A DNA stretch of 64,000 nt from NCBI GenBank assembly GCA_938048735.1, contig CALIUM010000005.1, forward strand, positions 5,525-69,524. The letters run 5' to 3'. Of this stretch, positions 1 through 64,000 are shown piece after piece. Made by a program: the position numbers and the translations under genes. The notes under the pieces are model-generated. The model was not told the DNA's origin and did not search any database. It saw only the letters and a program-made list of their open reading frames with translations. Within the stretch, counting starts at the first letter, position 1; each line of letters starts with the position of its first letter. The stretch is from an uncultured archaeon (GTDB lineage Archaea > Thermoproteota > Bathyarchaeia > TCS64).

Positions 1-998
1 AATCTTGGAGAGTTTGAGGCCGTAAAAAACAGCAATAAATTCATTGAATCAGATTCACCTATCGCCGAGACTTGCCACGAGAGTTAGGATGCATTATTGG
101 GATGATATATAGAGGGCGAGAGAGATGAGGCTAAAGGTTGTCGCCGAATGACCAAAGGAGGTAGATCTTCAAAATGGATGGAAAGACCGCAAGGCCGTTT
201 TGGAAAACTTAAACCCCAATCGTATAGGTAGCTGAAAAATTGGGAGCCCATCCCAAAACAGTTTATGATGCAGTCCTCTAGAGTTACCAAAAAGAACTAT
301 CGCTAAATGAGTTGGCTGAGATCTTATTTCACGGTGAAGAAGAATTTTGCGTCTAACGTACTAATTTTCCTCGGAGTGTTATTGAGTCAGATGGAGGAGG
401 GCCAGATAAAAGATAAATATTGAATTGCAGTCGGAGAGTTCAAGTGGAAAAGTTACATTCCATTTGAACTAATCGAATACTTCCCGGAAAGTGAGAGGCG
501 GATACTCTGGGGCCTCACTCACAGCCTTCTTCCACGAGGTGGGTGAATGGAATGAGGAGCGCAAGATCATAAAAGTGAAGCTAGAAAAGAAGATCCTCAT
601 CTTCCTAGATCAACTCTATTGGAAGCTAATGGCGAAACTCAGTCACTACTAAGCCACGACTGCAAAACTTGGAGTTTCCTCTTCGGAGGCGGCGCTTTAT
701 GCTGTTTTTAAGGACAAGTTTCAATGTAAAAACGAGACCCCCCTAGGATTTTGATGTCCCGGATTCCCACAAGCTCTGATCCTATGGGTTCCCGGCTATA
801 ATGGGCTGGGATGATCACCACTCCCCGAGAGGTTCCACCAGCGCTTCTTCACCGGCACGGCCTTTTCAACCTTCACCTATAACGTCGACCTCTCCGTTAA
901 AGGATTTTTACCATTATTGGTGAGGCTCGCCCGGGAGGACCTCAAGATCCGCCGGTTCCTAATCCTCCTACTCGAGGATTAGGGAGAACCCTTAAAGG

Positions 999-1076
999 TG
1001 GCGGGCCCGGTGGGATTCGAACCCACGACCTCAGACTTAGGAGGTCTGCGCCCTATCCTGGCTGGGCAACGGGCCC
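999..1076 (-). tRNA. tRNA-Arg (anticodon CCU), 3' CCA genomically encoded
   Basis: The reverse complement folds as a canonical cloverleaf: acceptor GGGCCCG/CGGGCCC, D-stem GCCC/GGGC, anticodon stem CAGAC/GUCUG with loop CUCCUAA, T-arm GUGGG-UUCGAAU-CCCAC, discriminator G followed by CCA. Confidence 0.85.
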
Positions 1077-1182
1077 AAGAAGAAGTATATCTAACGTATT
1101 TTTAACCTATTCGGAAGCCGTATTCTAGAAGGGGCTTTTAGAGATATATTTTTGAGGAGCTTATGGGTTCTCTCTTTCTTGA

Positions 1183-1286
1183 GCGGGGGTTCCCGAGACT
1201 GGCCAAAGGGGCGAGACTTAAGATCCTGAGCTCGGGAAGAGATCTCGTGGCTTAGGCCTTCGTGGGTTCGAGTCCCACCCCCCGCA
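1183..1286 (+). tRNA. tRNA-Leu (anticodon UAA) with a ~19 nt intron after position 37
   Basis: Acceptor GCGGGGG/CCCCCGC, anticodon stem CGAGA/UCUCG, loop CUUAAG|intron|A, long variable arm UGGCUUAGGCCUUC (class II), T-arm GUGGG-UUCGAGU-CCCAC, discriminator A. The intron sits at the canonical archaeal 37/38 site. Confidence 0.8.
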
Positions 1287-1464
1287 CTAGGGCTATGGGA
1301 GATAATAAACCTAGTGACAACGGATAAAACCATTACTATTTAGAGTCTAACTCGTTTAATTCTTATGTTTACATTCTTTTTGTATAAAAATCAATCAATT
1401 TTTATTTGTGCTTAAGAGTTTTGCTGCTAAAAATATGTGCGTACCTGAAATTAGGCCACTTTCT

Positions 1465-2307
1465 TTATTTACCCATTTTTCTTAGGATGACTATTGGTGA
1501 ATGGTTGACCCTTTCCAGCATCTCCCATGTCACCTGGGATGGGCCGACGCCGAACCTCTCACCCATATCCCAAACTGTTCTCCCAGCCCCATGTCCTCTA
1601 ATCCTGTGAGCCAAATCGGCGAGCTCCAGTGCAAGGTCTGGGTTCAGGTCTTCACCGGAGAGGGCGAGGGGAGTGGCCCTAGCCTTAAACCCCAACATCC
1701 TCCCTATTAAGAAGGTGAGGAGACCTCCAATATGGATGAGGCCAGGTATCTCCACCCTCCTCGGGGCTAGGTGGAGGTTTCTCCAAGAGTAAGTTGTATC
1801 TCCATCCACGATCATCACCGAGAGGCTCAAGCCCGTTGAGGATATAAGGGCATTCCTTATCCTCTCGGCTTCTCTGGAAGGCCTCTTGAGAGGGAGACTT
1901 ACCAGGCTGTAGGGGAGGTTGCTCGCATCGATCCCCCCCTCGGAGTAGTGCCTTAGGGCCTGGAGGAGGCCGACATATCGAATCGCCAACTGCTTATGAA
2001 TCGCCCCCTCCTCGAATGGATATCCTCTGAGCCTTATTATGGTCTTTTCCCTCAGCCTTGTAAGCCTTCCTAGGGGCCCTCCCCAGATCCTCCTCATCCA
2101 AAAACCCGCGATGAGCCTCGCAACCCTTCCAGCCTTGACCCTCGATTCATCTATGAGGAGTCCTGAGGCGGTTGAGATAGCCTTCTCCGAGACCGTGACG
2201 ATGTCCCCATCTCGAACGAGGCCCCTCACCGCCTCAACTATCTCCCCGAGGTGGTCGGTTCCGGGCCTCCAGTAGTCCGTCTTCACCCTAATGACCTTGA
2301 ACTTCAA
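1465..2307 (-). CDS. cofE: coenzyme F420-0:L-glutamate ligase (CofE family)
   Basis: 280 aa ORF with motifs shared with archaeal CofE (VTVSEKAIS, GGIDASN, MIVDGD). Confidence 0.7.
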   Translation of the reverse strand: MKFKVIRVKTDYWRPGTDHLGEIVEAVRGLVRDGDIVTVSEKAISTASGLLIDESRVKAGRVARLIAGFWMRRIWGGPLGRLTRLREKTIIRLRGYPFEEGAIHKQLAIRYVGLLQALRHYSEGGIDASNLPYSLVSLPLKRPSREAERIRNALISSTGLSLSVMIVDGDTTYSWRNLHLAPRRVEIPGLIHIGGLLTFLIGRMLGFKARATPLALSGEDLNPDLALELADLAHRIRGHGAGRTVWDMGERFGVGPSQVTWEMLERVNHSPIVILRKMGK

Positions 2308-2640
2308 GAGGAAACCTCCTCCCCCTTTTTCTTAGTTTAGGGTTCACGGCCTCCAATCTAGACTTGATTTAGCCAAACTGCCCAATTGTACCATCATCTA
2401 GTTTAGATGAAGGCCTCTAGGATTTAACACGTACTGGGAGATGAGGGCTGAATGATCTAAATATGAAAAACAGCTGTTTTGGAACAATAATCTGTTCATT
2501 TATTAATCAAGACTTTTATTCTTGGATATGTTTTAACTCCTAGATAGCTTCCTGTTGTAAACATTATTAAGTTCATTATAATAGCACCTATTGTGGGGTT
2601 CTCCGACCAAGGTAAGAATAGCGTGGTGGAGATGAGCCAT

Positions 2641-2889
2641 CTACCCAAGCCTATCTTCAACCCCTCTTTTACCTCTTGACATCCGGTCTTTAAAGAGATG
2701 ATCATGGTGGAGGTGAGCCCCCCCTAGGAAGAAGAAACCAAACTGTAGGATAGATAAGATGAACTGGAAATGAACAGGCGCCTCGTAGAACCTCAAATTG
2801 CTTGATAGTTGCAACCAGGCCCAGACGAATAAGGCTGCTATGAAGGAGCCAACAACAAGGTCGGTGAAATCAATTTGTCCGGAGTTCAA
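2641..2889 (-). CDS. small hydrophobic membrane protein (hypothetical; possibly a fragment)
   Basis: 82 aa ORF, predominantly hydrophobic. It lies in series with two further small membrane ORFs, so a frameshifted single gene cannot be excluded. Confidence 0.3.
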   Translation of the reverse strand: MNSGQIDFTDLVVGSFIAALFVWAWLQLSSNLRFYEAPVHFQFILSILQFGFFFLGGAHLHHDHLFKDRMSRGKRGVEDRLG

Positions 2890-2943
2890 ATCGCCGTTTC
2901 TCCCTGAATGGGGTATAAAAAAGGGGAGGGTTAAGGAGATCCT

Positions 2944-3216
2944 CTATTGGGGCGCTCTGGGTTCTCTCCTCATCCTGAGGTAGTCACTTAGTAAGAGGGT
3001 TGCAAGGATGACTATGGCTATGGAGGCGAAGGAGGGGGGATGGCTGAGGAGGTTTCGGGCTTGGCCTATCAGGAGGGCCATCCTAGTCATGACGGTGTCG
3101 CCGTAGGCAGCGCCGAAGCCTGCCATCATAGTATAACGGGCAATTATAGAGGTGTACTTGAGGGGCCCCCTATGCTCCAATGTGAAATAGAAGTATAGGA
3201 GAACCGTGAGGACCAT
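2944..3216 (-). CDS. small hydrophobic membrane protein (hypothetical)
   Basis: 90 aa ORF with 2-3 predicted TM segments, same strand and context as its neighbours. Confidence 0.3.
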   Translation of the reverse strand: MVLTVLLYFYFTLEHRGPLKYTSIIARYTMMAGFGAAYGDTVMTRMALLIGQARNLLSHPPSFASIAIVILATLLLSDYLRMRREPRAPQ

Positions 3217-3244
3217 TATTACGATCAGGATGTTATTGAATGTG

Positions 3245-3667
3245 TCAAGGGGGGGTCTTCGCCACGAGTGGTATGAATGTGGCCCTTATCTGATGGAGGA
3301 ACTGGGCGAAGACCATGGTCCTCAGAGATAGACCTATGTATGTGCCGACCGCTACGGATAATGGAATCCTATATAGCCAGAAATATTTCTTCGAGAACCT
3401 GAAGTACCATAGCAATCCCACTAGTAAGGCTAATGAGAATAGGATTATCTTGGTTGAGGTTAGAGACCATATTGTCCGCCATTGGCTGAGCAGCCAGTCG
3501 AGGTTGAAGCCGATCGTATAGGCCGTTGCGACACCGAGGTAAGTGGCCTCGGCGAACCTGAACCATGGGTTCTCCTTATATGTGAAGCTGAATATGCAGA
3601 GAAGGAAGAAGGCGGTGAACCAGGGACCCAGAGCCGTTATCACGCCGGCTATCCAATCCGTGACCAT
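3245..3667 (-). CDS. integral membrane protein (hypothetical, ~4 TM)
   Basis: 140 aa, strongly hydrophobic with aromatic-rich helices. No recognisable family. Confidence 0.45.
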   Translation of the reverse strand: MVTDWIAGVITALGPWFTAFFLLCIFSFTYKENPWFRFAEATYLGVATAYTIGFNLDWLLSQWRTIWSLTSTKIILFSLALLVGLLWYFRFSKKYFWLYRIPLSVAVGTYIGLSLRTMVFAQFLHQIRATFIPLVAKTPP

Positions 3668-3675
3668 AAATCCAC

Positions 3676-4533
3676 CTACCTTTTACCCTTAGCTCGGGTG
3701 AAAAAGTAGCCTAGGTTGCCTACGACCACGAAGAGGATGACCAAGATATGGGTCGTGGAGAGGGGATCCTGCTGGGCTAGGGCAACTCCTCTCCTCCCCA
3801 CGAGAAGCTCATACTCCGCGGCGCTTCTCAGCCCGGCTATGAAGGCCTTCACCTGACCTGCATTATAGTATGGCGCTACCTCAGGCACGGACACCCCGAG
3901 GGCCCCTAGGATATAGGGTATTCCGTAGGGGGCGATCCACTGCCTCACCCACTCAGGGTTTCCAGGAGTTCTACTTTGAATGCTTATAAGGAGGTCGAAG
4001 TCCTTGGCTCCACTAACCCCCTTCATGATCTCATACGTCTCCAAAGGTTTCTTGTTTATGTAATCCGCTGGGAAAGCCTTGTAGACATCGGATGCGAATT
4101 GAGCCATCCCCACCTCCCTCATCGGGTTGTAGCCCATGTGGATGTAGTCCCTCCCGTAGACCTTGCCATAATTCTTTTCAGGATTGAGGGCCCTGATATC
4201 ATCGGCTGCTATGTCTGAACCGGCCTCCCAGAAGGAGCAGATGTAGACCTTGACATCCTTCGAGAGCAGGTGGTGTAGGGTCGCGATCGTCATGGGGCCG
4301 AGCTCGTGTAATCCTGCGAAGCTGAGATCATAGCTTAGAATTACCTTACTGCCAGGTTTAAGGCCATCTATGACCTTGAAGTATTCCCTTGTTCCTGTCG
4401 AGATCGATATGGGGAGGCCTATCGGGCTGATCAGAGGCCACAGGATGACTATCCATAGGAGGAGGTATATGATCCGGGAGTCCACTTCCTGAAGTCTCTC
4501 CCACACACTTTTCTTCCCCGTTCCAGCCTGCAT
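3676..4533 (-). CDS. membrane-anchored protein with large extracytoplasmic domain (hypothetical)
   Basis: 285 aa with an N-terminal TM, a ~200 aa soluble domain and a C-terminal TM. It is operon-coupled to the neighbouring membrane ORFs. Confidence 0.5.
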   Translation of the reverse strand: MQAGTGKKSVWERLQEVDSRIIYLLLWIVILWPLISPIGLPISISTGTREYFKVIDGLKPGSKVILSYDLSFAGLHELGPMTIATLHHLLSKDVKVYICSFWEAGSDIAADDIRALNPEKNYGKVYGRDYIHMGYNPMREVGMAQFASDVYKAFPADYINKKPLETYEIMKGVSGAKDFDLLISIQSRTPGNPEWVRQWIAPYGIPYILGALGVSVPEVAPYYNAGQVKAFIAGLRSAAEYELLVGRRGVALAQQDPLSTTHILVILFVVVGNLGYFFTRAKGKR

Positions 4534-4583
4534 CCCCTACTCAACCTCCCCTCAAGTATCCCCTCTCTCTTCCTATGAGGGTT

Positions 4584-5195
4584 CTAGCCCCTAGGGCTAG
4601 GGCTCCGAGGGCTGCTCCAATGACGTTCGCTCTCATCGTCGACATGTTCGGAACGTCGAAGATCCATTTTCTTATCGGCGTGAAGCCTGGGCCATATCGC
4701 GGTCCCTATCGGTGCGTTGGCGAGCATGACTAGGGTTCCTGAGAGGAGCAGTACGCCGGCCTCGAGTGTTCTGGCCCTGAAGGCCCTGTAGGCGGCTGAG
4801 GCTATCCAGAACCCAAGGGATGCGTACATCGCCCCGCTCAGGGGGGTCAACACATAAAGCCTTATCGCTTCGAATAGCTTTGTCCCCTTCCCTAGGCCAA
4901 GTGCTGGGATGGGTATTCCAATCAAGGTGTACCCGATCATGGTTATCAGGATCCATGCACTCCAGTACCATCCCCTCCTCCTCTGGGATGCTATACGCCC
5001 ATGCAGCATCAGGAGGGTAGTGAAGCCTATGAAGAGGGCGAAGGTCTCCATCACGGCATCCCAGTCCACGAAGTCCTTTGCAGCTGACTCCCATGCTGGA
5101 ACCACCACGAAGTATGGGACCAGCTGGAAGAGGCAGAAGACAGCGGTCAGGATTATCGGGATCTCAACCCTCCTATACCACGCCATCTCGATCAC
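4584..5195 (-). CDS. integral membrane protein (hypothetical, ~5 TM)
   Basis: 203 aa hydrophobic ORF. Its start overlaps the stop of the upstream ORF by 4 nt (ATGA coupling). Confidence 0.5.
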   Translation of the reverse strand: MIEMAWYRRVEIPIILTAVFCLFQLVPYFVVVPAWESAAKDFVDWDAVMETFALFIGFTTLLMLHGRIASQRRRGWYWSAWILITMIGYTLIGIPIPALGLGKGTKLFEAIRLYVLTPLSGAMYASLGFWIASAAYRAFRARTLEAGVLLLSGTLVMLANAPIGTAIWPRLHADKKMDLRRSEHVDDESERHWSSPRSPSPRG

Positions 5196-5719
5196 CAGCT
5201 TAATATCTTCGTTAAGATATCCGAGCCTGCCGTGACGAATATGACCCCTAGGAGGATGAGTACGATGCCTAGGAGCTTCCCCATGTCTTGGCCCGCTAGG
5301 CTTCCGATCATCTCAGCATCCTTTGAGAGGTAGGCCCCAGCGCAGAAGATCTCCTCCCCTATTAGTGCATAGTCACAGGCTGCGACGAAGAAGGGGATCT
5401 GATGGATGTTGGCGGTCCCTCCAACCTGGATCGTTCCTATTCTAGCCCCAGTCTCGGCGAGCTGAAGGGACTCAGCCCAGTAGGCACCCACCATTATGTT
5501 GGCAGCCGCCCTCTCCCTCCACATCCAGCCCATATAGTTGGAGGAGAATCCGAACTGATCAGAGGAGAGGTATCTCACCTGTTCTGTTGGGTTGAAGTCT
5601 TCCGGGCGGCCGGCCTTTTTATATCCTGTCTCAGCGAGCTCGACTGCTATGGGCCATATGACCAGTTGCCTGACTGGGACATAGAGCCTCGTCCCAAGCT
5701 CCGCGCACTTCTCAGCCAC
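5192..5719 (-). CDS. hypothetical protein with soluble N-terminal domain and C-terminal TM helix
   Basis: 175 aa ORF. It is the first gene of a co-directional cluster located 212 bp downstream of cooC. Confidence 0.5.
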   Translation of the reverse strand: MAEKCAELGTRLYVPVRQLVIWPIAVELAETGYKKAGRPEDFNPTEQVRYLSSDQFGFSSNYMGWMWRERAAANIMVGAYWAESLQLAETGARIGTIQVGGTANIHQIPFFVAACDYALIGEEIFCAGAYLSKDAEMIGSLAGQDMGKLLGIVLILLGVIFVTAGSDILTKILSW

Positions 5720-5931
5720 ATAGCTCAGGACTCCAAGGCCCGCGATGGTCTGGGGGCCGTAGGTAGCACCTGCCAGACTGTAGTACAGCCATATTTCCCT
5801 TACCCAATATATAGAAGTTATTATAAATAAATAAAGCTTTTCTCTGGGTTGACCCTCTCAGGATTGAGGTTGAACGATGTCAGAAGAGTGGAAAAGATAG
5901 AATCATAAATTTCTATTTAAACAAATTATAT

Positions 5932-6729
5932 TCAGAATTTATAGCGTTCTTTTAGATACTCCTTGAGATTTGAGATTGATGCAATCGCTGGGGACCTGTC
6001 ATCTATGTCTAATGGTGATCTACCTTTGAGATCCGCCTCCACGACCACTGGGTCGTAGGGGATGTAGGCGGCTATTGGTATATCCGCCTCCCTCACGCTC
6101 TCCTCGATGAACCTCCTCTCATCATCGCTCCTAATCTTGTTCCCCACAGCGAGAACTTCCCTGATCTCAAGCTCGGAGGCCAGCCTCCTTATCCTTCTGA
6201 GGGTCTCTATGGACTTCATCCCAGGCTCGACTACGACGAGCATGGAGTCCATCCTCCGCGTCGTCCCTCTCCCAAGGTGCTCAAGCCCAGCCTCCATATC
6301 CATTATGACTATCTCCCTCCTCTGGATGAGGAGGTGCTGCATCAGAACCCTCAAGAGGGCGTAGGCTGGGCACATACAACCCTTATCCGCAGCCCTTACA
6401 GTCCCCATCACCAGCAGCTTCACACCGTCCGGGCCGACCACCCCGAACCTGTCAACTATGTCATTAACCGTTGGGGTCATCCTGAATATCACCCCATAAG
6501 ATGATCCGGGAGGGAACCCAGTCCTCTCCTCTATCAGTTTGGAGTTCTCCGACAGGGGGATGATCCCCTCCGCCTCCTCCCTGGGTATCCCTAGGCTTGA
6601 GGCGAGGTTGATGTTCGAATCCGCATCCACAGCTAGGACATTATACCCTTCCCTCGCCAGGAGCCTGGCTAGGGTCGCGGCTATGAAGGTCTTCCCAACT
6701 CCCCCCTTGCCTGCTACTGAGAGCTTCAA
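5932..6729 (-). CDS. cooC: CO dehydrogenase/ACS nickel-insertion ATPase (CooC/AcsF family)
   Basis: Deviant Walker A GKGGVGKT at the N-terminus and the CooC-specific metal-binding CMCP motif. It is the last gene of the cdh operon. Confidence 0.85.
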   Translation of the reverse strand: MKLSVAGKGGVGKTFIAATLARLLAREGYNVLAVDADSNINLASSLGIPREEAEGIIPLSENSKLIEERTGFPPGSSYGVIFRMTPTVNDIVDRFGVVGPDGVKLLVMGTVRAADKGCMCPAYALLRVLMQHLLIQRREIVIMDMEAGLEHLGRGTTRRMDSMLVVVEPGMKSIETLRRIRRLASELEIREVLAVGNKIRSDDERRFIEESVREADIPIAAYIPYDPVVVEADLKGRSPLDIDDRSPAIASISNLKEYLKERYKF

Positions 6730-6812
6730 AGGGTTTCACCCATTCCTACTGGCCTCTCAGAGGTCGAATATCAAGAACTTAATTTTAACTTAAGGAGGAG
6801 GAAGGAGGTTTT

Positions 6813-8225
6813 TCACTCCGTTTCAGGCTTCCAGTTTTCACTCAAGAACTTTGGGATGCCTGAGGAGTCTAGGGGGCCGACCATGGCCTTCCATCCAGAG
6901 AGCTCCTCCACCTCCCCACTTATCCTAGCCGCCCTCCCTGGGAGGATTAGCTTCCTGTGCTTCACGATTTCCCCCACCTTGAAGTTCTTCAGGGCCTCTG
7001 CGACCGTATCAGCCGTCATCTTCCTCCCCGCTATCGCGCTCTCAACTGATAGGCCCTCGGTGTCCACCACTACCAGGTGGCAGTCTATCTTGGCTGAGTC
7101 CAGGTCGGATGCGACGGTGTAATATGTCAGGGCGAAGTTGGAGGTGAGGAGGACTGGGGAAAGCTCGTTGGGGGAGCCGAACCTCCTTACCCCAGGTTCC
7201 ACGGACACGGGCTTCCTGGGATCGGTGTAAATGTTCTGCCTCAGGATGACTAAGGGGAGGAGGGCCCACCCGCTGATGCTGTGCATTATCAGGGCGTCGG
7301 CATACCGAACTATCAGGGCCGCGGCAAGCATCGCCTCATTCCACTCGTTTATAACAGGGTCCTCGGCCTCCTCTCCCCAGACCGTTATGGGGGTTCCCAG
7401 GAGGGGGAATCCCAGTAGGTCGTCCCCCTTATCGATCGCTGCGATCCTCAATGCCGTGAAGTTGTTCAGGGTCTCTGGGAGACCCTCAGATCCTAGGGTT
7501 CCCGGATCTAGGACTATGTCCTTGACACCATACTCCAGGAGGGTCTTTACTATGGATTTCAATCCATTAAGGTCGAAGGGGGATGAGGCCACGAGGGGGC
7601 AGCCGTACATGATGGCCAGTTCTGCCATCTCCCTCCAGTTGTCCTTGGTCGCTGCGTAGATGAGGGGCCTCTTATCCGGGACTGCTGCCAATCCCTGCTC
7701 CATAACAGTCGGGTCTAGGGAGCATAGGATGAGGGGCATCTTAGAGGCCTCCCAAGCCTTCCTTACAGCTGCTTCGAATCTACTTGGATCGTTTGATGTT
7801 GACCTTATGGCAAGCATGTCCAGCTTCAGCTTCATACCTATATACTCGTACTCGAACTCCCTCACGGCCTTTATCCTGGCTTCCATCTCCTCCTCCTCCA
7901 TCTCGTCGCTCAGGTCTATGGCTATGACGGTTGGGTGGAAGTAGGTCAGCTCATGGCGGTAGACGACGTATTCCCCTCCAAGGGTCACCTTTCCATCTCC
8001 CACCCCCACCTCCACGGCCCTTATCGGGGGCCTTAGGAGGCCCCATAACTTATCGTATAATGGCTTATTCTTTGGGTCCATGAGGGGGGGGCACTTCTCC
8101 AGTGGAACCTCCCTGTTGACCAGCCTCGTGGCGAAGGCCATGCAGTTGGTCTCCCCGCACTCCTTACAGTTGGTTCTTGGGAGGAGCTTGTAGACATCTA
8201 TTGGGCTCAGCTCCTTAGCCGGCAT
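6813..8225 (-). CDS. cdhE: acetyl-CoA decarbonylase/synthase gamma subunit (corrinoid Fe-S protein large subunit)
   Basis: N-terminal 4Fe-4S motif CKECGETNCMAF, 470 aa, in operon position after cdhD. Confidence 0.9.
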   Translation of the reverse strand: MPAKELSPIDVYKLLPRTNCKECGETNCMAFATRLVNREVPLEKCPPLMDPKNKPLYDKLWGLLRPPIRAVEVGVGDGKVTLGGEYVVYRHELTYFHPTVIAIDLSDEMEEEEMEARIKAVREFEYEYIGMKLKLDMLAIRSTSNDPSRFEAAVRKAWEASKMPLILCSLDPTVMEQGLAAVPDKRPLIYAATKDNWREMAELAIMYGCPLVASSPFDLNGLKSIVKTLLEYGVKDIVLDPGTLGSEGLPETLNNFTALRIAAIDKGDDLLGFPLLGTPITVWGEEAEDPVINEWNEAMLAAALIVRYADALIMHSISGWALLPLVILRQNIYTDPRKPVSVEPGVRRFGSPNELSPVLLTSNFALTYYTVASDLDSAKIDCHLVVVDTEGLSVESAIAGRKMTADTVAEALKNFKVGEIVKHRKLILPGRAARISGEVEELSGWKAMVGPLDSSGIPKFLSENWKPETE

Positions 8226-8238
8226 CTATCACCACCTC

Positions 8239-9447
8239 CTATATCCTTAGTCCAACCCACTCGATGGGCCTCTCGGGTGTGCTCTTCTTCATCAGGTTGT
8301 CTATCATCATCTTTATCGCCTTCACCGAGGCCGGATGCATCATCATGAAGTAGTCGACCCCGGCTAGGAGGAGGGTCTCGGCGGTTATCGCCTCCCATAG
8401 AGGTCCCCTCAGCTCCCTTGGAGCCCACGTTGGTCCAAGCTGCATCCAAGCCTCCCTCGCCGCCCAAGCATTCGTCGCCCCTGAAGAGATTGGATGGTTG
8501 AGCTCTGGATCTCCCTTGAGCGCAGCTAGACGTGCCCTCTCCATCACGGTGAAGGCGTAGTCGAGGCCGTAGCCCAACGCGGCGGTGGTTGTGTCCATGA
8601 CTATGTGCTCCTTTGGCATATACTCGTAGAGCTTCCTGTTCAGCTCCCTGGCCTTGTTCACGTCCATCGATGTGAAGGCTATAACCCTGTGGCCGTGCTC
8701 CTCCACAACCCTCGCTGTGGCCTCAATATCCATATCAAGGGTTACTGAGCCGAATAGGATTCGCTCCCCTTCAGTAGCCTCGGCGACTGCCCTGAAGACC
8801 TCCAGATCCTTCTTAGGATCCCCGCAGCCACCTACGGCTATAGGAACTTCTACGGCCTGGAGCACCTCCTCAATGGTCTTCACAGCCTCTTTGGGAGGGG
8901 TGTCCTTTATCAGGGGGTCTATGCTCAGGAGGTGGACGTTCACCATCTCCGCCCCAAACCTCTCCACCGAGAGCCTCGCCCACTCAGCAGGGTCGTGGAG
9001 GACCTCCCCGACATGCATCTTAACAGCCCTCGGAAGCCTGACCTCTGGATAGTCGAAGACGTCTAGGGCTATAACCGGTCTGTGTGGGGTCTCTTGGAGG
9101 AATGAGTAGTAGGCAGGGGCCCTCTCCCCACCTATGATTAATGTTCTAGCCCTGCTTCCACCCTCTGCCCTAGTTGCTCCAAGTTCAACCTCCACAATAA
9201 CGCCCGGATACTCCTCAACTGGGAGTCGGAACTCGGCCTCTAGGAGGGATGTGGGCTTGGCCTTCACAGGTGCCTCCACCGGTGCTTTCGGAGCTTGAAC
9301 CATAAACGAACCTGGGCTCAGGCTCAGCTCCAGCTCCTCAAAGTCTATCTCCACATCCTCCAGCTCAACCTCCTGCAGCTTGGCGAGAGCCTCCAGTATA
9401 TCTAGACCTATTGGGAGGGGTTGGTCCTTCTTCCTAGCCTCAAACAT
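8239..9447 (-). CDS. cdhD: acetyl-CoA decarbonylase/synthase delta subunit (corrinoid Fe-S protein small subunit)
   Basis: 402 aa TIM-barrel-like CdhD/AcsD homolog, positioned between cdhC and cdhE. Confidence 0.85.
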   Translation of the reverse strand: MFEARKKDQPLPIGLDILEALAKLQEVELEDVEIDFEELELSLSPGSFMVQAPKAPVEAPVKAKPTSLLEAEFRLPVEEYPGVIVEVELGATRAEGGSRARTLIIGGERAPAYYSFLQETPHRPVIALDVFDYPEVRLPRAVKMHVGEVLHDPAEWARLSVERFGAEMVNVHLLSIDPLIKDTPPKEAVKTIEEVLQAVEVPIAVGGCGDPKKDLEVFRAVAEATEGERILFGSVTLDMDIEATARVVEEHGHRVIAFTSMDVNKARELNRKLYEYMPKEHIVMDTTTAALGYGLDYAFTVMERARLAALKGDPELNHPISSGATNAWAAREAWMQLGPTWAPRELRGPLWEAITAETLLLAGVDYFMMMHPASVKAIKMMIDNLMKKSTPERPIEWVGLRI

Positions 9448-9451
9448 GAGG

Positions 9452-10846
9452 TCACTTCCCCCTCTCCACCCTTATGATCATCCTCTCCGCCCTGATCTTG
9501 GCGTTCTTCAGTATTATTTTGAGGCCCATCCCAGCGGGTATTCCTTGAATTGGCACTATCCCCGGTGGAAGCTCTAATGTTGGGGCTGCCACCTCCTTAG
9601 GCGCCTCAGCCTCCACGGGCTTGGCCTCGATCCATCTTTCAACGATGGGATGGCCCCTCTCCTTCAAGAAGCTCCTCAGCCCCTCTAGGTTGGCGACCTC
9701 CTTCTCAGTAGCTATCTTGTCAACTATATCTGTAGGTATGAAATCCTTAACCCTCTCCTTGATCTCGGATGGCATCCAGACGATCCTACTCCAGCCTCCA
9801 TCGGCCTGGAGGAACTTCGGGCTTCTCATATACTCTATTGAGACACCGTGGAAGCCGTCGACCTGCCTACCTCCGGCTGTGAGGTCTGAGAGGGTGACGA
9901 AGTCTAAGCCGTTGACCGTTTGGCCCTTGAAACCCCTGTGTACTAGGCCGAACCCATCGACCTCGGGGATGTAGAAGGCCACCCCCTCGAAGCAGCCGCA
10001 GCTCGTGTGGGGATATCCGAAAGCCGTGTAGAGCTGGACCCTCTGGATCTCCCCGAGAGATTTTACCTGGATCGTCCTGTTAACCCCCTCATACTCCCCC
10101 TTCACCGGGTCTATTAGGGCGCCTTTAGGTATCTCGAAGACCGGCCCCTTGGGGTCGACCTTTGCAGTGGCCCTCCCGTCGAACCAGCTTATCGCTCCGC
10201 AGTTTGCGTACCTCTGAGGTGTGATGACGCAGAGATGTGTTGGGGCGAAGGATTGGCATAGGGTGCAGCCATAGAAGACCTCCACCTCATCGTCGCTCAT
10301 CCCCCTCGCCCTAGCATCCCTCTCCTCGTAGACCCTCATCGCCTTCTCATACCACTCCTTAACCGCTGTGGGATCTGTGATGAAGGTGAACTGTATCTTC
10401 TCTATGAAGGGCATCTCGCTCTTGAAGAGGCGATAGAGGACCTTCCCGATGAGGTTGAAGGTGTTGAGGCCCCTCTCATACGACTTCTTGCTAAGCCTAA
10501 GCTGGATGTCGTATCTCTGGTTTAGGTGCATGAAGCCCTCTATGAAGTTTAGATACTCGTGGATCCTCCTCTCTATAACCCCCTCTAGGTCCTTCTCCAC
10601 CTCCTTTCCCGCCACCTCCACCAGGAGGCCGAAGGGGTTGTTTGTCCCCTGCTTGAGCCCTGGGATGTCGGGCCCGATTATGGTTATCTTCCCATCTTCG
10701 ACCTCATCTAGGCTTCTGGCCTGGACGAGCTCAAACTTGTACTGTTCTCGGGGCCCACCAAGCTCAACCTGCATCTCCCTACCCCTTATCCTCTCCCCCT
10801 CATAGATGATGCTTACGCCTACGGGGATGTCCTCGAACATCGACAT
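9452..10846 (-). CDS. cdhC: acetyl-CoA synthase beta subunit (A-cluster subunit)
   Basis: Conserved A-cluster cysteine motifs (CGAISWFD, SCGCFE), 464 aa. Confidence 0.9.
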   Translation of the reverse strand: MSMFEDIPVGVSIIYEGERIRGREMQVELGGPREQYKFELVQARSLDEVEDGKITIIGPDIPGLKQGTNNPFGLLVEVAGKEVEKDLEGVIERRIHEYLNFIEGFMHLNQRYDIQLRLSKKSYERGLNTFNLIGKVLYRLFKSEMPFIEKIQFTFITDPTAVKEWYEKAMRVYEERDARARGMSDDEVEVFYGCTLCQSFAPTHLCVITPQRYANCGAISWFDGRATAKVDPKGPVFEIPKGALIDPVKGEYEGVNRTIQVKSLGEIQRVQLYTAFGYPHTSCGCFEGVAFYIPEVDGFGLVHRGFKGQTVNGLDFVTLSDLTAGGRQVDGFHGVSIEYMRSPKFLQADGGWSRIVWMPSEIKERVKDFIPTDIVDKIATEKEVANLEGLRSFLKERGHPIVERWIEAKPVEAEAPKEVAAPTLELPPGIVPIQGIPAGMGLKIILKNAKIRAERMIIRVERGK

Positions 10847-11398
10847 CTAGCCCGCCCCCTCCAGGTTAGATACAATTCTATCTAAAATCTCTATCCACTC
10901 CTCCTGCGGTGAGTATCCCAGAGACCAGCCCGCGTTTGGGTGGTAGGTGTTGTCCAGTGAGATGGTTCTGAGGGATGGGGCGAAGTTCTTCAGGCCCGAG
11001 AGGACTAGCCACTCTAGGTAGTATGGTAGGCCCATGAAGACGGCGAGATCATAGGGGCCCCCGTTATCAAGGCCGCTCCAGCTCGGGTCCCTGAGTCTGT
11101 CTCCAAGCTCCATTATGGAGATCCCGTGGACTCCCACGGCTCCCCTCCTTCTGAACTCCCCTGAAATGTGGCCTGTGGCCGCGATGGTTATCCTCTTAGA
11201 ACTGGCCATCCTGATGGCGGTGTCGATCAGGTCTCCGTCCTTCGTCTTGACCTTTATGGCCTCTGAGCCCACCACAAGAAGGATCCTTCTCGCCCTATTC
11301 ATCATCGAGGCGGCGACCTCCGGCTTGGGGATGAGGAATGCCTTCTTAGGGCCTGCTATCTCGGCCGTCTGCCCTGTGGTTAACTTGGCCGACATCAC
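10847..11398 (-). CDS. cdhB: ACDS epsilon subunit
   Basis: 183 aa ORF immediately after cdhA (ATGA overlap). Size and position are typical of CdhB. Confidence 0.75.
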   Translation of the reverse strand: MMSAKLTTGQTAEIAGPKKAFLIPKPEVAASMMNRARRILLVVGSEAIKVKTKDGDLIDTAIRMASSKRITIAATGHISGEFRRRGAVGVHGISIMELGDRLRDPSWSGLDNGGPYDLAVFMGLPYYLEWLVLSGLKNFAPSLRTISLDNTYHPNAGWSLGYSPQEEWIEILDRIVSNLEGAG

Positions 11399-13761
11399 AG
11401 ACGCCTCCTAATGAGCCTCTCTAGTAGGGTTGGATCTGGTGATGCTATCTTCCCTTCCACCCACCCTGCTTTCTCTAGGGCGGCCACCACCTGGTCCCTC
11501 ATTGTGAAGGGTATGTCGGCGTTGCTCCTTACGTAGAGGTGGAGGTCGGGAGGCATCTCTCCGTAATACCGCTGGTAGAGGTCTATGTAGTGGCTTAGCT
11601 TAACCGCCCTTCCCTTGCTGGTGTCGTTGGGGCGCATGGTGAGCTTGGCTACCATCACGATCGCCTCCTCAACAGTCTCGGCTGCGTAGAAGAGGTGCTC
11701 CGGCGCCGGGCCAATATAAACTCTCTCTCCGGTCCTGGCGTCGTAGACCATCCAGTCCTCCTCCCTCTCCCTTCTTCCCAAGAGCATCCTCCTATACTTG
11801 GATCCATGAGGGCCCACAATGACTGGGATCCCGAGCCTCCAGCATCCCGCCGCTATGCTTGCAGCCTTCTGGGACATGGCTCCCCAGGCAACCCCCACAG
11901 CCCCAACCCTGTTGTAGATATAGTCGGCTATCTCCTCATAGTTAGCCCTTAAAGGGCGCTTGGCGAAAATATTGGCTATCTTTATAGCTGCTCCCGTTAT
12001 GTGGGCGTTGGAGATGCAGCTACCAACGTTGACAAGCCCTCCTGCGTCGAAGACCCCTGGGTACTTCTCGTAAAGGCTGAGGCCTTCCTCATCCTTCGTC
12101 ATTCCAATAGCCATCGCCGCGCATCCTGAGGCGACGACTATGAAGCGCCTCTTCAGGAACTCCTCAGCTATCCTAGCGACATCCCCCCCTCCCTCCGGGT
12201 AGTTGGCGCATCCAACAAGGGCCAACACCCCGGGGATCTCCCCGAAGACGATCGCCCTGCCCACCTCTCTTATCTCCACATCCTGGATCGCGCCTCTTCC
12301 AACCCTTATTTTAGACCTCTCTTCCGCGATCTTCTTCGATGCCGCTGCATTGATCATGCTGACTATGGGTAGATCCTCTGGACATGCGCTTTCACAGCGT
12401 CCGCAGCTCACGCAGAGATCATATAGGGATGAGAGAAGGGTGAAGTCTCCATTTCTGGCCAAGCTCATGGCTTCCATGATCGGGAGGTTGTTGGGGCAGG
12501 CTCTAGTACACTCTCCACAATGTCTACATCTCTTAGCCAACTCTCCAGACTCCTCAACTCCTAGAGGCCTCACCCCTTCTCTTCTTGGAGCTATCTTCAT
12601 CGCGACCTTTACAGCGACTTCTCCCACCTTACGGGGATCAAGTATGAGGGCGCCGGGTATCCTCCTCTCTACAAGGTCCTCGACTATTTTGTCGGGCTCA
12701 TCATGAGTTCTATCTGGGAGGCCATGACAGCTCATCTCACTCGTCGCGATTAGAGGAGACCCAATCTTCTTGCACTCTAATAGTACATCTGTCCTCACAC
12801 ATTGTTTATCTATAACCACTACATCGGGGATCCCTGATCTTATGAACCTAAGCTCCCATGATATCGGACCTATGATTCTTGCCCTCTTATTATATCTGGC
12901 CGTATCATGAGCTGTGCAGCATAATCCCCCTACCTCCACCTCTCCAAATAGCCCTTGATCCATTAAGTAATTCACTATCTCGACGCTCGGTAGCACCTCA
13001 TGCCCTATGACGAGTATCATGGGCTTCGAAGTATCTATTGCTCCGAATCCGAGATCCGCCAGTGGCGCCTCAGGCTCTCCCTTGGGAAATCCTAGGACTG
13101 AGATCTGGGCTATGTCGGCTATCTCCATTGCCACGTGGTCCAGCATGCCTACATGAAAGACCTTTGACTCGTAGTCGAGGTTGTTCCCCTCCTGACCGGT
13201 AGCGGTTGATGCTAGAAGTTGGACTATCTGGCTCTCCACATAAGATAGGGCGTCATCCAGGTCTCTCAGGGTTCTTGGCCTAAACCCGCATACGAGGCGG
13301 GTGTGAGGGGCCTCCACATTGGTATTCAGGGCGACATCGAGGGGTGTATCCCTCCCATATTCCTCGATCAGATGGTTGAGCATAGCCCTAGCATGTTCGG
13401 TATGGGCTGAAGCCCCTATGCAGCATGCTAAGAGGACAATCCTAGACTGTTGTCCAGCCATGGTTATGCCGCAGGCTCCCCTCTTATCACCTGTTAGATC
13501 GCATTTACCGAAGGTGCAGAGGCAGCATAGATCACAGAAGGGCATGTAGAAGGGCTTGTACCTGCTGAGCAGCTTAAGGTCCCATTCTCTTAGCGCTGTT
13601 ATATCCGGGAACGGTGTTGGGCCGAGGGGCTCCTCCCACTCCTCGAGGATCCTACCGACCTGTATCTCAACATCCTTGAATACTCCAAGAGTGGATGAGA
13701 ACTCCCCTATCTTCAGGCTGAGGTCTCTCTTGACCAAATCCCCACTCTCTCTAGACTCCAA
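11395..13761 (-). CDS. cdhA: ACDS alpha subunit (Ni-CODH catalytic subunit)
   Basis: 788 aa with the N-terminal Cys cluster MPFCDLCCLCTFGKCDL and ferredoxin-like CxxCxxCxxxCP motifs. The initiation codon is TTG. Confidence 0.9.
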   Translation of the reverse strand: MESRESGDLVKRDLSLKIGEFSSTLGVFKDVEIQVGRILEEWEEPLGPTPFPDITALREWDLKLLSRYKPFYMPFCDLCCLCTFGKCDLTGDKRGACGITMAGQQSRIVLLACCIGASAHTEHARAMLNHLIEEYGRDTPLDVALNTNVEAPHTRLVCGFRPRTLRDLDDALSYVESQIVQLLASTATGQEGNNLDYESKVFHVGMLDHVAMEIADIAQISVLGFPKGEPEAPLADLGFGAIDTSKPMILVIGHEVLPSVEIVNYLMDQGLFGEVEVGGLCCTAHDTARYNKRARIIGPISWELRFIRSGIPDVVVIDKQCVRTDVLLECKKIGSPLIATSEMSCHGLPDRTHDEPDKIVEDLVERRIPGALILDPRKVGEVAVKVAMKIAPRREGVRPLGVEESGELAKRCRHCGECTRACPNNLPIMEAMSLARNGDFTLLSSLYDLCVSCGRCESACPEDLPIVSMINAAASKKIAEERSKIRVGRGAIQDVEIREVGRAIVFGEIPGVLALVGCANYPEGGGDVARIAEEFLKRRFIVVASGCAAMAIGMTKDEEGLSLYEKYPGVFDAGGLVNVGSCISNAHITGAAIKIANIFAKRPLRANYEEIADYIYNRVGAVGVAWGAMSQKAASIAAGCWRLGIPVIVGPHGSKYRRMLLGRREREEDWMVYDARTGERVYIGPAPEHLFYAAETVEEAIVMVAKLTMRPNDTSKGRAVKLSHYIDLYQRYYGEMPPDLHLYVRSNADIPFTMRDQVVAALEKAGWVEGKIASPDPTLLERLIRRRL

Positions 13762-13774
13762 TCTGGTGAAATTT

Positions 13775-13795
13775 CTAGAATTATAAAGTTTTCTG
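13775..13795 (-). promoter_or_regulatory. putative archaeal BRE/TATA promoter of the cdh operon (leaderless transcript)
   Basis: On the minus strand, TTTATAA (13781-13787) is centred ~23 nt upstream of the TTG start at 13761. The region upstream is AT-rich and non-coding. Confidence 0.4.
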
Positions 13796-14060
13796 AAAGA
13801 TCTTAGGGCCTATTGGTCCACTTTCTAAATTGGAATATGTGGAAGTTATCTAACTCCATAACCTTTCTTATCAAAAGATCAGAAAAGCAGACAAGAAAGG
13901 ATATGATAATAGTTTCTACAATGAAAATGACAAAAATGAGCTATGGTTAGAGTTAAAGAATTGAAATCCCTCAAGCCTAACCAGTATACATCCAAACTAT
14001 ATGCTCCGAGATGGTGGTTCAGCATGGCCTTAGTCGTCAAACCGAGGCCTTAACCGCTCC

Positions 14061-14867
14061 TTACCACCATAAGGCCCGATATGGACCGAGGGGGGCTTTA
14101 GGGTTTAGTTTCCACACACCCAGCCGTCTGTTCAAATTTGTGTCAAGTTCATCAATTTTTGCAGCCTTATACTTGGTAACCTCTTTTGACATTACCCTTT
14201 TATCCGTCATGGCGGCTGCTCTAGCATAAATTCCCTCATTCAGAAGATATTTCAAAGCTTTGAAAGGGAGCTCGTAGAATTCCCCAATTGCACCAGTTCT
14301 TTGTGTAAAGCCTTCTGGAGTTGCAGCCTTGAAAGAAACTCTAACATAAATGAAACTCGAAAATTGTGATAGTCTTCTTACATAATCCCTATCTGAGCCG
14401 AGAAGTATACCATTAGTTTCGAGATAAAAAGGATACTTCGTTTTCCCAACATGTTCCAAGACTGAAAGAAGATGCTCCTTTCCTAATGTGGGTTCGCACC
14501 CAGATAATCTAAGCTTTTTCACTTTCCGAATAACCCTTCTCCAATAATCAGAATAAATTATCCCTTCTTCAGCTGCCTTGAAAAGATTTTGAGCAGCCTG
14601 CTTAGGAGAATAGAATTTTCCAAACTTTTCAGGAAAGTCTCCTGACCAGTTTGACCAGCAGTAAATGCACCTTAAACAACAGCCAGCTGCATAGCCTGTT
14701 GCAATCCCTTTATAAACCGGAACAGAATAAAAACCAGTGTATTTCCTTTCAAGCCCTTCATCTCCCTGCCTAGTTACAATCTTCTCAGTCTCCTTTGCTA
14801 GCTCCAATGGGTTGAAAGGCTTAAAACCTCGAGTTAAGAACCTTTGGTATTCATTCATCAAATCCAA
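14061..14867 (-). CDS. radical SAM protein, PflA/NrdG-type activase-like
   Basis: CxxxCxxC motif in context GCCLRCIYCWSNW and a SAM-binding SGCEPTL motif. Codon usage is markedly lower-GC than the flanking genes. Confidence 0.7.
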   Translation of the reverse strand: MDLMNEYQRFLTRGFKPFNPLELAKETEKIVTRQGDEGLERKYTGFYSVPVYKGIATGYAAGCCLRCIYCWSNWSGDFPEKFGKFYSPKQAAQNLFKAAEEGIIYSDYWRRVIRKVKKLRLSGCEPTLGKEHLLSVLEHVGKTKYPFYLETNGILLGSDRDYVRRLSQFSSFIYVRVSFKAATPEGFTQRTGAIGEFYELPFKALKYLLNEGIYARAAAMTDKRVMSKEVTKYKAAKIDELDTNLNRRLGVWKLNPKAPLGPYRALWW

Positions 14868-15286
14868 ATTCCTATTTTTGATGCCCCGCTTTAACTACCT
14901 TTCCCCTCTAACTTATATTTGAGAGATGTTTTAAGAACATGTGGATGAAATAAGGAAGATCGGTTCGACAGACAGAATATGGGCGAGAGCTACTAGACTG
15001 CACGTTGAGATGTCTCATAAAGGCTGGATGAGCGAAGAATCGAAAAATTCGTGAGAGACTCCGAGAAAAATTTAGAATATAATCATCGATTCAGAAAACC
15101 AAGATTTATTTCTTCACATGTTATATGATTAAAGTGTTTTTAAAGAGAGAAGTTTATTTTTCCAATAATATGGGTAAAATTGTTTAATCACAAGTTACTT
15201 ATCTACTTGACTCGATGAAAAGGTGACACGCATACATTATATCAAAAAGGGGCTGGGCCTCAATGCCCAACTACGTTGGTTTAGGC

Positions 15287-16279
15287 TTATTCCCTTAGAT
15301 TGGGGATTATCCTCCCTAAGAGGTTGATGGCCTCCTTAACGTTGGGGCCTAGGGGGGAGCCTGCGACGAACTGGGTGATCCCCTTCCCCCTTAGCTCTTG
15401 GATCTTCTCAACACACCTTCTAGGGGTTCCTGTTATGGAGAAGGATTCTACCATCTCATCGGTGACTTCTCTGAAGGCCTCCTCCCACCTCCTCTCAGCC
15501 AGTTTTGACCTTATCCTCTCAGCCGCCTCTTGTGCTATCCCATGCCTTGAGAGGATCTGGGGGGGGCTCCCTGCAACTATGTATGCCACCACGGGGATCG
15601 CAGCCCTTTGGGCCTTATCTCCATCCTCCGCTATGGAGAAGGAGGTGTAGGCGGCGATATCCAGATCCTCAATCCTCCTCCCAGCTTCCTCGGCCCCTTC
15701 TCTTATGCTCTTTACGGCCGAGGCGACGTCCTCAGGGTGGCAGGCATTTATCAGGATCCCGTCACCTAAGGAGCCAGCTAGGCGTAACATCCTTGGCCCC
15801 TGAGCACCTATGTAGATGGGTATGACGCCCTGAACCCTGAAGCTGAACCTGGCGCTGGGGGAGGCCTTGAAGATGCTTCCGCTATAGCCTTCCTTCGCCC
15901 TTGCAAGCTGTCTCCTTATGAGCTCAACAGCCTCTCTGACCGCGGTCAGAGGCGACTTCTGCTCCACCCCCACCATGTCCAGCGTCGTCTTGTCCCCTGC
16001 CCCTAACCCCAAGACGACCCTGCCTGGAGCTATCTCGCTTAGGGATGCTACGCCTTGAGCTGTCAATACGGGGTGTACGAGGTATGGGTTTGTTACCCCC
16101 GGGCCTAGAGTTATCCTCTCAGTGTAATTGGCTATCGTGCTTAAGATAACATAGACATTCCGGTTGTTGAAGTGGTCAGTTACCCAGATGTTATCGTATC
16201 CCAGCCTCTCCGCCTGGATCGAGTAGTATACCGTCCTCCAGTAGGGCTCCATGGGGACGAACTCTATCCCGAACCTCAT
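15287..16279 (-). CDS. mer: F420-dependent 5,10-methylene-H4MPT reductase (Mer; luciferase-like monooxygenase fold)
   Basis: N-terminus MRFGIEFVP...YYSIQAERLGYDNIWVTDHFNNRNVY..LGPGVTNPY aligns closely with methanogen Mer. Confidence 0.8.
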   Translation of the reverse strand: MRFGIEFVPMEPYWRTVYYSIQAERLGYDNIWVTDHFNNRNVYVILSTIANYTERITLGPGVTNPYLVHPVLTAQGVASLSEIAPGRVVLGLGAGDKTTLDMVGVEQKSPLTAVREAVELIRRQLARAKEGYSGSIFKASPSARFSFRVQGVIPIYIGAQGPRMLRLAGSLGDGILINACHPEDVASAVKSIREGAEEAGRRIEDLDIAAYTSFSIAEDGDKAQRAAIPVVAYIVAGSPPQILSRHGIAQEAAERIRSKLAERRWEEAFREVTDEMVESFSITGTPRRCVEKIQELRGKGITQFVAGSPLGPNVKEAINLLGRIIPNLRE

Positions 16280-16310
16280 TAGAACACCTCATTCTGGGTG
16301 AGGGGCTGGA

Positions 16311-16595
16311 TCACTGGGTGGAGCTGATCCTCTCAGCCAGCTCCCTCAGGCCAAACTCGTTCAGTATCGAGCCTGCCTTCGAGGGTTCCAGCTTATTTAA
16401 GGCCTCTAGGAGGATTGCTATTCCATCCTCGCTTTCAAGCGTATCCTTCTGCCAGTGGAAAAGGATCGACTTTGCTAGAGAGCTTGGGAGCCTCTCCCCC
16501 TCCCTGCTCTCGAGTAGGGCGTCTACGAGCCTCTCTGAGAGCCTCTTATAAATAGATCTTGGAATCCTCTCCACCATACTCCTATAATCCATCAT
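16311..16595 (-). CDS. small hypothetical protein
   Basis: The ORF was trimmed to an internal Met so that it does not overlap coaBC. No recognisable domain. Confidence 0.3.
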   Translation of the reverse strand: MMDYRSMVERIPRSIYKRLSERLVDALLESREGERLPSSLAKSILFHWQKDTLESEDGIAILLEALNKLEPSKAGSILNEFGLRELAERISSTQ

Positions 16596-16605
16596 AGATG
16601 CCTCT

Positions 16606-17892
16606 TCAGTGAATGTGTTCTTCCTCCTTAGAAGCCTTTTGCTTCTCCAGCCTCTCGACGAGCATAGAGACCAGGATTTTAGCAATCTCGTCCTTCCCTG
16701 TGAGGGGGATATGAACAACGTTCCTCTCTCCGTCTATTATGAAGACCTCGTTAGTCTCTTTCCCGAAGCCCACACCTTCCCTGGCAACATCGTTCGCCAC
16801 GATGAGATCCATCCCAGAGGCCTTCAGCCTCTCGTAGGCCCTCTCCACTAGAGCCTCATCGGATACGTTGAACTCCGCCTTAAAGCCTATGAGGAATATA
16901 CCTGGGTCAACCTCCCTGATATGGTCGACTATCTTTGGGAGTGGCTTCAGCTCGATGATCCACCTCCCCTTATCCGAGGGTGTTTTTATCATCTCCCTCC
17001 TCGTGGGTCCGAAGTCAGAGACCGCTGCCGTCAGGATGGCTGCGTCATGTTTCAAATCCTTAAGGGCCTTCACAGTGGCCTCCAGCATCTCATAAGTTGT
17101 CTCGACCCTTACCAGCCGGACCCTGGATGGGGGTTGAGCCGTCCCGGGGCCGTATATGAATGTTACCTCCGCCCCTCTACGCAATGCCTCCTCCGCTATC
17201 GCCACCCCCATCTTCCCAGAGCTTGGGTTGGATACGAACCTGAACGCGTCTATATACTCCCTCGTCGGGCCCGCGGTTACCAGGATCCTCCTACCCTCCA
17301 GCTCCCTAGAAGGCCTGAGCCTCCTCACCACAGCTTCAACGATCTCCTCTGTCTCAGGGATCTTCGCCTTCCCCTCCTCCACCCTAGGCATGAGGACCTC
17401 AACCCCTATAGACCTGAGCTTCTCGATGTTCTCCCTGACCACCGGATGGTTATACATCGATCCATGCATAGCTGGGGCTATTATGATCGGGATGCCCGAG
17501 CCTATCGCAGTGGTTAAAACAGTGGTCACCGGGGTATCATCTATAGCTGAGGCGGCCTTCCCTATCGTATTAGCCGTGCAGGGGGCCACGAGGATGAGGT
17601 CAGCTCTATTGGGATGCTCCCCCGCATATGTTACATGCTCGACCCTCCCCGTGAGCTCTGTGACCACTGGGTTGCCGGTGGCCCACTCCATCATGTAAGG
17701 GTGTAGTATCCTAGTAGCCATGGGTGTCATGACCGTGTAGACCTCGGCCCCCCGGCGCATGAGTTCACGGGCGATATCTGGGCTCCTGACGGCGGCTACG
17801 CTTCCAGTGATGCATAGAACAATTCTTCTCCCTTCCAGCTCTCTCCCCTTTGTCCCTGTGATCCCCTTAGATGTATGCGTTCCGAAAGCCAT
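16606..17892 (-). CDS. coaBC: bifunctional phosphopantothenoylcysteine decarboxylase / phosphopantothenate-cysteine ligase
   Basis: N-terminal flavoprotein domain (ILLCITGSVAA-like, PAMHxxMY) and C-terminal CoaB domain, 428 aa. Confidence 0.85.
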   Translation of the reverse strand: MAFGTHTSKGITGTKGRELEGRRIVLCITGSVAAVRSPDIARELMRRGAEVYTVMTPMATRILHPYMMEWATGNPVVTELTGRVEHVTYAGEHPNRADLILVAPCTANTIGKAASAIDDTPVTTVLTTAIGSGIPIIIAPAMHGSMYNHPVVRENIEKLRSIGVEVLMPRVEEGKAKIPETEEIVEAVVRRLRPSRELEGRRILVTAGPTREYIDAFRFVSNPSSGKMGVAIAEEALRRGAEVTFIYGPGTAQPPSRVRLVRVETTYEMLEATVKALKDLKHDAAILTAAVSDFGPTRREMIKTPSDKGRWIIELKPLPKIVDHIREVDPGIFLIGFKAEFNVSDEALVERAYERLKASGMDLIVANDVAREGVGFGKETNEVFIIDGERNVVHIPLTGKDEIAKILVSMLVERLEKQKASKEEEHIH

Positions 17893-17941
17893 CTAGAGGC
17901 CTCTATTGAGCTGCGTTTTGGGATAAAAAAATCTATTTAGG

Positions 17942-18079
17942 CTATAGGGATTCGGTCCTCTCCTCTAACTCGTCGAGGCGTTCCTCGATCTCATCCAAGC
18001 GTTCCTCTATATCCTCTATCTTCTCCATCAGAACCTTCAACTCTTCCTCAACATCTCTTAATCTGTCCTCGAGGCTCAA
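17942..18079 (-). CDS. small coiled-coil protein (hypothetical, ~28-46 aa)
   Basis: Unannotated small ORF on the minus strand. It translates to MEKIEDIEERLDEIEERLDELEERTESL with a perfectly periodic acidic repeat. It lies between the dCMP deaminase gene and coaBC. Confidence 0.25.
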   Translation of the reverse strand: MSLEDRLRDVEEELKVLMEKIEDIEERLDEIEERLDELEERTESL

Positions 18080-18186
18080 CCTTGATCTCCCTCACCCAAT
18101 CATCCAAGATGGTTTATAAACTTAGCCCCTAAGCTTTGGAATATGGGCTTCGAGTTAAGGCTTTCAGGATGTAAAATTGGGAGGTC

Positions 18187-18702
18187 CTAGGAGGAGCCTC
18201 CCTTCCCCTTCTTAGCCTTCTCAAGCTCCCCGAGATACCAGTTTGTGTCTTCGGCCACCCAGTCCTTCACCTTGAGCCTTAAAGGCCTTCCATCCTCCTT
18301 CAGGATCACCACCTCCTCTATCTCCGAGTTTATTATCTTCCTCCTGCACCTCTGACATGGGATGGCTGAGGTATATCTTCCATCCGCCTCCACCCCGGCT
18401 ATGTAGAGGGTTGCTCCAACCCTATCAGCCCGATTTGAGTTTATTATGGCGTTCTCCTCGGCGTGGACGGCGGGGCAGAGGTCATATGAGCTCTGGGAGG
18501 GCAGATTTAGCTCGTCCTTTATGCATCCAGCCTGATAACAGTTGATCACCCCCTTCGCGGTCCCATTATAACCCGTGCCCACTATCGTGTCGTCCTTCAC
18601 GATCACGGCGCCGATCCTCCTCCTGAGGCAGGTCGAACGGGCTGCAACAGCTAGGGCTATATCGAGAAAGTATCTCGTCTTATCGGGGCGGCTCGTAGGC
18701 AT
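18187..18702 (-). CDS. dCMP deaminase / cytidine-deoxycytidylate deaminase family
   Basis: Zinc-binding motifs HAEENAI and PCQRC, 171 aa. Confidence 0.8.
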   Translation of the reverse strand: MPTSRPDKTRYFLDIALAVAARSTCLRRRIGAVIVKDDTIVGTGYNGTAKGVINCYQAGCIKDELNLPSQSSYDLCPAVHAEENAIINSNRADRVGATLYIAGVEADGRYTSAIPCQRCRRKIINSEIEEVVILKEDGRPLRLKVKDWVAEDTNWYLGELEKAKKGKGGSS

Positions 18703-18758
18703 CGATCATTATATTTCAGCTCTCTATTAAAAAGGGTTACATCGGATATGGATTTTGT

Positions 18759-19331
18759 TCAGCTTCTACTTCTGAGGTTGAAGGGTTTACCATCCTCCAC
18801 AATATTGATGGGAATTAATCTCCTCCACTTCTCCATCCAGGATAGGTCCCTATCCTTATCCCTCAACTCGTCTGGTAGCAGCTCCGGTATCGTCTCCACA
18901 GCCGAGCCTATGGGATACCATCTGCCACATCTTGTACATACAAGGAGGCCTTCATTCACTTCTATCAGGTTGAGAAACCTATAGAGCACATCGATCTCCC
19001 TCCCGAAACCTCTGAGGAGTTCATCCTCAGAGATCTCTCCCAAAGCCTCCAATCGGCCTATCGCCTCAATCGCCTTTTCAAGGAGGAGCTTCGAATACTC
19101 ACTTTCAGTGAGATCCCTGATGGCCCTTATGGCTGGAGGGCTTATGGTCCCATCCCTTATCTGCTTAGCTAGGTGTCCATATCCCTTCCTGAAGTGATGG
19201 GATACCTCCCCTGCTCCCAACGATATCGTCTTCATATTTTGGTCGTCTGTCTCCCATGTGAAGAAGTAGGCCTCTAGAGGATGATGCTTATCCATCGGGC
19301 ATGCTAGGATATTTAGGAGCCAGGGCCTCAT
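18759..19331 (-). CDS. Trm112-like domain protein with internal insertion
   Basis: N-terminus LLNILACPMDKHHPLE and C-terminus LLVCTRCGRWYPIGSAVETIPELL match the two halves of the Trm112 zinc-ribbon motif. They are separated by a ~110 aa helical insert. Confidence 0.5.
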   Translation of the reverse strand: MRPWLLNILACPMDKHHPLEAYFFTWETDDQNMKTISLGAGEVSHHFRKGYGHLAKQIRDGTISPPAIRAIRDLTESEYSKLLLEKAIEAIGRLEALGEISEDELLRGFGREIDVLYRFLNLIEVNEGLLVCTRCGRWYPIGSAVETIPELLPDELRDKDRDLSWMEKWRRLIPINIVEDGKPFNLRSRS

Positions 19332-19459
19332 TATCTCACGATATAGATTGTTTTCGATACATAAAAGACTATTCTAACTCAACCTGTTCTGATTGGGTGG
19401 AATACCTCCATTTTATGGGATTTAGTAATCATAAACATAGGCGGTTTAGGGCAGAGGAT

Positions 19460-20743
19460 CTATCCTAATTTTACTTCTCCCTTCAGCCGTCTTACGATCT
19501 CCTGTGCCCTGTCGAAACGTATCTCTCCGGATTCTACCAGTAGGTCGACGGCCTTATCAATCATCTCCCCCTCTGCCCCTGCCATGATTATGAGGTTTCT
19601 CGCGTGGAGCCTCATATGCCCCTTCTGGATCCCCTCTTGGACTAGGGCCCTAAGGGCCCCTAGGTTCTGGGCAAGTCCAACTGCCGCCATTACCTCGGCG
19701 AGCTCCCTAGCGGAGGAGATGCCGAGAATCTTTAGGGCTGTTCTGGCTATGGGATGGGTTCTCGTGGCCCCCCCCACCGTGCCGACGGCCATGGGCATCT
19801 CTAGAAAGCCCACAAGGTCTCCTTCCCCGTTCTTCGACCATCTGCTGAGGGATCGGTACTGCCCATCCCTTGCAGCGTAGGCGTGAGCCCCAGCCTCGAG
19901 AGCCCTGTGATCCTGAGCGGTGGCGAGGGCTACCGCTATGACGCCGTTCATTATACCCTTATTATTCGTTGCAGCCCTGTAGGGGTCGGCGTCGGCGAAG
20001 GCCCAGGCCTTCACTATGTCATCCACCACCCTCTCCCCTCCGATGTCCTCTTTTCTAACCAGAGCCTCAGCCCTGACGAGCCTCCGGTCGGCCAGGTTGG
20101 AGATTATACGGAGCAGAACCCTTCCCCCCGTGATATCTTCGACGTAGGGGGCTAATGATTCACATATGGTGTTGACGGCGTTAGCTCCCATGGCATCCCT
20201 GCAGTCCACTAGAACATGGATGATGAGCATCCTCCCCGCCTCCGTCTCAATGACGCGGGTCTCGATATCCCTGGCACCACCCCCAAGCCTCACGAGCACC
20301 GGGTCCTTAGAGTTGGCTATCTCAAGAAGCTTGGGCTTAGCCATCAATATGGCCCTCTCAGCCTTCTCCATGTCGGGTACTTCCACGACCTGTATCTGAC
20401 CTATCATTATCGGCTCGCTGCTCCAAGCCCTTATCCCATCACCCTCCCTCATCAGCCTGGCCATGTTGCTGGCCGCCGCTACGACGGAGGGCTCCTCAAG
20501 AACCATGGGGACCAGGTAGTCCCGCCCGTTAATTCTGAAGTTTACAGCTACCGCGAAGGGGTAAGCCATGGTCCCTATTACGTTCTCGATCATCCTATCC
20601 GCGACCTCTAGGGTGAGGCCTCCACCTGATCTTAGATTCTCCATCTCCTCAGTCGATAGACCTGCCCTCGATGCTATTATCTTGAGCCTCTCCTCAAGTC
20701 CAAGCCTGTAGAAACCGGATATGCGACTTGAAAGCTCAGCCAA
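19460..20743 (-). CDS. hmgA: 3-hydroxy-3-methylglutaryl-CoA reductase
   Basis: Motifs DAMGANAVNT and GTVGG, 427 aa. This is the mevalonate pathway, as expected for archaeal lipid synthesis. Confidence 0.85.
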   Translation of the reverse strand: MAELSSRISGFYRLGLEERLKIIASRAGLSTEEMENLRSGGGLTLEVADRMIENVIGTMAYPFAVAVNFRINGRDYLVPMVLEEPSVVAAASNMARLMREGDGIRAWSSEPIMIGQIQVVEVPDMEKAERAILMAKPKLLEIANSKDPVLVRLGGGARDIETRVIETEAGRMLIIHVLVDCRDAMGANAVNTICESLAPYVEDITGGRVLLRIISNLADRRLVRAEALVRKEDIGGERVVDDIVKAWAFADADPYRAATNNKGIMNGVIAVALATAQDHRALEAGAHAYAARDGQYRSLSRWSKNGEGDLVGFLEMPMAVGTVGGATRTHPIARTALKILGISSARELAEVMAAVGLAQNLGALRALVQEGIQKGHMRLHARNLIIMAGAEGEMIDKAVDLLVESGEIRFDRAQEIVRRLKGEVKLG

Positions 20744-20883
20744 GTCCTTTAACGCTCCTTTATTACATTAAAGGTGGAGACAATTTTATTTAAAATTACC
20801 TAGGATATCTGATTTATACTTCAAGGGTCTCTATTCGTGGAGTCAAGGCTCAACGGGTAAAAGGGGAGAAGAGCTGGCCTGAC

Positions 20884-21357
20884 ATGGAGGTGCGTTTAAA
20901 ACTCGTAAGCGTGGGAGGGACCTTCGACGCCCTTCATATCGGACATCACGCCCTGCTCCTCGAGGCCTTCAATGTCGCCGATAGGGTCATAATAGGTTTG
21001 ACCTCCGACGAGTTCGCTAGGGAGATGCATAAGGATCACCATATAGACTGCTATGAGAAGAGGCTTAGGGAGCTTAAGCAATTCCTCTCAGAGAATGGCC
21101 TCCTGGAGAGGGCTGAGATAATACCACTCGACGACCCGTATGGGCCGACAATAGATAGTGAGGAGATGGAGGGCATAGTGGTTAGCGAGGAGACGGAGTG
21201 GAGGGCCGAGGAGATAAACCAGCTCAGAACCAAGAGGGGGTTGAAGCCCCTCCTCATCTTCTGCATCAAGATGGTCCTAGCAGAGGATGGTAAACCGGTC
21301 TCGAGCACAAGGATCAGGAGGCAGGAGGTGGACAGATTCGGTAGGCTCATCGGCTAA
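20884..21357 (+). CDS. coaD: archaeal-type phosphopantetheine adenylyltransferase
   Basis: Cytidylyltransferase motif GGTFDALHIGH at the N-terminus, 157 aa. Confidence 0.8.
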   Translation: MEVRLKLVSVGGTFDALHIGHHALLLEAFNVADRVIIGLTSDEFAREMHKDHHIDCYEKRLRELKQFLSENGLLERAEIIPLDDPYGPTIDSEEMEGIVVSEETEWRAEEINQLRTKRGLKPLLIFCIKMVLAEDGKPVSSTRIRRQEVDRFGRLIG

Positions 21358-21375
21358 AGGAGGGTCCAGGGCTGG

Positions 21376-22545
21376 ATGATGGAGAGGCATCTCAGAAGAC
21401 TGAAAGATGACGAACCCCATATGATAGATTTTCTGAGGAGGCTGATAAAGACGCCGAGCCTCTCAGGGCACGAGGAAGAACTAGCTGAACTCATCGTCGA
21501 GGAGATGGAACTCCTCGGGTACGATGTCACAGTGGATGAGATGGGGAACGTGATAGGGATTCTAGGGGAGGGGGAGAGGCCAGTAATATTCGACGGTCAT
21601 ATGGATCACGTCTCGGAGGGCTCACCGGAAAGCTGGAGCCATCCACCCTACGAGGCGGAGATCGATGGGGACATGATCTATGGACGGGGAGCGGTCGATA
21701 TGAAGGCCTCCCTCGCGGCCATGATATACGGCTGCGCGGCCTCGGAGCCCGCTGAAAGGGTGGTCGTCACATGCGTGGTTCACGAGGAGACGAATGAGGG
21801 TGTAGCCCTGAGAGAGATAATCGAGAGGAGGGTGCCAAGGCCTGAGGCATGCATTTTAGGGGAGCCCACAGAACTGAAGCTGAGCATAGGTCAGAGGGGT
21901 AGAGCCGTTTTCAAGATAACCACCCGTGGTTTGACGAGCCACGCCAGTATGCCTGAGCTGGGTGTGAACTCCATATATCGAATGATCCCTGTGATCGAAA
22001 GGTTGAGGCAGGCGAATGAGAAACTGCCTAGGGATCCGTTTCTAGGCGCTGGCTCAATGGCCGTGACCGGGATAAGAAGCAGCCCAGAGGGGCCAGTAGT
22101 TCCAGATCTATGCGAGATACTGGTGGATAGGAGGCTCATACCAGAGGAGAGGCTGGAGCGGGTTCTCGAGGAGATGAAGGGTCTGGCTCCCGAAGCCGAG
22201 GTCGAGCTGATGGTTGATGAGATGACATGTTACACAGGGCTTCGAGTAGCTGTCCAGCAGTACTTCCCCGGATGGCTCACAAATCCCGAGAACCGGCTGG
22301 TAACCCTATGCCTAGAGACTTTGGAGGCTTCGTTGGGGTATAGGCCTGAAACGGCCGTTTGGAGGTTCAGCACAGACGGTGTCGCTACAGCTGGGACGCT
22401 GGGTATCCCGACTATTGGCTTCGGCCCAGGAGATCCATCTCTTGCCCATAGGCCGGATGAGAGGGTCTCCCTTACCGATGTTAAGGCGGCTGCTCGGGGA
22501 TTCTGCGCCCTCTCACTCAGGCTTCAAGGAATATCCCTATCCTAA
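21376..22545 (+). CDS. M20 family metallopeptidase/deacylase (ArgE/DapE/LysK-like)
   Basis: Conserved metal-ligand pattern HxD...D...EE...E...H typical of M20 peptidases, 389 aa. Confidence 0.7.
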   Translation: MMERHLRRLKDDEPHMIDFLRRLIKTPSLSGHEEELAELIVEEMELLGYDVTVDEMGNVIGILGEGERPVIFDGHMDHVSEGSPESWSHPPYEAEIDGDMIYGRGAVDMKASLAAMIYGCAASEPAERVVVTCVVHEETNEGVALREIIERRVPRPEACILGEPTELKLSIGQRGRAVFKITTRGLTSHASMPELGVNSIYRMIPVIERLRQANEKLPRDPFLGAGSMAVTGIRSSPEGPVVPDLCEILVDRRLIPEERLERVLEEMKGLAPEAEVELMVDEMTCYTGLRVAVQQYFPGWLTNPENRLVTLCLETLEASLGYRPETAVWRFSTDGVATAGTLGIPTIGFGPGDPSLAHRPDERVSLTDVKAAARGFCALSLRLQGISLS

Positions 22546-22692
22546 GAGGGAGGCCGTCCAGACCTAGGGTTTCATGGTTTAATTCACATCTGAGATAGGC
22601 CGACCCCGCCTCTTTCGATATCATCCTCTTATCACAGAGTCGAGGCTGAGAGACAAGTTTATCAGTTAACCCCTCAATAATTATTAATTATT

Positions 22693-23805
22693 ATGTTGAG
22701 TGGGGCTTTCGCCGTTCTCCCTCTTCACCATGGCAGAGCACCTAGATGGCTCTTCAGCAGGATGGTGAAGCTCGCAGGTTGCATCGTTGAGATAATAATC
22801 CATGAGTACGGCGTTCGGGGCCTCTTGGAACGCCTATCAGATCCCTGGTTCTTTCAATCTCTGAGCTGCGTCCTCGGGTACGACTGGCATTCCAGCGGGA
22901 CCACAACGGTTACCTGCGGAGCCTTGAAGGAGGCCCTGAGGCCCGGGGACTACGGGGTGGCCATTGCCGGTGGGAAGGGGAGGGCCTCGATGAGGGCCCC
23001 CTCGGAGATCGACGAGCTGGGTTTGGGGATGGGGTTGAGTACAAGGAAGCTTGATGGGTTGAAGTATGCCAGCCGAATGGCGGCCAAGGTGGACAACGCG
23101 CTCATCCAAGATGGCTATACTCTCTATCACCACTCCTTCATCTTCGATGAGAGGGGGGACTGGATCGTTATCCAGCAAGGGATGAATGAAAAGGAGGGGA
23201 ATGCCCGGAGATATCACTGGCCTTTGGAGCACAAAAGCCTAGTGGAGGAGCCCCACAACGCCATCCTATGCGACAAGAGGCTTCCAACAGTCCTGGATAT
23301 GACCTCCATCAAGAGCAGGGGGAACAGGATGGCATCCCTCGACATAGCAAGGGATGGGCCTAAACGCCTCAAAGGCCTGCTAAGAGTTGAGGCCCCCATT
23401 GGCCAGGGAACCCTAGACGACTGGTCCGAGGGTCGAAAGGCCCTTGTGATGCCCTCAACGATCAACTGGGAGGCCTTGAAGAAAGCCTACGAGTTCCAGC
23501 CTGAGAGTTATGAGGAGCTGATCTCGATAAGGGGTTTGGGCCCCTCGACGGTGAGGGGGCTCGCGCTCATAGCTGAGCTGATATATGGTGAGAGGCCGAG
23601 CTGGAGTGACCCCGTCAGGTTCAGCTTCGCCTTCGGGGGCAAGGATGGCGTCCCTTTCCCTGTGGATAGGCGGGCCATGGATGAAGCTGTAGATGTGCTG
23701 AAGACAGGGATCCTGAGTTCATACCTGAAGAGGGAGGAGAAGCTGAGGGCTCTGGAGAGGCTCAGGAGGTGCGTTCCTCCAGTTAGAAGCTCTAAGCTGA
23801 TCTGA
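22693..23805 (+). CDS. DUF763 family protein
   Basis: 370 aa. The N-terminal pattern AxLPLHHGRAPxWL and overall length match the archaeal DUF763 family. Confidence 0.55.
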   Translation: MLSGAFAVLPLHHGRAPRWLFSRMVKLAGCIVEIIIHEYGVRGLLERLSDPWFFQSLSCVLGYDWHSSGTTTVTCGALKEALRPGDYGVAIAGGKGRASMRAPSEIDELGLGMGLSTRKLDGLKYASRMAAKVDNALIQDGYTLYHHSFIFDERGDWIVIQQGMNEKEGNARRYHWPLEHKSLVEEPHNAILCDKRLPTVLDMTSIKSRGNRMASLDIARDGPKRLKGLLRVEAPIGQGTLDDWSEGRKALVMPSTINWEALKKAYEFQPESYEELISIRGLGPSTVRGLALIAELIYGERPSWSDPVRFSFAFGGKDGVPFPVDRRAMDEAVDVLKTGILSSYLKREEKLRALERLRRCVPPVRSSKLI

Positions 23806-24082
23806 GTGCCATGGCTAGAACATGGGCGAAGTCCTCAGGCGTTCCGCCAACTATGGAAGTCCCCTTAGCCTTGAAGTAGGAGATCACAGCTTCCCTAGCT
23901 CCATCGGGGTTAGCCTCTATGCCGATAAGCCTGTTTTCAAGCTCTTCGAGGTCCTCCTCCGGCGTCATGAAGAAGTCCCCGGTGAACCTCACGAATTTGA
24001 CCTTTCCATTCACGACCTCAACCCTCGCCCTTATGAGTTTGCCTCCGGGGACCTTGAACTCCGCTTTACCCACCCTTTTCAC
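23792..24082 (-). CDS. lplB: lipoate-protein ligase C-terminal domain protein
   Basis: 96 aa stand-alone LplA C-terminal-domain homolog located immediately downstream of the lplA catalytic-domain gene. The split arrangement is known from Thermoplasma. Confidence 0.6.
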   Translation of the reverse strand: MKRVGKAEFKVPGGKLIRARVEVVNGKVKFVRFTGDFFMTPEEDLEELENRLIGIEANPDGAREAVISYFKAKGTSIVGGTPEDFAHVLAMALRSA

Positions 24083-24843
24083 CTCCTATAGATCCATTCA
24101 GGGGAGGAGTACTTCTCCCTCAACTCCCTTGCCAGCTCCTCCTCATATCTGGAAAGTCTTCCGGGCACCAGCTCAACTTTGAGGGCTCTCTTGAACCCCT
24201 CAAACATCGCATCTCTCACTTCCCTTAAGGAGACCTCCCTTCCTAGCTCTCTGCGTATGGTTGTGACCCTCTCCTCAGCCTCCTTCAACATCTTATCCCT
24301 GAGCTTCTCCTCGGATATCCTGAGAACCCTTGCCATGAGGTGGGGATCGAAGTCTATGAGGAGGGTTCCATGATGGAGCACAACACCGTACTTCCTGACC
24401 TGTGCATTTCCCGATATCTTTCTACCCTTAACAACTATGTCGTTTATGGGTTTGAACTCCGCCTTCAGGCCGAGGATGGACAGACCCTCTATAAGCCCTC
24501 CGCATAGAACCCTATAGGACTCCATGATGCCACCCGCTATCCTCGGGTCGTCGCCTCCAATAACTATTGTATAGGTGAAGACCCCTCCACTGCTATTCAG
24601 TACGGCCCCCCCACCGCTTATCCTCCTCACTATATCGATCCCTTGCCTCTTACACTCCTCCTGATCTACCTCCTCCTCAACGCTCTGGAAGAAGCCTATT
24701 ATGACCGCTGAAGGCCTCCACATATAGAACCTTAAGGTGTTAGGAGCCCTCTCCTCACCCCTGGCCTTGGCTATAGCCTCATCTACAGCCATGTTCCAAT
24801 ATCCATCCGCTTCCTCCAGATCCAGAAACCTCCAGACCTCCAT
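24079..24843 (-). CDS. lplA: lipoate-protein ligase A, catalytic domain
   Basis: BPL/LPL catalytic domain with the lipoyl-AMP binding lysine region (GRKISGNAQ), 254 aa. Confidence 0.8.
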   Translation of the reverse strand: MEVWRFLDLEEADGYWNMAVDEAIAKARGEERAPNTLRFYMWRPSAVIIGFFQSVEEEVDQEECKRQGIDIVRRISGGGAVLNSSGGVFTYTIVIGGDDPRIAGGIMESYRVLCGGLIEGLSILGLKAEFKPINDIVVKGRKISGNAQVRKYGVVLHHGTLLIDFDPHLMARVLRISEEKLRDKMLKEAEERVTTIRRELGREVSLREVRDAMFEGFKRALKVELVPGRLSRYEEELARELREKYSSPEWIYRR

Positions 24844-24885
24844 CAGATCCGCTCCACCTTTCCTGATAGAATCTTTATAAATGAA

Positions 24886-25515
24886 TTAAAAACTAGCGGC
24901 CTCAGTAAGTTTATCGTATCTCTCCTTTACCTCAGACATCTTCCCGCAGGAGAACCTTCCCTCTGGGCAGTAACCGAGCTGGTAGCAGTATGGCCCGAGG
25001 GGTGGTAGTATTGGATCCGCTGACCTGATCTTCAGAAGCATCATATCCGCCAGGGTTCTTATCTCCCATTGGGCCCTCAAACAGCATCTCAGGCCGAAGA
25101 AATGCTTGAGGGCTAAGCCGTTCATCGTGACCAGCAGGTTCGTAGTTGTGGCGTTAGGAAGCACAAACCTGGCATCCTCACCTGGAACCCCAAGTTCCAC
25201 TAGTTTCACATACAACTCCCCAGCCTTATCGATGAACTCCATATAGGGCTGGAGGGCCCTCTCCCTAATGCTCTCAGGTAATACAACATGCTCCCTAAGC
25301 CTCTTAACCTTGACAAATCGCTGACTCTGCTGGGTGAATGAGGCTGTCCTGTGTCTGATAAGCTGATGAGAACAGGCTCGGCTTATCCCCTCAACCGAGA
25401 AGGTGAAGGAGATGTGGGGTAGAAGCAGCTCAGGAGGCGGGCATGCCAAACCCAATCCCTTAAGGGCTTCGAGGAGCCGCCCCGTGGAAAGGTAGCTCAG
25501 TAGCTCCACCCTCAA
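24886..25515 (-). CDS. thyX: FAD-dependent thymidylate synthase ThyX (core, with shortened N-terminus)
   Basis: ThyX signature RHRTASFTQQSQR (RHRxxSxxxxSxR) and downstream ARFVLPN...AQWEIR block. It lacks the HxSxxEH element normally preceding the FTF strand. Confidence 0.75.
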   Translation of the reverse strand: MRVELLSYLSTGRLLEALKGLGLACPPPELLLPHISFTFSVEGISRACSHQLIRHRTASFTQQSQRFVKVKRLREHVVLPESIRERALQPYMEFIDKAGELYVKLVELGVPGEDARFVLPNATTTNLLVTMNGLALKHFFGLRCCLRAQWEIRTLADMMLLKIRSADPILPPLGPYCYQLGYCPEGRFSCGKMSEVKERYDKLTEAASF

Positions 25516-25928
25516 GGCTGAGCCCCCTTAAAGCCCTCGGTGAGTTTAGGTACGACGACCCTCATCGTCTCCATCAGGGCCTCTGAGAATGCATCCCTAT
25601 GCCTCTGGACATATCTCAGAGCTGTCCTGAGATTTGAACTCAAAAGCCAATTTGACCCCCCTAGAGGGGTTACGTAGAAGAAATGGCTTTTCATGAGGAT
25701 CTCCAGAACCTCATCCTTAGACGCCTCTAGGAGCCAGCATAGCTGATTGTGCTCGAGGAGGCTCCCGTGGTGTAGCTCAACCCTATTTAAAATGGCTCTC
25801 AATTTCTCAGGATCCCGCAATAGGCGGCGATAAATATCTATCGGGTTTGATGGGGTGGAGGTTGTCAGTAGAGCCGTCGCTATGATGACCTCGATATCCT
25901 GGGTATATGATAACAGTCTCAGCCTCAA
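25512..25928 (-). CDS. ThyX N-terminal-like fragment or paralog
   Basis: 138 aa. It begins like ThyX (RLRLLSYTQD...) and contains the HHGSLLEH element missing from the downstream ORF. ATGA-coupled to thyX. Confidence 0.5.
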   Translation of the reverse strand: MRLRLLSYTQDIEVIIATALLTTSTPSNPIDIYRRLLRDPEKLRAILNRVELHHGSLLEHNQLCWLLEASKDEVLEILMKSHFFYVTPLGGSNWLLSSNLRTALRYVQRHRDAFSEALMETMRVVVPKLTEGFKGAQP

Positions 25929-26085
25929 TCCAGCCTACCTATACAACCAATGCTTCCCCAACTATAAAATCTGAGGGGGGTCTCACCTGGGGTCAAGCTC
26001 CACGATCACTCAATTGAATGAAGAGAAGTTCCGGAGAACCTTTAAAAGCATCCACATATAAACTAGCAGTTGGTGCAGAGTTATC

Positions 26086-26673
26086 ATGTCTCTGGATGAC
26101 TGGTTCAGGAGGTTTTGGCGCCGACGCCCCTTCTTCTTCCCAGATATTGAGAGGATGGTGGAGGACATGGAGAGGGAGATATCTGAGATGTTCAAGGAGA
26201 TGGAGAGGATGATCCCCCAGGACATGATTAGAGAGTTCCAATTGCCCGATGGGACGGTGAGGAGGGAGTATGGCCCCTTCGTATATGGATACTCCATGAA
26301 GATTGGGCCTGATGGTAGGCCCATAATAAGGGAGTTCGGTAACATAAAGCCCTCTCTTGGTGTTGGGGGGCGTCCGCCGCTTAACTTGCAAGAGCAGAGG
26401 GAGCCTCTTGTCGATGTTATAGATGAGGCGGAGAGGGTGAGGGTGATCGCAGAGCTTCCCGGTGTTGAGAAAGAGGACATAAACCTCTACGCCACATCGA
26501 GCACGCTCACGATATCCGTAGATACCCCTCAGAGAAAATACTATAAGGAGCTTGAGTTACCAGTGGAGGTGGATGAATCCTCTGCAAAATCTACGTATAA
26601 AAACGGCATACTAGAAGTTATATTCAATAAGAAAAAAGAAAGAAAGATGGGAAAACCAATAAAAATAGAATGA
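26086..26673 (+). CDS. small heat shock protein (Hsp20/alpha-crystallin family) with extended N-terminus
   Basis: Alpha-crystallin domain PLVDVIDEAERVRVIAELPGVEKEDINL...TYKNGILEV, 195 aa. Confidence 0.8.
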   Translation: MSLDDWFRRFWRRRPFFFPDIERMVEDMEREISEMFKEMERMIPQDMIREFQLPDGTVRREYGPFVYGYSMKIGPDGRPIIREFGNIKPSLGVGGRPPLNLQEQREPLVDVIDEAERVRVIAELPGVEKEDINLYATSSTLTISVDTPQRKYYKELELPVEVDESSAKSTYKNGILEVIFNKKKERKMGKPIKIE

Positions 26674-26786
26674 AATTTCAAATGCAACTGATTTTCTAAT
26701 AATAAACCAAATTTTTCTAAAATGATTCTCATATACTTCAATCTGCCGTAGAAAACTATTTAATCATCTTTTCACATCCCCCTTTT

Positions 26787-26845
26787 GGCCGATGATGTGA
26801 AGGCATTAGGGCGAATCGATGAGCGATCAGAGTTAAGCTGAGGCC
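26787..26845 (+). ncRNA. candidate C/D-box sRNA
   Basis: Intergenic, with GGCC...GGCC terminal stem. It has a C box AUGAUGU (26792-26798), 12 nt guide, degenerate D' and C', second 12 nt guide, and D box CUGA (26838-26841). The spacing is typical of archaeal C/D sRNAs. Confidence 0.3.
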
Positions 26846-27061
26846 CCTTGTGAGGTTAATTTAAAATGCCGGACGCTCTATCCCAGCTGGTTTGATGTAT
26901 CCGTTCCCGCGCATTGAAAAAGAGAGTTATAATAATTTTCTAGTATTCAGAGTTGAGATTTTTTATCCTTTGTAAACGATGCAAAACTTTTTTATCTATT
27001 GGAATTTTCTTTCAAATTCTAATATCTTCTCTATATTTTATACAAAATTTTTTATATATAG

Positions 27062-28366
27062 TTGGTAAATGATTATTTGAGGCCTATGCAGGTCCTTGAG
27101 TGGGTTCTATCGGAGGCTGAGAGGGGCAGGGATGAGGTGGCCGAGCTCTGCTCAGGCTTGGTTAAGCTCAACTCAGCTCATCCTGAGGGGAGGACGGATG
27201 AGTGTGTCGCCTTCATTAAGGAGTATATGGATAGCCATGGAATCTACAATGAGGTCAGGAGTAGGAACCCACTGAAGCCCAATATCTTCGCGAGGGTTGA
27301 GGGCTCCTCTGGTAGGAAGATCCTATGGGTTGGACATCTGGATGTCGTTCCGGAGGGGAAGACCGAGTTCTGGAGGTATCCCCCCTACAGCGGAAGGATA
27401 ACCGAGGATGGACTGGTTTACGGCAGGGGGTCAAGCGACATGAAGGGAGCCTGCGCGGCGGCGATGGTCTCGGCGAGGATCCTCAGCGGGTTGAAGGGTG
27501 AACTCCCCAACACCGTTGAGTTCTGGTTCACCGCCGATGAGGAGATCGGAGGGGGGGACGGAGCTAGATGGCTCTCTGAGACTGGGCAGTTCAAGGGCGA
27601 CGTCTGCATCATCGGCGACGGAACAGGCGGAGGATACGAACTTCCGAGCATAGACATAGGATGCAAAGGAGGAGCCAGGACGAAGCTAATAGCGAGGGGA
27701 AGGACGGCTCATGGGAGCACGCCATTCCTCGGGGAGAACGCCATAAAGAGGCTGATAGAGGCGATCCCCTGGGTTGAGAGGATAGGGGAGTACAGGCTTG
27801 AGCTTCCAGCCGAGCTAGAGGAACCTATAAAGAACTCGATAGAGTTCCTCTTGAAGACTGAGAGGCTGTCAGAGGAGCAGAGGCTGGCAGCCATGAGGGC
27901 CTTCCATCACCCCACGGTGAGCTGTAACATGATCAGCGGGGGGGTCAAGATCAATGTCGTACCGGACTACGCTGAGGCGGAGTTCGATATTAGGTTGACA
28001 CCGGGGAGCAACGCGTGGAAGGTGAGGGATAGGATAAGGGAGCTCGTGGCAGAGGCTGGAGTGCCTGGAGTTGAGGTCGAGGTTAATGTACCAGAGACCG
28101 TTGGCTACTATGAGTCACCCAGCTCATCCTTCGCCCTCCAACTCTCCGAGACTATTGAAAGGGTTGTGGGCAAGAGGCCACTCTTCAAGATACTCACGGG
28201 TGGCACCGATGCCATAAGCATCAAGAGGTTCACCGGAATCCCCTGCCTAGGCTATGGAACCTCCCTAACTGGTAAGGCCCACCAGCCGGATGAGTACGTG
28301 ACCATCGAGAACCTAGTCTTAGGGATCAAGGTATACTCAGCCTTCCCCCTAATCTACAGGGGATAG
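27062..28366 (+). CDS. M20 family metallopeptidase/deacylase (second paralog)
   Basis: 434 aa with the M20 catalytic and dimerisation domain pattern (HLDVVP, ADEEIGG, GxxD...H). Confidence 0.7.
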   Translation: MVNDYLRPMQVLEWVLSEAERGRDEVAELCSGLVKLNSAHPEGRTDECVAFIKEYMDSHGIYNEVRSRNPLKPNIFARVEGSSGRKILWVGHLDVVPEGKTEFWRYPPYSGRITEDGLVYGRGSSDMKGACAAAMVSARILSGLKGELPNTVEFWFTADEEIGGGDGARWLSETGQFKGDVCIIGDGTGGGYELPSIDIGCKGGARTKLIARGRTAHGSTPFLGENAIKRLIEAIPWVERIGEYRLELPAELEEPIKNSIEFLLKTERLSEEQRLAAMRAFHHPTVSCNMISGGVKINVVPDYAEAEFDIRLTPGSNAWKVRDRIRELVAEAGVPGVEVEVNVPETVGYYESPSSSFALQLSETIERVVGKRPLFKILTGGTDAISIKRFTGIPCLGYGTSLTGKAHQPDEYVTIENLVLGIKVYSAFPLIYRG

Positions 28367-28585
28367 GCCAGGCAGAGAATCCTTGAGTGATATCTGATAG
28401 AAAAATCAAATGACTGTTCTCCCACACCTATTTTTGGAATTTAAGCGCTCTTACCCGTCTTCGGATCTATAGATCGATAGTTTGTTTATGATTTATTATT
28501 TCATTCCTAGAGGGTACTGTACTTTCCCGAAAAGATAAATTTTAAACCATGGGTCGAGCAGGAATTTAGCCAAGTTGAGGGGCCC

Positions 28586-30376
28586 ATGGAGAGGCTGATC
28601 CACAACGGCGTACTGGTACCTACAAAGTATGAGGCGAAGGGGCTTAGAGTCTGGGTTAGGGGGGTTGAGGTCAGGCTGACCTCAGAGCAGGAGGAGATGG
28701 CTGTGGCATGGGCTAGGAAGATAGGGACGCCATACGTCGAGGATCCGGTCTTCGCCGGTAACTTTCATCGAGATTTCTCCAAGAAGCTTGGGATAGAGGT
28801 CAAGCCCGGAGATGTTGACTACTCAGAGGTCCTCAGAGAGGTCATGAGAGAGAGGGAGTACAGGGCAAGACTGACCAGGGAGGAGAGGAAGAGGCTGGCT
28901 GAGGAGAGGAGGAGAATTAGGGAGGAGAGAAAGGAGTTATACGGCTACGCCTGGGTCGACGGGATAAGGATGGAGGTAGGGAACTACACAGTTGAGCCCA
29001 GCTCCATATTCATGGGCCGGGGAAACCATCCGAGGCGTGGATCCTGGAAGGAGGGGCCGAAGGAGGAGGATATAGAACTCAATCTCTCCCCAGATGCCCC
29101 GAGGCCTAAGGGCAACTGGAAGGCCATAGTGTGGGATCCCGACGCTATGTGGATAGCCAGGTGGAGGGATAAGCTGAGCGGGAGGATGAAGTATGTCTGG
29201 CTCTCAGAATCCTCCTACCTCAAGCAGAGGAGGGAGCTGGAGAAGTTCGAGAAGGCTAGAGAGCTGGGAAACAACATAGAGAGGGTTAAGAGGCACATCT
29301 TTGAGAACCTCTCCTCTAAGGATCCTAAGAGGAGGAAGACCGCGACTGTATGCTACCTTATAGACGCCCTGAAGATACGGGTCGGGGACGAGAAGGATGA
29401 GGATGAAGCCGACACGGTGGGAGCCTCAACCCTTAGGCCGGAGCACTTAACCTTCAACGAGGATGGCACGGTAACCTTCGACTTCCTCGGGAAGGACTCA
29501 ATTCGCCACCTCATCACCGCTAGGTTGCCTGAGGAGGTTGTGAGGAACCTTAAGGAGTTCATGGCCGAGGCACGATCAACCATATTCGAGGGCGTGGACT
29601 CTGAGAGGGTCAGCGAGTTTCTAAACGAGGTCCACCAAGGTCTATCGGCCAAGGTCTTCAGGACCTTCTACGCAACGAGCGCTGTAGAGAAAGAATTGAT
29701 GAGGAGGAGAGTTAAGGAGAATGATCCTAAATATTTAAAAAGATATATTGCAATTATGGCGAATCTTGAGGCTGCAAAAATATGTAACCATAAAAGGGCA
29801 ATACCTAAGAACTGGGAATCATCTCTAAAGAAAAAAGTTGAAAAAATTGAAAAATTAAAAATTGAATATAAAAAATTGGAAAAAAATCTGAAAGAAAAAA
29901 TGAAGGAAATAGATGTGCGCTTTAAAGATAGATTATATAAAAAAGTGAAGGGTTTAAATGAAGAAAGAAGAAAGATGGATGAAATAAAAGAAATTATAGA
30001 AAAGAGAAGGATTGAAGGAAAATCTATAGATAGCTTAAAGGAGAGGTTAATTAAAAAGAAGAATAATGTTGAAAATTTAAGGAATAGTATAAGGAAAATA
30101 AAAAATGAATGGGGGGTTTATAGAAAAAGAGTGATTAATAGATTGGATGAATTGAAGGCCAGATATCGAAAGAAGCTTGAGGAGCTCAGAATCCAAGTGG
30201 AGATCCAGAGGGAGACCCGCGACTACAACCTAGGTACATCCCTTAAAAGTTACATAGATCCCCGGGTATACTATGAGTGGGGCGAGAGAATCGGATACAG
30301 CTGGAGAGAGTACTATCCTGCAACTCTCCAGAGAAAGTTCAGCTGGGTAGAGGCCCGGAAAACGCAGACCGGGTAG
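28586..30376 (+). CDS. eukaryote-type DNA topoisomerase IB
   Basis: The core aligns to human TOP1 with all catalytic residues present (R in ASTLRPEHL, K in FLGKDSIRH, R in AKVFRTFYA, H in KICNHKRA, Y in SLKSYIDPR). A Lys/Glu-rich coiled-coil linker precedes the Tyr domain. Confidence 0.85.
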   Translation: MERLIHNGVLVPTKYEAKGLRVWVRGVEVRLTSEQEEMAVAWARKIGTPYVEDPVFAGNFHRDFSKKLGIEVKPGDVDYSEVLREVMREREYRARLTREERKRLAEERRRIREERKELYGYAWVDGIRMEVGNYTVEPSSIFMGRGNHPRRGSWKEGPKEEDIELNLSPDAPRPKGNWKAIVWDPDAMWIARWRDKLSGRMKYVWLSESSYLKQRRELEKFEKARELGNNIERVKRHIFENLSSKDPKRRKTATVCYLIDALKIRVGDEKDEDEADTVGASTLRPEHLTFNEDGTVTFDFLGKDSIRHLITARLPEEVVRNLKEFMAEARSTIFEGVDSERVSEFLNEVHQGLSAKVFRTFYATSAVEKELMRRRVKENDPKYLKRYIAIMANLEAAKICNHKRAIPKNWESSLKKKVEKIEKLKIEYKKLEKNLKEKMKEIDVRFKDRLYKKVKGLNEERRKMDEIKEIIEKRRIEGKSIDSLKERLIKKKNNVENLRNSIRKIKNEWGVYRKRVINRLDELKARYRKKLEELRIQVEIQRETRDYNLGTSLKSYIDPRVYYEWGERIGYSWREYYPATLQRKFSWVEARKTQTG

Positions 30377-30439
30377 ACTATAGAGGATTGAGGTTCTGGG
30401 GTTGCTCCAGATTCTTTAAATTTGAAATCCCGCTAAGCT

Positions 30440-31249
30440 ATGAGGGGTGTCAAATTGAGAAATCTTGTGAAGAAGAAGCTCAAGGCTGGTGAGGCCAGTA
30501 TCGGGACCTGGATCACCATAGGCCACCCAGATATCTCCATGTACCTCGCAGATCTCGGTTTCGACTGGCTGGTCTGCGACATGGAGCACGGGCCGTTCGG
30601 CCCTGAGACCTACCACTTCATGGTTCAGGGCATGCTATACAACCGGGAGAGGTGCATGCCCATGGCCAGAATCCCGTGGAATGACCCCATATGGGCTAAA
30701 AAGGCCCTCGACGCTGGAGCCACGGGTTTGGTTATACCGAGGATAGAGAACGCGGAGATGGCTAGGGACGCCGTGAGGTTCATCAAGTATCCACCCCTGG
30801 GGGAGAGAGGGGCAGGCCCAAGGCTGGCGGCATTCGGGGATCCGGACTACTTCGCCACAGCCAATGATGAGACGCTCGTCGTAGTTATGATCGAGACGAG
30901 AATGGGAGTGAGAAATATTGATGAGATCTTCTCAGTCGAGGGGGTGGATGCATGCTTCGTCGGCCCATCAGATCTAACAATGGATATGGGTATACATAGA
31001 AAATACAATCATCCAGACTTCATAGACGCTTTAGATCGGATTGTGGAGGCTGGAGAGAGGCACGGCGTGGCGCCGGGAATGCACTGCACCACGTCACCTG
31101 GGCCAACAAACATAAACGAGGCTCTAGAGAGGGGCTTCAAGTTCTGCGCCATCGACAGCGACGTCGCCTTCCTCAGAGCGGCGGCTTCTCAAGCCCTGAA
31201 GGGGATAACCGCATCTAGAGCTGGAGAGGCGGAGAAGGTTGAAGTCTAA
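30440..31249 (+). CDS. HpcH/HpaI family aldolase (2-keto-3-deoxy-acid aldolase / citrate-lyase-beta-like)
   Basis: 269 aa TIM-barrel aldolase pattern (GTWITIGHP...DMEHGP...IPRIENAE). Confidence 0.7.
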   Translation: MRGVKLRNLVKKKLKAGEASIGTWITIGHPDISMYLADLGFDWLVCDMEHGPFGPETYHFMVQGMLYNRERCMPMARIPWNDPIWAKKALDAGATGLVIPRIENAEMARDAVRFIKYPPLGERGAGPRLAAFGDPDYFATANDETLVVVMIETRMGVRNIDEIFSVEGVDACFVGPSDLTMDMGIHRKYNHPDFIDALDRIVEAGERHGVAPGMHCTTSPGPTNINEALERGFKFCAIDSDVAFLRAAASQALKGITASRAGEAEKVEV

Positions 31250-31289
31250 CCTAGAAACAGGAGAGATCATCCCAATTGGGTGACGTAGA

Positions 31290-31730
31290 TTGGAATCGGC
31301 CGATATGTATAAGGAGAGAGCTTGGTCGGATGAGCTATTCAGTAAGGCGGTAGATTTTCATGGGCATAGAGGCCCTTATCTAGCCCTTGGCCTGAGAATG
31401 GGCCTAGCGGCCCTTAATGGACTAGATGCCCGAGGATGGTTCGACCTCAGGTGTAGAGTCTACCTTCCTTTGAAGCCTCCGGAATCCTGCACAGTTGACG
31501 GAATCCAGTTCTCCACGGGATGCACGCTGGGCAAGAGAAACATAGAAGTGGAGGAAGGCCCTGGAATAAAGGCCAAATTCATTAAGTCTGAGGTATTCTT
31601 GACGATAACCTTAAAGGAGGATGTTTTAAGGCGAATCCAATCCCAGCTCTCCATGGGGACTGGGGAGAAGCTATTGAGCTGGCTGGCTGAGGCTGAGGAA
31701 TCTGAACTTTTCATAATAGAACGTGGATAG
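31290..31730 (+). CDS. FmdE/FwdE-domain protein
   Basis: FHGHRGPYLALGLRMG motif characteristic of the formylmethanofuran dehydrogenase subunit E family, 146 aa. Confidence 0.6.
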   Translation: MESADMYKERAWSDELFSKAVDFHGHRGPYLALGLRMGLAALNGLDARGWFDLRCRVYLPLKPPESCTVDGIQFSTGCTLGKRNIEVEEGPGIKAKFIKSEVFLTITLKEDVLRRIQSQLSMGTGEKLLSWLAEAEESELFIIERG

Positions 31731-31751
31731 GGGCCAACGCCAACATTTTAT

Positions 31752-32165
31752 CTATGGGGAGATGACAGAGACCTTAACCTGCTTCACTCCCCTTTTTGCC
31801 ATAAGCTCCTGAGCCATCCTCTTGATCTCCCCAGCCTCTCCCGCCACAGAGATGACCCCGAGCATCTTATTTTCCTCCACATAAACCTGCTGGATTGAAT
31901 TGATGATGCCTCTAAATCTCCTTAATAGGGCGGCTAATTCCTCCAAAAGGCCAGGCCTATCTAGGTAGTGGAGAGCCATAACCACACCGACCAGGAAGCC
32001 ACCCTCCTCCCTCATCCACTCCACCTCGGTGATGAAGCTACGGAGGGCGTCATGGAGGGCCTTTGACCTGTTGTCATATCGCATATTCCTCCAGGTCTCG
32101 TCGAACTCCTTCACAAGGGCTGGGGGAAGTGAAACACTGAACCTGACCACACCCTGTTTCATCAA
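31752..32165 (-). CDS. NikR-family ribbon-helix-helix transcriptional regulator
   Basis: N-terminal RHH (RFSVSLPPALVKEFDE) plus ACT-like C-terminal domain, 137 aa. The canonical His/Cys nickel cluster is not evident. Confidence 0.55.
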   Translation of the reverse strand: MMKQGVVRFSVSLPPALVKEFDETWRNMRYDNRSKALHDALRSFITEVEWMREEGGFLVGVVMALHYLDRPGLLEELAALLRRFRGIINSIQQVYVEENKMLGVISVAGEAGEIKRMAQELMAKRGVKQVKVSVISP

Positions 32166-32251
32166 GCCTCACCAAAATCATTATAAAGGTACTTGATGAA
32201 AAAGTTTATATTTGTGTTACTGAAAAAGATAATCGTAACATTGGTGAGGCT

Positions 32252-32827
32252 ATGCCGAGGCTAGATACGAGGGATATTGTGGCCATATCCCTGGTGGCCT
32301 CAACGTGGGCCATCCTGAACGTGACCATAACACCGATATTCTGGCAGGCCACACGCCTCCCCATCCTCTGCGATATGGTAGGGGCCTCCCTCTTGATCCT
32401 CACAATCTGGTGGACCAAGAAGCCCCTGTGCGCGTCGGCCATGGGGCTCATAGCTACAGTACTCAACTTCATCCTGAGGCCAACAGCGCTCCACTTCCTA
32501 GGATTCACAGCCGCAAGCTTCATCTTCGACATCTCTTCATGGGCCATAGGTTATAGAAACCTTCTAGATCGGAGGCTCATTGGCTCAGTCCTTCTAGTCC
32601 TCATATCAGTTATATCAACCCTCATAGCTGGCCTCATAATAGGGAGCTTCTTCATGGCTCCAACCCTAGTGTCATCTGCATATGGGGGGATTGCCTTCTT
32701 CGCATTCTTTCATGGGTTGGGGGGCTTCATAGGGGGTATTCTCGGGGTGATCATCATCAACGGCCTAAGGGCTAGGGGGATTAAAATCCAAGAATACGAG
32801 GTAGGTCGACTCTCAGGTGCTAAGTAA
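32252..32827 (+). CDS. integral membrane protein, ECF-transporter S-component-like (~6 TM)
   Basis: 191 aa, highly hydrophobic. It is divergently arranged with the NikR-like gene and adjacent to the ZIP transporter. Confidence 0.35.
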   Translation: MPRLDTRDIVAISLVASTWAILNVTITPIFWQATRLPILCDMVGASLLILTIWWTKKPLCASAMGLIATVLNFILRPTALHFLGFTAASFIFDISSWAIGYRNLLDRRLIGSVLLVLISVISTLIAGLIIGSFFMAPTLVSSAYGGIAFFAFFHGLGGFIGGILGVIIINGLRARGIKIQEYEVGRLSGAK

Positions 32828-32834
32828 TAGGCCT

Positions 32835-33527
32835 TTAGCCCTTTAATAGTATCATGAAAGATAATCCAGCCATCATCATAAACAGCTGCGTTAAGGAGTC
32901 CCTCGGCGAGTTTCTCTTGTGGAGTTCGGGCATCAGGTCGACCGCGGCGATGTAGAGGAAGCCTCCGGCTGAGAAGGGTATCAGATAGAGAATGGCCTCA
33001 TGGATATAGAAGGCTGTGTAGTAGGCGATGAGGGCGCCCAACACCGCCGCCAAGGCCGAGGCTAGGTTAAGGAGGAGGGCCCTCGATTTGCTGAGCCCTC
33101 CATATATAAGGATCCCGAAATCTCCCAGCTCTTGGGGTATCTCATGGAGGATGACAGCCAGAGTTGCTGCCAAGCCGAGCTCGCTGGAGTGGAGAAAGCT
33201 CGCGGCTATGATCAACCCATCTATCAGGTTGTGGAGGCCATCTCCAAATAGGTTCAGGTAGACGAAGGAGTGGATCGAACATTCCATGTCATGGCAGTGG
33301 CGCCAGTATAGGAACTTCTCCATTACAAAGAAAGACACCATGCCTAGAACAGTAAAATGAAAGGATGATGGACCGAGCCCTTCCAAGGCCTCGGGTAGCA
33401 TGTGCAGGAGAGCCCCGCCTATCAGGGTGCCCGTGGCGAAGCCTATCAGGGCGAAGATTAACTTCTTCATGATTGAATCGCTGACCCCAAGGAAGAAGAC
33501 CCCTATCAGGCTGATTAGACTGACCAC
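32835..33527 (-). CDS. ZIP family divalent metal transporter (ZupT-like)
   Basis: ZIP signature motifs HNLIDGL and HEIPQELGDF, 230 aa. Confidence 0.8.
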   Translation of the reverse strand: MVSLISLIGVFFLGVSDSIMKKLIFALIGFATGTLIGGALLHMLPEALEGLGPSSFHFTVLGMVSFFVMEKFLYWRHCHDMECSIHSFVYLNLFGDGLHNLIDGLIIAASFLHSSELGLAATLAVILHEIPQELGDFGILIYGGLSKSRALLLNLASALAAVLGALIAYYTAFYIHEAILYLIPFSAGGFLYIAAVDLMPELHKRNSPRDSLTQLFMMMAGLSFMILLKG

Positions 33528-33898
33528 GGTGACGGAGACAAGGATCTCAACAATCCCTAAAGCTCATCACTCCATTTTGGGGCTAGTTCGTTTCAGTTGT
33601 ATCGTCATTTATAAATGCTATCTATGGTTTTAGCCCGAAGAGTGAGCGAGGTTGAATGAACCCCTCACATTTAAAGGAGAATCCTCCTCATAGAACCCCG
33701 TTAAACCTAAGCCCGACTTCAGGTTCTGAAATAACAGGCAGGTACCCTAACCTTCGAGCCGTAAAAGGATTGGCGGGACGATATTGATTTAATATATTGA
33801 TGCCGCCGTTTTGAGGGGGCTGGAGCACTTACATTCTACCTTGGAATTCGGCTGCGAAATTAAAATAAATTATTAATCTCGCTATATGGATCTGGAAG

Positions 33899-34432
33899 TT
33901 GTCCTCCATAGATGTCCTTGAGAGCCGCCTGGGAAAGGGGGAAGATCCTAATGCTAGGGCATCTATAGCGGTGCTCCTCCACGGACCTGTTGGAGGATTG
34001 GAGGTATTACTTGTAAAGAGAGCCTTGAACCCTTTAGACCCTTGGTCTGGAGATATGGCCTTCCCAGGGGGTAGGCGCCGACTGATCGATAATGATCTTC
34101 TAGAGACGGCTCTTAGGGAGACCTTGGAGGAGACGAGCATAGACCTAAGGAATCATAAGTTTTTGGGATCCTTGAATCCAGTTGCCTCTGAGATCGACCC
34201 TGGAATGATCGTCCAACCCTTCGTCTTCCTATGCAGCGAGAGGCCGAGGGTTGAATTGAGTTATGAGCTGTGCTCTCATATGTGGATTCCACTCGATAAG
34301 CTCAAGAGATCTAGGGGGATGGCCAGAGTTCGGGGTGGTATATCTCCAGCATATCTCGTTGATGGTGAGATCATCTGGGGCCTAACCTACCGGGTCCTTG
34401 AGGATCTCCTTGGCCTGATGGATGCCTTCTAA
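33899..34432 (+). CDS. NUDIX hydrolase (CoA pyrophosphatase-like)
   Basis: Nudix box GGRRRLIDNDLLETALRETLEETSI, 177 aa. Confidence 0.7.
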   Translation: MSSIDVLESRLGKGEDPNARASIAVLLHGPVGGLEVLLVKRALNPLDPWSGDMAFPGGRRRLIDNDLLETALRETLEETSIDLRNHKFLGSLNPVASEIDPGMIVQPFVFLCSERPRVELSYELCSHMWIPLDKLKRSRGMARVRGGISPAYLVDGEIIWGLTYRVLEDLLGLMDAF

Positions 34433-34441
34433 GGTGGATGC

Positions 34442-35320
34442 CTATCCCATCATCCTTTTAAGAGCCTTTGCTACCTCTCCTGGGAGGCTCCCCACGTGGA
34501 CCCCTGCCGATCTCAAGGCCTCCATCTTACCCTCTGCCGTGCCCATGTTCCCCTCCACTATAGCCCCTGCATGTCCCATTCTCCTACCTGGAATCGCCGT
34601 CCTTCCGGCTATGTAGGCCACTGTTGGCTTGGTGAAGCCTCCCTCAGATATGAACGCTGCTGCCCTCTCCTCCGCGTCTCCGCCTATCTCTCCTATAAGT
34701 ACGACTGCCTCTGTCTCGCCGTCCTCTTGGAAGCACCTTAACACGTCTACGAAGTCGAGGCCTACGACCGGGTCTCCCCCTATCCCGATACATGTTGATT
34801 CTCCTAGGCCTGCCCTTGTGATCTGGGCTGCAACCTCGTATGTGAGGGTCCCACTCCTTGAAACGATCCCCACCCGCCCCTTCCTGAAGACCCCGGAGGG
34901 CATAATGCCGAGCTTACACTCCCCAACCCTGATTATTCCTGGAGTGTTTGGCCCTATTATGGTGATTCCCCTCCTCCTAGCCCTCGCTATGATCTCGATG
35001 GAGTCCTTAATCGGCACCCCCTCCGTGATTATGACGATGGGGTTTAGACCCGCCTCTATCGCCTCCAGTGCCGCCTCTTTTGCCTGGGGGGCTGGCACAA
35101 ACATTATGGATGCTTCTGGATCGGCCTCCTCAAGGGCCTCGAAGACGGTGTCGAATACGGGCACCCCCTCAACCTCCCCTCTCCCCCTCCCGGGGGTCAC
35201 TCCTGCCACTATCTTCGTGCCGTACTCCAGCATCAGCCTTGTGTGGAACCTCCCCTGGGTCCCGGTGATCCCCTGTACGAGGACCCTTGTCCCCTTATCT
35301 ACAAACCTGACCATATTCAC
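34442..35320 (-). CDS. sucD: succinyl-CoA synthetase alpha subunit
   Basis: Strong similarity to SucD throughout (GITGTQGxFH, [17 protein letters not shown], phospho-His loop MGHAGAI). Confidence 0.9.
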
Positions 35321-36459
35321 CTTCCACCCGCAAGTAGAACGGACCTTTCAGCAGCCTCCTCCATAGTTCCCATGACCTCCATACCTCCCTCCCTCAGTAT
35401 GCGAATTCCCTCCTCCTCGTTGGTCCCAGAGAGACGGACTACAATAGGCTTTGTGACCCCGGCCTTGAGCCGGGCGTTAACGATGCCCTTGGCTATCTCA
35501 TCGCATCTGGTTATGCCTCCCAATATGTTGACAAGTAGAACCTTGATCCTCTTGTCATTTAGAAGGAAGGTGACAGCTTGCTCAACCCTTTCCGGGGGGG
35601 CGCCTCCTCCCAGGTCTAGGAAGTTCCTAGGCCTCCCGCCGTAGAGGGTGACGGTGTCAAGGGTCGCCATAGTCAGGCCAGCCCCATTGCCTATAATCCC
35701 TATATCTCCATCGAGCTCGACATAGGTCAGCCCTAGCCTCCTGGCCTCCCTCTCCACCTCCGATAACCCCTCCAGTTCGCCTCCCCCATAACTTTGAAGA
35801 AGGTTTCCATGGCGGAATAGTGCGTTGTCGTCGATGTTCAGTCTAGCATCAGCAGCCACGAAGTCCTCACCCACCAGGGCCAAGGGGTTGATCTCAAGTA
35901 TCTCCGCATCGGCCTCAACACCCAAATTGTAGAGCCTCATAGCGATCTCCGAGAGCTTCATCATCAAGCCTCCGGAGAATCCAAGCCTCCTCGCCACCCA
36001 CCGGGCATGGTAGGGCCTGAACCCCTCAATAGGATCCACATATTGTTTAATGATCTTCTCAGGGGTCCTACTGGCAACCTCCTCTATATCCACACCCCCC
36101 TCGCAAGAAGCTAGGATTACATAGGTTCTATATCTCCTGTCAACTGTGAAACCTAGATAGAGCTCCTTCTCTATCTTAAGCCTCTCCTCGACTAAGACCC
36201 TCCTAACCTTTATCCCCCTAACCCCGCTCGCCAGAAGCCTTGCTGCAGCCTCCCCAGCCTTCTCCGGGGTCTCAGCGAGGAGTATTCCACCAGCCTTCCC
36301 CCTTCCACCGACGGGTACTTGAGCCTTTATGACGACTTGGCCTCCTATCATCTCCGCTACCCTTATGGCCTCCTCGACGCTCTCAGCAACTTTTCCCCTG
36401 GGAACCGGGATCCCGAAGCCTCTGAAGACCTCTTTAGCCTCGTATTCTAGGAGCTTCAT
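35317..36459 (-). CDS. sucC: succinyl-CoA synthetase beta subunit
   Basis: ATP-grasp N-terminus [20 protein letters not shown], 380 aa, ATGA-coupled to sucD. Confidence 0.85.
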
Positions 36460-36715
36460 AGATGACCCCCTATTTAGGAATATTTTGGTGACGAGACTTA
36501 TAAGATGTTAGTTCATCGAAAACATCTTTATCAAAGGTTTGAATTAAATCGAATTTTATGATTCACCATATATCATGAATAAAATAGAAACCGATTATCC
36601 TTAGTTTTATCTTATATCTGCCGACGATGTCTTGAAAATCCGGATAGTCGTCTCAGCCTAAAGATCCTTTGGCATTGAAACCTTTTATCCCTTCTAGGAT
36701 TTAGGTATATGCGTC

Positions 36716-37540
36716 ATGGAGTACAAAGAGCTTGCTAAAGGTGTGAAGATACCCGTGCTAGGCCTCGGCACGTGGGGGATCGGGGGATGGGAGACTCCAG
36801 ATCCATCTAGAGATGATGAGAATATCGCCTCCCTGAGGGTTGGCATCGAGCTTGGAATGACCCATATAGATACGGCCGAATTTTATGCCGGGGGCCATTG
36901 TGAGGAGGTTGTCGGGGAGGCGATCAAACCATATGATAGGGAGGAGCTTTTCATAACCACTAAGGTCTGGCGCACCCATCTTATGTATGATGATGTGATA
37001 AAGGCCATCAAGGGGAGTTTAAGGCGCTTGGGTTTAGATTATGTCGACCTCTATCTCGTCCACTGGCCCAATCCCGAGGTTCCCCTCCAAGAGACGATGA
37101 GGGCGATGGAGTACTGCGCGGAGGAGGGATATGCCAGATTCATAGGGGTAAGCAACTTCGACCGATCCCTGCTCGAGGAGGCCCAATCCTATCTGAAGGA
37201 TCACCGCATCGTCGCAAATCAGGTTGAGTATAGCCTCTTGGAACAGGGGCCCAGGGAAACCCTTCTACCATACTGCCAGAGGGAGGGGGTCATGCTCATC
37301 GCCTACACCCCGCTGGCGAAGGGTCGATTGGCCATGCCGGGTAGCCCGGTGTTGGATGGGATGGCTTATAAATATGGGAAGACCCCAGGGCAGGTGGCCC
37401 TGAACTGGCTGATCTCCCAGGGTTGGGTTGTTGCCATCCCGAAGGCCTCAAAGATCGAGCACCTAAAGGAAAATGTGGGGGCGGTGGGTTGGAGGCTAAG
37501 CCCGGAAGATTGGAGGAGGCTTGGAGAGGCATATAGATAA
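36716..37540 (+). CDS. aldo/keto reductase
   Basis: AKR motifs (LGLGTWG, IDTAEFY, LVHWP, IGVSNF), 274 aa. Confidence 0.8.
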   Translation: MEYKELAKGVKIPVLGLGTWGIGGWETPDPSRDDENIASLRVGIELGMTHIDTAEFYAGGHCEEVVGEAIKPYDREELFITTKVWRTHLMYDDVIKAIKGSLRRLGLDYVDLYLVHWPNPEVPLQETMRAMEYCAEEGYARFIGVSNFDRSLLEEAQSYLKDHRIVANQVEYSLLEQGPRETLLPYCQREGVMLIAYTPLAKGRLAMPGSPVLDGMAYKYGKTPGQVALNWLISQGWVVAIPKASKIEHLKENVGAVGWRLSPEDWRRLGEAYR

Positions 37541-37559
37541 TTGGTCTTATCACCAGAGC

Positions 37560-38048
37560 CTAGTATTTGAACCTTTCAAGGACTATCGAGGGGCAGATCC
37601 TCCTGATCCCATCGATCCCCCCAACCTTCTCCGATATTATCCTAGAAAGCTCCCTCCCATCCCTAGCCCATATCTCGGTCATTATCATGTGGTCCCCTGT
37701 GGAGGTTGCCACATACCTGGTCTCCGGGATCTCAGCCAGCCTCTGGGCAGCCTCTAAAAGCTTTGAAGGCTCCACATCGATACCCACAATAGCCACGGTG
37801 TTGTATCCAACCTTGGATGGCTCGAGGATGACGGTGAACTTTCTGATGATCCCCTCCTCTTTCATGGAGGCAACCCTCTTCCTCACGGTTGACTCGCTTA
37901 AGCCCAACCTCCTGGCTATCTCCGTGAAGGGTGTGCTGGAGTCTGCTTCTAAGAGGCTCAATATCTTTAGGTCGGTCTGGTCAACCATGCCGCCCTCACC
38001 ATCCGATTTTCGATGAAACCCACGATTCTTTATCCGATTTTCGTACAA
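37560..38048 (-). CDS. Lrp/AsnC family transcriptional regulator
   Basis: HTH (DLKILSLLEADSSTPFTEIARRLGLSESTVRKRV) plus RAM domain. The true start is probably the internal Met (MVDQTDL), giving ~142 aa. Confidence 0.8.
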   Translation of the reverse strand: MYENRIKNRGFHRKSDGEGGMVDQTDLKILSLLEADSSTPFTEIARRLGLSESTVRKRVASMKEEGIIRKFTVILEPSKVGYNTVAIVGIDVEPSKLLEAAQRLAEIPETRYVATSTGDHMIMTEIWARDGRELSRIISEKVGGIDGIRRICPSIVLERFKY

Positions 38049-38103
38049 AAAATTTTTATAATCATTTCATTTAATAAATTTATCGGATAAGGAGGGTTGC
38101 GAC

Positions 38104-38607
38104 ATGAGGAAGATGACCGAGGAGAACCTGAAGAGCGCCTTTTCAGGTGAGAGCCAAGCCCATATGAGGTATCTACTCTTCTCTGAGAGGGCTGATATGG
38201 AGGGCTACAGGAACCTCTCAAGGCTCTTTAAGGCCATAGCATACGCCGAGCTGGTACACGCCAGAAACCACATCACGGCCCTCGGTATATTGCGCACCTC
38301 CTCTGATAACCTCCAGGTTGCGATAGATGGGGAAACATATGAGGTGGAGGAGATGTATCCAGCATACCATACCGTGGCGGAACTGCAGGGGGAGAAAGCG
38401 GCTCAGAGGTCGGTGAACTGGGCTCTCCAGGCGGAGAAGGTTCACGCGGGCATGTACATGAGGGCCAAACAGGCCGTGGAAAGGGGCGAGGACCTAAAGA
38501 TCGGGCCCATCTACATATGCGAGATATGCGGCTACACGGTCGAGGATGCCGCTCCAAGCCGATGCCCAATCTGCGGGGCGATAAAGGAGAAGTTCAAGGA
38601 GTTCTAG
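38104..38607 (+). CDS. rubrerythrin
   Basis: Ferritin-like diiron domain (ExxH motifs) plus C-terminal rubredoxin-like CxxC...CxxC, 167 aa. Confidence 0.8.
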
Positions 38608-38620
38608 GAAAGCTCCAAGG

Positions 38621-38962
38621 ATGGTGAATCTCATGTGGAGATGTCTGGCGTGCGGCTACATCCATGATGGAGATAGTCCGCCCGAGAGGTGCCCAAACTG
38701 TGGGGCCCCTAAGGAGAGGTTTGAGAGGCTACCCGAAGATAAGGCCCAGCTCATAGAGCGTTCAAGGAGGACCAACCAGCTCCACCTGAAGCTCATGGTA
38801 CTCGTCGACGAGGTGAAGGGAGTGGGTGAAGAAGGGGTGGAGGACAACCTTGATCCTAGATGCTCAGAGATATTCAGGCAGGCCATTGAGATGGCTGAAA
38901 TGATAAAGAGGAGGAGCAGGGCCGAGATACAATCTCATATAGGAAAGGGAAAGTGGGGATAA
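38621..38962 (+). CDS. rubredoxin-like zinc-ribbon domain protein (hypothetical)
   Basis: N-terminal WRCLACGY...[11 protein letters not shown] motif followed by a helical domain. It lies immediately downstream of rubrerythrin. Confidence 0.45.
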
Positions 38963-39033
38963 AGCTTAGGAAGCCCACAGTTTCCATAAAGCCAATAATA
39001 AATGAGATACAAATTTTTATCATCATGAGGTAG

Positions 39034-40071
39034 ATGGGGCTCATCCCGGTTATCCTCACATGTCCACCGGGTATAGAGGATATCGTGGAGCTTGAACTCA
39101 GGGAGTTCTTCGGAGACATCCACGTTGAGAGGCCTTTGGTGGGGGTGGAGGGAAGGGTACTAGCGGAGATACCTGAAGATAGTATCTCTAGAATATACTC
39201 AATGAGATCGATCCATCACGTGATGAAGAAGCTTAAATCATTCCAGCTTGATCCCGGAAGGGATTCATTAAGCCTTATCTACGAAGAGGTCAAGGAGGCC
39301 GACCTCTCCCCCATCCTGCAAAGAGGGGCAAAATTCAGGATAACCACGGAGAGGATCGGGATTCACAGCTTCACATCTATCGACGTCCAGAGGGTGGCCG
39401 GACAGGCTGTTGTGGATAAGTATGGCAATAAGGTCGACCTTGAAAACTATGATGTCGAGATCAGGGTCGATGTCATCAGAGACACTTGCCTTGTCGGGGC
39501 CTCGATGACCAGGGAGTCTCTTCACAGGAGGGGATACAGGGTCTTTGAGCATCCGGCGGCGCTCAAACCGACCATCGCCTATGCCATGATCAGATTGGCT
39601 CGTCCCGAGGCTGGGATGACCCTCGTCGACCCGATGTGTGGGGGTGGAACCATCCCCATAGAGGCTGCATTATTCATGGGGGAGAAACTTGAGATATACG
39701 GTCTAGATATAGAGGAATCATTCATTAAAGGCGCCCGTATGAATTCGGAGGCGGCTGGGGTGGAGGGTTTGATAACCCTGATAAGAGGTGATTGTAGATT
39801 CCTATCTAGATTTGTGAGGGATGTGGATCTCATAGTCACGAATCCCCCTTACGGAGTCAGGATGGAGCCTAGATGTAGTATAGAGAAGCTCTATAGGGCC
39901 TTCGCCAGAGAGGCGTGTAGGGCTATGAGGATTGGGGGGAGATTAGTGGTGATAACCCTTAGAGGTAGGAGGATGGAGGAGGATCTTCGGCAAGAGGGGT
40001 TCTCCATCATCCATAAACGCTCAGTCCTCCATGGAGACATCAAAGTTAAGGTTATAGTCGCTGAGAGGTAG
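39034..40071 (+). CDS. THUMP-domain class I SAM-dependent RNA methyltransferase (Trm11/Trm14/RlmL-like, m2G)
   Basis: N-terminal THUMP region and a C-terminal MTase with DPMCGGGTIPIE (motif I) and NPPYG (motif IV), 345 aa. Confidence 0.75.
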   Translation: MGLIPVILTCPPGIEDIVELELREFFGDIHVERPLVGVEGRVLAEIPEDSISRIYSMRSIHHVMKKLKSFQLDPGRDSLSLIYEEVKEADLSPILQRGAKFRITTERIGIHSFTSIDVQRVAGQAVVDKYGNKVDLENYDVEIRVDVIRDTCLVGASMTRESLHRRGYRVFEHPAALKPTIAYAMIRLARPEAGMTLVDPMCGGGTIPIEAALFMGEKLEIYGLDIEESFIKGARMNSEAAGVEGLITLIRGDCRFLSRFVRDVDLIVTNPPYGVRMEPRCSIEKLYRAFAREACRAMRIGGRLVVITLRGRRMEEDLRQEGFSIIHKRSVLHGDIKVKVIVAER

Positions 40072-40171
40072 AGGATCTTGATTTAAGCCGCCTAATCTAG
40101 CCAGAATTTTTTTATATGGTCCTTCTATAAATCCCTGAGAGAGAGCCAGAGTTTTAAATTCCAGTTGACCC

Positions 40172-41134
40172 TTGTTGATGGTGATGACCCTACATATATT
40201 CCCAGAGGATAGAGTTCACTTCTATTGGGATAGAGAACTTGAGCCTGTAATAAGGATATCTCCAGGAGACACAGTCTCCTACGAGCTGAGGGAGGTCTCA
40301 GACGGCCAGATAAATCCCACGTCCACCCTCGAGGTATTGAGGAAGCTAGATTGGGAGAGGGTTTACCCCCTCGCGGGGCCGGTATATGTGGAGGGGGCAG
40401 AGGTTGGAGACGCCCTTGAGGTGGAGGTACTAGATATACATCCCGGGCCCTGGGGCTGGTCCGCCATAATACCCGGCTTCGGCCTATTGGAGGATGAGTT
40501 CAGGGAGCCGAGGCTGAAGATATGGGACCTCTCTCATGGAGACCACGCCTACTTCAGGGAGGACATAAAGATCCCCCTTGAACCATTCTGCGGGACCATG
40601 GGCGTGGCTCCCAGAGAGACTGGAAAGAGAGCCGTAATGCCCCCGGGGATGCATGGAGGTAATATGGATATCAAGCACCTAACACGGGGCTCCAGGCTCC
40701 TCCTTCCGGTATGGGTGGAGGGGGCATTATTCTCCGTTGGGGATCCCCACGCGGCTCAGGGTGATGGGGAGGTGTGCGTCACAGGAATAGAGGCCCCGAT
40801 GCACCTCAGCCTGAGATTTAACCTAAGGAAGGGGCTGAGGCTGGATGCTCCTCAGTATATAACCTCTCCACGCCTTAGATGCGGGGATGAGGGGACTAGA
40901 TATCATTCAACCATCGGCATAGGCCCAGACCTCCTGGGGGCCTCCAGAGACGCGATCCGCCGAATGGTGAACTTAATAGCTGAGAGGTGGAAGATGGAGC
41001 GCTGGGAGGCCTACATACTATGCAGCGTTGTAGTGGATCTGAGGATAAGCGAGGTGGTGGACAAGCCCAACTGGATAGTCTCAGCCCATCTACCCTTATC
41101 CATATTTCAAGAAGACATGTGTCGAGAAGGATGA
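40172..41134 (+). CDS. acetamidase/formamidase family protein
   Basis: FmdA_AmdA-like sequence over the full 320 aa. Confidence 0.7.
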   Translation: MLMVMTLHIFPEDRVHFYWDRELEPVIRISPGDTVSYELREVSDGQINPTSTLEVLRKLDWERVYPLAGPVYVEGAEVGDALEVEVLDIHPGPWGWSAIIPGFGLLEDEFREPRLKIWDLSHGDHAYFREDIKIPLEPFCGTMGVAPRETGKRAVMPPGMHGGNMDIKHLTRGSRLLLPVWVEGALFSVGDPHAAQGDGEVCVTGIEAPMHLSLRFNLRKGLRLDAPQYITSPRLRCGDEGTRYHSTIGIGPDLLGASRDAIRRMVNLIAERWKMERWEAYILCSVVVDLRISEVVDKPNWIVSAHLPLSIFQEDMCREG

Positions 41135-41284
41135 CTAAAAAAGCCCAAAAACCGCTCCATCGTTTATAAAACTAAGAATTTATTTATAATTGAATATTTA
41201 ATTGATTTCGGATCCATGATCATGTCAGATAGAGGTTATATGCTGAGTATGATGGTAAAGGTTAAATAGGTATTTAAAATCTAA

Positions 41285-41698
41285 ATGATGAGAAAAGGCA
41301 TGTCTAGAGCTAGAGCCAGAGACGAGGAGATCCTTCAGGTTCTTAAAGATATAAAGGCTTTACTGGAGCCCAAACCACCGCCTCCACCCCCTCCTCCACC
41401 CCCACCTCCCCCCAAGGGCCTTTGGAACGAGTTTCTGGACTTCGTATCAAAGTACAAGGTTATGGGAATGGCCGTGGCCTTCATCCTAGGCTTATATCTG
41501 GGCACCCTTGTACAGGCACTAGTTAATGACCTGATCATGCCTATAATAACGATAATTCTACCAGGTGTTGAATGGGAAGCATTTGTGCTGGGACCGTTCC
41601 GCATCGGGCACTTCATAGGAGCCTTAATAACCTTCCTACTGGTAGCCTTCGTGGTCTTCATGTTAGTCAAGATAACAAAAAAATGGGGGATCGAATAA
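41285..41698 (+). CDS. mscL: large-conductance mechanosensitive channel with polyproline N-terminal extension
   Basis: The S1/TM1/TM2 region (LWNEFLDFVSKYKVMGMAVAFILG...DLIMPII) aligns with MscL. It is preceded by a 44 aa extension that includes 13 consecutive prolines. Confidence 0.7.
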   Translation: MMRKGMSRARARDEEILQVLKDIKALLEPKPPPPPPPPPPPPPKGLWNEFLDFVSKYKVMGMAVAFILGLYLGTLVQALVNDLIMPIITIILPGVEWEAFVLGPFRIGHFIGALITFLLVAFVVFMLVKITKKWGIE

Positions 41699-42322
41699 CA
41701 TCCAAATTTATTTCAAATCATAATTTTGAAATCATGTTTAATGACTAGATTAGAATTGAAACGTTAGACTACAATAACACTTTTTGGAATATATTCTTAA
41801 GTTATTAGGCGATAATTTTAAGTTTTCATCTTATAATATGATTTATCTAGGAAAAAACTTGTTAGAAAAATGATTCAATTTCTTATTTCTAAAATTTAGT
41901 TCTGAATGGATTTGGACATTAATTTACTTTAATATAAATTCTAAAAGTTCTATTTTTATGATTTTGAGGAATTCTTCCATAATAATCCTAATGATTTTAC
42001 TATTTATTTGTTTTTTAATTTTTCTATTTATTGATGTGTAAGCATTATTATGAGTTTAGGGTAAAGACAAGTAATGTAAAGGTTTGGAATATTTGACAAT
42101 CATTCACCGCATCCCTCTAGCAACGGGGGGTGTAACTAAAGCTATTCTATAACCCCTCCTCCAGCGCCAACTATGCCCAAAAAGACCTTTGTCATTCCTC
42201 TAAAATAATTAGACTTATTAAAGGTTTGGGATATTTGAAGCGGAGGCCAAGACTCTTTATTCGAAAGGTTTAAATATAGCGGTTTCTGCCGATTCTGGAT
42301 TTGAAGAGGAGGATTAAAAATC

Positions 42323-42727
42323 ATGGAAAATGAAATGAAAAAGGAAGTTAAAATACTTGAAGACTGTATGAAAGTTGCTGAACATGAAAATCTTATTTGG
42401 GTTTGTGATGGAGCTGCAAACGTGGGTCAAGTGGGCCAGGCAATTGGTGTTTTGCTCTCAAACTTGGATAAGGGACGAATGTGTTGTACAGTAGCCGTAG
42501 CAGCTGGCTCTAAGCGTCATCTAGAGATAGCTGAAAAAGCGAAAAAGAACATAGTTATAAATGGGTGCGCAAATAGATGCGCTTCCAAAGTTTTAGAGAA
42601 TGCTGGAAAGAAAATAAACTATGAAATAATCATATCTAAGTATTTGCAAAAGGTTCCCACACTTGACATCTATATGGGTGACGCGAAGAAGATAGCCCAA
42701 ATAATAATTGAAGAAGCCAAGCTTTAA
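42323..42727 (+). CDS. DGC-domain putative zinc-binding protein
   Basis: 134 aa with conserved WVCDGAANVGQ and NGCANRCASK Cys/Gly motifs. The gene is AT-rich. Confidence 0.5.
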   Translation: MENEMKKEVKILEDCMKVAEHENLIWVCDGAANVGQVGQAIGVLLSNLDKGRMCCTVAVAAGSKRHLEIAEKAKKNIVINGCANRCASKVLENAGKKINYEIIISKYLQKVPTLDIYMGDAKKIAQIIIEEAKL

Positions 42728-43360
42728 GAATGAAAAAAGCAGGATACGTAAAGGCAGCTAATTTATAAAGTGCCCATATTTCTCTATTTTATATAAAGTG
42801 TGGTTCTGTTGACTGTTCTTATAACCCCTTACATAGCAAATAAAATACGATAATACGATAAATCTTTATTTCAGGTGAGTTTAGCTACTTCATGCTCTGT
42901 TGTAGGTGGGACTTTTTAGCAAAAGGTATCAAAGTTGATATTAATGGGACCACGAAACCCATGGCGGTTGTAAATTGGATGGTTATTCCCCATATATTGA
43001 ATAGTGTTACTAAAAAAGGAGATATAGACATTGTCTAAATCCCCCCTCTTTTCATAATTAGCAATCCAACAGCAGTTATAAATCACTGAACCTCCAACAC
43101 AAAGAAATCTTATTTATAGTCAGAATAATCACTGGAGCAACTTCCACATCCAAAAGACCACCTGTCATAATTGCTCTAAGGTATCCCAAGACAATTCTTC
43201 GCATATTTTTAAACTCATCTTCATCAATGTTCAGGGAATTCGTGCCCCCTAGTCTTAACATGAGAATTTAAACCTTCTTCCTAGATGAAAACCTAACTAA
43301 AAACTAAAAAGACAATAATTTGAGATTATTTAGGGAAAACCGCCAAAAAAGGCAATCTTG

Positions 43361-43398
43361 AGTAGTGCAGTGGTGGGATTAGAACCCACGGAGGACTA
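43361..43398 (-). repeat. partial tRNA-Leu 3'-half copy (att-like direct repeat)
   Basis: agtgc..ggtgggattagaacccacggaggact matches 27/28 nt of the 3' half (variable arm + T-arm) of tRNA-Leu(CAG) located 3.6 kb away, in the same orientation. Confidence 0.5.
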
Positions 43399-43528
43399 AA
43401 ACTTTGAAAAATTATGTCGCATATAACTCTACAAAAACAAGATTTAAAGAACTTCGCCATACCTTTTTCAAAGTGTTAGTTCCTATATGTTCTATTAACA
43501 ATGACTAAAGGAATGAAGTTTGCATGTT

Positions 43529-46500
43529 TTAGGGGCTATTCTGGGGGCTTTTTCGAAGTAGGAGTTCTTGGTATTCCGAGTTTATTTTTCCGTATTTTTC
43601 TTTGACGGTTCTGCTGATTTTATGCCAGTCTTGGATTATTTTTGGCCATAGCTCGCTGGTTATTAGCTGTTTTGTCACGTATTCTTTTAATGATTTTTCC
43701 CGTTTAATTGTTCTTTGGCGCCAGTCAAAGCTTATGAGTCCTGCACGTTTCAAATGTTGAATTGTGTGACCTATTTGGTCGTAATTAAGTGGGTGATCCA
43801 TGCTTATTGCTAAGTCTTCTAGGATGGAGTCAATTGTTATTTGGTCTTCTGCGCGCAGACAGATGTTGGCTATAACTGTTTGGATGATCCTCGTAGTCTT
43901 GGTAAGGTATATCCCAATCCTCTTTGGCGGGATAAGGGTTTGTTCTAGGCGGTAGCTATACCTCCTGTAAAACCAGCTTTTGATGATTTCGGCCAGTGTC
44001 AAATAGGTGCCTAGAATCGCGGCTAGGGCTATGAAGAAAGTTGCTGGAGGCTTTACAAATCTGAAAATTTCTCCTAATGGCGTGTAAGGAATTATCAACG
44101 CGAATGTTATTATTGCTATGCTGCTGAGGAGCACAAGTCGACTCGGCTTGCTTTTCCAGAAAGGCAACCTTTTTGTTCTAATGACAAAGATTATAAGAGT
44201 CTGTGAAGTTAGGGATTCGATGAACCAAGCGGTTTGAAACAGTTGCTCATAAGCGTTAAAGATAAAAAGCATTATAAAGAATGTTAGAAAGTCGAAGATG
44301 GAGCTGACAGGTCCGAGGCACACCATGAACTGTCTAATGAAGTGTATATCCCACCTTTTAGGCTTTTCAATGTATTCTTGGTCAACCTCGTCCGTGGATA
44401 TTGTTGACTGCGAAAAGTCATAGAGCAAATTGTTGAGCAATATCTGTATGGGTAGCATGGGCAGGAAGGGCAGAAACAATGATGCGCCGGCAACGCTGAA
44501 CATGTTTCCGAAGTTTGAGCTCACGCTCATCATGATATACTTCATAGTGTTGCCGAAGGTTTTCCTACCATCCAAAACACCGTCATAAAGCACTCTCAAA
44601 TCGTTCTGCAAAAGAATTATGTCAGCGGATTCCTTTGCAACATCAACAGCGTTTTCCACAGATATGCCAATGTCCGCGCTTTTTAGGGATGGCGCATCGT
44701 TAATCCCATCCCCTAGAAACCCAACAACGTGTCCATTACCCTTTAAAGCATTCATTATTCTGTCCTTCTGGGCTGGTGTAACCCTGCAGAACACATTTGC
44801 TTCTTCGACAACTCTTGCAAGGGCGTCATCATGCATTTGGGCAATCTCGCTTCCAGTGACTATTCCTTTTATATCAAAGCCGAGGTGTTCGCAAACCTTC
44901 CTTGTTACCAGTTCATTATCACCTGTGAGAATTTTCAGCTCTATGCTAGCATTTTTCAGAAGCTGCAAGGTTTCTCTCGCTGTTTCTTTAGGAGGGTCAA
45001 GAAAAGCTACGAATCCCAAAAACACCAGCTCTTTCTCGTCATTTGCTGTATATGTTGGCTTGTCCTCTCTTAAGCGCTTGTAGGCTACGGCTAGGACCCT
45101 ATAGCCTTCAGCACTAAGCTCAACATATTTCTGCTCAATTTTTCTGCGTACTTCATCTGTTATGTCGACTATAACCTCTCCAACCTCATAGAAGGAGCAA
45201 ATCTTGGCAACCTCTTCTGGAGCCCCCTTTGTGACCATGAACCGTTGACTCTGATATTCAACAACTATGGAGAGCCTTCTACGAACAAAATCAAAAGGCA
45301 CCTCATCAATCTTCTTATAATTTTCAACATCTACCTCTCTAAATCTTAGTATAGCCTCGTCTAAGGGGCTTTTAATTCCAGTTTGGTAGTGGCTGTTGAG
45401 GTAGGAATAAAGCAGAACCTTATCGTTTTCGTCGCCGTTAAGATCCACATGTAGGACAAGCTTTATCCGGTTTTCCGTCAAAGTCCCAGTTTTATCCGTG
45501 CATAGAATATCCATACTTCCAAAATCTTGTATCGCTGTCAAGCGCTTCACAATCACGTCCTTCTTAGCCATCGACACTGCTCCTTTAGAGAGGTTTACTG
45601 TAATTATCATCGGCAAAAGTTCCGGCGTTAATCCCACAGTCAAAGCTACAGCGAAGAGAAGCGAATCAAGCACGCTTCGCATGTAAAGGGCATTAATGAA
45701 GAACACAAATATGACTAGCAGAAAAGTTACTTGCATTATCATGTAACCAAAACTTCGAATACCCCTCTGGAACTCCGTCTCAACCTCTCTTTCCACAAGC
45801 TTCCCCGCAATTTTCCCATACTCTGTTAGGCTACCAGTTTTCATGACAACAGCAGTTGCTGTCCCGCTCACAACAGAAGTGCCCATAAAAAGATAGTTGC
45901 TCCACTCCGTTATAGACGGGTCATAGGATTTCAGCGGCAAGCCAGTCTTCTCAACTGGAAAAGATTCACCAGTCAATGCAGATTGGTTCACGAATAAGTC
46001 TTTTGCACTTATAACTCGGGCGTCTGCAGGCACAAGGTCGCCTGCTGAAAGGAATATAATGTCTCCGGGGACAACCTCTGCAAGCCTAACCTCTCTTTTG
46101 GTGCCATCCCTCAAAACGGTGGCCGTTGTCGCCACCCTCTGCTTCAGCATTTCAGCCGCCCTTTCAGCCTTAGATTCTTGATAAAAGCCCAAGACTGCGC
46201 TGACCATCACTATAACAAATATAATAGCTGTGTTCGCAACTTCACCAAAAAAGCCTGAAATCAGCCCAGCGATAAGGAGAATTATTATCAACGGACTTTT
46301 GAAATGGGAAAGGAACTCGATGATGACTGCTCTCCTCTTTTTTCTAACAAGCTCATTATAGCCAAAAAATTCAAGACGCCTTTCTGCTTCCTCAGAGGAA
46401 AGCCCATCCATTGAAGACTTCAAGCGTGAAAGAAGCTCTTCAACAGGCGAAGTTAAAACTTCTTCAGCGCTCGGCAGAGCCCAGCCTAAAACTTCGCCAA

Positions 46501-46543
46501 TACTTGACCTTTCTAAATCCTGAACCACCATCATTCCCACCAT
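43529..46543 (-). CDS. mgtA: Mg2+-importing P-type ATPase (MgtA family) with ~150 aa C-terminal extension
   Basis: P-type ATPase motifs (TGES, DKTGTLT, TGDN, GDGxNDxP) and MgtA-like N-terminus. 1004 aa versus ~900 aa typical. The gene is AT-rich. Confidence 0.85.
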   Translation of the reverse strand: MVGMMVVQDLERSSIGEVLGWALPSAEEVLTSPVEELLSRLKSSMDGLSSEEAERRLEFFGYNELVRKKRRAVIIEFLSHFKSPLIIILLIAGLISGFFGEVANTAIIFVIVMVSAVLGFYQESKAERAAEMLKQRVATTATVLRDGTKREVRLAEVVPGDIIFLSAGDLVPADARVISAKDLFVNQSALTGESFPVEKTGLPLKSYDPSITEWSNYLFMGTSVVSGTATAVVMKTGSLTEYGKIAGKLVEREVETEFQRGIRSFGYMIMQVTFLLVIFVFFINALYMRSVLDSLLFAVALTVGLTPELLPMIITVNLSKGAVSMAKKDVIVKRLTAIQDFGSMDILCTDKTGTLTENRIKLVLHVDLNGDENDKVLLYSYLNSHYQTGIKSPLDEAILRFREVDVENYKKIDEVPFDFVRRRLSIVVEYQSQRFMVTKGAPEEVAKICSFYEVGEVIVDITDEVRRKIEQKYVELSAEGYRVLAVAYKRLREDKPTYTANDEKELVFLGFVAFLDPPKETARETLQLLKNASIELKILTGDNELVTRKVCEHLGFDIKGIVTGSEIAQMHDDALARVVEEANVFCRVTPAQKDRIMNALKGNGHVVGFLGDGINDAPSLKSADIGISVENAVDVAKESADIILLQNDLRVLYDGVLDGRKTFGNTMKYIMMSVSSNFGNMFSVAGASLFLPFLPMLPIQILLNNLLYDFSQSTISTDEVDQEYIEKPKRWDIHFIRQFMVCLGPVSSIFDFLTFFIMLFIFNAYEQLFQTAWFIESLTSQTLIIFVIRTKRLPFWKSKPSRLVLLSSIAIITFALIIPYTPLGEIFRFVKPPATFFIALAAILGTYLTLAEIIKSWFYRRYSYRLEQTLIPPKRIGIYLTKTTRIIQTVIANICLRAEDQITIDSILEDLAISMDHPLNYDQIGHTIQHLKRAGLISFDWRQRTIKREKSLKEYVTKQLITSELWPKIIQDWHKISRTVKEKYGKINSEYQELLLRKSPQNSP

Positions 46544-46952
46544 CCATTCTCGCCGAACAACCTCCAGGGGCTGGACTCTTACATTCTTGCAAAGATACCA
46601 TCATAAAATTCTTTCCTCAACTCCATAGTTAAAACTGACAATAGTTTCTGTTAGGAGACACTAATGGAAAAGTGCTCCTTGAGAAGCAACGCTGTAATAT
46701 GCGGATCAGAATTCTAACCCATAGGTGAAATCCACTTCTCATCGTTACTTCCCGTAAGAGAAGATCTAACTCACAAAGAAAGGAAAAGTGCACCATGCAA
46801 TGTAGATTGTAAACCATGCACACGATACGCTAATGGAAAATGCATCGGATGCCCAACAACAATCAATTTAGAGGAACACTCTAAGAAAATGGAAGAGTGG
46901 AAAAATGAGCTTCTTTAGCCAAAATAACCTCGTATAAGGCTTTATTTTTTTA

Positions 46953-47035
46953 GTGCGGGGGGTGGGATTCGAACCCACGGAGGACTCATCCAGCAGGTCC
47001 TGAACCTGCCCCCTTTGGCCCCTCGGGAACCCCCG
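46953..47035 (-). tRNA. tRNA-Leu (anticodon CAG)
   Basis: Acceptor GCGGGGG/CCCCCGC, anticodon arm GCAGG-UUCAGGA-CCUGC, long variable arm, T-arm GUGGG-UUCGAAU-CCCAC, discriminator A. No intron. Confidence 0.85.
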
Positions 47036-47047
47036 CCTTTTAGGATT

Positions 47048-47452
47048 CTAGCCCTGCTTCTCTATGTATTTTTTGTACGCCTCGCTGTCCATCAGCTCTT
47101 TGAGTTCGGTCTCTAGGTTCTTGGGTTTAACCTTTGCTATCCATCCCTTTCCGTAGGGGTCTTGGTTTATGAGCTCCGGGCTGTTGGAGAGTTCCTCGTT
47201 TACCTCTAGGATGACCCCTGATATCGGGGAGTATATGTCGCTCACGGCCTTCACGGACTCCACGGTCCCCATGACCTCCATCCGGCTCACCTCCCTCCCA
47301 ACCTCTGGGAGCTCGACGTAGACCAGCTCGTGGAGCTGGTCCTGGGCGTAGTCGCTTATTCCTATGAGGACTGTGCCGTTATCTACCACCTTGACCCACT
47401 CATGCTCCTTTGAGTAGCGGAGTTCGCTTGGAAGCTTGTAATCCTTCTTCAA
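47048..47452 (-). CDS. gcvH: glycine cleavage system H protein
   Basis: Lipoyl-lysine motif ESVKAVSD, 134 aa. Confidence 0.85.
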   Translation of the reverse strand: MKKDYKLPSELRYSKEHEWVKVVDNGTVLIGISDYAQDQLHELVYVELPEVGREVSRMEVMGTVESVKAVSDIYSPISGVILEVNEELSNSPELINQDPYGKGWIAKVKPKNLETELKELMDSEAYKKYIEKQG

Positions 47453-48588
47453 CCTTTATCCCTCTTCCATCCATACCTAGATTCATTATAGAAGGGGTGG
47501 AACTTAACTATTTTTCCCTTCAGGAGCCTATCCCTTATCTTTATCCTCACGGGTGTATTGAGCTTCGAGTATTCGGGTGGGACATATCCCATGGCTATTC
47601 CCTTGTCAAGGGTTGGGCTGTATCCTCCGCTTGTTACGACACCTATCATCGCCTCATTCCAGATCTCATACCCCTTCCTCGGGATCCCCCTCTCCTCCAG
47701 GGCTATGCCGACCCTGGTTCTCCTCACCCCCTCCCTGGCCACCCTCATCAGGGCCTCCCGCCCTATGAAGTCCCTCCCCTTCTCAAGCTTTACAACCCAT
47801 CTTAGGCGGGCCTCGAAGGGGTTGATCTCCTCATCTATATCATTTCCGTAGAGGCACAAGCCAGCCTCCAGGCGTAGGGTATCTCTGGCTCCCAATCCGC
47901 AGGGCTTTATCCCGAATCTCTCCCCAGCCTCCAACAGCATCTCCCAAAATCTCACAGCCTTCCAGGGCTCCTGGAGGGGTGTGTCTAAGATGAAGAGCTC
48001 GAAGCCATCCTCCCCGGTGTACCCAGTCCTCGCCGCCATTATATCCAACCCCTGAATCCTATACCTTGATATCTGGAACCTCTTCAGTTCCGCCACCTCG
48101 CCGCAGAGCTTCTTTAGGGTTTCCTCGGCCTTCGGCCCCTGCAGGGAGAACATGGCCACCTGGTCTGAGACATCTTGGATGCTCACATCAAACCCCTGAG
48201 AGTTTCTCTCAAGCCATCTTAGGTCCTTCTCCCTATTTGAGGCGTTATAGACCAAGAAGAACTCATCGTCTGATAGTCGGTATGTTATGAGATCGTCTAT
48301 TATCCCGCCCCTCTCGTTGCACATGAGGGTGTATAGTCCCTTCATCGGTTCAAGGGTTGAGACTTCGCCGGTGAGCATATAGTCAAGAAACTCCTCCGCT
48401 CTCTCTCCCTTCACGAGCGTCCTCCCCATGTGGGTTACATCGAAGAGGCCCACGGAGTTCCTCACAGCTTGATGCTCTGGTATTACACCCTCATACCATA
48501 CAGGCATCTCGAACCCCGCGAAATCTATGAGTTTGCCATGCTCCCTATGATACTGGTATAGGTGGGTTCTCCTCATGGACAAACACAT
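47449..48588 (-). CDS. gcvT: glycine cleavage system T protein (aminomethyltransferase)
   Basis: GcvT N-terminal pattern (TxLYxxH...FAGxxMPVxY...SVGLFDVTHMG), 379 aa, ATGA-coupled to gcvH. Confidence 0.85.
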   Translation of the reverse strand: MCLSMRRTHLYQYHREHGKLIDFAGFEMPVWYEGVIPEHQAVRNSVGLFDVTHMGRTLVKGERAEEFLDYMLTGEVSTLEPMKGLYTLMCNERGGIIDDLITYRLSDDEFFLVYNASNREKDLRWLERNSQGFDVSIQDVSDQVAMFSLQGPKAEETLKKLCGEVAELKRFQISRYRIQGLDIMAARTGYTGEDGFELFILDTPLQEPWKAVRFWEMLLEAGERFGIKPCGLGARDTLRLEAGLCLYGNDIDEEINPFEARLRWVVKLEKGRDFIGREALMRVAREGVRRTRVGIALEERGIPRKGYEIWNEAMIGVVTSGGYSPTLDKGIAMGYVPPEYSKLNTPVRIKIRDRLLKGKIVKFHPFYNESRYGWKRDKG

Positions 48589-48634
48589 TCCTCCAAGTGA
48601 TCAGTTGGGAATATTATAAATCGCTGTCGGAGTT

Positions 48635-48832
48635 TTACTTATTATTTGATTTGGAAGCATTCGAGCCTCCATCCCAGAGAACAACCTCCACATTCTCCGG
48701 TGAGAAGGAGAGCTTCCTGTTACATCTAGGGCACCTGGAGTTGAACTTCCTTATAATCTCATATGGTGACTTTATGATCTCCCCCTCATACAGAACATAG
48801 CCGCAATCTGAGCAGATGATCTGCTGAGGCAT
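48635..48832 (-). CDS. small zinc-ribbon protein (hypothetical)
   Basis: 65 aa with two CxxC pairs (CSDCG...CPRCN). Confidence 0.4.
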   Translation of the reverse strand: MPQQIICSDCGYVLYEGEIIKSPYEIIRKFNSRCPRCNRKLSFSPENVEVVLWDGGSNASKSNNK

Positions 48833-48928
48833 ATGCTCCTTTATGCTTCAGAATTAATTAAACCTTATCCGCTCTCACCAATCGAAAGGGATTTTAAATC
48901 GTGAGGGTTACAACTTAGAAGGCTCGAG

Positions 48929-49336
48929 ATGTCCACCAGGTTGAGGAGATTTCTCAGGAGATCCAGGTGGAGGCCCGGAACCACAGAAACCCTGATCGCC
49001 GTACTAGTGGTGGCCTTCACGGCCTTCATAGCGGGAGGGGGAATCTACAACATAATCGATAAGCCTCCAACCATCATAGGTTTTTCAGGGGGCTATGTGG
49101 CCGTTAGGGGATTGCGGGACGAGCAGACCCTCATGGAGAGCGCCCTCAGCATGCTCTTCCTGATCCTGACCTTCATTGGGCTCCTGACCTCCTATAGGAG
49201 CACCCGGGTCGTATATGATATGAGGAGGGCCTCCATGACCCTATTCCTTGGCATCGCCCTGATCGCCCTAGGCCTCTCAGGGAGCTTCTACCTCCTGAGC
49301 CTGAAGCAGATGGTCTTAAGGCAGCTTGGATATTGA
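48929..49336 (+). CDS. membrane protein (hypothetical, ~3 TM)
   Basis: 135 aa with a basic N-terminus followed by hydrophobic helices. Confidence 0.4.
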   Translation: MSTRLRRFLRRSRWRPGTTETLIAVLVVAFTAFIAGGGIYNIIDKPPTIIGFSGGYVAVRGLRDEQTLMESALSMLFLILTFIGLLTSYRSTRVVYDMRRASMTLFLGIALIALGLSGSFYLLSLKQMVLRQLGY

Positions 49337-49376
49337 GAAAATTATGTAGCTAATAGTAGTTGAACGGTGGGATGGG

Positions 49377-50279
49377 TTGAAGAGGGTAGGTTTCATAGGT
49401 CTGGGGATTATGGGGAGCGGGATGTCCATGAACATCCTGAGAGCTGGATTCCCAATAACAGTCTGGAACAGAACCCCTTCAAAGATGAGGCCCCTTATAG
49501 AGGCTGGAGCCTCAGGCGCATCATCGCCTAAGGAGGTGGCTGAGCGCTCAGATGTCATCATCGACATAGTCACAGACTCACCGGACGTCGAGGAGGTCAT
49601 CCTAGGCCCTAATGGGGTTATCCATGGAGCTAGGCCGGGATCCATAGTAGTTGACATGAGTACAATCTCCCCGATTGTGACGAGGCGTATAGCCTCGGAG
49701 CTCGAGAAGAGGGGGGTGAGGATGCTCGACGCCCCTGTGAGCGGTGGGGATATAGGAGCTAGGGAGGGGACCCTGAGCATAATGGTCGGCGGGGATGAGG
49801 ATGCCTTCCAGGAGTGCCTCCCCATATTCAAAGCCATGGGGAAGACCATAATCTACGTGGGGGATCATGGAATGGGACAGATGGTCAAGCTCTGCAACCA
49901 GATCCTGGTTGGGATAAACATGCTAGGGGTGGCCGAGGCCCTGATGTTCGCATCCAAGGCTGGAGTCGACCTTGAGAGAGCCTTCACAGCCATATCTGGA
50001 GGTGCGGCGAGCAGCTGGCAGCTCATAAATAATGGGGCCAAGCTACTGAAGGGCGACTTGGAGCCCGGATTCAAGGTGAGCCACTACCTAAAGGATCTCA
50101 GGCTGATAATGGAGGCCTCAGCTGAGATGAAGCTCCCCATGCTCGGAACAGGACTGGTATACCAGCTCTTCAGGGCGTTGGACGCGGAGGGGTTGGGGGA
50201 GAAGGGAACCCAGGCCATCATTAGGGTGATAGAGAAGCTCGCGGGATGCAGCCTTCTGAATGAGAAGACCAAAATTTGA
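49377..50279 (+). CDS. NAD-dependent beta-hydroxyacid dehydrogenase (3-hydroxyisobutyrate dehydrogenase family)
   Basis: Rossmann motif GFIGLGIMGSGMSMN and family-typical DAPVSGG, 300 aa. Confidence 0.8.
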   Translation: MKRVGFIGLGIMGSGMSMNILRAGFPITVWNRTPSKMRPLIEAGASGASSPKEVAERSDVIIDIVTDSPDVEEVILGPNGVIHGARPGSIVVDMSTISPIVTRRIASELEKRGVRMLDAPVSGGDIGAREGTLSIMVGGDEDAFQECLPIFKAMGKTIIYVGDHGMGQMVKLCNQILVGINMLGVAEALMFASKAGVDLERAFTAISGGAASSWQLINNGAKLLKGDLEPGFKVSHYLKDLRLIMEASAEMKLPMLGTGLVYQLFRALDAEGLGEKGTQAIIRVIEKLAGCSLLNEKTKI

Positions 50280-50294
50280 TGAGCATGTTTTTAA

Positions 50295-51011
50295 TCATCC
50301 TAGGAGATTCCCTTTAACCGATCCCTCCAGCCTTCTAACGCCCTCTTGGGTGCCTATGTACGCGAGGTCTATCAGGTCTATGAAGAGCCCCGTCTCCAAT
50401 ACCCCTGGGATCGCCTTAAGGCTCCATTCAAGCCTCCTTGGATCGCTCACTTCATCGAAGCTGACATCGATGATGAGGTTTCCATTATCGGTCACCACGG
50501 GGCCCAATTTCCCGGTTCCCGTTCTAATCCTAGGCTTGGCTCCCATCTTCAAAAGCCTCATGTATACCGGTCTAACGGCGAAGGGGTGAACCTCAACGGG
50601 GACTGGGCAGTCGACCCCGAGCCTCTCAGTTAGCTTCGTCTCATCGGCTACGACTATCACCAGCCTTGAGGAGGAGGCCACGACCTTCTCCCTTAAAAGG
50701 GCTCCTCCGCCACCCTTGATCGCCCTCAGCTCATGGTCTATCTGGTCGGCTCCATCGATCAAGAGATCTAACTCTGGATGCTCGTCTAGGGTTGTCAACG
50801 GGATCCCGGAGGAGATCGCCTCCTGAGCAGCCTGGAGGCTTGTTGGAACCCCTAAAACGTCTCTGAGCTCTCCAGCTTTCAACCGCGCCCCAATCAACCT
50901 TATCGCCAACGCTGCCGTTGTTCCACTCCCCAAGCCTATGACAAAGCCGCTCTCAACATGTTCAACGGCCCTCTCAGATGCCTGCCTCTTCATGATCTCC
51001 CTTCGATCCAC
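50295..51011 (-). CDS. rpiA: ribose-5-phosphate isomerase A
   Basis: Motifs GLGSGTTA, DGADQID and KGGGGALLREK, 238 aa. Confidence 0.85.
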   Translation of the reverse strand: MDRREIMKRQASERAVEHVESGFVIGLGSGTTAALAIRLIGARLKAGELRDVLGVPTSLQAAQEAISSGIPLTTLDEHPELDLLIDGADQIDHELRAIKGGGGALLREKVVASSSRLVIVVADETKLTERLGVDCPVPVEVHPFAVRPVYMRLLKMGAKPRIRTGTGKLGPVVTDNGNLIIDVSFDEVSDPRRLEWSLKAIPGVLETGLFIDLIDLAYIGTQEGVRRLEGSVKGNLLG

Positions 51012-51018
51012 AGCCTCA

Positions 51019-51771
51019 TCAGGCCTCTATCTCCAGCTTTTCTAGCTCCTCAAGCTCTTTAAGTACCTCCCTCCTGAGCTGCTCCAGCTTCTCATCGATC
51101 TCAGACCTCTTAGGAGCCTTAGGCTTCTCGACCTCCCCCTCCTTGGCCTCTCTCTCAGCCTCCTCTTTGCCCTCCTCCTTGACCCTTCTCCTCTTCTTCT
51201 CCAACTCAGGCTGAGCCTCTGGCTGAGCCTTCAACTCACCTATATTCAACTCCTTCAGGATGGAATCTATCTTCCTCTGGGTGTTGTTCAAGGTCGCCTC
51301 AAATTTTTTGATTATCTCATTCCTTATGTTCTCAAGCTCGTGGAGGGTCAATATCAACTCTGATCGCTTGATCTCCTCTGCAACCCTCTTCATCTCATCC
51401 TCATAATCCTTTGAGATCCTTATCCGCTCCTCCCGGGTTATCTCCCCGAGGTCCTCCGCCTCGAATAGTCTCTTCAGGGCCATGCTTAGAAGCTCCCTTC
51501 TCAGGGTGAGGATCCTGATCTCACTCCTAGCCTTCTCTACCTGGCCTGGCTGTATATACCTCGCAGTATCGGGTGCTTGACGCCCTTCCCCAGAGGGGGC
51601 CAAGGCCTTGTCAACCTCGGCCACCGGGGCCTTCTCCACCCCAGGCACTTCAATTTCCTTATTCGCCCCTCTCCCCCCCTTCGTAGCCCTCACAAAGAGG
51701 TATATAGCCAATACGGCCACGGCGATGGCGCCAACTCCAACCATCAGCTCCGCTGAAATAGGAGCCTCCAT
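51019..51771 (-). CDS. membrane-anchored coiled-coil protein (hypothetical)
   Basis: One N-terminal TM helix followed by a ~200 aa charged, heptad-rich sequence, 250 aa. Confidence 0.45.
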   Translation of the reverse strand: MEAPISAELMVGVGAIAVAVLAIYLFVRATKGGRGANKEIEVPGVEKAPVAEVDKALAPSGEGRQAPDTARYIQPGQVEKARSEIRILTLRRELLSMALKRLFEAEDLGEITREERIRISKDYEDEMKRVAEEIKRSELILTLHELENIRNEIIKKFEATLNNTQRKIDSILKELNIGELKAQPEAQPELEKKRRRVKEEGKEEAEREAKEGEVEKPKAPKRSEIDEKLEQLRREVLKELEELEKLEIEA

Positions 51772-51892
51772 CCCCTAATCCAACAATAATAATAATCTAT
51801 GCTATTTAAGCCTGAGCTTGAATACCCAGTTGAAGTGCACCCCCACAAATAGAGAGGTCTTAGGACGGTTACATATGTATCCATGTAGGGGG

Positions 51893-52495
51893 CTATGTGG
51901 ATTCTGCTGTTTTCGGGGTTTCTGAAAGGTTTATGACGATGTCCATCTTGCTAAGGAGAAGATCCATGAGATACCTTTCGACCTTGGAGACCCCCGTTCC
52001 ATAATCGAAAGAGAGAGAGCCTCCATAATAACCATTTCCTATGAAGGTCTTTGATGCCTCTAATACCTCAAATACTGCCTTGTAGCATCCAGACTGGAAA
52101 TATATCGAGACATCATTAATGAACAATATAGGGGTAGGATCATCTAGAAATTCTCTCAGAAGGGGCTCTATGAATTTCCTATTGGCCTCAACCATAAGCA
52201 GCAGCTGGCCCGGTGATGTGGCTGAGAGTCTAGGAGCCATGACCATGCTGGGTTGGAGGTATCTAATCCCTCCAGGCAGCTTCATCATCTCAGCTATACA
52301 TCCACCGATTCTCCTCCCACCATACACCATGGTTCTAGGCGCCATATCTATTATTGTGATGTCCCTCGAATAGCCTCTGGCTAAGGCGTCACCCAGGATC
52401 CTGATGGTCATCCCTGTCTTTCCAACTCCGACATCTCCAACTATGAGAGTCCTCTTCAAAATATAATCCTTGAATTTACTACTTAAAGTCAACAT
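51893..52495 (-). CDS. P-loop NTPase (uncharacterised; distant GPN-loop/ParA-like similarity)
   Basis: Walker A IVGDVGVGKTGMT near the N-terminus and a Walker B-like IIDMAP, 200 aa. Confidence 0.5.
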   Translation of the reverse strand: MLTLSSKFKDYILKRTLIVGDVGVGKTGMTIRILGDALARGYSRDITIIDMAPRTMVYGGRRIGGCIAEMMKLPGGIRYLQPSMVMAPRLSATSPGQLLLMVEANRKFIEPLLREFLDDPTPILFINDVSIYFQSGCYKAVFEVLEASKTFIGNGYYGGSLSFDYGTGVSKVERYLMDLLLSKMDIVINLSETPKTAEST

Positions 52496-52658
52496 TTAGC
52501 CCACCTATTCAAGGCCAGCCAATAACTATTTAATGTTATCCAATCTTTCCTCCATAAATTAAGTATCATTTGAAGATGTCATCGTATAACTTGAAATAAT
52601 AATTAAGTCCAGAGTCTTGACACTCCCATGGCTTAAGCCTGTGGGATTCTCGGTTTTT

Positions 52659-52847
52659 CTAGGCATGACCTTTCATCATACCGAACTCGGGCTGTGTCAA
52701 ATCAGCCCCTGCTATGGACGTATAGCCCATAGCCCGCTTAAGGATGTTCAAGGCTCCGTTATAGTCCGCATGACATGAGTAGCCGCAGTTTAAGCATCTA
52801 AAGGAGCCTCCGACTCGAAGCCCCTCATACCCGCTGATCCTCGCCAT
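52659..52847 (-). pseudogene. C-terminal remnant of an IS200/IS605-family TnpB (OrfB) transposase-associated nuclease
   Basis: 62 aa with the TnpB zinc-finger/RuvC-III signature FRCLNCGYSCHADYNGALNIL. An in-frame stop lies immediately upstream and no N-terminal part is detectable. Confidence 0.5.
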
Positions 52848-53156
52848 TTTATCATAAACTCATGACTTTTGCTTAAGCATTTATTAGAAGACTGAGCTTG
52901 TAGCGATTAACAGGGAGGCCCTCTGGAGGGATCCACTCCTTGTTTAGAGGGTCAAGCCATAGATGCATACCTAAGCCTATGTCGTCAATGTTTTCGGGCT
53001 TAATCTTTATTTGGTTCGGGAATGTTTCCCCCGTTGTCGAACCCAGATTAAGTATATGGCTCGCAGATCCATACAAGTTACATTCCTTCAACTATTCATA
53101 TGTTATAACGAAAAGGTTATATATTAACATATATTAACATTTTTGGAGAAATAACA

Positions 53157-53435
53157 ATGTCTGATGATGATATTGCCTTAAAAGAGGCTGTGGAAGAGGC
53201 GTTACGTGGCGTTCTAGATCCCGAGCTTGGGGCTAGCTTGATGGATTTGGGGATGATCAAAAGTGTAACTGTTAAGGATGGTATCGCGACAATCGAGATG
53301 ATGTTGACAACACCCTTCTGCCCGCTAGCGATGCAATTAACATCCGATGTGATGAGGGCTGCTGAGGGAGTTAAAGGTATAGTGAGGGCGGAGGTCAAAA
53401 TCGTAGAGTTCGGCTTTTCTCCTTTTCAAAGATAG
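53157..53435 (+). CDS. DUF59/MIP18-family Fe-S cluster assembly protein (SufT-like)
   Basis: 92 aa. The motif DPELGxSLxDLGMI...TPFCP is characteristic of DUF59. Confidence 0.6.
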   Translation: MSDDDIALKEAVEEALRGVLDPELGASLMDLGMIKSVTVKDGIATIEMMLTTPFCPLAMQLTSDVMRAAEGVKGIVRAEVKIVEFGFSPFQR

Positions 53436-54207
53436 TATTGACGTTTCGGAAAATGCTGTTAGTTCCAGGAACGCGCGTTAAAAAAGGGGATCATCTGCAT
53501 GGAATGAAAGATGTACAAATAATATGTAACAGGTTAGAATTACAGAATAAAATTATTCTGGGTTTTGGTGTAGGGGATGGTAGTTCAAGTTTTCTTCTTC
53601 TTAACGGAAAAGGGGTCTTTTGATATCTCTTGATCATGATATAAAAATACCCTAAAAGGGTTGAAATGGGAAACGATACTAAAAGGTCATGCTAATTCAG
53701 AGGATGGAAGGTATTTCTTTCAAAAGAGATTCGTTGGATATGGTTTTTCCCAGATATTTTATGCATTGTGTTGTGGCTTATGTTAGATATTTTCAGGAGT
53801 TGGAGCGAGTCATCGATCCGGAAGCGGAAATCGTATTAATAGACCTTTGTCTTAATGGTAAAAGATTTTTGGACAAGGGTCATTTTGGCAAGACTTCATC
53901 CATATTGTGTTGTGGCATACTCCCAAGATATTAACTAATATATAAAATTAATTGGGATCGAAATTCGTCATTAAAGTCGTTTAAAGCTAAATACTATATC
54001 AAACCATAAGCTTAAGAGTTATATTCATAACAAATTGAAATTCATTATTAAAAGAAAATGTTAACATAATAAAAGGAAAAAGAAACTTCTATATTTTATA
54101 TATCAATCATTAAGATAAGTGAAGTAGAAAAGTCAAAATGAGAACAAGAAAGAGGTGTCACGAAACTGTCAAGTGTGATGCCAAAAGAACTTGCTCTCTA
54201 ACAAAGT

Positions 54208-55233
54208 TTATGAGCCCTTTGAACTTGTAAAGCGATGCTTTGTTTTCGCCGCTATCTTTACGAACGCTAGCATGGATGGCACCTCCCAGAGTGGACCTAC
54301 TGCCGTGGCAAGAGCTGCGCCTGAGCCCACACCGAAGACTGTTATGGCCGTGGCGATCGCGACTTCAAATTGTGTTCCTGAGCTGATGAAGGCGATGGTT
54401 ACGGCATCTCTATATTGGAAACCGAGAAACCAGGGTATGATGTAAAAAAGCGAAGCCATTAGGAAGAAGTGAGCTAGTAAAGGAGCCGATATCAAGCCAA
54501 CCAAAAGGGGCTGCTCTGCAATTATCTCACCCTTTAAAGAAAATAGAACTATAATGGTTACAAGTAGCGCTACGACTGCTATATTACCTATAATCGGTTG
54601 AAACCTTACTTTAAACCAGATTTCTCCCCTCTTCTTAAATAAAATCCATCTTGTAGTCTGACCTAAGGCTAACGGCAAACCGACAAAGAGAATGACGCTT
54701 TTAGCTATAGGATCTATAGGAATTGGAATGCCGCCTACACCCAAGTATAAGGCTGCTAAGGGAGTGTAAAGTATGAGCGTTGACAAGGCGTTGATGGCGG
54801 TAATTACTACACCTTTGGCGACATCCCCTCCAGCCAGAAGGATCCAGAATAGGACCATGCCTGTGCAAGGCGCTATACCGAGGAGGATTACGCCAGCTGT
54901 AAACTGAGGATAGCTGTTAAGGAAGAGGCGGGCGAGGAGTGTCATGAGGGCTGGAGCCACCACCCAGTTGCCAACCAACGTGAGGATTGCTGGTTTAGGA
55001 GACTTGGCTGCTTTAACCAATTCCTTAAATTCTATGCTCGCCATGGTGGGATACATTATGAAAAAAAGAGCAACACCCATTGGAATCGAGATACCGCTAA
55101 CTTGAAGCTGTTCAATCCATACACCCAACATTGGGGCGAGCTTCCCTAGAAGGAGGCCCAAGACCATTGACATGATAACCCATACAGTCGTGTACTTCTC
55201 TAATTTCCCAAGGGTTGGACGGGACTGCATCAA
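54208..55233 (-). CDS. arsB: arsenite efflux transporter ACR3
   Basis: 10-TM BART-fold permease with the ACR3 conserved LGIAPCTGMV cysteine motif, 341 aa. Confidence 0.8.
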   Translation of the reverse strand: MMQSRPTLGKLEKYTTVWVIMSMVLGLLLGKLAPMLGVWIEQLQVSGISIPMGVALFFIMYPTMASIEFKELVKAAKSPKPAILTLVGNWVVAPALMTLLARLFLNSYPQFTAGVILLGIAPCTGMVLFWILLAGGDVAKGVVITAINALSTLILYTPLAALYLGVGGIPIPIDPIAKSVILFVGLPLALGQTTRWILFKKRGEIWFKVRFQPIIGNIAVVALLVTIIVLFSLKGEIIAEQPLLVGLISAPLLAHFFLMASLFYIIPWFLGFQYRDAVTIAFISSGTQFEVAIATAITVFGVGSGAALATAVGPLWEVPSMLAFVKIAAKTKHRFTSSKGS

Positions 55234-55329
55234 GCCTGTGCCTTCACTCTCTTTTATTTTCCACTAGCTAAAGTAGGATTTTTATGAGATCATATGCATA
55301 AAGGGCGGTTTTTATATTTATTTATTAAA

Positions 55330-55402
55330 AGCCCCGGGCGGGATTCGAACCCGCGGCCAACAACTTACGAGGCTGCCGCTCTGGCCACTGAGCTACCGGG
55401 GC
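55330..55402 (-). tRNA. tRNA-Thr (anticodon CGU)
   Basis: Acceptor GCCCCGG/CCGGGGC, D-arm GCUC-AGUGGCCA-GAGC, anticodon loop CUCGUAA, T-arm GCGGG-UUCGAAU-CCCGC, discriminator U, 73 nt. Confidence 0.85.
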
Positions 55403-55478
55403 CCTCAACTATTCCTGGGGATAAGCCCATCTTTAAGAATATATCGCGGCCTTGAGGGGTGTGGGTCCGCGTTTTGGG

Positions 55479-56639
55479 CTATGGCGCTGGTTCCGATGCT
55501 ATGACCCCAGCCAGCTCTAGCTCCCTGATCCTCTCCTCCGTATAGCCCAGAAGGCCCATGAGGATCTCCCTGTTATGCTGCCCTAATAGGGGTGCTGCTG
55601 TGACCACCTTAGCGGGGGTCTCGGAGAACTTGACGGGGAAGTTTGGAACCTTGACCCTGCCAGCCTTCGGGTGCTCAAGCTCGATGAACATCCCTCTAGC
55701 TATCAGGTGGGTGTCCTTCACCACCTCGTCGACGTGGTATACCGGTGCCACTGGGACATCTGCTTTCACGAATAGCTCTACGGCCTCGTCCCTGGTCATC
55801 TCGGCAACCCTCCTCTCCACATCCTCCTTGCTTATCTCCTCAGCTCCAAGGCATCTCTTCAGGTTGTCTATGGAGGAGGGGGAGAAGGCCGCCAGCCTTA
55901 TCCAGCCCCCGTCCTTCGTCCTCATAAGCCCCCCCACACCCCTCGTCGCCGGATACTTGCTCCTCAGCTCCCACGGCTTCATTCCCGAGAGAGTGTAGCA
56001 AGTGATACCGGTGTTAAGGGCGACCATGCAGTCCAGTTGAGATACGTCGATCATCTGGCCCTTCCCGGTCTTGTCTCTATACCTGATGGCTGCTATTATG
56101 CTCATAGCTGCGAAGAGGGCAGGCCCCAGGTCACCATAGGCCTGGGCCATCTCTATGGGAGGCCCGTTAGGGTCAACGCCGTCACCCGTCAGCCTCGTGT
56201 GACCGCTCATAGCCTCCGCGATCATGGCGTATGACCCCCTCTTCATATAGGGGCCGTACTGGCCGAAGCCGGATAGGGCTGCATAGATGATGCGAGGGTT
56301 GAGCTCCCTTAAGACTTCGTATCCGAGACCCAACCTCTCCATCGTCCCTGGGCTGAAGTTCTGAACGACCACGTCGGATATCTTTACCAGCTCCTTGAAT
56401 ATGGCCACCCCCTCCGGGCTCTTCAGGTTGAGGGTCAGGTCCTTCTTGTTGAGGTTCAGGTGGTGGAAGGTGTAGGTCACCCCACCGAAGAGGGCTCCCT
56501 CCGCCACCCTATCTATAGCCCCCCATGGGGGCTCGATCCTTATGACCTCCGCCCCTAGGTCGGCCAGCATCATGGTGCAGAAGGGGCCGAACCATACGTG
56601 GGTCAGATCCAGAACCCTGATGTCGTCGAGGATCCCCAT
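55479..56639 (-). CDS. CoA-transferase family III (CaiB/BaiF; formyl-CoA transferase-like)
   Basis: N-terminus GxRVLDLTHVWFGPFCTMMLADLGAEVIRIE is typical of family III CoA-transferases, 386 aa. Confidence 0.8.
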   Translation of the reverse strand: MGILDDIRVLDLTHVWFGPFCTMMLADLGAEVIRIEPPWGAIDRVAEGALFGGVTYTFHHLNLNKKDLTLNLKSPEGVAIFKELVKISDVVVQNFSPGTMERLGLGYEVLRELNPRIIYAALSGFGQYGPYMKRGSYAMIAEAMSGHTRLTGDGVDPNGPPIEMAQAYGDLGPALFAAMSIIAAIRYRDKTGKGQMIDVSQLDCMVALNTGITCYTLSGMKPWELRSKYPATRGVGGLMRTKDGGWIRLAAFSPSSIDNLKRCLGAEEISKEDVERRVAEMTRDEAVELFVKADVPVAPVYHVDEVVKDTHLIARGMFIELEHPKAGRVKVPNFPVKFSETPAKVVTAAPLLGQHNREILMGLLGYTEERIRELELAGVIASEPAP

Positions 56640-56719
56640 CGAACCACCACTTGCGGAATCCTTTTGGAATCCTCATACCCATATAAGACCCTTTTTATCG
56701 ACCTCCCACCAGTCTGATA

Positions 56720-57724
56720 GTGGGCTTTATGGTTACTGTTAGGGATGTTGGGGAGAGGAGGCTTATAGAGCTCATGATGGGGGTTCTAACCCCGATGCCC
56801 TCGGCCCCTATCCCCTTCTGGGATGATGTATCCGGATGGGGGCTTGGAGATGGGAGGGTCGCCGTCCTGAAGACGGACATGCTGGTATGGAGGACGGATG
56901 TGCCCAGGGGGATGACCCCCTTCCAGGCTGCTAGGAAGGCGGTGGTTATGAACTTCAGCGACCTCGCCTCTAAAGGGGTTAAACCCCTAGCCTTCATGGC
57001 CTCCCTCGGCATACCCTCGAACATGGAGGTGGAGGCGGTTCTTGATATGGCTAGGGGGTTCGACTCCGGCTCTAGGGAGTATGGGGCCTATATGGTCGGG
57101 GGGGACACGAACGAGGCTGGGGAGGTTGTGATAGGGGGGGTGGCCTTCGGCCTAGCTGATGAGAAGACTATAATGAGGAGGGATGGAGCCAGGCCCGGTG
57201 ACATCCTAGCTACAACTGGAAGCTTCGGAAGGACGGCTGCGGCCTTCAAGGTCCTAATAGATGGGTATGAGGCGCCGAAGGGGATAATGGACTCCATTTT
57301 AGAATCTGTCTATATGCCCAAGGCCAGGGTCTCAGAGGGGCTAGCCTTGGCTGAGACCGGTGCCGTCTCGGCCTCTATGGACTCGAGCGACGGGCTTGCG
57401 ATGAGCCTCTACGACCTCTCCAGGAGCAGCCATGTCGGATTCAGGATAGATAGACTACCGGCCTCCCCTGAGGCTAGGGAGTTTGGAGAGGCCTGCGGGA
57501 TAGAACTTGAGGAGCTCATATTCTACGGTGGAGAGGAATATGAACTGGTCTTCACTCTCAAGCCTGAACTTGTGGATTCTGCTAGAAATGCTCTGAGAAG
57601 AGTTAATTGTGAGATGATAGAATTTGGAGAGGTCATTGATGAGATTAAAATAACCTATATGCATGATGGGGAAGAAAAGCCCATAAAGCCCCTTGGATGG
57701 AATCACTTTAGAACTATGGATTAA
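56720..57724 (+). CDS. thiL: AIR-synthase-related (PurM-like) protein, probable thiamine-monophosphate kinase
   Basis: PurM-like N-domain (DDVSGW, GGDTNEAG) and C-domain, 334 aa. ThiL is preferred over HypE/SelD on size and motifs. Confidence 0.55.
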   Translation: MGFMVTVRDVGERRLIELMMGVLTPMPSAPIPFWDDVSGWGLGDGRVAVLKTDMLVWRTDVPRGMTPFQAARKAVVMNFSDLASKGVKPLAFMASLGIPSNMEVEAVLDMARGFDSGSREYGAYMVGGDTNEAGEVVIGGVAFGLADEKTIMRRDGARPGDILATTGSFGRTAAAFKVLIDGYEAPKGIMDSILESVYMPKARVSEGLALAETGAVSASMDSSDGLAMSLYDLSRSSHVGFRIDRLPASPEAREFGEACGIELEELIFYGGEEYELVFTLKPELVDSARNALRRVNCEMIEFGEVIDEIKITYMHDGEEKPIKPLGWNHFRTMD

Positions 57725-57772
57725 CTTTATTTTTTATCTCAGTAGCCTAACTCAGAGGGTCTAGATAACGTT

Positions 57773-59749
57773 TTAGGAGATTATTATTGGAACTATTAAA
57801 AGTGCGGCCATGTTCATCAATTTCATGAATATGTTGAGCGATGGACCAGCAACATCTTTCAGGGGATCTCCAACGGTATCCCCGGTCACGGCCGCCGCAT
57901 GAGTAGGAGTGCCCTTCATCCAGAACTCCCTTTCAATGTGTTTTTTAGCGTTATCCCATATACCCCCTCCGAAGGTGAAGAAGGGGGATAATATGGAGGA
58001 GGAGGTAAGAGCTCCCAAGAGCATGGCGCTTAGAGCATACTTTCCAAGGAGCAGCCCAACTATCATTGGAGCGGCTATCCCTAGCAGCCCTGGAAGGGGC
58101 ATCTGATATAGGGCATATCTGGTGGCTATGTCCACACACCTTGAGTAGTCTGGCCTCTCCCTCCCTTCTAGGATTCCTGGGTGCTCCCTGAATTGTCTTC
58201 TAACCTCTTCAACCACCCTGTAGGCTGTTCTGGCTGTGGCACCTATAGCATAGGAGGAGAAGAGGAATGGGAGGACCCCTCCCAAAAGGACACCTACTAT
58301 AAAGGAGGGGTCTACGGAGAAGGCCTCCAGCCTGACCCCGGTCATCTCGTTAAAGGTTACTAGGATCACGACGGATGAGAAGGCTCCACTCGCTGCGGCG
58401 AAGGCCTTTGTGTAGGCCTTGGTGGTGTTACCCATGGAGTCGAGCTCGGACAGAGCCTCTAGGCTCTTCCTACCTGTCCCAGCCATCTCGGCTATGCCGG
58501 CTGCATTATCGCTTATAGGGCCGAAGGCATCGCCCGACATGATTATACCTGTGGCTAGGTCTGTACCTAGATTGGCTCCGACTATACCATATAGGGAGCC
58601 CCCTGTTATGTGATATGAGAAGAGAATGCTCAAAAGTACCAGAAGTATTGGTATGAAGGGGCTTTGTAATGCATATGATAAACCGGTTATGATGTTTATG
58701 GCCGCTCCATACTCGGATGATCTAGCCACATTTCTAACGGGGAATCTTTCTAATCCCAAGTAATGCTGGGAAACCAGACCGATGATGAGCATGGTCACCA
58801 TGCCACTCAGAACGGAGTAGAAAATCCTCATGTCCCCAAGTAAGAGAATCGAAGAGATGAGGGCTCCAATAGAGCATAAGGCAACGGTAACTATCAGGCT
58901 TATGTTAAAGGATGTCATGGGCTTTATACCTCTCCACCTTCTTGTGATGAGGATCCCTATGATGGTCGAAGATACACCGACGACGCCAAGTGCCAGTGGA
59001 AAAAGAGCCGAATCCCTCCCAAGGGGGTGTAGGAGTAGTGAGCCTAGGAGCATCGCTGTCACGTAGTCGTCGCTTATAGATTCGAAGAGGTCTGAACCTC
59101 TTCCTGCGCAGTCACCAACGTTATCCCCGACCTGGTCAGCTATGACGGCTGGGTTTCTAGGATCATCCTCAGGTATCTTATGCTCTATTTTACCCACCAG
59201 GTCCGCTCCAATGTCTGCAGCCTTTGTGAATATGCCCCCTCCCAACTGGGCGAAGAGGGCTGATAAGCTTGAACCAAAGCCAAAGGCTATTAGAGGGGCT
59301 GGATCCCTAAATAGCCAGACAAGTGTTGAAACTCCTAGGAGGCTTAGTCCCGTCACGGATAATCCCATTATGCCTCCCCCTCTGAAGGCTGTTGAGAAGG
59401 CCTTCGATGGGGATGACATCGCTGCGTATGCTGTCCTCACATTAGCCCTCACCGCTACCACCATACCTATGTAGGCCGAGAGTAGGGATAGGAAGACGCC
59501 TGATAGGAAGGATCCAACATATCTTGGATCTCTCGTAAAGATCCACAGGATGGTTGAAATGAGAAGGGAGAATAGGATTATCGTCCTATACTGCCTTCTG
59601 ATGAAGGCCTTGGCCCCCTCCTCTATAGAACTGGCTATACTGAGCATATGGTCGTCCTCCACTGGCTCCCTTATGATGGAGTAGGCTAGATACGCCATGA
59701 CAGCCATCGCCAATAGGCCTGTAAATATGGGGGCGAAATAGGGATCCAT
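57773..59749 (-). CDS. hppA: membrane-bound proton/sodium-translocating pyrophosphatase
   Basis: 658 aa polytopic protein with V-PPase motifs (GGIWDNAKKHIE, DxVGDNVGD). Confidence 0.9.
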   Translation of the reverse strand: MDPYFAPIFTGLLAMAVMAYLAYSIIREPVEDDHMLSIASSIEEGAKAFIRRQYRTIILFSLLISTILWIFTRDPRYVGSFLSGVFLSLLSAYIGMVVAVRANVRTAYAAMSSPSKAFSTAFRGGGIMGLSVTGLSLLGVSTLVWLFRDPAPLIAFGFGSSLSALFAQLGGGIFTKAADIGADLVGKIEHKIPEDDPRNPAVIADQVGDNVGDCAGRGSDLFESISDDYVTAMLLGSLLLHPLGRDSALFPLALGVVGVSSTIIGILITRRWRGIKPMTSFNISLIVTVALCSIGALISSILLLGDMRIFYSVLSGMVTMLIIGLVSQHYLGLERFPVRNVARSSEYGAAINIITGLSYALQSPFIPILLVLLSILFSYHITGGSLYGIVGANLGTDLATGIIMSGDAFGPISDNAAGIAEMAGTGRKSLEALSELDSMGNTTKAYTKAFAAASGAFSSVVILVTFNEMTGVRLEAFSVDPSFIVGVLLGGVLPFLFSSYAIGATARTAYRVVEEVRRQFREHPGILEGRERPDYSRCVDIATRYALYQMPLPGLLGIAAPMIVGLLLGKYALSAMLLGALTSSSILSPFFTFGGGIWDNAKKHIEREFWMKGTPTHAAAVTGDTVGDPLKDVAGPSLNIFMKLMNMAALLIVPIIIS

Positions 59750-60085
59750 CCCTCAGCCTCCTTAAAGCGAATCGGCGATATGCCACAACTTAATAAGCTT
59801 TATTTTCAGTTCAAGTGGGCCTCCCAGTAGATTTTGTTGTTGGAATTTAACCTTAGATATAAATTTATTTGTTTTTTCTTCGTAAAATTACTTAATTAAT
59901 GTCTTTTTAGTTGACCTCCAACCTTTTGGAGGGTGTCCCAACACCCCATAAAAGCCTCTTTTTCAAACCCTTTCGATCAATAGTTCCGTCTCCGAAGAGG
60001 CATAAATGAACCAAACCCTTTTTCAAACTTCACCTCTATAGAATGATTGCTGATCGATTTGGGCGAGGCCTCCACTTCCAAGGTG

Positions 60086-63000
60086 ATGGAAAGGATCCAA
60101 CTGTGGAAGCAGAGGCTCATCGACCTGAGCATGCGGAACCGCCTGATCTATTTCACCCCCGCAAAGAGCTCCTATATTGGTATATCGACTCCAGACATGA
60201 AGACCATCTTCGAGAGGCTAGTTGTCAAGGGGAAGGGGTGGGAGATCTGGCAGCCTCCAAGGGATGGATGGATGAATGCTTCAAGGTCTACGCGTCCTGG
60301 GAGGAGCCAGCTCGTGCCCCAAACAGATGATCCTCAACTGGTTGAGCGGACCCTGAGGAGCCTCTATAGACGCTCCACATCAGAGTACAGAGAGAGAGGT
60401 GTTAGAATCCTCTACATGACCTTTGGAATGCTCAACTGGAGGGAGGCCGGGTCAGGGGAGGCGATAAGGTCCCCGATACTTCTAGTTCCAATAGAGTTGA
60501 GGAGGGATAACCCCCGCTCACCCTACAGGGTAGAGGTTCCTCCCGTGGAGGAGGAGGTGGTCCTGAATCCTGCCTTAACCCTCAAGCTGAGGTATGATTA
60601 TAAGTTCGAGCTCCCACCCCTCCCGGACTTCGAGGAGGTAGATGTTCTCAGCTACCTCCAAGAGGTTTCAGCCTCCTGTGGGGAGCTGGGGTGGAAGGTG
60701 GAGGGGGAGGTGGGGATCGGGCTCTTCTCCTTTTACAAGTTGGTGATGTACCAAGACCTCTCCGAGAATGCCGATGAGATAGCTAAGAACCCGATCATAT
60801 CAGCTCTAGCTGGGATGCCGAACCCGAAGCTGATAAAGGGCCCTCTCCCTAGGGAGGATGAACTCGACGAGATACTTGAGCCGAAGAAGATGTTCCAAGT
60901 TCTCGACGCCGACAGCAGCCAGCAGCTCTGCATCCAGTATGCTTTGAGGGGCCAGTCCTTCGTCATCCATGGCCCACCAGGCACGGGGAAGAGCCAGACG
61001 ATAGCCAACATCATATCCGAGTTTATAGCCGCTGGGAGGAGTGTCCTATTCGTAAGCGAGAAGATGGCTGCCCTAGAGGTGGTCTACAACAGGCTGAAGG
61101 AGAGGGGGCTGGATGACTTCTGCCTCGAGCTCCACAGCCACAAGGCGAACAAGAGGGAGGTGGTCGCGGAACTTAACAGAGCACTGAACGAGCACCTGAA
61201 GCCAAGGGCTAGGCTATCCGAAGAGGAGCTGGATAGGCTGAAGGAGAGGAGGGACCTCCTCAACAGCTATGTGAAGGCCCTGCATATGGAGAGACCACCC
61301 TTAGGGCTCTCAGCCTTCGAGCTGCTCGGGAGGCTCGCCAAGCTTGAGGATGCTCCATTCATCCCGTCGGAGTATCAGGGACTCAAATCCCTCACCCCCC
61401 AGAAGCTCCAAGAACTGGAGAAATTGGTAAGAGACCTCTCAAATGTGTGGTACATCGCATTAGAGGGGAGGTTTCCATGGAGGGGGTGCAGGGAGGAGGC
61501 CTTCACCTCTGAATCCCGCTCCAGGTGGGCAACCCTACTCAGGCAGCTCCTCGAGGCCTTGGAGGAGCTGGAGGCCATCAGAGGCTACAGCGAGATGCTG
61601 GGCCTAGGTGTCCCGAGAACTCTTGGGGAGCTTGAGAGGTTGAGGGAGATCTCCATCCTGGTTTCGAGCTCCCCTAGGCCCCCAAGAAGATGGCTTGAGG
61701 GGGGAGGGCTGAAAGGGATAGAGGAGGAGGCCCTGAAAAGGCTTGAGGGCTACTCAGAGTATTGGAGGTCTAGGGATAAGCTGATGAAGCTATACAGCCC
61801 AAGCATATTCAGGCTTCCAAGGGGGGTCGCGGATGAGGCTGAGAGGAGATGGGCGAGGGTAAAGGAGTTATTATCTCAGAACACTGATGACGACGTAGAC
61901 CTCCCAAGGCTTAGAGAAGAGTTGGCCCCCTATGTGGAGGCCTTGCCCAGATCGATGGAGGAGTGGAAAACCCAAGCAGCTGAGATAGCCGGCATATTCG
62001 GCCTACAGGTGAAGATCGACTCGATAGAGAAGATAGCCAGAATGGCTGAGCTTGCGAGCCTCTGCGAGGCTAAAAATAGGCCGGAGGCGGAGTGGCTCGA
62101 CATAGAAGGCCTGAAAGAGGCGACGAAGACGATCAGGGAGGCTGAGGGGTTATACCTTCGCAGGGATGGCCTGAAAAAGGATCTGCTGGAGAGATATCAT
62201 GATGATTTTCTAAACCTAGATCCAAAACCCATAATAGATTGGCTCGAGGGGCCGGGCAGCTCCCCATTCAGATACCTTAGACCTCAGTACCACCGGATCA
62301 GGGGGCTCCTCACAAGGATGAGCAGAAGACGGGAGCCTCTGAACAGGATTTTAGAGGATCTAAAGGCCGTTGAGGAGTTGAGAACTCTTGAGGATGAGAT
62401 AGCCTCCCGTCGAGAGGACCTCAGGAGGGTAATGAAGTCATATTACAGGGATCCCACCCCCGACTTCAACTCCGCTGGGGAGGCCCTGAAGAACGCCTGG
62501 AAAGCCCTAAAGATAACGGGGGGAAGGCGGATCCCCCTAGGGGTGGCCCTCAACCTCGCAGCTGGAAGTAGACCCTCAGAGGAGCTTCTACTCACCGGGA
62601 GGAGGCTCAGAGCCGCCCTGAACGAGTGGAGGCTGAGAACCCTAAAGCTGAGGGGCCTCCTCCCATATGGGAAGCTTCCGAATACGGGTAAGCCTCTTAC
62701 AAAGAGCCCCCTTGACATGGTGGCGGAATGGTCATCTGAGCTGGCTAGAAGGTTCTCCTTCCTGGATGAGGTATGCGCCCCAGCATTATCATCGAGGTTC
62801 TCGGATCACCCCCATTCCCTAGCGGAGCTCATCTCCGACTTGAGGGAGGTGGAGGCCCTCCAAGCCTTTGAGGAAGCTGTTGAGGCAGAGTCTGAGGAGG
62901 TTAAAGCTATCTTTGGTAGGCGATATACCGGCATAACGACGGATTGGTCCGCTATACTTGGGGATATAGATTGGTGTAAGAGGCTTCTAAGCATCCTAAA

Positions 63001-64000
63001 GGAGCCCCCACAACCCCTCATAGCCTACATCTCGGATGGAGGGTTCCCTCCTCCCCCCGATCCTGAGATAGGCCCAAGGCTGGAGAGGCTCTACGGCCTG
63101 ATGAAAACCCTTGAAGACGGCTTCACTCAACCCCTATGGGGTAAGGATAGAGGGACCCTAACCCTTGAGGAGATCAGGGGGAAGGTCTCGGAGCTGCGCT
63201 CCAGGCTTGATGAGCTCCAATCCTGGGTTGACTTCAAGAGGATCACGGCGGATCTAGAGGGGAAAGGGCTCGGAGAATTCCTGAGGAGGCTATTAGAACT
63301 CAAGCCCGAGGCCTCGAGGCTGCTGGATGTGTTCCATAAGTCTATTTACAGCGGCCTCATAGACCTCATCTTCCAAGAGGAGCCTATCTTAGGAAGCTTC
63401 AGGGGGCAGAGGCATGAGCAGCTGATAAGGGAGTTTCAGGAGCTGGACCAGAGGTTCATCGCCCTCTCAGCCTCCCGCGTCATAGAGAGGGCAAATGAGC
63501 AGAAGCCTCAGGGGGTCTTCCTACAGGTCCCGGACTCCGAGATAGCCATCCTGAGGAGGGAGGCCCTCAAGAAGAGCCGGCACATGCCCATCCGAAACCT
63601 CTTCGAGAGGATCCCGACCCTCCTCAAGAGGCTTAAACCCTGCCTCCTCATGAGCCCCATCTCGGTGAGCCAGTTCCTCTCTCCAAAGCTCCGCTTCGAC
63701 CTGGTGATCTTCGATGAGGCCTCCCAGATATGCACAGAGGACGCTGTGGGAGCCATCTATAGGGGGGATCAGCTGATCGTGGCCGGTGACAACAAGCAGC
63801 TCCCCCCAACCCCATTCTTCCAGTACTCTTTGGATGAGGATTTCGACTGGGATGAGACATTCGATTACGAGCTCGATGTCTTCGAGAGCGTCCTAGATGA
63901 GTGCCTATCCATAGGGTTGCCCGTGAATATGTTAAGATGGCATTATAGAAGCAGGCATGACTCCCTGATAAACTTCTCAAACGAGAGGTTCTACGAGAGA
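60086..64000 (+). CDS. DUF4011 / Upf1-like superfamily-1 helicase, very large (≥1305 aa; 3' end outside window)
   Basis: Open frame from ATG 60086 to the window end with no stop. N-terminal DUF4011-like LIDLSMRNRLIYF, Walker A GPPGTGKSQT (~61.0 kb), Walker B VIFDEASQI (~63.7 kb), and WHYRSRHDSLINFSN near the end. The six-frame track lists only a short out-of-frame ORF here. Confidence 0.8.
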   Translation, partial: MERIQLWKQRLIDLSMRNRLIYFTPAKSSYIGISTPDMKTIFERLVVKGKGWEIWQPPRDGWMNASRSTRPGRSQLVPQTDDPQLVERTLRSLYRRSTSEYRERGVRILYMTFGMLNWREAGSGEAIRSPILLVPIELRRDNPRSPYRVEVPPVEEEVVLNPALTLKLRYDYKFELPPLPDFEEVDVLSYLQEVSASCGELGWKVEGEVGIGLFSFYKLVMYQDLSENADEIAKNPIISALAGMPNPKLIKGPLPREDELDEILEPKKMFQVLDADSSQQLCIQYALRGQSFVIHGPPGTGKSQTIANIISEFIAAGRSVLFVSEKMAALEVVYNRLKERGLDDFCLELHSHKANKREVVAELNRALNEHLKPRARLSEEELDRLKERRDLLNSYVKALHMERPPLGLSAFELLGRLAKLEDAPFIPSEYQGLKSLTPQKLQELEKLVRDLSNVWYIALEGRFPWRGCREEAFTSESRSRWATLLRQLLEALEELEAIRGYSEMLGLGVPRTLGELERLREISILVSSSPRPPRRWLEGGGLKGIEEEALKRLEGYSEYWRSRDKLMKLYSPSIFRLPRGVADEAERRWARVKELLSQNTDDDVDLPRLREELAPYVEALPRSMEEWKTQAAEIAGIFGLQVKIDSIEKIARMAELASLCEAKNRPEAEWLDIEGLKEATKTIREAEGLYLRRDGLKKDLLERYHDDFLNLDPKPIIDWLEGPGSSPFRYLRPQYHRIRGLLTRMSRRREPLNRILEDLKAVEELRTLEDEIASRREDLRRVMKSYYRDPTPDFNSAGEALKNAWKALKITGGRRIPLGVALNLAAGSRPSEELLLTGRRLRAALNEWRLRTLKLRGLLPYGKLPNTGKPLTKSPLDMVAEWSSELARRFSFLDEVCAPALSSRFSDHPHSLAELISDLREVEALQAFEEAVEAESEEVKAIFGRRYTGITTDWSAILGDIDWCKRLLSILKEPPQPLIAYISDGGFPPPPDPEIGPRLERLYGLMKTLEDGFTQPLWGKDRGTLTLEEIRGKVSELRSRLDELQSWVDFKRITADLEGKGLGEFLRRLLELKPEASRLLDVFHKSIYSGLIDLIFQEEPILGSFRGQRHEQLIREFQELDQRFIALSASRVIERANEQKPQGVFLQVPDSEIAILRREALKKSRHMPIRNLFERIPTLLKRLKPCLLMSPISVSQFLSPKLRFDLVIFDEASQICTEDAVGAIYRGDQLIVAGDNKQLPPTPFFQYSLDEDFDWDETFDYELDVFESVLDECLSIGLPVNMLRWHYRSRHDSLINFSNERFYER

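Follow-up and report, generated by a model that had tools for sequence, protein, structure and literature searches.

The cluster of small membrane-protein genes behind cooC in the window, a 64,000-nucleotide stretch of DNA from an uncultured archaeon, probably represents a conserved, autonomous operon in a copy that has become inactive only recently, to judge by sequence comparison with its relatives. In place of six hypothetical proteins, the locus would hold a single operon in which one gene is intact and four are pseudogenes, a reading that is likelier than sequencing error. Its intact version, with five membrane-protein genes, occurs widely among anaerobic bacteria and archaea but is uncharacterised. 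An internal 188-bp deletion would have destroyed the first gene (g1), and single-base insertions in C or G runs would have shifted the frames of g2, g4 and g5; with g3 alone intact, the locus would be unable to make the complex.

An ORF scan of the minus strand recovers six co-directional frames of 175, 203, 285, 140, 90 and 82 amino acids; an earlier note on this DNA had described these frames as an uncharacterised membrane-protein gene cluster following cooC after a 212-bp gap, and the frames, the ORF-free 212-bp stretch and the general description all hold. The gene count does not: six genes had been placed at 2641-5719, and tblastn of intact cassettes onto the window, together with nucleotide alignment to intact relatives, resolves five genes over about 2496-5792, or 2496-5842 with a BRE/TATA-like box (Table 1). 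With the cassette proteins of four loci (L001, L003, L005 and L007) as tblastn queries, colinear orthologs of g1 to g5 were found in order in the window. Counted from the original g1 ATG, the real spacer between cooC and g1 is ~140 bp. In intact relatives, g1 has ~262 amino acids (range 261-267), g2 ~215, g3 ~286, g4 ~235-239 and g5 ~124-140; g3 is the only one of the five cassette genes that is intact in the window, and the flanking cdhA-E, cooC and cofE-like genes are intact and of ortholog-like lengths. The earlier suggestion that the three smallest ORFs could be one frameshifted gene was right about frameshifting and about the 140-aa and 90-aa ORFs, which together make up g4; the 82-aa ORF belongs to a separate gene, g5, of which it forms the first half.

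Table 1. Reading frames, cassette genes and associated features in the window, in window coordinates
Feature	Position	Strand	Remarks and basis
cooC	5932-6729		upstream of cassette
BRE/TATA-like box (GAAAAGCTTTATTTA)	5828-5842	-	conserved in spacer alignment; putative cassette promoter
Original g1 ATG and first 8 codons (MAVLQSGR)	5769-5792	-	ends at 188-bp deletion junction 5769/5768; alignment to L006, L007
g1 remnant	5192-5768	-	~ residues 72-262 of intact 262-aa protein; Pfam DUF6754, tblastn
ORF1, 175 aa	5192-5719	-	GTG start at 5719; part of g1 remnant
g2, polytopic membrane subunit (~5-6 TM), frameshifted	4541-5186	-	tblastn, alignment to relatives
ORF2, 203 aa	4584-5195	-	corresponds to g2
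g3, 285 aa, intact	3676-4533	-	homology, AlphaFold model
ORF3, 285 aa	3676-4533	-	identical with g3
g4, polytopic membrane subunit, split into 140-aa and 90-aa ORFs	2944-3667	-	tblastn, alignment
ORF4, 140 aa	3245-3667	-	first piece of g4
ORF5, 90 aa	2944-3216	-	second piece of g4
g5, small accessory membrane protein, split into 82-aa and 69-aa ORFs	2496-2889	-	tblastn, alignment
ORF6, 82 aa	2641-2889	-	first half of g5
Extra ORF, 69 aa	2496-2705	-	second piece of g5; absent from earlier ORF list

The first gene carries the deletion. None of the six frames had been thought to match a recognisable family; ORF1 in fact matches Pfam DUF6754 (PF20539) with 205.6 bits (E 9.4e-61; gathering cutoff 27 bits), covering profile positions 87-256 of 257 only, and intact relatives and bacterial g1 homologs align to this domain end to end. 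When intact g1 is searched against the window by tblastn, homology begins only at residue ~68-72. A block of 188 bases that is present in both L006 and L007, corresponding to codons 9-70 and 2 nt of codon 71, is missing from the window, and the frame from the original g1 ATG now reaches a stop after 26 codons. The deletion takes away the N-terminal transmembrane helix together with the start of the cytoplasmic alpha/beta domain, including several residues that are invariant in the g1 family alignment (A1); with codons 9-70 gone and the frame shifted, the window g1 lacks a full-length DUF6754 domain with both terminal helices. Since the intact protein consists of a transmembrane helix, a cytoplasmic alpha/beta domain of ~200 amino acids and a second transmembrane helix (predicted model; hydropathy and charge bias), the earlier picture of ORF1 as a soluble N-domain with a C-terminal anchor was an artefact of the deletion.

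The remaining lesions involve single bases. In g2, a +1 C insertion at about 4691 (CCC in the window, CC in relatives) puts the last ~50 residues out of frame, including the conserved C-terminal ERGYLRGG of the family consensus (alignment A3); removal of one base yields a 214-aa protein with exactly this ending. One extra base near 3255, within a C7 run (plus strand: G7 at 3249-3255), breaks g4, and a one-base correction gives a 240-aa protein colinear with its family (alignment A4). The g5 gene, which is restricted to the clade of the window and to the loci L001 and L050, is broken by one additional base near 2724, within a G7 run (plus strand: C7 at 2718-2724), and becomes a 130-aa protein once a base is removed. 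Relatives have no C7 or G7 runs at the g4 and g5 frameshift positions, and in comparison with the close orthologs in L006 and L007 all four frame-breaking changes, the deletion and the three +1 insertions, are specific to the window. The intact g3 is 94% identical to KEJ49_01495 from a Bathyarchaeota MAG; it was correctly seen in the earlier note as a large extracytoplasmic domain with two membrane anchors. Its model (AlphaFold, pLDDT 87.4), hydropathy and charge bias indicate an N-terminal transmembrane helix, a Rossmann-like alpha/beta domain of ~225 amino acids outside the membrane, and a C-terminal transmembrane helix with a basic tail; the external location is supported by the homolog P0204, which carries a CARDB insertion in this domain. 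Long g3 homologs, checked for Rosetta-stone fusions, showed CARDB insertions, internal duplication or tail extension, and none was a fusion to a known enzyme or transporter.

The main competing explanation, that these lesions are sequencing or assembly artefacts and that the organism carries an intact, functional five-gene cassette, is unlikely, yet it has some points in its favor. The sequence comes from a metagenome assembly; 7-nt homopolymers, which are classic sites of sequencing error, hold two of the three frameshifts (both +1), and the third lies in the CCC run; g2, g4 and g5 are each exactly one base away from an intact gene; and lineage-specific substitutions have not accumulated in excess in the damaged genes. 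After frame correction, these genes contain 14 amino-acid changes found only in the window vs. 13 found only in L006, and thus no signature of relaxed selection; an apparent excess of window-specific changes (41 vs. 17, p = 1e-4) in raw tblastn pieces was caused by misframed residues, and was gone once the frames were corrected and both outgroups had to agree. Given this lack of a substitution excess, the lesions would be either very recent or else not real. As evidence against error, a separate Logan assembly (L008, run ERR9287632) is 100% identical to the window over 5,401 bp, with all four lesions included; as a caveat, both may stem from the same reads, and the two assemblies may not be independent. 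Another 13 G/C runs of at least 7 nt (7-8 nt) in the window sit within ORFs that are not interrupted, cdhA and cdhE among them; base-calling errors do not take the form of a clean internal deletion of 188 bp; and the four lesions fall within 3.3 kb, whereas the neighboring cdh, cooC and cofE-like genes, ~9 kb in all, have none. Because the lesions recur in a separate assembly and the 13 other G/C runs lie in intact ORFs, real and recent decay is likelier than error. It is very improbable that programmed or transcriptional slippage still allows expression of the split genes, or that the tracts are reversible on/off switches of phase variation: the g4 and g5 frameshifts do lie in runs missing from relatives, a 1-nt slip would restore each frame and the coding sequence is otherwise well preserved, but slippage cannot mend a deletion that takes the N-terminal helix and many invariant residues of g1, the g2 site is merely CCC, and the intact relatives need no such mechanism.

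In the earlier note, the position of the cassette behind the cdhABCDE-cooC operon was taken to suggest a possible functional tie to ACDS, with C1 metabolism or metal supply as examples. The cassette resembles a part of this operon in physical adjacency and strand, and the same-strand placement right after cooC is kept in the window and its three near relatives (L006/L010, L007 and L009). The remaining 51 of 54 distinct cassette loci have no cdh or cooC gene within ±10 kb, where the flank is available, and distant orthologous cassettes occur in unrelated gene contexts, including those of Bacillota and other bacteria with amino-acid-catabolic neighbors; the neighborhood comparison proposed in the earlier note therefore reveals no conserved linkage beyond the near relatives of the window. 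The only 'cdhA' matches near other cassettes are short stretches of 162 bp, taken to be ferredoxin-type Fe-S motifs. Within the otherwise diverged cooC-g1 spacer, alignment of the window with L006, L007 and L009 reveals a conserved block, the BRE/TATA-like box located some 35-50 nt ahead of the original ATG of g1, which is the putative promoter of the cassette itself. Since adjacency is confined to near relatives and a conserved promoter-like box belongs to the cassette itself, no functional link to ACDS is supported; moreover, the cassette is broken in the same genome in which cdhA-E and cooC are intact, and its proteins are neither homologous to any Cdh or CooC protein nor similar to metal transporters. 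A membrane complex coupled to ACDS, either for C1 energy coupling or for Ni/Fe supply to cluster assembly alongside CooC, is consequently a highly improbable reading of these genes; their place behind cooC would be a lineage-specific accident of gene order, and the cassette would not belong to the ACDS system. For the window, the tempting annotation as an ACDS-associated membrane complex is thereby removed.

Beyond the window, the cassette is a large and coherent family. The order g1-g2-g3-g4 was kept in all 54 distinct loci examined, some of them with tandem or inverted duplicates; these loci span Bathyarchaeia, Culexarchaeia, Methanomethylicia, Bacillota and other bacteria, and paralogous cassettes occur within single genomes. 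The module is common in Bathyarchaeia, Methanomethylicia, Culexarchaeia and some Bacillota; g1 has >4,162 hits, and g3 falls into 5,327 representative clusters. This gene order shows that DUF6754 never stands alone: its gene comes first in a strictly conserved membrane module of four genes. Literature searches found no papers on DUF6754 or PF20539, and neither Pfam nor the literature searched describes its function or its obligatory partners g2, g3 and g4. These three partners have no family model, though g3 alone accounts for >5,000 representative clusters; g2 to g5 match no family in Pfam or NCBIfam, sequence-profile searches of the PDB with g1 to g4 found no relative (for g2, g3 and g4, nothing below E 0.1), and g1 to g5 have no matches among the PADLOC defence-system models. 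The secondary-structure orders of g1 and g3, and of g2 and g4, are similar, but hhalign probabilities of 3% and 0.6%, respectively, led to the rejection of both pairs as distant paralogs.

The gene neighborhood offers some orientation. Recurrent neighbors of the cassette are amidohydrolases, D-aminopeptidase, GlmL-like proteins and amino-acid-catabolic PLP enzymes; an amide-bond hydrolase gene lies within 5 kb in 29 of 54 loci, often <250 bp downstream on the same strand, and a GlmL-like gene is near the cassette in nine more, raw counts that are not all independent, since many associations are common to related Bathyarchaeia. In the Bacillota loci, the cassette is found amid genes for an M55 D-aminopeptidase (just upstream of the cassette in L054), a D-cysteine-desulfhydrase-family enzyme, three Amidohydro_3 proteins and an M81 peptidase; in L005, the gene for L-lysine 6-transaminase overlaps the start of g1. 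One locus lies amid glycosyltransferase and sugar-nucleotide genes. Two other associations were considered and rejected: OadA-like and biotin-carrier genes, which could have pointed to a Na+-translocating decarboxylase with the cassette as its membrane component, are upstream in 6 loci limited to Culexarchaeia, Methanomethylicia and relatives, and are absent elsewhere; AOR genes, as for a tungstate- or AOR-related role, are within 5 kb in 17 loci, all of them from related Bathyarchaeia.

These neighbors give a weak hint that the cassette could be a new kind of multi-subunit importer whose substrates are peptides or amides. From gene context, it is tentatively proposed that g1 to g4 form one membrane complex that imports nitrogenous substrates of the peptide or amide type, possibly D-amino-acid-containing peptides or N-acyl amino acids. 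Here, g3 would be the membrane-tethered external binding domain, g2 and g4 would provide the translocation path, and g1 would act as the cytoplasmic coupling or regulatory domain; the imported substrate would pass to the amidohydrolases, peptidases and PLP enzymes encoded beside the cassette. A bolder and more doubtful version sees in g1 to g4 an unrecognised class of four-subunit importer without an ATPase, present in anaerobic archaea and bacteria and scavenging D-amino-acid peptides, N-acyl amino acids or cyclic amides from necromass for the adjacent amidohydrolases and peptidases, with the window recording a lineage that is losing it; its parts would be the external alpha/beta binding domain on two transmembrane helices, two unrelated polytopic subunits, and the highly conserved cytoplasmic alpha/beta domain. 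Profile searches in Pfam, NCBIfam and the PDB detected no homology of g1 to g4 to transporters, and g2, g3 and g4 have no consistent Pfam or NCBIfam matches to curated or solved transporters (ABC, TRAP, TTT, MFS, ECF and others).

It is also possible that the intact cassette is not a transporter, but a membrane-anchored enzyme, a sensor or an envelope-biogenesis complex in which g1 has a catalytic or signalling role. The cytoplasmic domain of g1 is unusually conserved, with a mean column identity of 68% and dozens of invariant polar residues in alignment A1, as expected of an active site; g1 also has weak but repeated matches to the eIF-2B/MtnA family, and the locus among glycosyltransferase and sugar-nucleotide genes would suit an enzyme or a role in the envelope. 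The fold and sequence matches, however, are all generic or non-significant. An eIF-2B/MtnA-like identity of g1 was rejected, with HMM E-values of 0.004-0.02, far short of cutoffs, and an hhalign probability of 0.1% against the IF-2B genes near bacterial cassettes; g1 has no G-x-G-x-x-G motif, soluble catabolic enzymes whose substrate must be imported prevail in the gene context, and several paralogous cassettes per genome are reminiscent of transporter families. The carrier organisms are presumed to feed on detrital protein and on the remains of cell walls; if the cassette is indeed a dedicated uptake system for such substrates, it would matter for understanding the turnover of carbon and nitrogen in anoxic sediments.

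Among known systems, fold searches with the g1 and g3 models returned only generic Rossmann-like matches. The KTN/RCK (TrkA-N) Rossmann domains and MTH0777 (PDB 1kjn) differ from the cassette proteins in that identities are 6-11%, with scores typical of any small Rossmann-like fold; the G-x-G-x-x-G dinucleotide motif after beta-1 was found in none of 34 g1 sequences and in g3 only sporadically, without positional conservation; and the g3 domain, in contrast to KTN domains, is extracytoplasmic. The TRAP (DctPQM) and TTT (TctABC) transporters are multi-subunit systems without an ATPase gene, composed of an extracytoplasmic alpha/beta binding component and two unequal membrane subunits, and genomes often hold several paralogous sets of them beside catabolic genes. 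The cassette resembles these systems, as a functional analogy only, in the absence of an ATPase gene, the external alpha/beta component, the two polytopic subunits, and the paralogous sets near catabolic genes. It differs from them by showing no sequence or profile similarity, by the single-lobe g3 domain on two transmembrane helices as opposed to a two-lobe soluble or lipid-anchored binding protein, and by the extra subunit g1 with its cytoplasmic domain, which has no TRAP or TTT counterpart. Finally, the dpp operon of Bacillus subtilis combines the D-aminopeptidase gene dppA with a dipeptide ABC transporter. Its ABC components have no relatives among the cassette proteins, and the comparable arrangement occurs in few loci; yet, as an analogy of context, in L054 the cassette takes the place of the transporter beside the M55 D-aminopeptidase.

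The locus belongs, in damaged form, to DUF6754 (PF20539), a family that is catalogued yet uncharacterised. The earlier note had described six minus-strand ORFs behind the ACDS gene cooC, none of a recognisable family; their positions, strand and lengths were borne out, as was the 212-bp ORF-free gap after cooC, but ORF1 matches Pfam DUF6754 (E 9e-61). This match covers only profile positions 87-256 of 257, which was the first hint of missing sequence. With the 285-aa ORF as query, 29 homologs were found in Bathyarchaeia and Thermoprotei, and their contigs repeat one cassette: a DUF6754 gene (~262 aa), genes of ~216, ~285 and ~232-239 aa, and sometimes then a 124-140-aa gene (g1 to g5 in the following). 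Intact cassette proteins, placed on the window by tblastn, resolve the six ORFs into five genes: homology to g1 starts only from residue ~68-72, g2 switches frame near 4690-4705, g3 is intact, g4 switches frame near 3251 between the 140-aa and 90-aa ORFs, and g5 near 2722 between the 82-aa ORF and a previously unlisted 69-aa ORF. The suspicion that the three smallest ORFs are one frameshifted gene thus holds for the 140-aa and 90-aa ORFs but not for the 82-aa ORF.

The exact lesions were obtained by nucleotide alignment with two intact relatives, L006 (Bathyarchaeota MAG GCA_018396515.1; g3 94% identical to the window) and L007 (g3 87% identical). A deletion has removed codons 9-70 and two further bases of g1; codons 1-8 (MAVLQSGR) survive, with the original start ATG at 5792, but their frame now stops after 26 codons. 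In g2, g4 and g5 there is one extra base each, and once it is taken out they encode 214, 240 and 130 aa, respectively, with conserved family ends (e.g., ...ERGYLRGG). Recent pseudogenisation is the probable cause. Against this, two of the three insertions sit in 7-nt homopolymers, and in the damaged genes window-specific substitutions are not in excess (14, vs. 13 for L006, counted in corrected frames where the two outgroups, L007 and L009, agree); an apparent excess was dropped, its source being misframed residues. An artefact is nevertheless unlikely: L008, a separate Logan assembly (run ERR9287632), has the same sequence as the window along 5,401 bp (100% identity) and shares its lesions; of the 15 G/C runs of at least 7 nt in the window, the 13 outside the cassette all lie within ORFs that are not interrupted, cdhA and cdhE among them; base-calling errors do not take the form of a clean 188-bp deletion; and all four lesions fall inside 3.3 kb, whereas ~9 kb of flanking genes are undamaged. 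The L006 copy of the downstream CofE/F420-ligase-like gene is split and has 19 lineage-specific amino-acid changes vs. 4 in the window copy; it seems to be either in decay or badly assembled.

The functional link to ACDS that the earlier note had considered is unsupported, as the linkage check across loci came out against it. When the DUF6754 alignment was used to scan the GTDB species representatives, 50 loci were returned, or 54 distinct loci together with those found earlier. Among these, L006/L010, L007 and L009, the closest relatives of the window, are the sole cases in which cdh/cooC genes adjoin the cassette; the next closest cassette, L001 (g3 72% identical), lies between TBP genes and an amidohydrolase. 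A BRE/TATA-like block (GAAAAGyTTTATTTA) is conserved in the cooC-g1 spacer of all four relatives, which suggests that the cassette is a transcription unit separate from cdh/cooC. In the window genome the cassette is broken and the cdh operon upstream of cooC is intact (cdhE 470 aa, cdhD 402 aa, cdhC 464 aa, cdhB, cdhA 788 aa).

Features of the window and of cassette-bearing loci in other genomes
Feature	Position	Strand	Description
cooC	window 5932-6729	-	265 aa, CbiA/ParA-type P-loop
g1 lesion	window 5769/5768	-	188-bp deletion
g2 lesion	window ~4691	-	extra base, CCC vs. CC in relatives
g4 lesion	window ~3255	-	extra base in C7 run
g5 lesion	window ~2724	-	extra base in G7 run
Unlisted ORF of g5	window 2496-2705	-	69 aa
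CofE/F420-ligase-like gene	window 1465-2307		280 aa, downstream of cassette
Split CofE/F420-ligase-like gene	L006 4228-5070		182 + 88 aa
Antisense ORF	window 5402-5830	+	142 aa, across g1 remnant and promoter region; most likely spurious
Rfam tRNA match	window 1183-1286	+	104 nt, 40.5 bits, no ARAGORN call; may be an intron-containing archaeal tRNA
Adjoining tRNA-Arg(CCT)	window 999-1076	-	
Short ORFs only	window 41300-43300, 52600-54000, 60000-64000		60-135 aa (crude greedy ORF call); no gathering-level hits in Rfam scan
Paired cassettes, tandem	L001 8547-15272; L016; L021		paralogous g1-g4
Paired cassettes, inverted	L036 10001-20421; L047 2015-8596; L052 6612-13031		paralogous g1-g4
GlmL-like gene beside cassette	L047 9338-12369; L050 4378-7373; L036 6734-9743; L053-L055 ~4200-6300		
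Culexarchaeia/Methanomethylicia-type flanked cassettes	L003 4658-12654; L014; L029; L031; L035; L043		

The 54 loci come from Bathyarchaeia, Culexarchaeia, Methanomethylicia, 'Nitrososphaerota', Bacillota and other bacteria, and every one keeps the order g1-g2-g3-g4. DUF6754 has more than 4,162 matches in a 90%-clustered database, and with the g3 profile 5,327 representative clusters (50% identity) were retrieved, 1,568 of them at E <= 1e-30. DUF6754 leads a large four-gene membrane module that occurs in archaea and bacteria alike and in which the other genes lack names. No Pfam or NCBIfam model matched g2, g3, g4 or g5, profile searches of g1-g4 against PDB found no relative, PADLOC gave no match for g1-g5, and the literature searched yielded no mention of DUF6754 or PF20539. 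Conservation is strong in g1, whose columns average 68% identity over 34 sequences and include dozens of invariant polar residues; no conserved G-x-G-x-x-G motif was found, nor was profile similarity between g1 and g3 or between g2 and g4. In many Bathyarchaeia two paralogous cassettes adjoin each other, as tandem or divergent inverted pairs; this suggests that they have diversified in the manner of transporter paralogs with different substrates.

An amide-bond hydrolase gene lies within 5 kb of the cassette in 29 of the 54 loci (Amidohydro_1/3 in 19, S-Me-THD in 7, PxpBC-like in 6, hydantoinase A/B in L006), in many cases on the cassette strand and 70-250 bp downstream, and nine further loci across Bathyarchaeia and Bacillota have a GlmL-like gene; these are raw counts, inflated by common ancestry among Bathyarchaeia. 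The GlmL-like product (~630 aa) matches Pfam MutL (PF13941) but does not reach the NCBIfam cutoffs for GlmL or Or-4; in archaeal loci it is followed by a ~376-aa protein without family. In L054 (Bacillota), the cassette has an M55 D-aminopeptidase and DUF4438 on one side, the GlmL-like gene on the other, and a D-cysteine-desulfhydrase-family enzyme close by; in L056 it is surrounded by three large Amidohydro_3 genes and an M81 peptidase. L005 and L059 carry a class-III aminotransferase gene directly 5' of g1, amid M55, PALP and beta-lactamase-family genes; that of L005 is an L-lysine 6-transaminase (654 bits vs. a cutoff of 520.8) and overlaps the g1 start. Loci of the L003 type (Culexarchaeia, Methanomethylicia and related) have a fused PxpB/C-like gene, a small biotin-carrier protein and an OadA/PycB-like carboxyltransferase 5' of the cassette, and an S-Me-THD (DUF917) gene 3' of it.

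The tight, invariant gene order leads us to infer that the g1-g4 products form one stoichiometric membrane complex. From charge bias, the g1 domain is predicted to be cytoplasmic and the g3 domain to lie outside; the two polytopic subunits would be g2, with some 5-6 TM segments, and g4, with some 4-6, both of which have many conserved polar residues. Bacterial g1 proteins have a ~150-180-aa N-terminal extension with a hydrophobic segment at its start. The putatively external g3 domain tolerates large insertions, judging from two long homologs: P0204 (838 aa) has repeated CARDB-like Ig modules (a surface domain, in keeping with an outside location) inserted in it, and in P0187 (630 aa) the whole domain is tandemly duplicated. 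Genomic context, the sole functional clue, favours an ATPase-less multi-subunit importer of peptide or amide substrates, a tentative assignment; a complex that acts as a membrane-anchored enzyme or sensor would be just as likely. Within the window, the remains are probably pseudogenes of this uncharacterised operon, with no ACDS link. Membership tests rejected assignment of the locus to a known transporter family, KTN/RCK, eIF-2B or ACDS; the nearest functional analogy to the cassette is with the TRAP/TTT-type binding-protein-dependent secondary transporters, a likeness of architecture only.

What the first reader, a model, noticed from the sequence alone, without database searches (positions are those of the whole stretch)
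28586..30376. Eukaryote-type topoisomerase IB with a lysine-rich linker in a Wood-Ljungdahl archaeon
The 596 aa ORF aligns along the core and C-terminal domains of eukaryotic Top1. All five catalytic residues are in place: R in ASTLRPEHL, K in FLGKDSIRH, R in AKVFRTFYA, H in KICNHKRA, and the active-site Y in SLKSYIDPR. A ~140 aa Lys/Glu-rich coiled-coil linker separates the core from the Tyr domain, as in eukaryotic Top1. The linker's codon usage is conspicuously AT-rich (29.70-30.15 kb) inside an otherwise GC-rich gene. TopoIB is patchily distributed in archaea and is best known from Nitrososphaerota/aigarchaeal lineages. Finding it beside ACDS/Mer/F420 genes is taxonomically informative and may reflect an old transfer.
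Basis: partly seen in the sequence, partly recalled or inferred. Interest (0 to 1): 0.6.

Follow-up and report, generated by a model that had tools for sequence, protein, structure and literature searches.

The report
Archaeal topoisomerase IB with patchwork linker
This is an ordinary, intact eukaryote-type DNA topoisomerase IB of a Bathyarchaeia archaeon, an enzyme already known in that group; its one unusual feature is a 430-base AT-rich patch, shared with its closest relatives, that looks like a relic of an old partial gene replacement.

Summary
ORF 28586-30376 (+) encodes a 596-aa long-form topoisomerase IB. It has all three Pfam domains, the catalytic pentad R284/K303/R359/H402/Y556, and a confident predicted TopIB clamp fold.

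TopIB has been reported in Bathyarchaeota (MCG) since 2013. Hundreds of Bathyarchaeia genomes carry it, and gene order around it is conserved, so no whole-gene transfer is needed. The ~134-aa linker hairpin, against 77 aa in human Top1 and 57 aa in Caldiarchaeum TopIB, is the usual form in Bathyarchaeia.

The unusual part is compositional. Codons 379-522 (nt 29720-30151) have GC3 0.23, against 0.71 in the rest of the gene, and the shift is in synonymous codon choice. This tract is not the linker as such: it starts before the catalytic His and ends inside the second linker helix.

Five close orthologues from independent assemblies share the tract. About 75 other lineages and the nearest outgroup lack it. 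Its linker protein is abnormally diverged. On well-polarised branches it is drifting toward GC at the same synonymous rate as the flanks.

Most likely it is an ancestral partial replacement from an unidentified low-GC homologue, now slowly ameliorating. Interest is modest.

The parts
28586..30376 (+). Complete topoisomerase IB gene (596 aa plus stop codon)
   Evidence: ORF listing, Pfam, PDB sequence search, AF2 model and Foldseek
28592..29203 (+). CAP / DNA-binding region (Topoisom_I_N, aa 3-206). There is no eukaryote-type charged N-terminal extension.
   Evidence: Pfam PF02919, E 2.3e-49. The alignment starts at residue 3 of the query and residue 6 of CsTOP1.
29213..29887 (+). Catalytic core (Topoisom_I, aa 210-434) with R284 (29435-29437), K303 (29492-29494), R359 (29660-29662) and H402 (29789-29791)
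   Evidence: Pfam PF01028, E 2e-64. Alignment to human Top1. Conservation in 112 homologues. Codons read directly from the sequence.
29813..30214 (+). Linker: antiparallel two-helix hairpin, helix aa 410-476, turn 477-481 (G478 nearly invariant), helix aa 482-543. Net charge is +20.
   Evidence: AF2 secondary structure, pLDDT mostly above 90. Charge count and ~3.5-3.6-residue hydrophobic periodicity. G478 conservation.
29720..30151 (+). AT-rich, purine-rich, C-poor compositional patch (codons 379-522). GC3 is 0.23 against 0.71 outside. The coding strand of codons 406-522 is A 0.53, C 0.03, G 0.21, T 0.23.
   Evidence: Change-point model, codon tables, composition profile, base composition. Shared by orthologues L081, L082, L084, L086 and L087 and absent in outgroup L088.
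30170..30355 (+). C-terminal domain (Topo_C_assoc, aa 529-590) with the catalytic Tyr556 (30251-30253)
   Evidence: Pfam PF14370, E 2e-15. Aligned to human Y723. Invariant in homologues.
28367..28585 (+). AT-rich upstream intergenic region (GC about 0.37). It contains a TATA-like stretch (aaaagataaattttaaa) about 40 nt before the ATG and is presumed to be the promoter.
   Evidence: Sequence and composition only. This is inference and was not tested.
30395..30421 (+). Stem-loop followed by a T-rich run just after the stop codon; a possible terminator
   Evidence: Consensus scan only. The evidence is weak.

Best explanation
The gene encodes a functional, vertically inherited, long-form (eukaryote-like) type IB topoisomerase of a Bathyarchaeia archaeon. 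By inference from the family, the CAP and CAT lobes clamp duplex DNA. Tyr556, assisted by R284, K303, R359 and H402, nicks one strand through a 3'-phosphotyrosine bond. The downstream duplex then swivels to release positive or negative supercoils, and the nick is resealed. The highly basic (+20) 134-aa coiled-coil hairpin, roughly 95-100 A long if about 1.5 A per residue is assumed, would lie along the rotating downstream DNA and act as the brake of 'controlled rotation', reaching about twice as far as the human linker. That long hairpin is the usual form in Bathyarchaeia. Superimposed on this, in the common ancestor of one genus- or family-level sub-clade, the segment coding for the end of the catalytic domain and most of the linker (codons ~379-522) was replaced by a homologous, same-length segment from an unidentified low-GC TopIB gene. 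The mechanism would be recombination giving a mosaic gene. The patch has no separate function and has since been drifting slowly toward the host's composition. What is shown: the enzyme's identity, architecture and active site; the patch itself, its boundaries, its restriction to one clade and its drift toward GC. What is inferred: catalytic activity, the mechanical role of the linker, and recombination as the origin of the patch.
For: Enzyme identity: three Pfam domains. PDB hits to CsTOP1 (7e-144) and human Top1 (3.5e-72) with the pentad aligned. AF2 pLDDT 92.6. Foldseek TM about 0.70 to human Top1-DNA complexes. CsTOP1 is biochemically a true TopIB (PMC4824112, PMC8748870).

Linker as a clade trait: about 45 of 80 species-level loci have a 134-135-aa stretch aligned to query residues 406-540, and 17 have 40-43 aa.

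The patch is real and inherited: the same GC3 collapse is seen in L081, L082/L083/L087 and L084/L085/L086, which come from five independent samples and three assembly sources. It is seen even where core GC3 is about 0.85. Boundaries agree within about 10 codons.

The patch is absent elsewhere: linker GC3 tracks core GC3 in most of the ~75 other lineages and is 0.80-0.97 in the nearest outgroup L088.

The process acted on DNA, not on the protein: the synonymous codon shift extends into the conserved His402 block and stops inside helix 2.

Abnormal divergence: at equal core identity (0.64-0.79), linkers of other lineages are 37-57% identical to one another, but the sub-clade's linker is only 22-34% identical to them.

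Amelioration: on branches with unambiguous direction the patch shows W>S 55 against S>W 24 (p = 6e-4), while the rest of the gene shows 54 against 101. The third-position W>S rate per site is the same in both (0.33 against 0.31, p = 0.75), and the implied equilibrium GC is the same (0.40 in both). This net gain of GC is seen independently in lineages A, B and C.

No nucleotide-level constraint: dS in the patch is about as high as or higher than in the core, and dN/dS is 0.19-0.39, so the protein is still selected.
Against: No donor was found. The exhaustive HMMER search with the patch gave at most 38% identity outside the sub-clade. The word-index search and the viral scan also gave no donor. 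Core and patch rank relatives in the same order, so no phylogenetic incongruence was demonstrated. The patch is more C-depleted (3% C, no Gln, no Ala) than the same linker in the lowest-GC Bathyarchaeia sampled (about 10% C), which a simple swap does not explain. Third-position S>W changes are somewhat more frequent in the patch (11 of 24 against 65 of 307, p = 0.01). Lineage C's patch lags its GC-enriched core if the stem-C changes are read as gains. Both points leave room for a weak local AT-favouring force. The parsimony counts rest on six sequences and are partly saturated. Enzyme activity and the mechanical role of the linker were not tested.
Confidence: 0.55

Rival explanations
1. In-situ episodic recoding. 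The linker region was not imported. It underwent a burst of AT-directed change in the stem lineage of the sub-clade, for example through relaxed constraint combined with a transient local mutational bias, and it is now relaxing back.
For: The patch keeps exactly the family's linker length and register, including K417, R449, L457, G478, R487 and K506. No donor was found. Core and patch rank relatives the same way. The C-depletion is more extreme than in any sampled low-GC homologue. The linker evolves fast in every lineage.
Against: A local bias would have had to act on about 430 bp with sharp edges, including synonymous sites of the conserved His402 block, and then stop. Most of the ~75 other lineages show no tendency for linker GC3 to fall below core GC3. 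The change spectrum is general GC-to-AT with many transversions (C>A 19-36, G>T 22-27), not a deamination-type signature.
Confidence: 0.22
2. The AT-rich, purine-rich tract is maintained by selection because it acts at the DNA or RNA level. Possible roles are a rare-codon throttle on TopIB expression, an easily melted or R-loop-prone supercoiling sensor inside the topoisomerase's own gene, or an internal promoter.
For: The tract has persisted in all sampled descendants across dS of about 0.8-1.1. In lineage C it stays at GC3 about 0.30 although core GC3 is about 0.83. S>W changes at third positions are somewhat elevated. Strand asymmetry is extreme, with GC skew up to +0.9. Its codons are rare in this genome.
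Against: Synonymous divergence is not reduced in the tract. The W>S synonymous rate equals that of the flanks, and the net flux is toward GC in every lineage. No Rfam family matches it. There is no antisense ORF of 80 aa or more. A-runs lie at Lys-Lys positions and one is also present in the outgroup. The in-frame Met464 after a TATA-like motif is not conserved in lineage C. The lineage-C discrepancy largely disappears if the ambiguous stem is polarised the other way (my own recalculation from the counts).
Confidence: 0.1
3. The whole TopIB gene is an old horizontal acquisition in this Wood-Ljungdahl archaeon.
For: TopIB is absent from many archaeal phyla (PMC4824112). Long-form TopIB evidently can move between lineages: one lies next to sigma-54 genes on a Chloroflexota contig.
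Against: The gene is found throughout Bathyarchaeia. It was already used as a phylogenetic marker placing MCG beside Thaumarchaeota and Aigarchaeota (PMC3930316). Outside the patch its GC3 (0.71) matches neighbouring genes (0.55-0.76). Gene order is conserved among relatives.
Confidence: 0.05
4. The patch is an assembly or binning chimera.
For: The source is probably a metagenome-assembled genome. Two related contigs end near the patch: L033 stops at aa 362 and P0121 is a partial protein.
Against: The reading frame is intact. The same patch occurs in assemblies from five independent samples and three sources (Logan, NCBI, JGI), with 74-92% nucleotide identity and a divergence pattern that follows the core phylogeny.
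Confidence: 0.02

Closest known systems
Caldiarchaeum subterraneum TopIB (CsTOP1; PDB 6Z01/6Z03; PMC4824112, PMC8748870)
   Same: Archaeal long-form TopIB with no charged N-terminal extension. It has the same three domains and the same catalytic pentad. It is the best sequence match among solved structures, at E 7e-144 with aligned blocks 3-434 and 521-591. Its biochemistry shows genuine type IB relaxation.
   Different: The linker here is 134 aa, against 57 aa (residues 413-469) in CsTOP1. The distance from the catalytic His to the catalytic Tyr is 154 residues here, about 67 in CsTOP1 and 91 in human. The alignment skips query residues 435-520. The AF2 model is in the closed, human-like conformation rather than the open apo form.
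Human nuclear Top1 (for example PDB 1K4T, 1A36)
   Same: The clamp fold (TM about 0.70), the antiparallel coiled-coil linker, and residues R488/K532/R590/H632/Y723 all align.
   Different: Only 24-30% identity in the Foldseek alignments. There is no ~200-aa N-terminal domain. The linker is about 1.7 times longer (134 aa against 77 aa).
Other Bathyarchaeia (MCG) TopIB, first reported on fosmid 26B6 in 2013 (PMC3930316)
   Same: Same family and same ~135-aa linker class. Identity over the whole protein is 57-66%.
   Different: Most of those genes have uniform codon composition. This sub-clade carries the AT-rich patch and a Lys/Ile/Asn-rich linker with no Gln or Ala, which is only 22-34% identical to the others.
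Mosaic genes made by partial homologous replacement, followed by compositional amelioration (general concept from established knowledge)
   Same: An abrupt within-gene compositional discontinuity, boundaries shared by descendants, and net drift toward the host's composition.
   Different: No donor and no phylogenetic incongruence could be demonstrated.

Membership tests
Type IB DNA topoisomerase, long (eukaryote-like) form | Domain architecture Topoisom_I_N + Topoisom_I + linker + Topo_C_assoc | tested here: met
   All three Pfam domains score far above their gathering cut-offs: 168, 218 and 57 bits against 25, 23.7 and 25.1.
Type IB DNA topoisomerase, long (eukaryote-like) form | Catalytic pentad Arg-Lys-Arg-His-Tyr (human R488, K532, R590, H632, Y723) | tested here: met
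   R284, K303, R359, H402 and Y556 align to the human residues. They are invariant or nearly invariant in 112 homologues. Human numbering is taken from PMC4824112.
Type IB DNA topoisomerase, long (eukaryote-like) form | Two-lobe DNA clamp fold with a protruding antiparallel coiled-coil linker | tested here: met
   AF2 pLDDT 92.6 and pTM 0.79. Foldseek probability 1.00 and TM 0.66-0.70 to full-length human Top1-DNA complexes.
Type IB DNA topoisomerase, long (eukaryote-like) form | ATP- and Mg2+-independent relaxation of positive and negative supercoils through a 3'-phosphotyrosyl intermediate | not testable with these tools
   This needs purified protein. It has been shown for the homologue CsTOP1 (PMC4824112).
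Archaeal TopIB as described for Thaumarchaeota and Aigarchaeota | No variable charged N-terminal domain | tested here: met
   Homology to CsTOP1 and human Top1 starts at residue 3-6.
Archaeal TopIB as described for Thaumarchaeota and Aigarchaeota | Linker shorter than the eukaryotic one (53-57 aa) | tested here: not met
   The linker helices span residues 410-543, which is 134 aa. The alignment to CsTOP1 leaves about 86 residues unmatched. This is a descriptive trait of those lineages, not a catalytic requirement. A ~135-aa linker is the commonest class among the 80 loci retrieved.
Horizontally replaced gene segment (mosaic gene) | Sharp compositional discontinuity inside one reading frame, absent from outgroups | tested here: met
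   GC3 0.23 against 0.71 with a log-likelihood ratio of 52. No comparable drop in most of the ~75 other lineages or in the outgroup L088.
Horizontally replaced gene segment (mosaic gene) | Segment phylogeny or nearest relative differs from that of the rest of the gene; a donor lineage can be identified | tested here: inconclusive
   The best match outside the sub-clade is 38% identical. Core and patch rank relatives alike. However, the patch is abnormally diverged for its core identity.
Horizontally replaced gene segment (mosaic gene) | Amelioration: net substitution flux toward the host's composition at host-like rates | tested here: met
   W>S 55 against S>W 24 in the patch, compared with 54 against 101 in the rest of the gene. 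Third-position W>S rates are equal.

The most novel reading that the evidence does not exclude
The AT-rich, almost C-free polypurine tract inside the topoisomerase gene is not a passive relic. On this reading it is kept because it acts in cis, for example as an easily melted or R-loop-prone element that couples transcription of the TopIB gene to the local supercoiling state, or as a ~145-codon rare-codon throttle that limits production of a potentially toxic nicking enzyme.
Probability: 0.08. Interest if true: 0.7.

Novelty: new member of a known kind. Interest (0 to 1): 0.33.

Why it matters
The enzyme itself adds little. Archaeal eukaryote-like TopIB has been known since 2008, was reported in Bathyarchaeota in 2013, and now has biochemistry and a crystal structure.

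Two points have some value. First, most Bathyarchaeia TopIBs found here carry a linker hairpin about 1.7 times the human length and 2.4 times that of CsTOP1. The structural paper noted longer linkers only for some Asgard archaea. Linker length and flexibility are thought to set rotation control and camptothecin sensitivity, so these natural long and short (~40 aa by the same measure) versions within one class could serve as a ready-made comparison set.

Second, the gene is a clean example of a within-gene compositional mosaic in a core DNA-handling enzyme. The patch is conserved through roughly one synonymous substitution per site of divergence, which makes it useful for studying recombination and amelioration rates in uncultured archaea. 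It also shows that GC- or codon-based 'alien gene' screens can miss transfers smaller than a gene.

Tried and rejected
1. Slippage or tandem-repeat expansion as the origin of the tract. Only weak A-rich micro-repeats scoring 58 or less were found, none at score 80 or above anywhere in the window. The tract also includes a non-repetitive conserved block.

2. Assembly chimera. Rejected because independent assemblies share the patch.

3. Amino-acid composition alone as the cause. Rejected because the shift is in synonymous codon choice, with GC3 0.25 against 0.72.

4. A general property of long linkers. Rejected because linker GC3 tracks core GC3 in most of the ~75 other lineages.

5. Deamination or RIP-like hypermutation. 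Rejected because nearly half of the changes relative to outgroups are transversions.

6. Donor search. I tried segment-wise identity against about 200 homologues, a word-index search with the tract, an exhaustive HMMER search of 1.84 billion representatives and a scan of viral contigs, which returned only giant-virus TopIBs at 29-38% identity. None found a donor.

7. An embedded RNA or gene. No Rfam hit falls in the tract and there is no antisense ORF of 80 aa or more.

8. Functional A-runs or an internal start at Met464 after a TATA-like motif. Neither is specifically conserved.

9. My first polarised-substitution analyses suggested that the tract has a lower equilibrium GC than the rest of the gene and that it resisted GC enrichment in lineage C. 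The stem of lineage C cannot be polarised, because the root lies on it. With that branch excluded, tract and flanks share the same W>S rate and the same implied equilibrium, so I dropped that claim. What remains is a weak S>W excess.

10. The bacterial-type promoter scan is not informative for an archaeon.
Full report
**1. The observation**

Pfam finds the full long-form TopIB architecture. Topoisom_I_N covers aa 3-206 (E 2.3e-49), Topoisom_I covers aa 210-434 (E 2e-64) and Topo_C_assoc covers aa 529-590 (E 2e-15). NCBIfam has no model for it.

Against solved structures the best match is 6z01_A at E 7e-144. Human Top1 chains follow at about E 4e-72, then the Leishmania large and small subunits. 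6Z01 and 6Z03 are the Caldiarchaeum subterraneum enzyme CsTOP1 (PMC8748870).

This gives R284/K303/R359/H402/Y556, equivalent to human R488/K532/R590/H632/Y723 (numbering from PMC4824112). These residues are invariant or nearly invariant in alignments of 22 and 112 homologues.

An AlphaFold2 model built on the 112-sequence alignment is confident, with mean pLDDT 92.6 and pTM 0.79. It matches human Top1-DNA complexes at TM about 0.70, and CsTOP1 at probability 1.00 but lower TM, because that crystal form is the open apo state (PMC8748870).

**2. The linker**

In the model the linker is two long helices, aa 410-476 and 482-543, joined by a five-residue turn around the nearly invariant G478. It carries 30 Lys, 16 Arg, 5 Asp and 21 Glu, a net charge of +20. 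Its hydrophobic residues repeat with a period of 3.5-3.6 residues, as expected for a coiled coil.

At 134 aa it compares with 77 aa in human Top1 (residues 636-712) and 57 aa in CsTOP1 (residues 413-469) (PMC8748870). The alignment to CsTOP1 skips query residues 435-520.

This length is not peculiar to this genome. Among 80 species-representative loci, about 45, nearly all Bathyarchaeia, have 134-135 residues in the stretch aligned to query 406-540. Seventeen have 40-43. Contigs labelled Aenigmatarchaeota, Heimdallarchaeota and Chloroflexota have 98-146. The CsTOP1 paper mentions longer linkers only for 'several Asgard archaea' and does not mention Bathyarchaeota.

**3. Organism and context**

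The closest proteins, at 83-93% identity, and hundreds of others at 57-66% are labelled Bathyarchaeia, Bathyarchaeota or MCG wherever a source gives a name. Upstream lie a CODH/ACS operon (CdhA-like Prismane protein, CdhC, two CdhD-family subunits) and a luciferase-like, Mer-type oxidoreductase. These genes are 12-15 kb away and nothing links them functionally to TopIB.

The immediate neighbourhood is M20 peptidase, TopIB, HpcH/HpaI aldolase and FmdE. It is conserved in the close relatives. TopIB in MCG/Bathyarchaeota was reported in 2013 and used there as a phylogenetic marker (PMC3930316). It was seen again in MCG single-cell genomes in 2015 (PMC4571567). Outside the patch the gene's GC3 of 0.71 is typical of its neighbours. 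I see no reason to invoke transfer of the whole gene.

**4. The compositional patch**

GC content falls from about 0.55 to 0.21-0.27 between roughly 29.70 and 30.15 kb. This is not just Lys/Glu richness.

| Region (codons) | GC3 | Lys AAA/AAG | Glu GAA/GAG |
|---|---|---|---|
| 1-368 | 0.72 | 0/26 | 3/43 |
| 369-522 | 0.25 | 24/10 | 17/3 |
| 523-596 | 0.65 | 2/4 | 0/8 |

A two-change-point likelihood model puts the patch at codons 379-522 (nt 29720-30151), with a log-likelihood ratio of 52. It is the strongest within-gene GC3 drop among the 45 ORFs of 150 aa or more in the window, 0.38 against at most 0.17.

The patch is not the linker. It starts in the last helices of the catalytic domain, covers the strongly conserved MANLEAAKICNHKR block with His402, and ends 21 codons before the linker does. 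The coding strand of codons 406-522 is A 0.53, C 0.03, G 0.21, T 0.23, and the peptide has no Gln and no Ala.

**5. Is the patch real, and who has it?**

Most of the ~75 species-level relatives with a measurable linker show nothing comparable, and linker GC3 tracks core GC3.

All members of the close sub-clade do show it. These are L081 (93% protein identity), L082/L083/L087 (84%) and L084/L085/L086 (83%). They come from five independent samples and three assembly sources, and boundaries agree within about 10 codons. In L084 and L086 the core GC3 is about 0.85 and the patch about 0.32.

The nearest outgroup I could fetch is L088, with 77% core identity. Its GC3 is 0.80-0.97 across the whole gene, including the linker. 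The patch is therefore a derived character of one sub-clade and not an assembly artefact.

**6. Origin of the patch**

- **Tandem-repeat expansion.** Excluded.
- **Deamination-type hypermutation.** Not supported. Differences from four outgroups are GC-to-AT in every class and include many transversions.
- **Excess divergence.** The linker protein of the sub-clade is abnormally diverged. Lineages sharing 64-78% core identity with one another have 37-57% identical linkers. The sub-clade, at 67-79% core identity to them, has only 22-34%. This fits either replacement by a distant homologue or a burst of recoding.
- **Donor.** None could be found, whether among about 200 homologues, by a tract-only word-index search, by an exhaustive HMMER scan of 1.84 billion representatives (best outside hit 38% identical), or among viral contigs.

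**7. Relic or maintained?**

I polarised substitutions on a six-taxon tree with clades A (window, L081), B (L082, L087) and C (L084, L086).

Early versions hinted at a lower equilibrium GC in the patch. The direction of changes on the stem of clade C is ambiguous, because the root lies there: A and B are sisters by core identity.

Using only unambiguous branches:

| Measure | Patch | Rest of gene |
|---|---|---|
| W>S against S>W events | 55 against 24 (p = 6e-4) | 54 against 101 |
| Third-position W>S rate per W site | 0.33 | 0.31 (p = 0.75) |
| Implied equilibrium GC | 0.40 | 0.40 |
| Third-position S>W events per S site | 11 of 24 | 65 of 307 (p = 0.01) |

The net gain of GC appears independently in clades A, B and C. 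For lineages A and B, the patch's present GC3 is what the rest-of-gene regime predicts from the inferred ancestor: 0.24, 0.29 and 0.21 observed against 0.25-0.26 expected.

Synonymous divergence is not reduced in the patch: dS is 0.23-1.16, against 0.14-0.95 in the core. dN/dS is 0.19-0.39, against 0.05-0.13 in the core. The protein is therefore still selected and there is no extra constraint at the nucleotide level.

Together these results favour a single ancestral event followed by slow, ordinary amelioration. Two things remain unexplained: the weak excess of third-position S>W changes, and a C-depletion more extreme than in any sampled low-GC homologue.

**8. How it most likely works**

By homology with CsTOP1 and human Top1 the protein should clamp duplex DNA, nick one strand through Tyr556 and let the downstream duplex swivel. 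The basic linker would lie along that duplex (PMC8748870 discusses linker-DNA contacts and the link between linker flexibility and camptothecin response).

A hairpin with arms of about 65 residues should reach about 95-100 A. I calculated this from helix length and did not measure it on coordinates. That is about twice the human reach, so it could contact roughly three turns of downstream DNA. This mechanical role is inference only.

**9. Verdict**

This is a real, intact TopIB and a new member of a known family, in a lineage where the family is already documented. The long linker is a clade trait worth noting. The AT-rich patch is a genuine and unusual within-gene mosaic. It is most likely a partial homologous replacement (about 55%). 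In-situ episodic recoding is the main rival (about 22%), and a maintained cis-acting function is an outside possibility (about 10%).

Noticed in passing
L077 3998-5728 (TopIB), 5808-7277 (rpoN), 7287-8660 (NtrC-type activator); also L080 3962-5752: A long-form, eukaryote-like TopIB (576 aa, 47% identical to the query, ~98-aa linker class) lies 80 bp upstream of a sigma-54 gene (TIGR02395, 298 bits against a cutoff of 277) and a sigma-54-dependent activator. The 29.9-kb contig is labelled Anaerolineales. A second Chloroflexota MAG, on a 205-kb contig, has the same type. This suggests long-form TopIB exists in Bacteria, contrary to the 2016 statement that among prokaryotes it is confined to Thaumarchaeota (PMC4824112).
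   Followed up: partly
Proteins P0020 and P0084, insertion after the position equivalent to window aa ~330 (alignment A1, columns 342-407): Two Bathyarchaeia TopIBs (665-667 aa) carry a ~62-aa copy of their own linker tip inserted into the catalytic domain. The local alignment score is 154, against 42 +/- 6 for shuffled sequence. The hairpin has therefore been duplicated within the gene.
   Followed up: partly
L054, L057, L059, L060, L063-L067, L070-L073, L075, L076, L078, L079: A second class of TopIB of about 500 aa has only 40-43 residues in the stretch aligned to query residues 406-540. It occurs in Bathyarchaeia and in Jordarchaeia, alongside the ~135-aa class. Whether the two classes follow taxonomy or are paralogues was not examined.
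   Followed up: no
window 41200-47040: A low-GC island (GC 0.27-0.46, against about 0.55 around it) holds an MscL-like small membrane protein with a run of about 14 prolines (41285-41698), a small Cys-rich ORF (42323-42727) and a 1004-aa P-type cation ATPase (43529-46543, GC3 0.46). It ends next to a tRNA gene (46954-47036, minus strand). This may be an integrated foreign segment.
   Followed up: partly
window 14061-14867 (-) and 54208-55233 (-): Two whole genes have atypically low GC3: a radical-SAM protein (GC3 0.36), which sits immediately after the CODH/ACS operon in map order, and a sodium/bile-acid symporter family protein (GC3 0.49). The window appears to hold several pieces of low-GC DNA.
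   Followed up: no
window 1183-1286 (+): The tRNA match spans 104 nt, which is longer than a standard tRNA. It probably contains an archaeal intron.
   Followed up: no
L033 (contig ends at aa 362 of TopIB); P0121 (219-aa partial protein, 93% identical over the tract): Two contigs from close relatives break at or near the start of the AT-rich patch. This may reflect coverage loss or strain variation at the compositional junction in short-read assemblies.
   Followed up: no

Follow-up and report, generated by a model that had tools for sequence, protein, structure and literature searches.

The locus between mscL and gcvH, in a 64-kb stretch of DNA (the window) from an uncultured, Bathyarchaeia-like hot-spring archaeon, raises the question of how some 5 kb of AT-rich sequence came to lie directly against a tRNA-Leu(CAG) gene. 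The AT-rich island noted here by the initial annotation holds up under quantitative measures of composition. The GC content of 41716-46952 is 39.6% versus 51.7% for the remainder of the window, the minimum among 588 sliding windows of equal length, the next lowest non-overlapping one having 46.0%. Between 41 and 47 kb it is 36-44% in bins of 1 kb, compared to ~52% outside, with the lowest value (21%) at 41.7-42.1 kb. Third codon positions deviate as well, since GC3 is 0.34 for the DGC-domain gene (z -4.1) and 0.46 for the ATPase gene (z -2.5), compared to 0.64 ± 0.07 for 39 reference genes. The island and its flanking host genes are:

41716-46952, no strand: the whole island, 5,237 bp, missing from the relative L120
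41285-41698, forward strand: mscL, left-flank host gene (PF01741, TIGR00220; collinear with L120 to 41715)
47048-47452, reverse strand: gcvH, right-flank host gene (PF01597; collinear with L120, L082, L083 and L084)

L120, a Ca. Bathyarchaeia MAG contig (JAWCKD010000010.1, from genome GCA_038852475.1), is the closest syntenic relative of the window host. It is collinear with the window over 30.4-56.9 kb, with 84-89% nucleotide identity in both flanks of the island. In L120, mscL is followed by a 109-bp spacer, tRNA-Leu(CAG) and gcvH, so that 109 bp stand against the 5,237 bp of the window and L120 represents an empty site, of the kind (mscL followed by tRNA-Leu and gcvH) proposed for comparison in the initial annotation. 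The left breakpoint lies at 41716, 17 nt past the mscL stop codon (by blastn, window 41242-41715 aligns to L120 12899-13359), and on the right the homology to L120 restarts at 46953, the 3'-terminal base of tRNA-Leu(CAG), a gene that has a single-base difference from its L120 orthologue. The extent first given, 41699-47035, was exact in ending the island at the tRNA 3' end, but 47035 takes in the tRNA itself, which is host DNA, and the left edge had to be moved to 41716.

L120 is the only informative empty-site relative. The island is likewise missing after mscL in a more distant relative (L121). Three metagenome relatives found via GcvT (L082, L083 and L084) keep gcvT-gcvH-tRNA-Leu and then diverge; they were rejected as empty sites, their distance or their shortness making them uninformative. 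A search of the island for the 109-bp spacer of L120 gave no significant counterpart (score 31, null maximum 35), so that retention of the ancestral spacer inside the island was rejected, and the ancestral junction is beyond reconstruction. Exact-protein look-ups with the GcvH and the ATPase of the window gave no record of either. An independently assembled Logan contig (L122) is 100% identical to the window over 41950-43540, a range that spans the distal module of the island (segment B, below), the tRNA fragment and the 3' end of the ATPase gene.

The tRNA gene that sets the right boundary has a degenerate partner inside the island:

46953-47036, reverse strand: intact tRNA-Leu(CAG) (ARAGORN; Rfam RF00005, 47.7 bits), its 3' end being the right boundary of the island
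43362-43397, reverse strand: degenerate copy of the tRNA-Leu(CAG) 3' end (25/26 core identity; repeat family D3; alignment)
43395-43480, no strand: inverted repeat I5 (arms of 17-22 nt, spacer of 52 nt, fold z-score -3.5)

The copy comprises the last ~33 nt of the tRNA (3' strand of the variable arm, T arm and 3' strand of the acceptor) plus three trailer bases, and it pairs with 46953-46988 in direct orientation, 3.59 kb from the intact gene. Its core identity was reached by 0 of 100 shuffles, and in Smith-Waterman alignment it scores 50 against a background of 16-20, no other copy of this kind being found in the island. As a repeat it is short, with 14% divergence, and Rfam called no tRNA at this position. 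The variable-arm bases agree with those of the host's own tRNA-Leu(CAG) and the orientation is as expected of attR; judged by these sequence features, the copy can be read as a displaced, decayed att site. The putative att sequence of the repeat pair is tRNA-Leu 3' sequence, namely GGGTTCGAATCCCACCCCCCGCA plus variable-arm bases. At the distal boundary, a Smith-Waterman search covering both strands of the entire island revealed no second tRNA-Leu fragment (scores 16-20), and there is neither a tRNA-derived nor any other repeat at 41716, so that the distal module has no complete att pair. The inverted repeat reaches with one arm into the beginning of the tRNA fragment, and it may form a structure at the 3' end of the ATPase transcript or be part of the recombination site. 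In the search for structured RNA, Rfam at E <= 1 detected nothing but the intact tRNA, and a 20-nt repeat pair (42077/42219) was discarded as a structured RNA candidate because the enclosed stretch folds no better than shuffles.

The island consists of two modules that differ in composition and origin and are split by the tRNA copy: segment B (41716-43361), with 33.2% GC, and segment A (43398-46952), with 42.4%. The initial view of a single element therefore stands as to acquisition at the tRNA gene but not as to unity, the tRNA-derived direct repeats bracketing only the tRNA-proximal module, segment A. Segment B is made up of a solitary DGC-domain gene, orphan ORFs, a promoter-bearing element (X) and AT-rich DNA:

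41716-42100, no strand: very AT-rich distal end of segment B (~21% GC), ORF-free, with only weak tandem repeats
42323-42727, forward strand: solitary DGC-domain gene for a putative zinc-binding protein (PF08859, E 8.7e-22; 38% GC)
42885-43261, reverse strand: orphan ORFs that overlap one another (48, 56 and 61 aa; ORF list only; coding doubtful)
43262-43361, reverse strand: X, 100 nt, non-coding, terminating in a BRE/TATA-like box, AAGGTTTAAAT, and directly adjoining the tRNA fragment

Homolog searches with the distal end (41716-42100) gave no match. The 620-bp ORF-free stretch reported here earlier was nearly right, except for a 60-aa ORF at 42142-42324 that is itself without support, and the gene content first described (a DGC gene, short orphan ORFs and an mgtA-like gene) agrees with PF08859, the ORF list and TIGR01524. 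Homologs of the DGC protein with 75-91% amino acid identity occur in many hot-spring archaea, and the nucleotide homology with one such locus (L123) is restricted to 42308-42742. Elsewhere the DGC gene follows DUF1805, and the clusters at L129 and L130 also contain ArsR and an SBF-family transporter. A linked origin of the DGC and ATPase genes was rejected, as no DGC homolog is present in 80 fetched ATPase loci (flanks up to 10 kb). The orphan ORFs belong to no Pfam or PHROG family, and tblastn across the fetched loci matched them only in the identical Logan contig. X has a homolog in a Terraquivivens MAG (L038), with 81% identity over 89 nt (E 7e-17, tRNA part excluded), where the order is tRNA-Leu(TAG), X', ATPase and a degenerate tRNA-end-like site at 7206-7236. 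This similarity ties segment B, through X, to an ATPase locus beside a tRNA-Leu gene in another lineage.

Segment A carries an intact MgtA-type P-type ATPase gene with its own promoter:

43529-46543, reverse strand: MgtA-type (type IIIB) P-type ATPase, 1004 aa (TIGR01524, Pfam domains; 43.5% GC)
43532-43969, reverse strand: C-terminal extension of the ATPase, 146 aa (the NCBIfam/Pfam core stops at residue 863)
46544-46671, reverse strand: conserved 5' region of the ATPase cassette, with promoter box GAAAGAATTTTATGA and, further upstream, palindrome AACAGAAACTGTT
46664-46919, forward strand: small Cys-rich ORF, ~84 codons with one in-frame TAA (frame translation), filling the gap between cassette and tRNA

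The protein matches the magnesium-translocating equivalog TIGR01524 over residues 28-863 with 994 bits (cut-off 610.75), and is predicted to be of the Mg2+ type by this family assignment. With the motifs DKTGT, TGDN and GDGINDAP all present and omega values of 0.12-0.18 versus homologs, the gene appears to be functional and under purifying selection. The C-terminal extension is missing in bacterial MgtA, a plasmid-borne MgtA aligning over residues 24-863 only. Its AlphaFold2 model (pLDDT 79.8) has a winged-helix fold, the best Foldseek matches are MarR, IclR, PadR and cullin WHB (all weak, E >= 0.025), and 46 matching clusters were found among 1.84 billion representatives; the domain is thus predicted to be winged-helix-like and rare. 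The palindrome is present in a subset of loci only (window, L033, L011, L013 and L065). A tie between palindrome and winged-helix domain was dismissed, since several domain-bearing loci have no palindrome and the co-occurrence lends no support. Nucleotide homology to other ATPase loci ends at 46671, which leaves 281 nt to the tRNA, and the Cys-rich ORF in this gap, for which Pfam, PHROG and tblastn searches gave no match, is likely a pseudogene.

Foreign affinities are seen for the ATPase, for the DGC gene and for X. A non-vertical relationship of the island genes had been suspected from the outset, and the closest relatives of the ATPase do lie in non-syntenic genomes: dS to these copies is 0.23-0.35 (0.225 for L002), while backbone genes give 0.38-0.74 when the window is compared with L120, and the fetched DNA of the hosts concerned (L002, L051/L075) contains no window-shared genes by which to gauge host distance. 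ATPase homologs with 70-93% amino acid identity are found in many hot-spring archaeal MAGs of several lineages, and nucleotide homology to other MAG copies (83-92%) is restricted to 43490-46671. The GC content of the gene resembles that of the flanks of most Bathyarchaeia/Bathyarchaeota-labelled loci (mostly ~42-47%), unlike the window backbone. Related ATPase genes stand in ~30 distinct flanking contexts, ~8 of which have a tRNA 3' end facing the ATPase within 2.5 kb, and in a Methanomethylicota locus (L027) the gene is preceded, at a distance of 100 nt, by a tRNA-Leu(TAG) fragment. Most of the homologs are ordinary chromosomal genes without flanking repeats. Long diverged direct repeats surround the ATPase at L015 (91-95 nt, inside a protein gene), L037 (126 nt) and L051/L075 (163 nt), and as these are the only cases, direct repeats were rejected as a general hallmark of the cassette. 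At L003, a truncated tyrosine-recombinase gene lies 520 bp upstream of the ATPase. Wide spread, recurrent adjacency to tRNA 3' ends and a rare C-terminal winged-helix-like domain make this ATPase worth noting in its own right.

No gene for mobility was recovered from the island, in line with the initial annotation, which had reported no integrase, transposase or conjugation gene. Integrase, transposase, conjugation and viral families had no match (Pfam E <= 1; PHROGs) among the island ORFs or the scanned translations, which covered 42728-43528 in all six frames, 46544-46952 in the frame of the pseudo-ORF, and the ORF 42142-42324, and tblastn with the integrase fragment of L003 also gave none. 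With regard to int(N) and int(C) halves, the ORFs that cross the att sites are 43326-43460 (44 aa) and 46868-46978 (36 aa), and the former, together with its frames, has no family match. Nothing points to an insertion sequence or composite transposon, there being no transposase and no terminal inverted repeats at 41716 and 46952. IMG/VR scans with the ATPase and the core of X returned no viral relatives, and segment B had no DNA match among the plasmids of PLSDB. The plasmid MgtA proteins are bacterial and share 51-53% identity with the window ATPase.

We consider it probable that 41716-46952 is laterally acquired DNA, built up at the 3' end of tRNA-Leu(CAG) by two successive site-specific integrations, with a recombinase that has since been lost or was supplied in trans. 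This agrees with the earlier proposal of a decayed integrative element or of cargo left after element loss, to which the degenerate tRNA repeat at 43362-43397 adds evidence. An element with X as its tRNA-proximal arm would first have integrated site-specifically within the tRNA gene, in its 3' part, and the remnant of this element would be segment B, with X, the orphan ORFs, the DGC gene and the AT-rich DNA. A second DNA with the MgtA-type ATPase cassette would then have integrated into the same tRNA, regenerating an intact gene and displacing the old 3' end, which would be the decaying 36-nt fragment seen today. Subsequently the recombinase gene or genes would have been deleted, unless the cassette never carried them and they acted in trans. 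What is left would be an island that is fixed and no longer mobile, with the intact ATPase and its promoter as the useful cargo. Since there is no integrase gene or fragment in the island, we infer the recombination mechanism from the footprint alone; likewise, the events would be two rather than one, in the order given.

An alternative that we regard as unlikely, though worth weighing, is acquisition without an integrase, in which foreign fragments or circles bearing a tRNA-Leu 3' end entered by homologous or homology-facilitated illegitimate recombination anchored on the conserved tRNA. A single crossover of a circular molecule would likewise duplicate the tRNA 3' end, no recombinase remnant is present, and the tRNA-Leu 3' ends are near-identical among lineages (~1/25 positions differing) and so could serve as a cross-lineage anchor. 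The long unrelated repeats at L015, L037 and L051/L075 favour Campbell-type recombination, by way of whatever segment is shared, over a single site-specific att, and L121 shows a rearrangement with breakpoints at two tRNA-Leu genes. However, the duplication in the window covers only ~36 nt, from the variable arm to just beyond the acceptor end, as is usual for integrase att sites at tRNA 3' ends (PMC8371274), the island boundary is base-exact at the tRNA 3' end, and the truncated tyrosine-recombinase gene occurs at an ATPase locus. A broader form of the site-specific reading, in which ATPase, winged-helix-like domain and promoter form a single-gene cassette exchanged among hot-spring archaeal lineages and inserted at tRNA 3' ends, especially of tRNA-Leu, by integrases acting in trans in the manner of CIMEs (described below), is decidedly doubtful; the window (CAG), the Terraquivivens locus (TAG) and the Methanomethylicota locus (TAG) would then be three independent footprints and X a conserved element arm.

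It is quite improbable that the region is ancestral and was lost from L120 by deletion or precise excision instead of being gained in the window lineage. Both GC and GC3 are still strongly atypical, the ATPase is closer in dS to its non-syntenic copies than the backbone genes are to L120, and L121 too has no island after mscL; on the other hand, there is a single clean empty-site genome, L120 differs by an additional 1.95 kb between formamidase gene and mscL, and its 109-bp spacer is unrelated to window sequence, so that L120 is not a pristine ancestral state. A loss by excision would still imply an integrative element and would alter the timing, not the nature, of the event. Also considered was an artefact of assembly or binning, in which the repeated tRNA sequence would have served to join DNA from another population of lower GC; the source is a metagenome-assembled contig, and several populations of the same sample carry related ATPase or DGC alleles (L003/L123 from ERZ6864471; the other S1_Bin MAGs L004 and L051/L075). 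We think this extremely improbable: both flanks stand on a single contig collinear with L120, the Logan contig reproduces the internal junction at the tRNA fragment, although the junctions at 41716 and 46952 fall outside its match, and the tRNA-derived repeat has <=16-17 consecutive identical bases, which is too short to misguide an assembler.

Laterally acquired DNA at a tRNA gene, as proposed here, can be compared with several known systems. CIMEs are cis-mobilisable elements derived from ICEs of the bacterium Streptococcus thermophilus. Segment A may be likened to these in that att-like repeats flank cargo with no recombination genes of its own, and another module stands in tandem with it at this tRNA. 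It differs from CIMEs in that no cognate autonomous element or integrase was found for segment A, mobilisation in trans being hypothetical here. In Salmonella, SPI-3 carries mgtCB at the selC tRNA locus and is a low-GC island without a functional integrase. The two cases share a Mg2+-type P-type ATPase as cargo of a low-GC, tRNA-adjacent island, but SPI-3 is bacterial, the window has no mgtC partner, and its ATPase has the extra C-terminal winged-helix-like domain. As in tRNA-linked islands and archaeal gene capture (She et al., Nature 2001; PMC8371274), the insertion is at a tRNA 3' end, the tRNA is intact and its 3' part forms a direct repeat; atypical composition, absence from a relative and retention of cargo after loss of mobility are further common traits of such islands (PMC8371274). 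Unlike in archaeal gene capture, there are no integrase genes or fragments, the repeat pair is found at the proximal module only, and the host is an uncultured Bathyarchaeia-like archaeon rather than one of the Sulfolobales or Thermococcales (PMC8371274). SSV-type elements with a suicidal integrase use tRNA 3' ends of hyperthermophilic archaea, where the split int can trap the element (PMC7253208; PMC8371274). They are defined by int(N) and int(C) pseudogene halves over the att sites, and such halves are missing here.

In communities of hot-spring archaea, a gene for ion transport, here that of a Mg2+-type P-type ATPase, belongs to the flexible gene pool, and so does an ACR3 arsenite exporter, as another island of the window shows. 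Islands linked to tRNA genes and devoid of an integrase are well known in both bacteria and archaea, and the island described here is an ordinary, well-documented type of gene acquisition that changes no concept. To our knowledge, there are few descriptions of integrated elements in Bathyarchaeia-like archaea, and the locus of this uncultured member of the group is a clean case, resolved to the base, of genes gained next to a tRNA gene.

The DNA between mscL and tRNA-Leu(CAG) (island, window 41716-46952) differs strongly in composition from the rest of the window, where mean GC is ~52%; the 1-kb bins at 41-47 kb have only 36-44%, and at 41.7-42.1 kb GC is as low as 21% (200-nt windows). At 39.6% GC the island is the minimum among 588 equal-length sliding windows, the lowest value without island overlap being 46.0%. 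Against 39 reference genes of the window (GC3 0.64 +/- 0.07), the DGC-domain gene has a GC3 of 0.34 (z -4.1) and the ATPase gene 0.46 (z -2.5), so that the drop in composition reported between mscL and gcvH in the initial annotation is borne out. All the genes named there (mscL, DGC, ATPase, tRNA-Leu(CAG), gcvH) were located, and the locus is organized as follows:

41285-41698, + strand: mscL, left of the island
41716-43361: segment B, 33.2% GC, with X, orphan ORFs, the DGC gene and 21%-GC DNA
42323-42727, strand opposite to the orphan ORFs: DGC-domain gene, in segment B
43398-46952: segment A, 42.4% GC, with the ATPase, its 5' region, a hairpin and a Cys-rich ORF
43529-46543, - strand: P-type ATPase, 1004 aa, in segment A
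46953-47036, - strand: tRNA-Leu(CAG), right of the island
beyond tRNA-Leu(CAG): gcvH and gcvT

The ATPase scores 994 bits against TIGR01524, the curated equivalog of magnesium-translocating P-type ATPases (cut-off 610.75). As stated in the initial annotation, integrase and transposase genes are lacking: neither these nor viral families gave a match in the island ORFs or the scanned six-frame translations. The adjacent MscL (41285-41698, + strand) carries an N-terminal extension with 13 prolines in a row.

Using the neighbouring formamidase-family protein as query (88% identical protein, 60.5-kb contig), we found a relative, L120 (JAWCKD010000010.1, from a MAG labelled Candidatus Bathyarchaeia), that matches window 30.4-56.9 kb collinearly with 84-89% nucleotide identity. 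Its positions 12899-13359 align with window 41242-41715 (mscL plus 17 nt) and 13469-16794 with 46953-50280 (tRNA-Leu, gcvH, gcvT and onward), leaving a spacer of 109 bp in L120 vs. 5,237 bp in the window; nothing in the island corresponds to these 109 bp. On the right, the break falls at the 3'-terminal nucleotide of tRNA-Leu(CAG), exactly where the island had been proposed to end. In three metagenome contigs sharing gcvT-gcvH-tRNA-Leu(CAG), similarity to the window also ends exactly at the tRNA 3' end, which marks this flank as a variable spot; L082, the closest contig, has a different AT-rich sequence past this point. Another indel adjoins the island: the formamidase gene and mscL are separated in L120 by an additional 1.95 kb (10947-12899), encoding a DUF4332/HHH protein and an MS_channel protein, without counterpart at window 41112-41242.

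The island is divided into its two segments by a degenerate repeat of the tRNA-Leu(CAG) 3' end (its final ~33 nt plus three trailer bases; 43362-43397; family D3 in the repeat search), in direct orientation to the intact tRNA and 3.59 kb from it. Core identity to the tRNA 3' end is 25/26, unequalled in 100 shuffles. The copy starts in the variable arm, with the same variable-arm bases as the host's own tRNA-Leu(CAG), has no tRNA 5' half beside it and is the sole tRNA-Leu 3'-end copy in the island. Directly beyond it, segment B begins with X (a 100-nt non-coding stretch, 43262-43361), followed by overlapping orphan ORFs, and includes ~400 bp of 21%-GC DNA. Segment A comprises a hairpin adjoining the fragment, a small Cys-rich ORF with one in-frame stop codon, and a conserved 128-nt 5' region of the ATPase that contains a BRE/TATA-like box and, upstream of it, a palindrome. 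The palindrome, AACAGAAACTGTT (46630-46660, - strand), lies ~35 nt upstream of the promoter box GAAAGAATTTTATGA, occurs at homologous positions in a subset of ATPase loci (L033, L011, L013 and L065) and is a candidate regulator-binding site.

Homologs of the ATPase (70-93% amino acid identity) come mostly from hot-spring MAGs, labelled Bathyarchaeia, Brockarchaeota, Desulfurococcaceae, Nitrososphaeria, Methanomethylicota and Terraquivivens. Similarity of these loci to the window (83-92%, nucleotide) is limited to 43490-46671, i.e. the gene, its promoter and ~40 nt downstream, and the flanks represent ~30 unrelated contexts. ATPase GC equals flank GC (about 42-46%) in most Bathyarchaeia loci and is 4-8 points below it in the window and a few other 48-52%-GC hosts. 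The dS of the window ATPase is 0.225 to L002 (a Brockarchaeota MAG) and 0.354 to the L004 homolog, and for five backbone genes compared between window and L120 the range is 0.38-0.74. With an omega of 0.12-0.18, the ATPase is under purifying selection. It has a C-terminal extension of 146 aa (43532-43969, - strand) that bacterial MgtA lacks, predicted by AlphaFold2 to adopt a winged-helix fold (pLDDT 79.8), with weak Foldseek matches to MarR, IclR, PadR and cullin WHB. Omega is higher in the extension (0.3-0.5) than in the core (0.10-0.15), pointing to more rapid evolution, and among 1.84 billion representatives searched the extension is matched by just 46 clusters, mostly short fragments. In two Desulfurococcaceae MAGs (L026 and L033, 83% nucleotide identity to the window) the homolog is truncated at ~890 aa, separating off this domain, and tRNA-Leu(CAG) lies 4.4 kb downstream in opposite orientation.

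The DGC gene has homologs of 75-91% identity, and nucleotide similarity to the closest locus is limited to the gene itself. Elsewhere it is found behind DUF1805, in clusters with CMD, ferredoxin-domain and molybdopterin-oxidoreductase genes, and with ArsR-Usp-ACR3, but never next to the ATPase among the fetched ATPase loci. A stretch in L038, a Terraquivivens MAG, directly after tRNA-Leu(TAG) and before the ATPase, matches X with 81% identity over 89 nt (E 7e-17); the top-scoring tRNA-end-like site of that locus, ~110-135 nt past the ATPase stop, mirrors segment A at modest significance. L027, a Methanomethylicota contig, has an intact tRNA and, 2.1 kb from it, a tRNA-Leu fragment, placed 100 nt upstream of the ATPase. 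Of the ~30 distinct contexts, about 8 have a tRNA whose 3' end points towards the ATPase at a distance of no more than 2.5 kb, several times as many as expected by chance according to a rough estimate from tRNA density.

The empty site in L120, the atypical composition and the tRNA 3'-end repeat support the proposal that this is laterally acquired DNA at a tRNA gene. The island stops exactly at the 3' end of a tRNA that is itself intact, the 3' part of this tRNA is directly repeated from the variable arm to shortly beyond the acceptor end, and a second module lies past the repeat; together these features match the product of successive site-specific integrations into the tRNA gene. Each integration would regenerate the tRNA and push the previous 3' end outward: segment B would have arrived first, X being its tRNA-proximal arm, and the ATPase cassette second, and the displaced tRNA end would since have drifted by four substitutions and one indel. 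The recombinase may have been deleted or supplied in trans; because it is missing, the integration step is one that we infer. The only recombinase trace seen beside this ATPase family is a truncated tyrosine-recombinase gene in L001/L003 (9104-9481, - strand; 125 aa, C-terminal catalytic part only; PF00589 E 7.5e-8), 520 bp upstream of an 89%-identical ATPase homolog.

The chief alternative is that recombination took place through conserved tRNA sequence without an integrase. It is favoured by three other MAGs (L015; L037; L051 and L075, which are one MAG), where long diverged direct repeats of unrelated, not tRNA-derived sequence (91-163 nt, 79-89% identical) bracket the ATPase homolog, resembling Campbell-type insertions through any shared segment. 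Those of L015 (2002-2091 / 5604-5692) lie inside the 3' part of a gene for a 440-aa protein, and those of L037 are at 8042-8099 / 13269-13326; such repeats suggest insertion by recombination through duplicated target sequence. An ancestral island lost in L120 is less likely; it is also absent after mscL in the more distant L121 (76-82% nucleotide identity), but the locus is rearranged there. An assembly chimera is likewise less likely, an independently assembled Logan contig being 100% identical over 41950-43540 (segment B, the fragment and the ATPase 3' end). The idea of the ATPase as a single-gene cassette, mobilised in trans and preferring tRNA-Leu genes across archaeal lineages, seems to us improbable.

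A second island (52516-55328; 2.8 kb, 41% GC), absent from L120, adjoins the 3' end of tRNA-Thr(CGT) (55329-55403, - strand); the distal end of this island yielded no tRNA-Thr fragment. It contains:

52659-52847: TnpB-like C-terminal remnant, 62 aa
53157-53435: small DUF59/SUF-associated-like ORF
54208-55233: ACR3 arsenite-efflux gene (TIGR00832, 310 bits vs. cut-off 282.8)

A radical-SAM gene outside the coverage of the fetched relatives (14061-14867, - strand; GC 40.9%, GC3 0.36, z -3.9) is possibly a further acquisition. A eukaryotic-type topoisomerase IB gene (28586-30376, + strand; PF01028, PF02919, PF14370) is also present in L120. At window 1183-1287 (+ strand) lies tRNA-Leu(TAA), interrupted by a 19-nt intron; it is missed by default ARAGORN and found by Rfam (40.5 bits) and the ARAGORN intron search. 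Its orthologue follows mscL in L121 (11256-11634), and then tRNA-Arg(CCT); in the window this pair of tRNAs is located 45 kb away and inverted, an arrangement suggestive of an inversion whose breakpoints fall at two tRNA-Leu genes having nearly identical 3' ends.

The initial observation is confirmed and its interpretation supported, the anatomy being refined into two modules. An SSV-type element is ruled out by its defining test, as the int(N)/int(C) halves are absent, and identity as an insertion sequence or transposon was rejected. Segment A formally resembles a cis-mobilisable element in having att-like repeats without a recombinase, though we know of no cognate autonomous element. The island is of a kind already known, being a tRNA-linked genomic island whose mobility genes have been lost, and belongs with both the bacterial tRNA-linked islands and archaeal chromosomal 'gene capture'. 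In SPI-3 of Salmonella the MgtB ATPase adjoins a tRNA gene, a functional parallel to the archaeal ATPase described here.
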